Virus record (IMG/VR): IMGVR_UViG_3300045988_111231
Span: 1-37,026 of that record
Origin: a virus
Reading direction: 5' to 3' (one strand)
DNA length: 37,026 nucleotides
In this document: positions 1 through 37,026 of the stretch, piece after piece
Numbering within the stretch: the first letter of the stretch is position 1
Layout of the letters: each line of letters starts with the position of its first letter
Notes under the pieces: generated by a model
The model's input: the letters and a program-made list of their open reading frames with translations, nothing else
The model's database searches: none
What the model was told of the DNA's origin: nothing
Translations under genes and position numbers: made by a program

Positions 1-7348: not shown

Positions 7349-7669
7349 ATGGGCGGAGTGAAAGGATATGGAGACATGACCGGACAGAGGTTCGGGAAAT
7401 GGACGGTGCTGGGGATGACGGCCAGAACATCAACGGACGGGCACAAGAGAACGGCGTGCCTTTGCCGCTGCGACTGCGGCACTGAAAGGGTTGTTTACGC
7501 CCAGAGCCTAAGGGGCGGCCTGACCAAGAGCTGCGGATGCGCCAAGCCGGTGCCGTCTGCGGGTAGGAGGCCGAAGGCGGAGAAGACCGGGGCGCAGTCG
7601 GACCCGGTCGGGGATGACTGGATGTTCGGGAAGATGGGTTCCAAGGGTTTGTTTGCAAGAAGGAGGTAG
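7349..7669 (+). CDS. Small Cys-rich (zinc-finger-like) protein
   Basis: GQRFGKWTVL...CLCRCDCG...SCGC pattern, common in small phage proteins. Confidence 0.55.
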   Translation: MGGVKGYGDMTGQRFGKWTVLGMTARTSTDGHKRTACLCRCDCGTERVVYAQSLRGGLTKSCGCAKPVPSAGRRPKAEKTGAQSDPVGDDWMFGKMGSKGLFARRR

Positions 7670-7673
7670 GCTT

Positions 7674-8588
7674 ATGGCTGATGAGATAAAGCAACTGGAT
7701 CTCTTCGGCGAGGAGGTCAGGCCGAAGGCCAAGTATGTTCAGGGGAAGGTCGGCAAGGATGATTACGGCGAGTTCACGGAGAAGTTCAAGGCGAAACTGA
7801 CCACGGATGACTGCTACACGCCCGTTGAGGTGTACGAGGCCGTCCTCGGATGGTTGAGGGAGAAGGTGGACATCGAAGGCTGTAACATAGTGCGTCCGTT
7901 CTGGCCGGGCGGCGACTATGAGGCCTATGACTACAAGGAGGATGATGTCGTGGTTGACAACCCGCCGTTCAGCATCCTCGCCGGGATATTGAGATTCTAT
8001 CAGGGCAGGGGGATCCGCTTCTTCCTGTTCGGGCCGCAGCTGACGCTCTTTTCTTCTTCTTCTTCTTCTTCTCTGACCTACATCCCTTGCGCCTGTACGG
8101 TCGAGTATGCCAACGGGGCGAAGGTCAACACCGGATTCATCTCCAACCTCTTCGGGGACGTGCTCGCGATGTCCGCGCCCGACCTCAGGAAGAGGATAAA
8201 GGAGGCGCAGGAGAAGGCCAGGGGTGAAGCGTCCGCTTCGATGCCGAAGTACGAGTACCCGCCGGAGGTGCTCACTTCCTCGATGCTGGGCTACCTGTCC
8301 ACGCACGGGGTGGAGTTCAAGGTGATGAGGGACGAGGTGTCGCCGGCGCCGCTGTCCGCGCTCGCGTCGCAGAAGGCCGTCAACAAGGCGATATTTGGCA
8401 AAGGATGGCTGATCTCGGAGAAGAAGGCTGCGGAGAAGAAGGCTGCGGAGAAGAAGGCTGCGGAGAAGAAGGCTGCGGAGAAGAAGGCTGCGGAGAAGAT
8501 CATCGTCTGGGAGCTGAGCGAATCCGAGAGGGAAGCCGTCAGAAGGATTTCTTTGGACAAAAAAAAACGTATAGGATTATGGATATAG
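7674..8588 (+). CDS. N6-adenine (or N4-cytosine) DNA methyltransferase
   Basis: Motif IV DNPPF. ATG preceded by AAGGAGGT. Contains in-frame (TTC)7 and 5x15-bp repeats. Confidence 0.65.
   Translation: MADEIKQLDLFGEEVRPKAKYVQGKVGKDDYGEFTEKFKAKLTTDDCYTPVEVYEAVLGWLREKVDIEGCNIVRPFWPGGDYEAYDYKEDDVVVDNPPFSILAGILRFYQGRGIRFFLFGPQLTLFSSSSSSSLTYIPCACTVEYANGAKVNTGFISNLFGDVLAMSAPDLRKRIKEAQEKARGEASASMPKYEYPPEVLTSSMLGYLSTHGVEFKVMRDEVSPAPLSALASQKAVNKAIFGKGWLISEKKAAEKKAAEKKAAEKKAAEKKAAEKIIVWELSESEREAVRRISLDKKKRIGLWI
8051..8071 (+). repeat. (TTC)7 trinucleotide microsatellite encoding poly-Ser
   Basis: Seen directly. Lies inside the methyltransferase ORF. Confidence 0.9.
8418..8498 (+). repeat. 5.4 tandem copies of 15-bp GAGAAGAAGGCTGCG (EKKAA)n
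   Basis: Perfect copies at 8418, 8433, 8448, 8463 and 8478. Confidence 0.9.
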
Positions 8589-8887
8589 CAGATTTGATAG
8601 GAATTATAGTTCTGATATTCACGCCGCTCGTGACCGTTGGCACGGTGCAGATGCTTGTCGACCACAGGGAGCGGAAACAGAAGGTAAAGGAGGAGCTCGA
8701 CAAGATGTGGAACCGCATCGAGTGGCTGTGCCGGGACACGGACGACCGGCTCTCGGTTGACCGCCTGGAGCTCCAGCAGAAATCCAAGCAGGTGCGCAAC
8801 CTGTGGAAGCGGCTGCGCCACGTGGAGGAGGCTCTCTACATCGAGCCGTCAGACGCGTTCAAGGAGAAGGAGGAGGACGGGGAATGA
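8579..8887 (+). CDS. Membrane-anchored coiled-coil protein
   Basis: 102 aa with an N-terminal TM segment (LIGIIVLIFTPLVTVGTV). Confidence 0.55.
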   Translation: MDIADLIGIIVLIFTPLVTVGTVQMLVDHRERKQKVKEELDKMWNRIEWLCRDTDDRLSVDRLELQQKSKQVRNLWKRLRHVEEALYIEPSDAFKEKEEDGE

Positions 8888-9261
8888 ATATGACTACGAG
8901 AAGGTTGGTTTACGACAAATATGGAGGACGCTGCGCGTACTGCGGTAAGGAGCTGAGGTTTGAGGACATGCAGGTCGATCACATTGTCCCGGTCTGGAGA
9001 GGCAGGGATCACGAGACACTTTCAAAGATGGTGGCCATCGGTGATGATTCAGTCGAAAATCTCAATCCGTCATGCAGGGCGTGCAATTTCAGAAAGGGGA
9101 CGAACTCGGTAGAGGATTTCAGAAGGATCCTCAGGGAACAGTGCCAAGGGATAATGAAGCGGTCTTTCCAGGTAAGGCAGAGCCTTGATTTCGGACTGCT
9201 TGAATGGCACGACATGGATGTGGTGTTTTTCTTTGAGAGTTATGGTCAAGGAGGAGGATGA
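8884..9261 (+). CDS. HNH endonuclease
   Basis: CAYCG...DHIVP...N...CRACN motif set. ATGA overlap with the upstream stop. Confidence 0.75.
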   Translation: MNMTTRRLVYDKYGGRCAYCGKELRFEDMQVDHIVPVWRGRDHETLSKMVAIGDDSVENLNPSCRACNFRKGTNSVEDFRRILREQCQGIMKRSFQVRQSLDFGLLEWHDMDVVFFFESYGQGGG

Positions 9262-9337
9262 ATAAGTCTCTTTTGGTCGAATCATCCCTAAGGGCGAAGA
9301 CCGATTATTGTTTGAAATTATTGTCAAAAGGTAGAAT

Positions 9338-9724
9338 ATGGGAAATTTTAACATCAAGATCGAGCTGGACAGGATTCCAGGCGCGAAGATTATGGACATC
9401 AAGGGGGATGTGGCGACACGCCGCTGCATCGTCATCCCCATCGACAACGAGCGTGGCACGGTCATCGACGAATATAAAAAGTTTGACCCCGGCCTCGGCG
9501 CGATGACTTCGAGGCCGTTGGAGCATGTCCAGCTATTGGCGACGGCTTACGAGAGTGCGAACCAGAGCTTCGGCTCAAGTCATTACATCAAGCCGCAGGT
9601 ATCTCGTGAATATTTCGAGAGGATGAGCGAGACACAGGTCCGAAGTCTTCCGTTCATCGGATCACTCCAGCCTTGGAAGGTTAGTCCGAAGAAGGAGGAG
9701 GTGAAAGACGAGAACAACTGGTAG
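9338..9724 (+). CDS. Hypothetical protein
   Basis: 128-aa ORF. Confidence 0.6.
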   Translation: MGNFNIKIELDRIPGAKIMDIKGDVATRRCIVIPIDNERGTVIDEYKKFDPGLGAMTSRPLEHVQLLATAYESANQSFGSSHYIKPQVSREYFERMSETQVRSLPFIGSLQPWKVSPKKEEVKDENNW

Positions 9725-9727
9725 GCC

Positions 9728-10156
9728 ATGATCTGGGTGGGAATCGATACAGGTGTCAACACCGGGATAGCAGTGTGGGACACCGAGAAGAGAGAGCTGC
9801 TGTCGCTGGACACGGTGACGATAGACGAGGCCTTGTTCCGCGTGCTTGGTCTTGTGGCGGAATATCAGGACGTCCGCGTTGTAGTTGAGGACGCAAGGCT
9901 GCGCAGGTGGGTGCCTGACACACACGATGTCCGCAAGGAGATGGCGCGCCGCCTTGGCGCCGGGTCGATCAAGCGTGATGCCAAGATTTGGGAGGATTTC
10001 CTGGAAAGGATGAAAATACCGTTCCAGATGGTGGCTCCTCTGAGGGGAGCGACGAAATGGGCGCGTGACAGCTTCGCGGCCGTGACCGGCTACACCGGCA
10101 GGACGACCGAGCATTCACGGGACGCGGCTATGCTGGTGTTCGGGAGGTTTAATTGA
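9728..10156 (+). CDS. RuvC-like Holliday junction resolvase
   Basis: IGIDTG...TG N-terminus, a central acidic VVVED, and a C-terminal EHSRDA. Confidence 0.6.
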   Translation: MIWVGIDTGVNTGIAVWDTEKRELLSLDTVTIDEALFRVLGLVAEYQDVRVVVEDARLRRWVPDTHDVRKEMARRLGAGSIKRDAKIWEDFLERMKIPFQMVAPLRGATKWARDSFAAVTGYTGRTTEHSRDAAMLVFGRFN

Positions 10157-10201
10157 TGCTTAAGATTTTGACAAGATTATAACATTCAACAGGGAGGACA
10201 G

Positions 10202-10678
10202 ATGACAGCGTTGGCGTGGGATTCCAAGGAACGTAAAAAGTTGGAAGTCGGTGGCTATCACCGTGAGAGGTCTGATGATCTATATCACACGTTTAGATGG
10301 ACGCGTCTGAGCAGGGCTTTCAGGCAGTCGCACCCGCTTTGCGCCGAGTGCGCGAGGAACGGACGGCTGAAGGCGGCGGAGGTCGTTGACCACATCGTGC
10401 CGTTCCCCGTGTGCCGTGACTTCTTTGACGAGAGCAACCTTCAAAGCCTCTGTGCCGATTGTAACATCGCTAAAGGTAATAGGGATAAAGTGGTTATCTC
10501 AGAATGGCGTAGAACGCACGTGAATGGCCTTGGTGGGCGCGTTGCGGAGGCAAACGGCGTGGCGGCCGCCACGCTTCGAGAGGGGGAGGGGGCCTCGAAT
10601 CTCTCGGCCGATTCTTTTCAAGACCACGGCCCCAGTTTCGGAAACGCGAGTGCAGAAAATCTGCCAGGGAAATTGTAA
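10202..10678 (+). CDS. HNH endonuclease (terminase-associated)
   Basis: CAEC...DHIVP...LCADCN motif. Lies immediately upstream of terS. Confidence 0.75.
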   Translation: MTALAWDSKERKKLEVGGYHRERSDDLYHTFRWTRLSRAFRQSHPLCAECARNGRLKAAEVVDHIVPFPVCRDFFDESNLQSLCADCNIAKGNRDKVVISEWRRTHVNGLGGRVAEANGVAAATLREGEGASNLSADSFQDHGPSFGNASAENLPGKL

Positions 10679-10696
10679 GAAAAAACTCAAATAGAT

Positions 10697-11230
10697 ATGG
10701 GCGGAACAGGAAGCGGACGTAAAAAACAGCCTGCGCAACTCGCTAAGTTAAAGGGGACTTATCAGGCATGCAGACGCAAGAATGACGGCGATCTGGAAGG
10801 CCGGAAGGTCGGCAGCATCCAGGCCGCCTGCAGCACGCTATCTTATCGGCTCCTGACGGACAGACAAAGGAAGATTTATCTCTCCGTCTGCCGCCAGCTC
10901 ATACCGCTGGGCATTCTTGAGTATGCCTACCTTCATCAGCTGGAGATGTTCGCAACGGCGTTTGACATGTATATGACCGCGGCGGCGGATGTCGAGAAGA
11001 ACGGAATGTACACGGTCAAGTTTGACGAGGCCGGCAATGTATGCGGCACAGTGACGAACCCGGCCGTCAAGAACATGAACATATTCTTCAGGCAGGTGGT
11101 AAAGATAGGCTCGAACTTCGGGCTCTCGCCTGTTGACCGTCAGAGGATCAAGGCGAGGGTTGAGGGTGAGGACCCGTCCGCAAAGATCATCAACCTGATA
11201 ATGGAGGGAGGTGGACCGGATGAGCAGTAG
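10697..11230 (+). CDS. terS: Terminase small subunit (P27-like)
   Basis: N-terminal GSGRKKQP...LKG motif, SPVDRQR near the C-terminus, and position upstream of TerL. Confidence 0.7.
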   Translation: MGGTGSGRKKQPAQLAKLKGTYQACRRKNDGDLEGRKVGSIQAACSTLSYRLLTDRQRKIYLSVCRQLIPLGILEYAYLHQLEMFATAFDMYMTAAADVEKNGMYTVKFDEAGNVCGTVTNPAVKNMNIFFRQVVKIGSNFGLSPVDRQRIKARVEGEDPSAKIINLIMEGGGPDEQ

Positions 11231-12878
11231 CGCATATCTCGCAAGGGTGGATCGATATGCGGCGGGCGTCTTGTCCGGCGCGGTTCCATCATGCCGGATG
11301 CTGCGTGCGGCTTGTCAGAGGTACGAGGATGACAAGAGGCGGGATGATCTCTATTTTGACACGTCGAAATTCCTGCGTTTCGTCCGATGCGCCCAGACCT
11401 TGAAGCATTTTAAGGGGGAGTTCGCTGGGAAGTCCATAAGGCTGGAGGACTGGCAGCTCTTCGTGGCGGCTAATATTTTCGGTTGGTACCGTACCGCCAC
11501 AAAGCGCAGACGTTATCAGTATGCCGATGTCTATGTGCCGCGCAAGAATGGAAAGACGACATTCGCTGCGATCATAGCTCTCTACATGCTTCTTTTTGAC
11601 GGCGAGCCGGCCGCGGAGGTGTACGCCGCCGCCGTTGACAGGGAGCAGGCGAATATCTGCTTTGACACGGCCAAGGAACTGCTGCGCAACAGCGACTTAA
11701 CAACGCTCGTCGATATTTACCGGGGAAGCATCGTCAGGTCGCAGACCGCCTCTGCATTCAAGCCTTTGACAAAGGACACAAAGAACAAGGATGGACTCAA
11801 CCCGCAGGCCGCCATCTGTGACGAGCGGCACGCCTGGAAGACGAACGAGATCTATGATGTCATCAAGACCGGCATCGGATCAAGGCGGCAGCCGCTTGTG
11901 TTCTCCATCTCCACGGCCGGCGTGGACACCAGCTATCCGTATTTCCGCGACCTGGAGTTCCTCAGGGACGTGATGTCCGGGATTCAGGCAAAGGATAACC
12001 ACTTCATTATGCTCTTTGAGCCGGATGAGGGAGACCGGTGGAATGACCAGGAGGTCTGGCGCAAGGTCAACCCGAATTACGGCGTTTCGCTTTACCCCGA
12101 ATATATGGAGAATGAGTTCCAGGAGGCGAAAAAGAAGGGAGGCTCCACACTCGCCGCCTTCTGTACGAAGAACCTCAATATGTGGGTTGACGCTCCGGAA
12201 GTCTGGATAAGCGATGATGATGTGGCGGCCAATGGCAGAGGACTTGACCCGGCCGTCCTCCTGGGTCAGGAGTGCTATGTGGGGCTGGACTTGGCGTCAA
12301 AGAACGACATCACGGCCGCGGCCTTCTGGTTCCCGAGGTTCAAGGCCGTGCGTTATCTGTTCTGCGTCCCGGAGTCCAAGGTGGCGGAGATGTCCGACCG
12401 CGTGGATTATAGGCAGTGGAAGGAGCAGGGCTGGCTTGTCGTGACACCGGGCAAGACGCTTGACGAGGACTGGTATCTTCAGACCCTGATCTCGTGGATG
12501 GATCTGTATGACGTCAGGAAGATAGCGTATGACCCGTGGGCGATCTGGAACATACTGCCGAAGTTCGGGCGCTATTGCGACCGCCTGATGGAGTACCAGC
12601 AGAGCATCCGCTATATGTCCGTGCCGACGAAGTGGCTGGAGGCCGCCGTCCTGCGGCACGAGCTTGATTTTCTTGGCGATCCCGTGATCCGGTGGATGTT
12701 CCGCAACGTCGTGGTGTACCGCGACCCGAACGCAAACATCAAGCTTGACAAGGCGCGCTCGCGCAACAAGATCGACGGCGTTGTGGCGACTGTGGATGCC
12801 ATAGGCGGATGGCTCAACGCCACTTCCGGGCAGGAAGGCAAAATTATATATACAAACCACGATTTACGGGTTATATGA
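11220..12878 (+). CDS. terL: Terminase large subunit
   Basis: Walker A motif VPRKNGKTT. About 552 aa. First ATG is at 11220 (an in-frame GTG lies at 11211). Confidence 0.85.
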   Translation: MSSSAYLARVDRYAAGVLSGAVPSCRMLRAACQRYEDDKRRDDLYFDTSKFLRFVRCAQTLKHFKGEFAGKSIRLEDWQLFVAANIFGWYRTATKRRRYQYADVYVPRKNGKTTFAAIIALYMLLFDGEPAAEVYAAAVDREQANICFDTAKELLRNSDLTTLVDIYRGSIVRSQTASAFKPLTKDTKNKDGLNPQAAICDERHAWKTNEIYDVIKTGIGSRRQPLVFSISTAGVDTSYPYFRDLEFLRDVMSGIQAKDNHFIMLFEPDEGDRWNDQEVWRKVNPNYGVSLYPEYMENEFQEAKKKGGSTLAAFCTKNLNMWVDAPEVWISDDDVAANGRGLDPAVLLGQECYVGLDLASKNDITAAAFWFPRFKAVRYLFCVPESKVAEMSDRVDYRQWKEQGWLVVTPGKTLDEDWYLQTLISWMDLYDVRKIAYDPWAIWNILPKFGRYCDRLMEYQQSIRYMSVPTKWLEAAVLRHELDFLGDPVIRWMFRNVVVYRDPNANIKLDKARSRNKIDGVVATVDAIGGWLNATSGQEGKIIYTNHDLRVI

Positions 12879-13090
12879 GAGAGATTGACGAGAGGGTGTG
12901 GCGGATGGTCACAAGGGACGGCTTCGCCAGGGAGTTCTGGGCGGAGCTGCGCCGCCGCCGGGCGGTGAGACAGACCACCTCGAGGCGCGAGGTGTTCGAC
13001 TACCTTAACGGTCTATTCATGTCCGAGTTCGGGGAGCCGCGCTTCCCGTCCTATGACACGTTCAGGCATTCGAGGGAATTTCGGCGATAG
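12875..13090 (+). CDS. Hypothetical small protein
   Basis: ATGA overlap with the TerL stop. 71 aa. Confidence 0.5.
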   Translation: MREIDERVWRMVTRDGFAREFWAELRRRRAVRQTTSRREVFDYLNGLFMSEFGEPRFPSYDTFRHSREFRR

Positions 13091-13149
13091 GGCTCACTTT
13101 GGTAGAATTTTCCGCATTTTAACGCCGTCCGCTTGCTATCTTGCGGACG

Positions 13150-14364
13150 ATGTCGATATTCAGCAGCATATTCGGAGGTGCGAGGAGGCGGTCGGTGACC
13201 GTCGCCCCGACAGGCAGTGTCGTAGTTCCGCCGCCCGTGGACTATGGCCTTCCGGTCTGCAACTCGACGGCGATGAAGATAACGGCGTTCTATGCCGGAA
13301 TCCGACTTATCTCGGAGAATATAGCGTCCCTTCCGCGCTCGGTGCAGAGGAAGACAGACAAGGGGCTGGAGGCGGCGGACGATCATCCGGCTTACAGGCT
13401 CGTCGCGGTCAGACCTAACGACTACACCAACACTTTCGACTTCTGGAATTGCGTCACCACGTGGCTGGAGGGCTGGGGCAACGCCTATGCCGTCATCCGC
13501 CGTGGAGCGGACGGCAGCCCGGTGTCCATCCATCAGGTACACCCGTCCAACGTCACGGCCACGCTGTCCGGAGGGAAGAGGTGGTATCGCGTACTCATTC
13601 CCGACCCCGCCTTCTCGTGGCTGAACGGGACATACAGCGGTGATGACATGCTGCACTTCATGCTTCTGACCCTCGATGGGCTTACCGGCGTCAACCCCGT
13701 AATATACAACGCCATCGCTCTGGGGAAGAATCTTGCCACGGAGAAGTTCGGAAGCGAGTTCTACACGCGCAAGGGCAACATACGCGCGGTACTGGAGACT
13801 GACGGCAACCTTGGGGATGACGCTTACAACAAGTTTGTCGAGCATTTCAAGGCCGCGTCTGATGGCAATTTCGGCACTCCGCTTCTTGAATATGGTATAA
13901 AGTACAAGCAGTTGTCAGTCAGCCCGGTGGCCGCCCAGCTGATACAGAGCGAGATCCTCTCCATCCAGGACGTGGCGCGGATCCTGCTCATCCCGCCGCA
14001 CATGATAGCGGAACTCTCGCACGCCACCTTCAGCAACATCGAGCATCAGACCATCCAGTTCGTGGAGTACACCCTGCGGCCTATCATCAAGAGGCTGGAG
14101 GTGGAGTTGAGGACAAAGATGTTCTTTGAGGACGAGGTCGGACGTTATGATGTGGAGTTCGGCCTTGGCGGCCTGTTGAGGGGGGACACCGCCGCCCGGT
14201 CAAACTACTATCACAACGCCATCCTTGACGGATACATGTCGAGAAACGAGGTGAGGGAGCTTGAGGGACTGCGGCACAAGGACGGGCTTGACGACATGCT
14301 TTATCCTCTCAATTCCGGAGTGGTGGGCAAGGAGAATGATGAAAACACACAAGACAATGGATAA
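13150..14364 (+). CDS. Portal protein (HK97 family)
   Basis: About 404 aa, downstream of TerL, followed by protease and capsid genes. Confidence 0.8.
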   Translation: MSIFSSIFGGARRRSVTVAPTGSVVVPPPVDYGLPVCNSTAMKITAFYAGIRLISENIASLPRSVQRKTDKGLEAADDHPAYRLVAVRPNDYTNTFDFWNCVTTWLEGWGNAYAVIRRGADGSPVSIHQVHPSNVTATLSGGKRWYRVLIPDPAFSWLNGTYSGDDMLHFMLLTLDGLTGVNPVIYNAIALGKNLATEKFGSEFYTRKGNIRAVLETDGNLGDDAYNKFVEHFKAASDGNFGTPLLEYGIKYKQLSVSPVAAQLIQSEILSIQDVARILLIPPHMIAELSHATFSNIEHQTIQFVEYTLRPIIKRLEVELRTKMFFEDEVGRYDVEFGLGGLLRGDTAARSNYYHNAILDGYMSRNEVRELEGLRHKDGLDDMLYPLNSGVVGKENDENTQDNG

Positions 14365-15004
14365 GATATTGTTCAGAACCGCCGGCGATGCGGTTGTGGA
14401 GGCCAAGAGCAAGGATTCGAGGCGCATCACGTTCATCGCTTCGGATTCGACCAGGGATTCTCATGGCACGGTCCTCAATCAAGAAGGCTGGTCGCTTGAC
14501 CGTTTCAACAAGAACGGCATCATAGGCTATCAGCACAAGGTCTACGGCGGATGGGACGACACCGAGAACCCCGACAACGTCATAGGCAAGGGAAAAGCCT
14601 ACACAAAGGACGGAAAGCTGTATGTCGATGTGGACTTTGAGCCTAAGGAGATAAACGAGCTGGCCGACAAGATATACAATAAGCTTTTGTTTGGCAGCCT
14701 TAAGGCTGTCTCGGTCGGATTCCTGCCGAAGGGAAAGGGCAGCTGGGGCAAGGGCGAGGAGGCTCTTGACGGAAAAAACCCGACCTATTACTATGCCGGA
14801 CAGGAGTTGCTCGAGGTCTCAGTGGTTAATATCCCTGCGAACCCGAACGCTCTCAAGAAGTCCATCGAGGCGCAGGAGGAGGAGATGGCCGAACTGCGGC
14901 GGATGGATGACGTTGAGGAGGTGTCAAAGGATGACATGGAGACTATGGCGTTGGCGGTTGAGGTCGAAAGGCAATTAACTATAGCGGAGGCAGCTCTGCT
15001 TTAA
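14336..15004 (+). CDS. Prohead maturation protease (HK97 family)
   Basis: Motif FIASDSTRDSHGTVL and its position between portal and capsid genes. Confidence 0.75.
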   Translation: MMKTHKTMDKILFRTAGDAVVEAKSKDSRRITFIASDSTRDSHGTVLNQEGWSLDRFNKNGIIGYQHKVYGGWDDTENPDNVIGKGKAYTKDGKLYVDVDFEPKEINELADKIYNKLLFGSLKAVSVGFLPKGKGSWGKGEEALDGKNPTYYYAGQELLEVSVVNIPANPNALKKSIEAQEEEMAELRRMDDVEEVSKDDMETMALAVEVERQLTIAEAALL

Positions 15005-15018
15005 TATATTTTTTAATC

Positions 15019-16269
15019 ATGAGAAAAATAGCGGAAATCAGAAGGGATCTCGCGGCCAAGGTCGCGGAGGTCAAGGGCATCCAGAACAGCCCTGAGAACG
15101 CCGATGCCTTGAAGAAGGGTGTCGCGGAGGTCAAGGCGCTGCTGCTGGAGCTGGAACAGGCGGAGACTGTGGAGGCCGCCGCGCAGCAGGCTGCCGACAG
15201 GGAGCTTGACAGAAGGCAGAGGGTGGCCGGAAGGCCGTTCTCGTTGGTGCGCTACATCAATGGCATCATCAACCGAAATCTTTCAGGTCTCGAGAAAGAG
15301 GTGGACGAGATGGGTGCCCAGGAGTATGAGCGCCTTGGCTTGGAGCGGCGCGGGAATGTCATCCCGTCCGCCTATCTCCGTGCGGCCAGCGGTCAGAACT
15401 ACACGACCGCCGCTGACGGAGGCAACCTCACAGAGGAGGGAGAGAGGCGCTATCTTGACATCCTGAAGGACAAGCTGGTGGTGGCTCGTTTGGGCGCGAC
15501 TGTGCTGACTGATCTTGTGGGCACATTCACGGCGATCAGCTCGTCTGCCATTCAGGCATCGTGGGAAGGCGAGGCAACCAAGACAGATGTCAAGAAGACG
15601 TCTTATACCAAGATGTCGATGACGCCGCACAGATCAGCAGTTTCGGTGGCTATAACCAAGGATCTGCTCCGCCAGACCTCCTTTGATGTCGAGAAGGATC
15701 TTCTGGATAAGATTACCTCCGCGCATGCCAATCTTTTGGAGAAGGCCGCCATCTCCGGCACAGGGAAGGACAATCAGCCTACCGGCATTCTGAACACCTC
15801 CGGAATCGGAAGTGTGTCGATGGGAGCGAACGGCGGCGCCATCGACTGGAAGCACATAGTCGAGCTGGAGACTGAGGTTAACTCAAAGAACGCCAACCGT
15901 GGAAGTCTGGCATACCTTTCAAACGCAAAGGTTAACGGCGCTTTGAAGGTTACAGAGATGGCGTCGGGAACTGCGCGCTTCCTTCTGTCCAACGAGGCCC
16001 CGAAGATCCTTAACGGCTATCCGTTTGACTGGACGAATCTCGTGCCGGCGGATCTTACCAAAGGTACGGCGGCCACCAAGTGTTCGGCTCTGATCTTCGG
16101 AAACTTCCAGGATCTCTACATAGGACAATGGGGTGGAATTGACATTGTTGTCGACCCATACACCGGCGCGCGCACCGGCGAGATTTACACGACGCTGAAC
16201 GCGTGGAACGATGTCAAGGTTGTCGAGCCTAAGAGCTTCGCGGCCATCGTGGACATTACGACTGACTAA
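15019..16269 (+). CDS. Major capsid protein (HK97 fold)
   Basis: 416 aa with an N-terminal coiled-coil delta domain. Gene order supports the call. Confidence 0.8.
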   Translation: MRKIAEIRRDLAAKVAEVKGIQNSPENADALKKGVAEVKALLLELEQAETVEAAAQQAADRELDRRQRVAGRPFSLVRYINGIINRNLSGLEKEVDEMGAQEYERLGLERRGNVIPSAYLRAASGQNYTTAADGGNLTEEGERRYLDILKDKLVVARLGATVLTDLVGTFTAISSSAIQASWEGEATKTDVKKTSYTKMSMTPHRSAVSVAITKDLLRQTSFDVEKDLLDKITSAHANLLEKAAISGTGKDNQPTGILNTSGIGSVSMGANGGAIDWKHIVELETEVNSKNANRGSLAYLSNAKVNGALKVTEMASGTARFLLSNEAPKILNGYPFDWTNLVPADLTKGTAATKCSALIFGNFQDLYIGQWGGIDIVVDPYTGARTGEIYTTLNAWNDVKVVEPKSFAAIVDITTD

Positions 16270-16273
16270 AGCA

Positions 16274-16762
16274 ATGAGACGGGATTTTGACGATGACATG
16301 CTCTGGGAGGGTCTCGGAAGGCTGAAAAGCCATCTGAGGCTCACCTCCTGCGACCTGGACGACGAGTTGCGGCAGAAGCTCTGCGCCGCCGCGCGCTCCG
16401 CCGAGCATCAGATCGGGCGTGTCGTGTTCAAATCCCGCTTCTCCGACATATTCCCTTTTTCCCCCGAAATCCGCCTGGATTCCCCGCTTCTGGCGGTGGA
16501 GTCCGTGGCGGTGGACGGGGTTTTGCTTTCGGAAGGCTGGACCGCGCTGCGGTCGTCGTCCGCCGTCCGCTTCGACCCGTCCGTGACGGGCGATGAGGCG
16601 GAGATCGTCTGGACTTCGGGAATGGAGCAGGTGCCTGATGACATGATGAACGCCATCCTCCTGATAGCCTCCTCGTTGTTCAGCAATCCGCTGGACAGCG
16701 TGGAGACGCTCCCAAAGGCATCCGCCGCGCTTCTGCGGCCTTACCGCAACTATGAGCTGTGA
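16274..16762 (+). CDS. Head-tail connector (gp6-like)
   Basis: Position after the capsid gene. 162 aa. Confidence 0.55.
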   Translation: MRRDFDDDMLWEGLGRLKSHLRLTSCDLDDELRQKLCAAARSAEHQIGRVVFKSRFSDIFPFSPEIRLDSPLLAVESVAVDGVLLSEGWTALRSSSAVRFDPSVTGDEAEIVWTSGMEQVPDDMMNAILLIASSLFSNPLDSVETLPKASAALLRPYRNYEL

Positions 16763-16764
16763 TT

Positions 16765-17088
16765 ATGGAGAATTGGGGCATAGGCGACTTTGACACGAGG
16801 GTGCGGCTGCAGCGCTGCGAGATCACCGCCGGTGACACCGGTGAGAAGATCTACAACTGGCAATGTGTCCGCGATGTGTTCGCAAAGGTGGAGCGCGACA
16901 TCGACGAGGTGGTTGACAACGGCAACCTGGAGCAGGGTCAGGCTTTGACACTGACGATGTGGAAGGTTCCCGAACTGACGACAAGGTGGCGCGTCATCGT
17001 GGGCGGAGTGCCCTACTCCATCGAGGGGATTGACCCCGTGTCGCGGCTTTCGCCGGTCTGCAAATTATCCGTCAGATCAATCGAGTGA
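16765..17088 (+). CDS. Head closure / head-tail adaptor protein
   Basis: Size and gene order. Confidence 0.55.
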   Translation: MENWGIGDFDTRVRLQRCEITAGDTGEKIYNWQCVRDVFAKVERDIDEVVDNGNLEQGQALTLTMWKVPELTTRWRVIVGGVPYSIEGIDPVSRLSPVCKLSVRSIE

Positions 17089-17089
17089 T

Positions 17090-17596
17090 ATGGCAAAGGC
17101 GATAAGAATAGACGGCGTCGAGGATGTCCTCCGTATGTTTGACGGCGCTCCGAAGGAGCTTCAGAAGGCCGGCAAGAAGGCTATGGCATCAGCTGGACGC
17201 AAGGTGGCGGCCAAGCTCAAAAGGCAGATACCCTCACGCTGGAAGAAGCTGATCAAGTCGAAGGCCAAGATGTCGAGGGACGGCAACTTCTACGCCGATA
17301 TGGGACTTTACAACGGACACGAGGCGCAGGGGCACCAGCCGAACGGGAAGAAGGTCTCTGACTGGTTCAAGGCGTACTGGGCCGATTATGGCACGTTGGA
17401 GCGGCGCGACCCGAGCCATAAGTTCGATTATCCGGTCAAAAGTAAGGATTCGGCGAACGGGCGGCTTAGGCGGAATGACAAGGGACAGTTCCCGACCGGC
17501 TTCTTTGAGGAGGCCTGCGAAGGCTGGGAGAATGTCTTTCTGGAAGAATTCAAGGGGTCTTTGAAAAAGCAGGGTTATGATCTCGACAGGCTTTGA
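17090..17596 (+). CDS. HK97 gp10-like tail component
   Basis: Gene order. 168 aa. Confidence 0.5.
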   Translation: MAKAIRIDGVEDVLRMFDGAPKELQKAGKKAMASAGRKVAAKLKRQIPSRWKKLIKSKAKMSRDGNFYADMGLYNGHEAQGHQPNGKKVSDWFKAYWADYGTLERRDPSHKFDYPVKSKDSANGRLRRNDKGQFPTGFFEEACEGWENVFLEEFKGSLKKQGYDLDRL

Positions 17597-17936
17597 TGAC
17601 AGGATAGGCAAGGCTGTGGTGGCCGCCGTGAAAGAGGTAGTCCCGGTCTCGCTTTACGAGGCGGAGACGGGGGCGTATCCTTACGCCGTGTATGAGCATT
17701 CGCCGGAATATTTCCGCACCAAGGATGGCGTATACAAGATTGTCTCCAGCCTTCCGGTCACGGTCTATGGCAAAAGGTTCGCCGACACAAGGCCGCTGGC
17801 TGACAAGATTGAGGAGGCCGTGCTTTCGGCGATGAATAACGGAACCTTCAGGACGTTCACGGTGTCCCGCTCCGACACTTGCGTGGAGGGGATATGGCGC
17901 AGCGAGGTCAGGTTCCAGATAACGCAATACAATTAG
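17577..17936 (+). CDS. Tail terminator-position protein
   Basis: Gene order only. Confidence 0.45.
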   Translation: MISTGFDDRIGKAVVAAVKEVVPVSLYEAETGAYPYAVYEHSPEYFRTKDGVYKIVSSLPVTVYGKRFADTRPLADKIEEAVLSAMNNGTFRTFTVSRSDTCVEGIWRSEVRFQITQYN

Positions 17937-17949
17937 ATTTTTTAATATT

Positions 17950-18357
17950 ATGGTAGAAGGTTACAACATAGCGTTCAAGCTGAACAACAAGACTTTGGCC
18001 GGACGCACTCAGGATGATCTCACGATCACCCCGACCACAAAGGAGAGCATCACAAAGGATGACCAGGGCAACAAGCAGTCAATGGTCATCGGGCAGGAGG
18101 TCACTTTCGCGGCACAGGGAATGGTTGAGGTATCCACGACAGGAGCCACGACCAAGTTGACGCGTGACGATTTAATAGAGATGGCCTTGAAGACCGGTTC
18201 GGCGGCTGTCATCCCGTTCGTCTATTCCTGTGCCGGCGGCAAGTCCTATTCAGGCAACTGTGTCTGCACCGGCTACACCGAGAGTTCCAATTCAGAGGAC
18301 ACCGCGAGCTGGACGATGAACTTCAAGGTGTCGGGAGCGATGACCCCAGAGTCGTAG
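17950..18357 (+). CDS. Major tail protein
   Basis: 135 aa, immediately upstream of the chaperone pair and the tape measure gene. Confidence 0.65.
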   Translation: MVEGYNIAFKLNNKTLAGRTQDDLTITPTTKESITKDDQGNKQSMVIGQEVTFAAQGMVEVSTTGATTKLTRDDLIEMALKTGSAAVIPFVYSCAGGKSYSGNCVCTGYTESSNSEDTASWTMNFKVSGAMTPES

Positions 18358-18359
18358 CC

Positions 18360-18683
18360 ATGGTTGAGGTCAAGGTTAACGGCAGGTTTTATCCTGCGGC
18401 GGCGAATTTCAACGCCGTGGCGGCTTACTTGAGATATGTGGGCCGCGACACGATAGACGGGCTGATGGATATAGCGCGGCTGTCGGCATCGGACTGCACC
18501 GCGCTGGTGGCCGCCTGTGTCAACGAGGGGCTGCGCAAGGGCGGAAGCGATGAGAGGATCACCCCGGAGGATGTCGGGGCGGCTCCGAACTCGTTGACTG
18601 AGGTTCCTGATGCGGTCGCGGCCATATTCAGGGAGCTGTCCCCCGGAGCCTCAGGTCAGGAGGACGGCAAAAAAAAAGAGTAG
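18360..18683 (+). CDS. Tail assembly chaperone (G-like, unshifted product)
   Basis: 107 aa ending in GKKKE at an A9 tract. Confidence 0.7.
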   Translation: MVEVKVNGRFYPAAANFNAVAAYLRYVGRDTIDGLMDIARLSASDCTALVAACVNEGLRKGGSDERITPEDVGAAPNSLTEVPDAVAAIFRELSPGASGQEDGKKKE

Positions 18684-19042
18684 AGGACACGGCTCCGCGC
18701 ATTAGCGTCACCATCGCGGATGCGCGGGGCTGGGCTTTCGGGCTTCTGGGGATGACACGCGCGGAGTTCTATGGTATGCCGGTTGGGGAGTTCTGGGAGG
18801 CGATGAGGGCATACGGACGCAGGGAGGAGGCGAATGCGAGGCACCTGGGAGAACTGGCAAGAGGTGCGGCGTTGAGGCTCTTCAATGTCCAGCTTAGGAG
18901 AAAAGATCAGCTAAAAGAGCCGGCTGACTTCTGGCCGATGCCGTGGGATGCGAAGGAGTCGAACGCGCCGGAAATGTCCTCCGAGCAGAAGGAGCGGTCT
19001 ATCGGCCGCCTGTTGAATATAGTCAAAAAACAAGGTTGGTGA
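18360..19042 (+). CDS. Tail assembly chaperone frameshift fusion (G-T-like)
   Basis: See the slippery tract feature. This is the canonical position upstream of the tape measure gene. Confidence 0.55.
18666..18680 (+). other. -1 programmed frameshift slippery tract (GGC AAA AAA AAA GAG)
   Basis: The -1 frame is open from 18668 through to the stop at 19042. I checked it codon by codon up to the ATG at 18752. Confidence 0.6.
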
Positions 19043-19043
19043 T

Positions 19044-20861
19044 ATGGCGAGCAAAAAACTGAAAGTGAGTGTTGACGCGGACGCCTCCGGGTTCAAGAAG
19101 GAGATGGCTGTGGCCAAGAAGTCAACGCAGGAGTTCTCGAAGACGGTGGGCGATATGTCCGCAGCCGTGGAGGACTCACTCGGCATACCTATCGGCGCCA
19201 TTGCGGAGGTCGGTTCTAAACTCAAGAACGTGGCGACCCTTTTCAAGGGGGCTTCCGCACAGGGAGAGACGGCTTTCCAGAAGATCGCTTTGGGCGCGGG
19301 AGTGGCAGCTGGGGCAATCGCCGGAATCGGCATTACGGGTCTTATAGCGTCCTTTAAGATACTTAATGACGAGGCGCAGCGCTACCGCAACACGGTTGAG
19401 GGGACCGCGCAGACGTTGCAGACGGATGCCTGGAAAGGAACTTACGCGCAATCGGTGAGCGATGCCACGGGGCTCGGGAAAGTATATGCCGGCTATCAGG
19501 ATAAGATGTCGAAGTATTGGACTATGACGAAGGGCTTCGGTGCTGCAGCTTTGTCCGGACTTATCGAGGGCGGCACCCGTGGGTTGATAGCTAATGTCGC
19601 GAGCGTCACGACGGCGACGGTAGCGGCAACCAAGGTTGCTGACAAGGCCGCGGTCTATGCGAAGGAGATCTTCGACACGACGGAGGCGATGAAGGACAAG
19701 TCGATCGAGTGGAAGGATAACCTTGCGCAGGTCGCCGAATTGATGCTTATTGCTTCCGATACTTCCAAGTCCACGAAGGAGCGGCAGGAGGCCGTCACGA
19801 AGGCTATAGATCTTCAGAAGAGCACGACCGCCGAGCAGGTGGAGATGCAGAAGAAAGTTGCCGACAACATCAAGGCGCAGAACGACCTTGCGAGCAGCTC
19901 TGTAGAGGATATGGACCGGCAGCGCAATGCCTACGCCGCCGTGAATGATCTGCAAAGGGAATGTAATCAGAAGTTGAGGAGGATGGTCAGCCTCCAGAAC
20001 ACCATACAGCAGAGCGTTTCCGCCACCGGGCAGAAGTGGCGGGATGGGATAAACAAGGCCGTCGAGGCCGGCATGACGGAGATCGCCAAGTTCAACGCCG
20101 AGATGGACAAGGCGCTGGAGATGCGCGACAAGATGGCCATGGACAACATTGCCGCTCCGCTGAAGTCAATGTCCGCGAGCCTTACAGGGCGCGCCGACAA
20201 CGGCAAGGGGCTGACAGGGGGTATCAACATCGACGAGGAGGCCTTGAAGGGGCTCCAGCAGCTCACGCAGTTCGACACGTCCGCCGTTGACGGGCTTCTC
20301 GCCAAGATCGACCCATCAAAACTCTCGGAGAGTTTCAAGGGGTATTACAACTTCCTCGATGAGATGATCAAGGCCACGGATGATGCCAACAAGGCACTGA
20401 ACGACGCCATTGTGGGCGGCATATCGGACTCCTTCCAGTACCTGGCGAACTGCGTGGCGGGCCTTGACGAGCTGAGTGGCGCGGGGATGATGAACGCCCT
20501 GCTTTCGCCTTTGGCCGAGGCGGCGATCAAGATGGGAGAGATAATGGTTTCAGCCGGACTCGCCTCCGAGGCGTTCAAGTCGATGCTCACGAACCCTTAC
20601 ACGGCCATAGCCGCCGGTGCCGCCCTCATAGCGGTGGGAGCCGCCGCCAAGGCCGGACTCCAGGCGGCGGTAAACAGCGCCACCGGAACGTCCTACGTGG
20701 CGAGCTCCGTGGCAAGTTCTGGATATTCCAACAACAGCTCGAACGACAGGAGCTGGGAGAGGGAGATGACCCTGCACGTGACCGGCACATTACAGGCGGA
20801 CGGCTCCAAGCTCGTGGCCGTGCTTAACAACGAGGCTAACAGAAAAAGATACACGACTTGA
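19044..20861 (+). CDS. Tape measure protein
   Basis: 605 aa, Ala/Gly-rich helical, with hydrophobic C-terminal segments. Gene order supports the call. Confidence 0.8.
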   Translation: MASKKLKVSVDADASGFKKEMAVAKKSTQEFSKTVGDMSAAVEDSLGIPIGAIAEVGSKLKNVATLFKGASAQGETAFQKIALGAGVAAGAIAGIGITGLIASFKILNDEAQRYRNTVEGTAQTLQTDAWKGTYAQSVSDATGLGKVYAGYQDKMSKYWTMTKGFGAAALSGLIEGGTRGLIANVASVTTATVAATKVADKAAVYAKEIFDTTEAMKDKSIEWKDNLAQVAELMLIASDTSKSTKERQEAVTKAIDLQKSTTAEQVEMQKKVADNIKAQNDLASSSVEDMDRQRNAYAAVNDLQRECNQKLRRMVSLQNTIQQSVSATGQKWRDGINKAVEAGMTEIAKFNAEMDKALEMRDKMAMDNIAAPLKSMSASLTGRADNGKGLTGGINIDEEALKGLQQLTQFDTSAVDGLLAKIDPSKLSESFKGYYNFLDEMIKATDDANKALNDAIVGGISDSFQYLANCVAGLDELSGAGMMNALLSPLAEAAIKMGEIMVSAGLASEAFKSMLTNPYTAIAAGAALIAVGAAAKAGLQAAVNSATGTSYVASSVASSGYSNNSSNDRSWEREMTLHVTGTLQADGSKLVAVLNNEANRKRYTT

Positions 20862-20863
20862 TT

Positions 20864-23617
20864 ATGGCTTACGGGGAATTATACAGGTTTGTCTTTGACG
20901 CGGCCAACGGCCCGGAGGTCACCATCTCCGTTGCGAAGAAGGATTATACCGGTGAGGTTTACCGCCGAGCCGTTGGCGGCTCGGCTACGCTGAGGCGCGA
21001 GCGCTCCGGATGTATCCTCGGATCGTCGCTCGCGTGGTCGGCGGAGTGCCTTTCGGAGGATGAGTTCGCCGAACTCTACACCTCCGACCCGACACTTTAC
21101 CGCGTATCGCTGCGCTTCTCCGGCACGACCGTGTGGCAGGGATTTATAACTCCTGAACTCTACTCTTCGCCATGGGTGGACACGCCGTATGACGTGACGC
21201 TTACGGCGACGGACAACCTCGCCGAGCTGAAGAACTCGACTTTCAAGGCAACGGGAGACATCCAGGTAGAATGGTTGATCAGGGATTTACTTGAGATCAC
21301 GGGGATCTCCATATCGTCCGCGCAGGATATGGAGATGGCATACATAAGCTCAATGAAAGGTGACAGAAAGCACATCAGCCTCCTGACCGTCAACGTTGAC
21401 CATCTCGCAGGGGAGACATGCTATGACGTGCTTAACTCGGTTCTGGAGTCCCTCCATGCAGTTTTATATCTTGACTACGCGGCCGAGAGTTGGGTGGTCA
21501 TGCGCGAGACCGATGTAAGCGGCGCCAATGTGGGCTTCCTGACATTCGGCAAACTTGACGGACTGTCAGATCTCGCCGCCAACGGAAGCCTGGCGATGGA
21601 GATCGTTCCGGCAAGGAAGGAGCCGACGGTGAGCGAGGAGATCCATGCCGCCAATGTTGCAAAGGCATTCAACTCGTCGAATGTCCAAACGACAGGAGGC
21701 ACGCCGAAGTGGGAGGAATCTGACTACGGCGCGGCGGTCAGGCTGACGACAGTGCCACCAAGCCAGCTGTCCGGCACCCCTGAGAGCATAGACAGCGTGG
21801 CAAGCGTGTTGTTCACGTCACTCGCCGCCGGAAGACGTTATACGCTGACCTTCAAGGCTCGCAACACGGGGTTCTTCGCTGGAAAGACACTGCTGCAATG
21901 GGGCTTGATCATAACCGGCCAAAACGGCTCCGTTTCACGGGCAATATATTTCGACACCAACGGCGGATACTCGGCATCCTATCCAGGTTCTGACTACCCG
22001 AACGATACGGAGCTGACTCCCGAGATTGCGGAGTATTCCGTCAGTTTTGTCATTCCGCAGAAAGTTGGCTCGGCGGGGTTCACCCCGTCGCGGGGGAGCT
22101 TCAGCGCGAGATGCATGCGGAAGGGTGATGGATCAAGCGTCTGGACGGCGGATGCCTGGCTTGCGGATGTCAGGCTGCAAGTGGCTGACTTCCCGGACGG
22201 TCTCTCAACACGTGTCATCCTCGACAACAATGCCCGGACGGAGGCGGACGGCGTTGCGCTCGAGTTCGGAAACGATATAGCGTCAGGAAGGCAGAATGTC
22301 ATTCGGGAGATGAAGTTCATCTCCGACGCGATAGTGACAGAGCAGGACTTCAACACCTTCATGGCTATTGATAACGCCCTATCGGTGGCTCTGCCGAGGT
22401 TGAGGCTTTCGGGAGTTATGTTCTTTAAAAAGCCAACGTGGCGGCTGCCGAAATTCGTAAGGACTACCCATGTGTCCGCGGACAACCTTGACTACATCGT
22501 CGAGGAGTATAACTTCGACCTTGTGACCGGCAACATCGACATCTCGATGATCAGCCTTCCGGCGGCGGCATTGGCTTACAAGGAGATCAAGACAACAAGC
22601 GATAAACGCATCCCTTCCGGCTCGTCGACATCGGGGGCAGCATCTGGAACACAGGGGCCGCAGGGAGAGCCTGGCCCCAAGGGAGACAAAGGCGAAAAGG
22701 GCGACAAGGGAGACACGGGGCCACAGGGAGAGGTAGGCGCTACGGGGCCGCAGGGTGTCAGGGGAGCGATCGGCCCGCAAGGGCCACAAGGACCTAAGGG
22801 CGACCCCGGAGCGGCGGCGGGGTTCGCCACTCCGACCGCGGAAGCCTTCTTCATCGCCGGGGGCACCCCCACGGCGGAGGTCACGGCCTTGGGGCCGGAC
22901 ACGGCCAAGAAATTCGCCTTCAAGTTTGGAATTCCGAAAACCTCGGAGGTCATCGACAGCCAGGCAAGGCTCCGCGTCAGACCTGTTCTGAAAATCTTCC
23001 GGGGATATACAGAGGATGATGTCGAGATAAAAAACCTATCTATCAGACATCCGGCTCTGTCATCAGATAAATACGAGGCTGTGTTGATGGTCTACAGAAG
23101 GATGAACAAGCGGAGGCGTGGTGTCCACGGCTCCCTTAACAAGCCGGCGAGGATTGCCAGGAAAGGCTGGTTCGTCGCTCTCGGCGACAAGGATGTCACC
23201 GACCATGCAGCGTTCACGGTGCAAGGTTTCGGCAGTGGTCAAGGTGTCGTCATGAGGCTCGCGGAGCTCCGCGACTTCATCGTCAAAAGGTTCATGGAGG
23301 ACTCTGGCCACACGAAGGCGGAGCTGTGGACAAGGGACTACGCCCAGTGGGGGGCGGAGAGCAACGTGAGAAGGGGATTTGGCAACGCATACAAGGCGAG
23401 AAAGAAGTTCGGAATAGCTGTTAGGTATGTTAATCCGGCATTCACCGCGCTCGTCGACCAGACCAAGCCGCTGTCGCCGACGACCATGGAGCTGACCAAC
23501 ACTGCCGGTGAAAAGGTGCCGCGCTATATCTACTCGGACGTCGCACCGCTGACTGTCGAGTTGCAGAACAAGGGCGCGGCGCAGCGGGCCAGCATGTGGT
23601 TCGGCGTGTCCGGATAA
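20864..23617 (+). CDS. Large distal tail / host-interaction protein with collagen-like repeat
   Basis: 917 aa. Contains 17 uninterrupted G-X-Y triplets encoded at 22655-22807. Confidence 0.75.
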   Translation: MAYGELYRFVFDAANGPEVTISVAKKDYTGEVYRRAVGGSATLRRERSGCILGSSLAWSAECLSEDEFAELYTSDPTLYRVSLRFSGTTVWQGFITPELYSSPWVDTPYDVTLTATDNLAELKNSTFKATGDIQVEWLIRDLLEITGISISSAQDMEMAYISSMKGDRKHISLLTVNVDHLAGETCYDVLNSVLESLHAVLYLDYAAESWVVMRETDVSGANVGFLTFGKLDGLSDLAANGSLAMEIVPARKEPTVSEEIHAANVAKAFNSSNVQTTGGTPKWEESDYGAAVRLTTVPPSQLSGTPESIDSVASVLFTSLAAGRRYTLTFKARNTGFFAGKTLLQWGLIITGQNGSVSRAIYFDTNGGYSASYPGSDYPNDTELTPEIAEYSVSFVIPQKVGSAGFTPSRGSFSARCMRKGDGSSVWTADAWLADVRLQVADFPDGLSTRVILDNNARTEADGVALEFGNDIASGRQNVIREMKFISDAIVTEQDFNTFMAIDNALSVALPRLRLSGVMFFKKPTWRLPKFVRTTHVSADNLDYIVEEYNFDLVTGNIDISMISLPAAALAYKEIKTTSDKRIPSGSSTSGAASGTQGPQGEPGPKGDKGEKGDKGDTGPQGEVGATGPQGVRGAIGPQGPQGPKGDPGAAAGFATPTAEAFFIAGGTPTAEVTALGPDTAKKFAFKFGIPKTSEVIDSQARLRVRPVLKIFRGYTEDDVEIKNLSIRHPALSSDKYEAVLMVYRRMNKRRRGVHGSLNKPARIARKGWFVALGDKDVTDHAAFTVQGFGSGQGVVMRLAELRDFIVKRFMEDSGHTKAELWTRDYAQWGAESNVRRGFGNAYKARKKFGIAVRYVNPAFTALVDQTKPLSPTTMELTNTAGEKVPRYIYSDVAPLTVELQNKGAAQRASMWFGVSG

Positions 23618-23632
23618 AAAAAATCATCCGGC

Positions 23633-23710
23633 GTAGCACCCTATGGGCGCGATAGCCGGACAGTAGCACCCTATGGGCGCGTTACGGGAGGGTAGCACCC
23701 TATGGGCGCG
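23633..23710 (+). repeat. Three perfect 19-bp direct repeats GTAGCACCCTATGGGCGCG
   Basis: Copies at 23633-23651, 23663-23681 and 23692-23710, with 11- and 10-bp spacers. Each contains the imperfect hairpin GCACCC-TAT-GGGCGC. Confidence 0.9.
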
Positions 23711-23740
23711 TTACCGGAACAAATATAAAGTTTTTTTTTT

Positions 23741-25321
23741 ATGAAAGAATGTGATTGCGACAAAAAACTGCCTGGTATCCGCATGGTAAAAGGCAATGAC
23801 CTTACGGTTGTAGCTCTGGCGTCCGTCTATGACGCGGACAGCGGCGCATATATTGCGTTCAACCTCGGCGTTTGTACGGGTGTCACGATGAGGCTCGTCC
23901 GCTCTTTTAACAGGATCGAGGCCAAAAATATCTCTGTCGACGGCAATGAGGTATCTGCCACATTCGCCGGCACGACACTCACAACAGGCACGTACGGTGT
24001 GGAGATTTTGTTTAGTAAGGATGGGCAAGACGGCCGGATCTTCGAGAATGATCTCTTCGCCATCGTAACTGACAGTGGTGACGCGAGCATAGACACTGCC
24101 GCCGGAGGCGGTAACGGGCAGGGGTACAACATAACGGTTGACATCAAGTCGAGGACACTCCGTATCGGGCAGGTCTCCGGCATAACGGACTACAACCTGC
24201 TTGAGAACCGCCCGTCGATAGGCGGAGTGACACTGGAGGGAAACAAGAGGCCTTCCGACCTCGGGATGTACTCGAAGGAGGAGGCCGACAAGCGCGTCCA
24301 GGGGATGCTGGACGGCAAGGTGGACAAGGAGCCAGGCAAGGGCCTCTCCGCGAACGACCTCACGGACGAGAGGGCGAGGAAGGTTGACATGCTGGCGAAG
24401 GACGGCCGCGCCAACGAGCACCTGAACGGCGCCGGGACATACTCCCGACCGGTGAGGCAGGGCTACGGCGTGTCAGTCGAGGATGACAACACGGTGTCCG
24501 TGGACCCGCAGGTCATAGCCCGCCAGTCGGACGTGGCAAACGTGGCCGCCGACCTCGCCGCGCAGAAGGCCAAGGAGCAGGGCGACATCGACAGGGCGAA
24601 CGCCGCCATATCCAAGGAGGAGACCGACCGAAAGGCCGCCGTGGCCGTGCTCCAGTCGCTCATCGACATCCTGAACTCGGACTCCAACGTTGACGGCTCC
24701 GTGAAGAAGACCGTGGCCGACGCCATAGCCAGGGTGGTGGCGGGCGCGCCGGAGGACCTCGACACCCTGAAGGAGATAGCGGACTACATCGCCTCAGACA
24801 AGACGGGGGCGGCGCAGATGGCCGCGGCAATATCCCAACTTCAGACGCTGACGAAGGGACACACGTCAGACATAGCGGGGAACGCGGCCGGGGTGGCCGC
24901 CAACGCGTCGGACATCACTAAGCTTAAGAAGTACAACGACGGGGCGGAGGCGAGGATAAAGTCCCTGGAGGACGGCAAGGCCGCCACGGACTACGTGGAC
25001 GGCAAGAACCTCACGGTGGCCGAGGCCATAGTGAGCCTCGCCGCCCGTCTGGACGCGCTGGAGGGGAGCCGCGGCCTCCTCGGTGACGCGACCGCCGGGA
25101 CGGTCGACGTGAGGGGGCTGACGAGGTGCCGCTATCCCCTCGTGATGCTCGGACACGGCGTCCCGGCCGAGGCGAACGTGCCGGACAACCTCCCGGACGG
25201 ACTCCCGTGGGACGGGGTGCCGGCGTTCGTGGGGCAGAACTACATCAACCTCGACGCGGCGTCGGGTGGGCTGTACTACGCGGCCGGGAATGAAAACGTA
25301 AGTGACTGGAAACAGGCTTAA
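23741..25321 (+). CDS. Tail fibre protein
   Basis: 526 aa. Carries a YNLLENRPSIGGVTLEGNKRPSDLG motif typical of phage fibres and a long coiled-coil region. Confidence 0.7.
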   Translation: MKECDCDKKLPGIRMVKGNDLTVVALASVYDADSGAYIAFNLGVCTGVTMRLVRSFNRIEAKNISVDGNEVSATFAGTTLTTGTYGVEILFSKDGQDGRIFENDLFAIVTDSGDASIDTAAGGGNGQGYNITVDIKSRTLRIGQVSGITDYNLLENRPSIGGVTLEGNKRPSDLGMYSKEEADKRVQGMLDGKVDKEPGKGLSANDLTDERARKVDMLAKDGRANEHLNGAGTYSRPVRQGYGVSVEDDNTVSVDPQVIARQSDVANVAADLAAQKAKEQGDIDRANAAISKEETDRKAAVAVLQSLIDILNSDSNVDGSVKKTVADAIARVVAGAPEDLDTLKEIADYIASDKTGAAQMAAAISQLQTLTKGHTSDIAGNAAGVAANASDITKLKKYNDGAEARIKSLEDGKAATDYVDGKNLTVAEAIVSLAARLDALEGSRGLLGDATAGTVDVRGLTRCRYPLVMLGHGVPAEANVPDNLPDGLPWDGVPAFVGQNYINLDAASGGLYYAAGNENVSDWKQA

Positions 25322-25338
25322 AAAAAGGAGGATACATC

Positions 25339-26730
25339 ATGATAAAGTATTACGACACAGAGGAGGCCTACAAGGCCGACACGGGGAAGGGCGCGGACGA
25401 GAGCCAGGTCTCCCTCATAAAGGCGGGCAACATATGCAGGTACGACGGCAGGAACGTGGTCGTGGGGCTGAGGTCGGCGAGGACGGGGAGCGTGGCCTAC
25501 CTTGACGGCTCGCGCGCGCTGCACTTCGCCGCGCCCGGGACGTTCAGGGCCGACGGACTCCCCGAGGTAGGCGGGGTCATCGGCGTGGTCGTCATCGGCG
25601 TGGACCACCAGGATTTCCGCGGCGTGGTCGCGGTGATGAGCAAGACGTTCGCCGCGGCTCCGATGCTGGAGCGGTGGTTCGTCAGGCTCTCCGGCTACAC
25701 CCTTGACGGGACCGACAGGACGGGGACGCTGAGCGTGTGGGAGGCCTCCGACAGCTGGGCGGCAGCCCACGACTACGCCGTCGGCTACAACGCGGACAGC
25801 GCCCAGGCGCTCGCCTCGCAGCTCAACGCCTACTTCAAGGCGAACGAGCCGTTCATGGCGCAGGACTGGGTGGCGGAGGCCGACGGGGACGGGAACGTCA
25901 CCCTGCACTACGCCTATATCAACTACCGCCAGACCTCGAACGCGGCGAAAGACGGATTCGCGCTTGCCCAGGCGACCGCCCCCGGGTGGGCCGACACGAC
26001 GAAGATGCTCCGCAGGAACGGAAGGAGGATCGGCGAGGGCACGATAACGAACTGGCCGAGGACACTGGCGTATTTCCGCGGCGACAACTCCAGCAAGACA
26101 TACAACCCCGCGTCGGACGTGACGACGAAGAAGATCTCTTATCCGATATGCCTGCCCGGCTACCTCGGCACGTCGGAGTACCAGAGCGACCACTGCTCGT
26201 ACCTGCGCGGAGTGTACGGCGAGGGCGAGGAGGGCTGGCTGAAGTTCATGGAGAGCTTTCTGCCAGTCCGTCCGTCGGAGTACGGCATCTTCGACGCGAG
26301 CAGGTACGGCGCTGCGAAGCGCAATACCTATTATCTCGCCGGAATCAAGTATGCCGGTCAGGACGGCGTCGAGAAGTACGCGAGTCCGGCCGCGAGGCTG
26401 GCCGCGAACCTCGGGTACGACCACGAGCTTCTGAAGCAGGGCGAGTGGGTGCTGCCGGACATCGACCTCTTGTTCGGCCTTGTCGGGCAACTCAAGTACC
26501 CTACGACGAACGACCGTGACGCCGACCCGGTGAACTCCGCCCTCAAGGCTATAGGGGCTCCGGCGCTGGGAAACAGCTCCAGCGTCTGGAGTTGCTCCCG
26601 GTTCAACCCGTTCAGCGGGTGGATCGCGGGCGGCGGCAGCGGTTACGCGGGCGGCGGCATCCTGGCGTACAGCGGATACGTGGCGGCTCCCCTCGTGCTT
26701 TTGGACACCGCCGCCGGAGGCGCGGCTTAG
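25339..26730 (+). CDS. DGR target protein (receptor-binding tail protein with C-terminal variable region)
   Basis: VR occupies the last approximately 50 codons. A WVLPDIDLL segment upstream resembles DUF1566/C-type-lectin-fold DGR targets. ATG preceded by AAGGAGGA. Confidence 0.8.
   Translation: MIKYYDTEEAYKADTGKGADESQVSLIKAGNICRYDGRNVVVGLRSARTGSVAYLDGSRALHFAAPGTFRADGLPEVGGVIGVVVIGVDHQDFRGVVAVMSKTFAAAPMLERWFVRLSGYTLDGTDRTGTLSVWEASDSWAAAHDYAVGYNADSAQALASQLNAYFKANEPFMAQDWVAEADGDGNVTLHYAYINYRQTSNAAKDGFALAQATAPGWADTTKMLRRNGRRIGEGTITNWPRTLAYFRGDNSSKTYNPASDVTTKKISYPICLPGYLGTSEYQSDHCSYLRGVYGEGEEGWLKFMESFLPVRPSEYGIFDASRYGAAKRNTYYLAGIKYAGQDGVEKYASPAARLAANLGYDHELLKQGEWVLPDIDLLFGLVGQLKYPTTNDRDADPVNSALKAIGAPALGNSSSVWSCSRFNPFSGWIAGGGSGYAGGGILAYSGYVAAPLVLLDTAAGGAA
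26575..26697 (+). repeat. DGR variable repeat (VR)
   Basis: Matches TR 27313-27432. Over the first 90 nt, the 14 differences all fall at TR adenines. Confidence 0.85.
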
Positions 26731-26740
26731 GCTTTATCCT

Positions 26741-26766
26741 GGGCGGCGGCGTCCCCGCGGCCGCCC
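26741..26766 (+). promoter_or_regulatory. GC-rich hairpin downstream of VR (candidate DGR target-recognition structure)
   Basis: GGGCGGC-G-GCG TCCC CGC-G-GCCGCCC, starting 11 nt after the stop codon. Confidence 0.5.
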
Positions 26767-26789
26767 GCAAAACTAAACAACATCGTGTT

Positions 26790-27230
26790 ATGCCAAGATC
26801 GGAATACTACGAGCCGGCCCTGCTGCCGGGCGAGAAGGAGCAGCCGCAGATAATCATCGACGCGGTGGAGCTGTACGACCTACTTGTCAGGGCGGAGATG
26901 ATGATGACCAAGGCTGACCGCATCCGTTACGGGAACCGCGCGGTCGCGCAGATACAGGACGTCATCAAGGAGTTCATGCTCGCCTACGACTTCGAGGAGG
27001 ACAGGCGGATCCATCTGAAGAGGCTCTGCGCCAACATGGCGGTCTTCATGTGGACGGTCAGGCTGATAGGCGGCAGGAACATCATAAACGTCAGGGACGC
27101 GAGGTCCGGCGAGACCCCCGACCAGATCAAGGTGAGGATCATGGAGAGCCTGGCGAGGCTGGATGAGGGCGTGACGCGATGGAGAAAATCGATAACGAAG
27201 AGCAGAAACAAGGGCATGACCGGCATATAG
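26790..27230 (+). CDS. avd: Accessory variability determinant (Avd-like)
   Basis: 146-aa predicted helical basic protein in the canonical slot between the target gene and TR. Confidence 0.6.
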   Translation: MPRSEYYEPALLPGEKEQPQIIIDAVELYDLLVRAEMMMTKADRIRYGNRAVAQIQDVIKEFMLAYDFEEDRRIHLKRLCANMAVFMWTVRLIGGRNIINVRDARSGETPDQIKVRIMESLARLDEGVTRWRKSITKSRNKGMTGI

Positions 27231-27312
27231 TGATGATCCGGCAGTCTCTGGAATCATAAAGGAGACCCTCCTTCCGCGCTCGCGGCAGGTAAGAGCAAGG
27301 CATGGGTCTCGG

Positions 27313-27432
27313 AGCTCCAGCGTCTGGAGTTGCTCCCGGTACAACCCGAACAACGGGTGGATCGCGAACGGCAACAACGGTTACGCGAACGGCAACAACC
27401 TGAACAACAGGAACGTGGCGGCTCCCCTCGTG
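27313..27432 (+). repeat. DGR template repeat (TR)
   Basis: 120 nt, noncoding position. In the VR frame it contains 12 AAC codons. Confidence 0.85.
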
Positions 27433-27450
27433 AATTATGATTGAAGGAAT

Positions 27451-28860
27451 ATGGTTTTGAGAACACTCATAGACGACTATCTGGGATGCCGCGCCAACAA
27501 GCGCAGGAGTCCCGACAGCGTGCATTTCGAGCTGCACTGGGAGAGAGACCTCGCGCGGCTGCTTGGGGATTTCAATGACCGCACCCTTGTTTCTTTTTTA
27601 TATGCCTTCGTCAATCCCAACCCGAGAGACAGGGAGGTCATAGCGTGTCTGATGCAGCTTAAGATATTGCAGCACCATTTCGATCTGAGGGTGCGCCCGC
27701 TCGTCGAGGAGGGACTGACGGGCAGCACGTTCAACAACCGCGTGGGCTACGGCTGCGACAGGGCCATACTGAAGACCCGCGACGACATCCGTAAAGTCTC
27801 GAAGAATTACACGGGGGATTGCTACATAATAAAGAGAGACATCAAGTCGTACTTTCCGTCAACGGATCTGGATCGCTCCTACGAGAACTATCGCGCCCTC
27901 ATAGAAGAGCGTATCGAAGACGGCGGCGAGAAGGACGACTTGTTGTATATCCTGCATAGGGTCAATTATGCCTATCCGCAGGAACACGCGCGTCTGAAGT
28001 CTCCGCGATTCAGATGGGACGGCATCATAACTGACGGCAAGAGCGTGGTTTTCAACAACGACCCGAAACGCGGAGCCTGCCTCGGCAACCAGTTCTGGCA
28101 GGTTGAGAAGAACTACGCACTGGCGGAGTTTGACAGGTTCCAGGTGGACACCTGCGGACTTCATTACACAAGATTTGTGGATGATATGGTCTGGGTAGTG
28201 GATAACCTGCAGGCCGGGCTTGCCCACGTAGCCACCAGCGAAAAGATGCTGATAGAGGAGTTCGGCTATCAGATGCACCCGCGCAAGAGGTATCAGCAGC
28301 ACTACAGCAAGGGCGTCACTTTTCTGGGTGCGAAAATAAAGTTCGGCAGAATCTATGCGAGCGACAGGGTCGTGAGGAACTGCAAGATGGCCATCCGGAA
28401 ATGGAACAGGCTCGCATATCCGTCAATGCTCGGCCATTTCCTTGACAGCATTAACAGCTATCTGGGAAACTTCAAGCACAAGAACGCCTATGGCATCATC
28501 AGAGACCTTGTGGATGAGGTCGGTCCGAAATGGGAGAAATACTGCCATTACAACGATGACCGCAGATGTTTCGAGGCGAATGAGGGATACCGGCACAGGG
28601 AACTGCTTGAACGGAAATATCATTTTAAACTTAACAAGGATAAGCACAGACATTATGACAAGACAGGAAATCGAGGACAGAAGGAATGTCCTGCACTCCC
28701 TCGTCAGGGACAGGGAGGCGAAGCTGAAGGAGACGGACTACGTGGCGGCCAAGATCGCCGAGGGGGCGGCCACGAAGGAGGAGTACGCCGCCGTCCTCTC
28801 GCAGAGGAGGACGTGGCGAGGAGAGATCAACGAGGCCGAGGCCGGGGTGGCCGCGCTTGA
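27451..28860 (+). CDS. DGR reverse transcriptase
   Basis: RT motifs IIKRDIKSYFPS, LGNQFWQ, YTRFVDDMV, MHPRK and TFLGAKI. Starts 18 nt after TR. The last approximately 65 codons overlap the next ORF and look non-native. Confidence 0.85.
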   Translation: MVLRTLIDDYLGCRANKRRSPDSVHFELHWERDLARLLGDFNDRTLVSFLYAFVNPNPRDREVIACLMQLKILQHHFDLRVRPLVEEGLTGSTFNNRVGYGCDRAILKTRDDIRKVSKNYTGDCYIIKRDIKSYFPSTDLDRSYENYRALIEERIEDGGEKDDLLYILHRVNYAYPQEHARLKSPRFRWDGIITDGKSVVFNNDPKRGACLGNQFWQVEKNYALAEFDRFQVDTCGLHYTRFVDDMVWVVDNLQAGLAHVATSEKMLIEEFGYQMHPRKRYQQHYSKGVTFLGAKIKFGRIYASDRVVRNCKMAIRKWNRLAYPSMLGHFLDSINSYLGNFKHKNAYGIIRDLVDEVGPKWEKYCHYNDDRRCFEANEGYRHRELLERKYHFKLNKDKHRHYDKTGNRGQKECPALPRQGQGGEAEGDGLRGGQDRRGGGHEGGVRRRPLAEEDVARRDQRGRGRGGRA

Positions 28861-28921
28861 CGCGGAGGTCCCGGAGGATGAGGACGCGGTTTCGGCCGAA
28901 GCGACGGAGGGACGGCCATGA
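28655..28921 (+). CDS. Small acidic coiled-coil protein
   Basis: 88 aa with strong GC3 bias. Overlaps the RT 3' end by 206 nt in another frame. Confidence 0.55.
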   Translation: MTRQEIEDRRNVLHSLVRDREAKLKETDYVAAKIAEGAATKEEYAAVLSQRRTWRGEINEAEAGVAALDAEVPEDEDAVSAEATEGRP

Positions 28922-29520
28922 GGGTGGTCTCGCTCAACTGCCGCGTCTGGACAAGGGACACGGACAGGATGTCGCCGCGCTGGTGGCGCAGGCGGATGGA
29001 GAGGATAAGGAGGTTCATAACCGACGAGGCCCCGGATGTCCTCTGCCTTCAGGAGCTGTCGTTCCCGGCCAACCTCTGGATTCCGAAAGGCTACCGCCGC
29101 GTCGGCCTTTCCGCGTCCCACCATATCTATGTCCGCAGGGGGATCAAGGCGCGTCCGCTGTGGTTCGCGATACACCACAATGCGGCGGAGGTGGAAGGCG
29201 TGCGCGTCATCAATGTCCACGGCACATGGCGGAAGTGCATGGGGAAGGTGTGGGAGAGGCTCCGGAGGGAGGCGGAGAAGCGGCCGTGCCTGATGGCCGG
29301 GGACTTCAACCATTCCCCGGCGGCGGTCGCGGGGAGGCTCGGCAAGGAGGTCGAGGACATCGGCGACGTCACGTTCAGGCACAACTTCACGGGGTCGCCC
29401 GGAAGCCTGGACCACTGCGCCGCCTTCGGCCTGTCCGTGGTGTCGTGCGGGGTGGTCAACGACGGGTTCATGATGTCCGACCACCTGCCGCTCGTGATCG
29501 AGATAAAAAGACAGACATAG
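28918..29520 (+). CDS. Endonuclease/exonuclease/phosphatase (EEP; ExoIII/APE/DNase I-like) family nuclease
   Basis: Catalytic motif set VVSLN, LCLQEL, GDFNH and SDHLPL. ATGA overlap with the upstream ORF. Confidence 0.7.
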   Translation: MRVVSLNCRVWTRDTDRMSPRWWRRRMERIRRFITDEAPDVLCLQELSFPANLWIPKGYRRVGLSASHHIYVRRGIKARPLWFAIHHNAAEVEGVRVINVHGTWRKCMGKVWERLRREAEKRPCLMAGDFNHSPAAVAGRLGKEVEDIGDVTFRHNFTGSPGSLDHCAAFGLSVVSCGVVNDGFMMSDHLPLVIEIKRQT

Positions 29521-29524
29521 CGTG

Positions 29525-30064
29525 ATGGACGGTTTCAACGCCCACATCCTCTCGGACGAGGCTTCCGCGGGGAGTGTCGTGGTCGGCACGGGCATATCGG
29601 CCACATTGTTGTTGTTTTTCCAGCAGTCGTTCGAGAGGATGCTACCATACCTCGTCATCGCCGCCGTGGTCATCCTGATCGACCTCGTGTTCGGCATCAG
29701 GGCCGCCCGGCGCAAGGGCGACCGTATCAGGATAAGCCGTGCAATACGCCGCACGATAGGAAAGGCGGTGGAGTACTTCTGCTGGGCGGTGCTGGCCTCC
29801 AGCCTCGCCGTGGCGACGGGCTACACCATCATCGAGACGGGGCTGATGCTCGTGGTCATCGGCGTGGAGCTGATAAGCATCGCGCAGAACTGGTACTTCT
29901 GGAAGTTCGGCCACAAGGCGACGGTGAAGGTGGACGCGGCCAAGGTCATCGAGGCCGTGGTCGAGGCAAGGACGGGAGCGAACATCGAGGGGGCGATAAC
30001 GATAAGCAAAGCGGAGGAATCCGGAAACAAAGAGGAGGTCAAGATCGATGGCAAGGAAGATTAA
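29525..30064 (+). CDS. Holin-like membrane protein
   Basis: Several TM helices and a charged C-terminus. Lies immediately upstream of, and overlaps, the amidase gene. Confidence 0.6.
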   Translation: MDGFNAHILSDEASAGSVVVGTGISATLLLFFQQSFERMLPYLVIAAVVILIDLVFGIRAARRKGDRIRISRAIRRTIGKAVEYFCWAVLASSLAVATGYTIIETGLMLVVIGVELISIAQNWYFWKFGHKATVKVDAAKVIEAVVEARTGANIEGAITISKAEESGNKEEVKIDGKED

Positions 30065-30458
30065 CTACATCATAGTGCACTGCACCGCCACACCGGAGGG
30101 CAGGTGGGTGACGAACGAGGAGATAACGAGGTGGCACAAGGCACGCGGGTTCCGCACCATCGGCTACCATTATGTCGTCTACCTTGACGGCACGGTGCAC
30201 GCCGGGAGGCCGGAGAACGAGATCGGGGCGCACTGCCAGGGGCGCAACGCGGACAGCGTGGGCGTGTGCTACGTGGGAGGCCTCGACAAGTCCGGCAAGG
30301 CCAAGGACACGAGGACGCTCGCGCAGAGGGAGGCTCTCGCGAAGCTCCTGAAGGAACTGAAGGCGAGGTACCCGAACGCGGAGATAAGAGGCCACAGGGA
30401 CTTCGCCAGGAAGGCGTGCCCGTGCTTCGACGCCACAAGTGAGTACAAGGCTCTGTAA
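30048..30458 (+). CDS. N-acetylmuramoyl-L-alanine amidase (Amidase_2/PGRP type endolysin)
   Basis: Motifs IIVHCTAT, GYHYVV, GVCYVGG, GHRD and CPCFD. Confidence 0.85.
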   Translation: MARKINYIIVHCTATPEGRWVTNEEITRWHKARGFRTIGYHYVVYLDGTVHAGRPENEIGAHCQGRNADSVGVCYVGGLDKSGKAKDTRTLAQREALAKLLKELKARYPNAEIRGHRDFARKACPCFDATSEYKAL

Positions 30459-30508
30459 GTTGTCGGGATTTGGCGACTAATTGACGTTTGACGCAAATAT
30501 ATTGAGTT

Positions 30509-30922
30509 ATGAAAGAGATCATCAATTTTCTGAGGCTTCTGTGGGAGTTCCCGCAGTGCCTTCTGGGGTTCATCCTCTTCCAGGTCTACGGAGTGGACTG
30601 CCAGTGCATGGAGGCGCCCTACGGGGATGTCCGCATCCTCTACTCGGAGAGGATGAGAGGCGGCATAAGCCTCGGGCGGTTCATCATCCTGCCGTGGAAG
30701 TACCGCTACAACAGCTCATCATACGTCCGTGACACCATAGGCCACGAGTACGGGCACACAAGGCAGTCGCTGTATCTCGGCTGGCTCTACCTCATCGTGA
30801 TAGGGCTTCCGTCCCTGCTGTGGGCTTGGGCGCACTCCACGTTCAGGAGGCTGCGGACGGTGGACTACTACTCGTTCTGGACGGAGCGGTGGGCTGACAG
30901 GCTCGGAGGGGTCAGGCGGTGA
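30509..30922 (+). CDS. Membrane protein with HExxH motif (putative metallopeptidase-like)
   Basis: GHEYGH motif flanked by hydrophobic helices. Confidence 0.5.
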   Translation: MKEIINFLRLLWEFPQCLLGFILFQVYGVDCQCMEAPYGDVRILYSERMRGGISLGRFIILPWKYRYNSSSYVRDTIGHEYGHTRQSLYLGWLYLIVIGLPSLLWAWAHSTFRRLRTVDYYSFWTERWADRLGGVRR

Positions 30923-30953
30923 TTATAGCCGGATTATAGCCGATTTATAGCCG
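30921..30953. repeat. Three tandem 11-bp repeats (GATTATAGCCG x2, ATTTATAGCCG)
   Basis: Seen directly. Starts at the stop codon of the upstream gene. Confidence 0.85.
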
Positions 30954-30964
30954 GATAAGTCCTA

Positions 30965-30980
30965 TACTACAATTGTAGTA
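30965..30980. promoter_or_regulatory. Perfect 16-bp palindrome TACTACAATTGTAGTA
   Basis: Seen directly. Intergenic. Confidence 0.5.
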
Positions 30981-31027
30981 CAAGATTGTTTATGACTATT
31001 TCCATTTTGGAAACAGCCACATGGCCG

Positions 31028-31049
31028 CGCCCCGGCCATGATCGGGGCG
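31028..31049 (+). terminator. Possible terminator hairpin
   Basis: CGCCCCG-N8-CGGGGCG followed by a T-rich (not contiguous) tract. Confidence 0.35.
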
Positions 31050-31121
31050 GTGTTACTCTTGGTTTTATTTTGTTTCTGTCCTCCCCGCCGAGAGGCGCGG
31101 GGGACTCTTTGATAGAAATTT

Positions 31122-31676
31122 ATGGCAACATCCGAAAACATCCGAAAACAACCGAAAACGACCTTGCTGTTCGCGGCCGCGCTGCTGCTCGCCCTGGGAC
31201 TCGGCTTCCTCGGCGGAAGGCGGAGCGTCACGCGCCCTCTTCTGGAGCGTGTGGACACATTGGTCATCCGCGACACGTTCGTTGACTACAGGCCGGCTCC
31301 GCTCTCCGTCACCCCTCTGAGGGTGGAGACCGTCCGACTTCCGTTGTCCGGACTGGCTTTCGCGAGGTTCGCCGACGATACCACATCGGTGGGCGACACG
31401 GTTTTCCTGCAAATCCGCGACACCGTCGAGGTCGAGGTGCCGATAATAACGAGCCGCTACAAGGGCGACAACTATGACATAGGTGTCAGCGGTTTCCGCG
31501 TCGAGCTGGAGTATGTCAAAGTGTATCCGCAGACCAAGATCGTGACGAAGGGATATTCCGTCGAGCCGAAAAGGTGGGGCTTCGGCGTGGCTGTCGGGCC
31601 GTCCGTCCTCGTAGCCCCTTCCGGCAGAGTCAACGCCGGACTCGGCGTGACCGGGGGCTTCTACCTCAGGCTTTAG
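31122..31676 (+). CDS. Signal-anchored protein (possible lysis accessory)
   Basis: N-terminal TM segment LLFAAALLLALGLGFLGG. 184 aa. The 5' end contains three 10-bp repeats. Confidence 0.55.
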   Translation: MATSENIRKQPKTTLLFAAALLLALGLGFLGGRRSVTRPLLERVDTLVIRDTFVDYRPAPLSVTPLRVETVRLPLSGLAFARFADDTTSVGDTVFLQIRDTVEVEVPIITSRYKGDNYDIGVSGFRVELEYVKVYPQTKIVTKGYSVEPKRWGFGVAVGPSVLVAPSGRVNAGLGVTGGFYLRL

Positions 31677-31814
31677 CGGGTGTGCATTCTCCTCCGCACG
31701 CTCTTTGAAATATTGGCACCGCCGATTTTCTTTTGCGTGTGCGGACGTTTCATCTGGTCGGATACCCATCCGCCCGTATTTACACGTACCGTTAAAATTA
31801 AAACCTTTTAAGAT

Positions 31815-32126
31815 ATGATAAAGTCGGAGATATTCGCCAGCGTCCTGCGTGACGTGTGCGAGGTCACGGGGATTTCGGAGCGCGACATAATGTCTAAGTC
31901 CAAGAGCGAGGAGATCGTGGACGCGAGGCACCTGCTCGTGGTGACGCTCAGGAGGAGCGGCTATTATCCGGGGATGATAGCCGAGAGGCTGCACGTCAGC
32001 GGGCGCGCGGTCCGCAAGATGATAGGCTCGTTCCGGTCGAGGGCGGACAACTCGCCGGGGCTGGAGATGTGCCTGAGACGCGTAGAGGCGAGGCGGAACG
32101 GAAACGGAACGAACGGGGAAAATTAA
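31815..32126 (+). CDS. DnaA C-terminal-domain-like HTH protein
   Basis: Segment EEIVDARHLLVVTLRRSGYYPGMIAERLHVSGRAVRKMI resembles Bac_DnaA_C. Confidence 0.55.
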   Translation: MIKSEIFASVLRDVCEVTGISERDIMSKSKSEEIVDARHLLVVTLRRSGYYPGMIAERLHVSGRAVRKMIGSFRSRADNSPGLEMCLRRVEARRNGNGTNGEN

Positions 32127-32256
32127 GGGAACGGGAAAGGAACTGATTTCTTAATTAACGGAGGCAAAAAGGGTAGGTTTGCGGAAGCGGTCAGAAGACC
32201 GCGCCAATGCCGCCGAAGGCTTCAAGAGGCGGGAAAATCTATAATCCATTTTGATC

Positions 32257-37026: not shown

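Follow-up and report, generated by a model that had tools for sequence, protein, structure and literature searches.

The window analysed here is a 37,026-nt stretch of viral DNA (IMG/VR record IMGVR_UViG_3300045988_111231) with phage-type gene content, which includes terminase, portal, capsid, tail, fibre, holin, amidase and integrase genes. Between the tail-fibre and lysis genes lie a target gene with a variable repeat (VR) at its 3' end, a small accessory gene, a template repeat (TR) and a reverse transcriptase (RT) gene (Table 1). A first-pass annotation had read this region as a diversity-generating retroelement (DGR) and compared the order target-avd-TR-RT to that of the Bordetella phage BPP-1. 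We found the same order, and the Bacteroides phage Bacuni_F1 shares it.

Table 1. Features of the cassette in window coordinates.
Feature	Position	Strand	Basis
DGR target gene, 463 aa; N-terminal ~350 aa without recognisable domain, C-terminal ~100 aa DUF1566/Lcl_C-like	25339..26730	+	ORF
VR, 123 nt, target residues 413-453	26575..26697	+	Comparison with TR
GC-rich 3' end of VR, IMH-like, equal to 3' end of TR	26678..26697	+	20-nt identity, then divergence
GC-rich hairpin GGGCGGCGGCG-TCCC-CGCGGCCGCCC between target stop and avd start	26741..26766	+	Predicted in 12 of 13 related loci
Avd-like accessory gene, 146 aa, predicted basic four-helix bundle	26790..27230	+	AF2, Foldseek, hhalign
Long-range RNA duplex closing TR into a loop	27252..27259 / 27435..27442	+	Covariation
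Structured RNA element in avd-TR spacer, ending 2 nt upstream of TR	27262..27310	+	Covariation
TR, 120 nt, 31 adenines, 12 AAC codons	27313..27432	+	Comparison with VR; same sequence in L024 and L025
DGR RT gene, conserved part ~400 aa	27451..28653	+	Pfam RVT_1, phrog_1423, PDB profile, hhalign, alignments
Stem-loop in RT 5' coding region, candidate spacer-RNA element	27473..27521	+	Conserved; compensatory changes
Second stem-loop in RT 5' coding region, ~9 bp with bulges	27530..27560	+	Compensatory changes in 5 of 9 pairs

The target protein had no match in Pfam, PHROG or PDB, and no tblastn match was found among 50,697 phage records. An AF2 model built from a shallow alignment reached a pLDDT of 35. 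Comparison of profiles was more informative about the C-terminus. The family profile A5 aligned with the Lcl_C target of Bacuni_F1 (hhalign 96.7%, E = 4.7e-10), placing residues 354-455 of the window target on residues 157-251 of the Bacuni_F1 protein. When the family was searched with Pfam Lcl_C itself (PF07603), 7 of 102 members gave matches below threshold (best E = 1.5e-5); in one of them, P0396, C-terminal residues 355-443 scored 22.1 bits, where the cutoff is 34.9, and the window target had no match at the gathering threshold. Judged at the profile level, the VR-bearing domain is homologous to that of a bona fide Lcl_C DGR target.

The first-pass annotation had called the target a diversified tail receptor-binding protein. 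The diversified part of this description holds; receptor binding is weakly suggested by gene position and by homology of the C-terminal 100 aa. The gene begins 17 nt downstream of the second of two tail-fibre genes and precedes the lysis genes, and in relatives the C-terminal ~105 aa of that second fibre travel with the cassette. Tail structure proteins also make up most viral DGR targets (Roux et al. 2021, PMC8144416). It is possible that the DGR is real and that its target does not bind the host receptor, acting instead as a tail-associated adhesin for mucus or glycans or as another accessory protein. The N-terminal 350 aa are unlike any annotated tail or receptor-binding family, the homologous domain of Bacuni_F1 is annotated merely as 'putative fimbrial tip protein, DUF1566', and a preprint describes diversified DUF1566 variable domains in Bacteroides pilus adhesins as well (bioRxiv 10.1101/2024.11.15.621889). 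Set against the position of the gene, the fibre segment that moves with it and the usual targets of viral DGRs, such a role seems unlikely, although it is the strongest of the alternatives that we considered. We infer a receptor-binding role for the target from these features of the sequence.

We compared TR with VR and recovered the repeat at both places where the first-pass annotation had located it. Over the first 90 aligned nt there are 14 mismatches, all 14 at TR adenines as had been claimed; this stretch contains 24 TR adenines, and the hypergeometric probability of adenine-only mismatches is 2e-10. Over the full pair, 18 of 19 substitutions fall at TR adenines, the remaining one being a TR G that is A in VR. 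This repeat and its adenine bias are observed directly. The 12 AAC codons of TR are in frame, and all 31 TR adenines occupy codon position 1 or 2, with a stop codon unreachable by adenine mutation. VR is longer than TR because it holds a 3-nt insertion, an indel which the first-pass annotation left unflagged, giving the two lengths only implicitly. A search of the whole window with TR, in which A was treated as N, agreed with the earlier statement that there is no second VR.

The ends of the two copies were also as first described. They share 28 nt at the 5' end, and the 18-mer reported at the 3' end lies within a 20-nt identity, ACGTGGCGGCTCCCCTCGTG. Immediately after this shared end VR continues with CTTTTG and TR with AATTAT, and the junction of CTTTT(G/A) versus AATTAT is kept in all related loci. 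The GC-rich VR 3' end is thus common to TR and followed by divergence, as expected of an IMH, and we regard it as IMH-like, with a candidate role in homing.

The first-pass annotation proposed that VR be examined for variation confined to TR-adenine positions. We approximated this test with L024 and L025, near-identical sister prophages from other samples. TR is identical in the window and both sisters. The window VR differs from the sister VRs at 21-22 positions, whereas the 1,236 nt of the target gene upstream of VR show 0-1 differences and the remainder of the 3.5-kb cassette 0-5. Compared with TR, the VRs of L024 and L025 carry 17 and 13 differences, respectively, every one at adenines. 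Compared with each other, they differ at 20 positions, and 20 of 20 are TR adenines (P = 3e-15). Diversification limited to VR between near-identical genomes is therefore a direct observation, and the outcome of the test favours an active DGR.

The same pattern extends to other relatives. The P0122 protein differs from the window target by 13 residues, all 13 within VR, and four further loci (L001, L003, L004 and L005) share one TR sequence while their VRs are unlike at 14-20 positions. TR is constant and VR variable among close relatives, as directional transfer from TR to VR predicts. All 17 IMG/VR relatives with a full TR/VR pair have a TR of ~120 nt ending 18-20 nt before RT, and in all 17 VR lies about 735 nt upstream with mismatches almost solely at A; L015, whose contig ends inside VR, was left out of this count. 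In several other family members VR differs in length by one codon. In L018 the RT gene is internally deleted and the TR/VR signature is still present.

The window copy itself could be a stalled or decaying relic within an active family, its VR drifting as ordinary DNA. Neither the 3-nt insertion nor the G-to-A change is a product of adenine mutagenesis, and the next homing event would erase both; VR has therefore been altered by some ordinary or imprecise event, either after it was last rewritten or in the course of that rewriting. The deletion in L018 illustrates that an RT of this family can be damaged while the signature persists. However, the RT, Avd and target ORFs of the window are intact, and in TR and every RNA element around it the window is identical to L024 and L025, in which VR diversification is clean. 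A single indel and a single substitution would be very little drift, and since several family members show one-codon VR differences, homing and not decay may have produced the change in length. We consider a relic improbable, and an element that is still active by far the better account of the window copy.

The RT gene starts 18 nt past TR and encodes FVDD at positions 28174-28185, both as first described. Its ORF as read ends at 28860, which is a run-on: conserved RT sequence stops at about residue 400, and over its final 206 nt the ORF shares its DNA with the next gene, which is read in another frame. The protein matched Pfam RVT_1 (33.5 bits) and phrog_1423 (E = 6.5e-30); in NCBIfam it gave sub-threshold matches alone, to group II, retron and Drt models. 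With a profile of the RT, the best PDB match was the Bordetella DGR RT (8ub7_A, E = 4e-14), and other RT classes, including retron and group II, reached E = 8e-5 or worse. Comparison with the BPP-1 enzyme, Brt, by hhalign gave 97.3%. On these profile comparisons the RT belongs to the DGR RT lineage. The proposal that the two repeats are ordinary paralogues kept by recombination or gene conversion, and that the RT beside them is an unrelated enzyme of a retron, a group II intron or a defence system, could appeal to the weak Pfam recognition and the sub-threshold NCBIfam matches, but it is for practical purposes refuted by the adenine-only mismatches repeated in every relative, by a TR that stays invariant between near-identical genomes while VR varies, and by an RT profile whose match to the DGR RT is better by nine orders of magnitude than its match to RTs of retrons or group II introns.

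Two motifs of the RT depart from the commonest DGR forms. In the catalytic motif FVDD, residues V243, D244 and D245 are invariant within the family; among DGR RTs, YxDD has F in place of Y in 14% and V at the second position in 33% (PMC3521204). Motif 4 reads LGNQFWQ. It retains L, G and Q of the consensus (I/V/L)GxxxSQ, which is found in 90% of DGR RTs, and has Trp in place of Ser, this Trp being nearly invariant across the family. The last two residues of motif 4 are also known as SP, SH, NQ, PA, AQ and VQ, and PMC3521204 does not regard the dipeptide as strictly required; WQ is absent from the variants given there. The lack of the canonical SQ is a point against the DGR reading. LGNQFWQ is a new detail of this family.

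The first-pass annotation described the RT gene as A/T-rich and suggested that the cassette was acquired as a module. The gene does have a GC content of 52.5% compared with 57.2% for the window, a value in the bottom 8% for 1,200-nt windows, and its neighbours have 59-66%. Its GC3, however, is 70%, the same as in the terminase, capsid and fibre genes. The compositional case for acquisition as a module is unconvincing, because the RT does not share the high GC content of the target and avd.

The 146-aa ORF at the avd position was noted at the outset as basic and helical, and we found a pI of 9.3 and an all-helical prediction. Its AF2 model has four helices and a pLDDT of 86. The top Foldseek matches were 2gsc, the Avd chains B-E of 8ub7, the Avd structure 4dwl and 2rld, with a probability of 1.0 and TM scores of 0.70-0.78 on the target, although E was merely 0.01-0.1. 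The protein aligned with the bAvd of Bacuni_F1 (hhalign 85%, E = 6.5e-6). No Pfam match was found even at E <= 10, including to bAvd (PF22296) or 23S_rRNA_IVP (PF05635), and hhalign found no similarity to BPP-1 Avd. From its modelled fold we assign the ORF between target and TR as an Avd-like four-helix bundle.

Both flanks of TR are predicted to be structured in RNA. In the spacer element, an outer helix (27262-27268/27304-27310) encloses an inner hairpin (27270-27277/27282-27289); 9 of 14 pairs are compensatory and 94.5% are paired. Shuffled alignments equalled it in 0 of 500 cases on four of five measures and in 6 of 500 on the fifth, further pair types. A covariance model of this element, R1, gave one match per family DGR, at 96-111 bits. 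In the long-range duplex 94.6% of cells are paired, with compensatory changes in 3 of 8 pairs; none of 500 shuffles reached its covariation score or its percentage paired, and 29 of 500 reached its count of pairs changed on both sides. These covarying helices are observed directly beside TR and are a further new detail. Compensatory changes occur in the duplex, the spacer element and the two RT 5' stem-loops alike. A duplex between upstream and downstream flanks, together with stem-loops, is conserved in DGRs (Handa et al., bioRxiv 10.1101/2023.10.23.563531), and the window helices match this arrangement. The suggestion that the RNA that primes cDNA synthesis overlaps the 5' end of the RT gene is plausible, because conserved stem-loops occur there; when the TR 3' end was scanned for covariation with the next 300 nt, no convincing conserved TR:primer duplex emerged.

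A GC-rich hairpin is predicted 43 nt past VR, with the 4-nt loop TCCC on the sense strand. Its stem sequences differ among related loci. In BPP-1 and other surveyed phage DGRs, the homing hairpin has a GC-rich stem of 7-10 bp and a 4-nt GRNA loop and lies 4-34 bp from VR (PMC3240598); the window hairpin is more distant and differs in its loop. A terminator-like U-run follows the hairpin in some relatives. We regard this structure as a candidate homing hairpin or cruciform, or a candidate terminator.

We then set the cassette beside known DGRs. BPP-1, the prototype (mtd-avd-TR-brt), resembles the window in that a tail gene carries VR at its 3' end, the two repeats end in the same GC-rich stretch, the RT is homologous, the accessory protein is a basic four-helix bundle, and the RNA is structured on both sides of TR with flanks that pair together. 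In BPP-1, TR directly adjoins the avd stop codon, and 144 nt of non-coding spacer lie ahead of brt. In contrast, the window has an 82-nt structured spacer before TR and 18 nt between TR and RT, so its downstream RNA elements fall in RT coding sequence. Its Avd lacks sequence-level similarity to that of BPP-1, and its target is DUF1566-like rather than Mtd-like.

Bacteroides phages Bacuni_F1, F2 and F4 carry a DGR (Hedzet et al. 2021, PMC8143477; GenBank MT635598), and their RTs are the nearest to the window RT among deposited phages (33-35% identity over 85% of the query). Bacuni_F1 likewise combines tail genes, a DUF1566-type target, Avd, TR, RT, lysis genes and an integrase. Its RT, like the window RT, has roughly 40-50 aa inserted when compared with Brt, its variable domain is homologous and its Avd related. 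However, its motif 4 is the canonical IGNLFSQ, its target is 253 aa long and clears the threshold of Pfam Lcl_C, Pfam bAvd gives its Avd a score of 124 bits, and R1 found no match in it. Roux et al. (PMC8144416) described phage-borne gut DGR clades whose phages are predicted to infect gut Bacteroidetes, with mostly tail structure proteins as targets, and the relatives of the window are IMG/VR contigs. The window Avd and target lack the Pfam annotations on which surveys of this kind depend, and that both go undetected by Pfam is also new.

Taken together, the adenine-specific TR/VR pair, the DGR-type RT, the Avd-like fold and the DUF1566-homologous variable domain bear out the reading of the locus as a DGR. 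From the sequence, positions 25339-28860 are very probably a complete, evidently active DGR of a temperate siphovirus-like phage or prophage of Bacteroidales. The phage is from rumen or gut Bacteroidales, and its DGR is a divergent yet ordinary instance of a well-known system.

For such an element we propose the following mechanism, in which priming and integration of cDNA are taken by analogy from BPP-1. A transcript covering the avd-TR spacer and TR and reaching into the first part of the RT gene would fold into a scaffold made up of the element abutting the TR 5' end, the duplex joining the TR flanks and the RT 5' stem-loops. The RT, together with the Avd-like four-helix-bundle protein, would copy TR into cDNA and misincorporate opposite template adenines. 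This cDNA would replace VR at the 3' end of the target gene, with the GC-rich 3' end common to both repeats as guide, perhaps assisted by the downstream GC-rich hairpin. As a result, 19 codons of a DUF1566/C-type-lectin-like ligand-binding domain would be rewritten, which allows up to 1.6e18 protein variants and makes stop codons impossible. Because the target directly follows the tail-fibre genes, the likely benefit to the phage would be an altered receptor specificity of the virion.

We conclude with high confidence that the locus is a diversity-generating retroelement (DGR) with a canonical mechanism. A repeat search recovered the repeat pair described in the first-pass annotation, aligning the variable repeat (VR) with the template repeat (TR) at 26575-26664 and 27313-27402 (90 nt, 84% identity) and again at 26669-26697 and 27404-27432. 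The claim that the mismatches of the first 90 nt lie at TR adenines was confirmed for 14/14 of them, with 24 adenines in that stretch (hypergeometric P = 2e-10). Gapped alignment gave lengths of 123 nt for the VR and 120 nt for the TR, and over the full pair we found 18 A-to-N substitutions, split by gap placement into 12 or 13 A-to-G and 6 or 5 A-to-T. The sole blemishes of this copy are an extra codon (a 3-nt insertion) in the VR and a single TR-G to VR-A change. The 12 AAC codons noted earlier are in frame in the TR, all 31 TR adenines occupy codon position 1 or 2, and a stop codon can be reached from none of the 19 variable codons; the theoretical repertoire is 1.6e18 proteins. Of the common ends that had been described, the 28 nt at the 5' end stand as claimed and the 3' 18-mer is present, though the identity there measures 20 nt. 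As the annotation had also stated, no second VR was found in the window when TR adenines were searched as N.

The proposed check, that VR variation should be confined to TR adenines, was borne out by comparison of genomes rather than of reads. Two further assemblies each contain a near-identical sister prophage (L024 and L025) with a TR identical to that of the window. Their VRs are 120 nt long and have 17 and 13 mismatches to the TR, every one at an adenine. Between the window and L024 we found no differences in the target upstream of the VR (0/1,236 nt), between VR end and TR start (0/615 nt) or in the TR (0/120 nt), and 4/1,428 nt differ in the RT region, while 22/123 nt differ in the VR. 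Comparing L024 with L025 likewise gave 21 differences; 20 lie in the VR, and 20/20 of these are on TR adenines (P = 3e-15). The 13 residues that separate the target-family protein P0122 from the window target also fall without exception within the VR.

Similar results were obtained with more distant relatives. The architecture is constant in 18 related IMG/VR loci with RT identities of 54-89%, and in 17/17 of those with a full TR/VR pair the mismatches are almost all at adenines; the remaining locus, L015, ends inside the VR, and its 34 aligned nt hold four A-to-G changes. Four loci with identical TRs have VRs that differ at 14-20 positions, and one pair (L005 and L017) differs at 4/600 upstream nt as against 19/120 VR nt. 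These comparisons rule out that VR and TR have evolved as ordinary paralogous repeats, and together they show recent, repeated mutagenic homing in this lineage. In another relative, L018 (6001-6598), much of the interior of the RT gene is deleted, yet the repeats show 14 adenine-only TR/VR mismatches; this is a recently inactivated DGR.

The extra codon of the window VR (+3 nt at 26664-26678) is missing from the sister prophages with the identical TR. One-codon VR insertions or deletions are found in several members of the target family (P0130, P0142, P0156, P0170, P0173 and P0239), with three sharing one position after a conserved Leu. Slippage on the AAC repeats while the cDNA is made may have produced them.

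The RT starts at 27451, 18 nt past the TR, and carries FVDD at 28174-28185, both as first annotated. In Pfam it matches only RVT_1 (33.5 bits). A profile of 40 family members, searched against the PDB, matched the Bordetella DGR RT 8ub7_A at E = 4e-14 and retron and group II RTs at 8e-5 or worse; 8ub7 is a DGR ribonucleoprotein according to the Foldseek output. By hhalign the RT aligned with Brt, the RT of the Bordetella prototype, at 97.3% over 286 columns. The family comprises at least 262 RT clusters. The serine of the SQ motif is near-universal in DGR RTs and sits at the template/dNTP pocket. Motif 4 of the window RT reads LGNQFWQ, unlike IGSLTSQ in Brt and IGNLFSQ in the Bacteroides uniformis phage Bacuni_F1, and its Trp is nearly invariant across the family. 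According to the DiGReF survey, 90% of DGR RTs have SQ; the variants it gives are SP, SH, NQ, PA, AQ and VQ, with WQ absent from these, and it recorded F for Y of YxDD in 14% of cases (PMC3521204).

Conservation of the RT stops near residue 400. Beyond it the open reading frame runs on for 206 nt (28654-28860), overlapping the next gene in another frame and encoding 68 basic, Arg/Gly-rich residues (pI 10.6). Since the RTs of most relatives terminate at about 412-423 aa and the tail is an alternative frame of the next gene, we rejected a functional C-terminal tail; it is probably read-through without a conserved role.

The open reading frame that had been placed in the avd position was confirmed (26790-27230, 146 aa, pI 9.3). 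Its product had no match in Pfam even at E <= 10. AF2 modelled it as a four-helix bundle (pLDDT 86). In the PDB this model was closest to 2gsc, to the Avd chains of 8ub7 and of related entries, to 4dwl (Avd) and to 2rld; TM-scores on the target structure were 0.70-0.78, but E-values were just 0.01-0.1. By hhalign the protein matched the Avd of Bacuni_F1 (85%, E = 6.5e-6), which itself scores 124 bits on Pfam bAvd, and gave nothing against BPP-1 Avd. We therefore regard it, with moderate confidence, as a remote Avd homologue.

The 82-nt spacer between avd and TR is conserved far above the flanking genes. We found that it can form an outer helix and an inner hairpin, the element ending 2 nt 5' of the TR, with 9/14 pairs compensatory and 94.5% of cells paired. 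In 500 shuffles the observed values were reached by 0/500 on four of five measures and by 6/500 on the fifth. A covariance model had exactly one match per family DGR (96-111 bits) and none in Bacuni_F1 or BPP-1, and an Rfam search returned nothing relevant. A long-range duplex links both TR flanks, with 3/8 pairs compensatory; its covariation score was reached by 0/500 shuffles and its pair count by 29/500. The first-pass annotation had expected a functional downstream RNA overlapping the RT gene, and two conserved stem-loops in the RT 5' coding region support this; 10/20 of their pairs are compensatory, a count confounded by coding constraint and by derivation of the structure from the same alignment. 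Both the pairing of upstream with downstream TR flank and such stem-loops match what Handa et al. report to be conserved among DGRs (bioRxiv 10.1101/2023.10.23.563531). A covariation scan gave no convincing priming duplex between the TR 3' end and the spacer. Separately, the nucleotides of UUGUUCCUUUUUUAUAUG in the RT gene (27592-27601) are almost invariant across the family and can pair with the purine-rich spacer sequence AUAAAGGAGA (27256-27265) over 10 bp with two covarying pairs, which may be chance pairing of a U-run.

The GC-rich hairpin between target and avd is kept in 12/13 loci, with stems that differ in sequence and show compensatory changes. It is similar to the homing hairpin/cruciform that Guo et al. 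described (PMC3240598) but differs in its distance from the VR (43 nt) and in its loop (TCCC). Because a U-run comes next in some relatives, a role as a terminator is as possible as one as a homing cruciform. A short hairpin 10-14 nt past the VR (CGCC-GGA-GGCG), seen by eye, was too short and too variable to call. A scan for promoters and terminators gave nothing informative.

No match to the target was found in Pfam, PHROGs, NCBIfam or PDB sequences, and the AF2 model of the full protein, built on a shallow alignment (83-100% identity), failed, with a pLDDT of 35. An exhaustive HMMER search collected a family of 204 representatives (50% identity), almost all of them 400-470 aa long, with the C-terminal consensus W.LP...E ... 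WS..R.....AW...G..G......P..L. Pfam Lcl_C (DUF1566) is touched below threshold by 7/102 family members, C-terminally in one of them (P0396). Aligned to the Bacuni_F1 target, the family profile matched its VR-bearing Lcl_C domain at 96.7% (E = 4.7e-10), pairing window residues 354-455 with residues 157-251 of that protein. This argues that the variable domain is a divergent DUF1566/Lcl_C-type domain, one that lies below the Pfam threshold for Lcl_C membership.

The gene position, a co-travelling fibre C-terminus and what generally holds for viral DGR targets (Roux et al. 2021, PMC8144416) weakly suggest a receptor-binding role for the target. The C-terminal ~105 aa of the second tail fibre (window ~25000-25321) are conserved along with the DGR cassette, even where the fibre of relatives is otherwise unrelated, which suggests that they are the docking site for the diversified protein. 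The first tail fibre (919 aa) has a short collagen-like segment at residues ~580-660; the precomputed Pfam Collagen match belongs to the L024 and L025 homologue of this fibre.

The window is a temperate tailed phage or prophage. Over the cassette a 53.7-kb metagenome scaffold is identical to it, and none of 50,697 phage records matched the cassette by blastn. Relatives were found in a goat-omasum Bacteroidales MAG and on contigs as long as 216 kb, which points to a prophage of Bacteroidales.

Features of the phage genome and of the DGR cassette
Feature	Coordinates	Strand
Large terminase	11211-12878	
Portal	13141-14364	
Protease	14261-15004	
Major capsid	15019-16269	
Major tail protein	17950-18357	
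Tail-fibre gene 1	20858-23617	
Tail-fibre gene 2	23741-25321	
DGR	25339-28653	
GC-rich hairpin, 4-nt TCCC loop, between target stop and avd start	26741-26766	
Long-range duplex linking both TR flanks	27252-27259 with 27435-27442	
Spacer RNA, outer helix	27262-27268 with 27304-27310	
Spacer RNA, inner hairpin	27270-27277 with 27282-27289	
Stem-loop in RT 5' coding region	27473-27521	
Second stem-loop in RT 5' coding region	27530-27560	
Gene for 88-aa acidic coiled-coil protein	28655-28921	
EEP-family (endonuclease/exonuclease/phosphatase) nuclease, between DGR and holin	28918-29520	
Holin	29522-30064	
Amidase	30048-30458	
Integrase	35609-36817	minus

The EEP gene beside the RT recalls the APE-RT pairing of LINE elements. 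As a homing endonuclease like the LINE APE domain, the nuclease was rejected as a core part of the system, being present in only 7/17 related loci. Moreover, phages of the L003 type, which run from RT through the small coiled-coil gene and holin to an M15 peptidase without it, still have diversified VRs under an identical TR.

The RT gene had been described as A/T-rich, which was taken to suggest that the cassette was acquired as a module. The RT is indeed lower in GC (52.5% against 57.2% overall), but in GC3 it equals the structural genes. Unlike the RT, the target and avd are rich in GC; the cassette is thus not uniform in composition and offers no compositional case for its acquisition as one module. 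Two relatives, L001 and L003, have identical TRs (TR 5864-5983) and closely related RTs, and differ at 18% of nt in avd (interval 5247-5863) and in the target upstream of the VR. Relatives thus show the cassette to be a mosaic, with implied recombination breakpoints within it.

Among described systems, the DGRs of B. uniformis phages Bacuni_F1, F2 and F4 (PMC8143477) come closest, sharing the gene order and a homologous variable domain at RT identities of 33-35%; the BPP-1 prototype is next. The locus differs from both in quantitative divergence, in the WQ motif and in the placement of the flanking RNA elements. Conceivably, the Trp in the SQ motif, the HMM-invisible Avd, the non-coding scaffold upstream of the TR and the downstream RNA elements in the RT coding sequence make up a distinct ribonucleoprotein design, in which cDNA priming, stopping or bias might be unlike those of the Bordetella prototype. 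We consider this unlikely; were it so, the recurrent one-codon VR length changes could stem from that difference. The locus is a divergent newcomer to the DGRs already described.

No new principle emerges, as tail-protein DGRs of gut Bacteroidetes phages are already well documented. The value of the locus is as a very clean natural example, with three near-identical prophages differing almost only at TR-adenine positions of the VR, in a family whose Avd and variable domain escape Pfam and will be left unannotated by domain-based DGR surveys. It also offers RNA elements backed by covariation and a naturally occurring SQ motif with Trp in place of Ser, which are testable for adenine mutagenesis and cis-priming.
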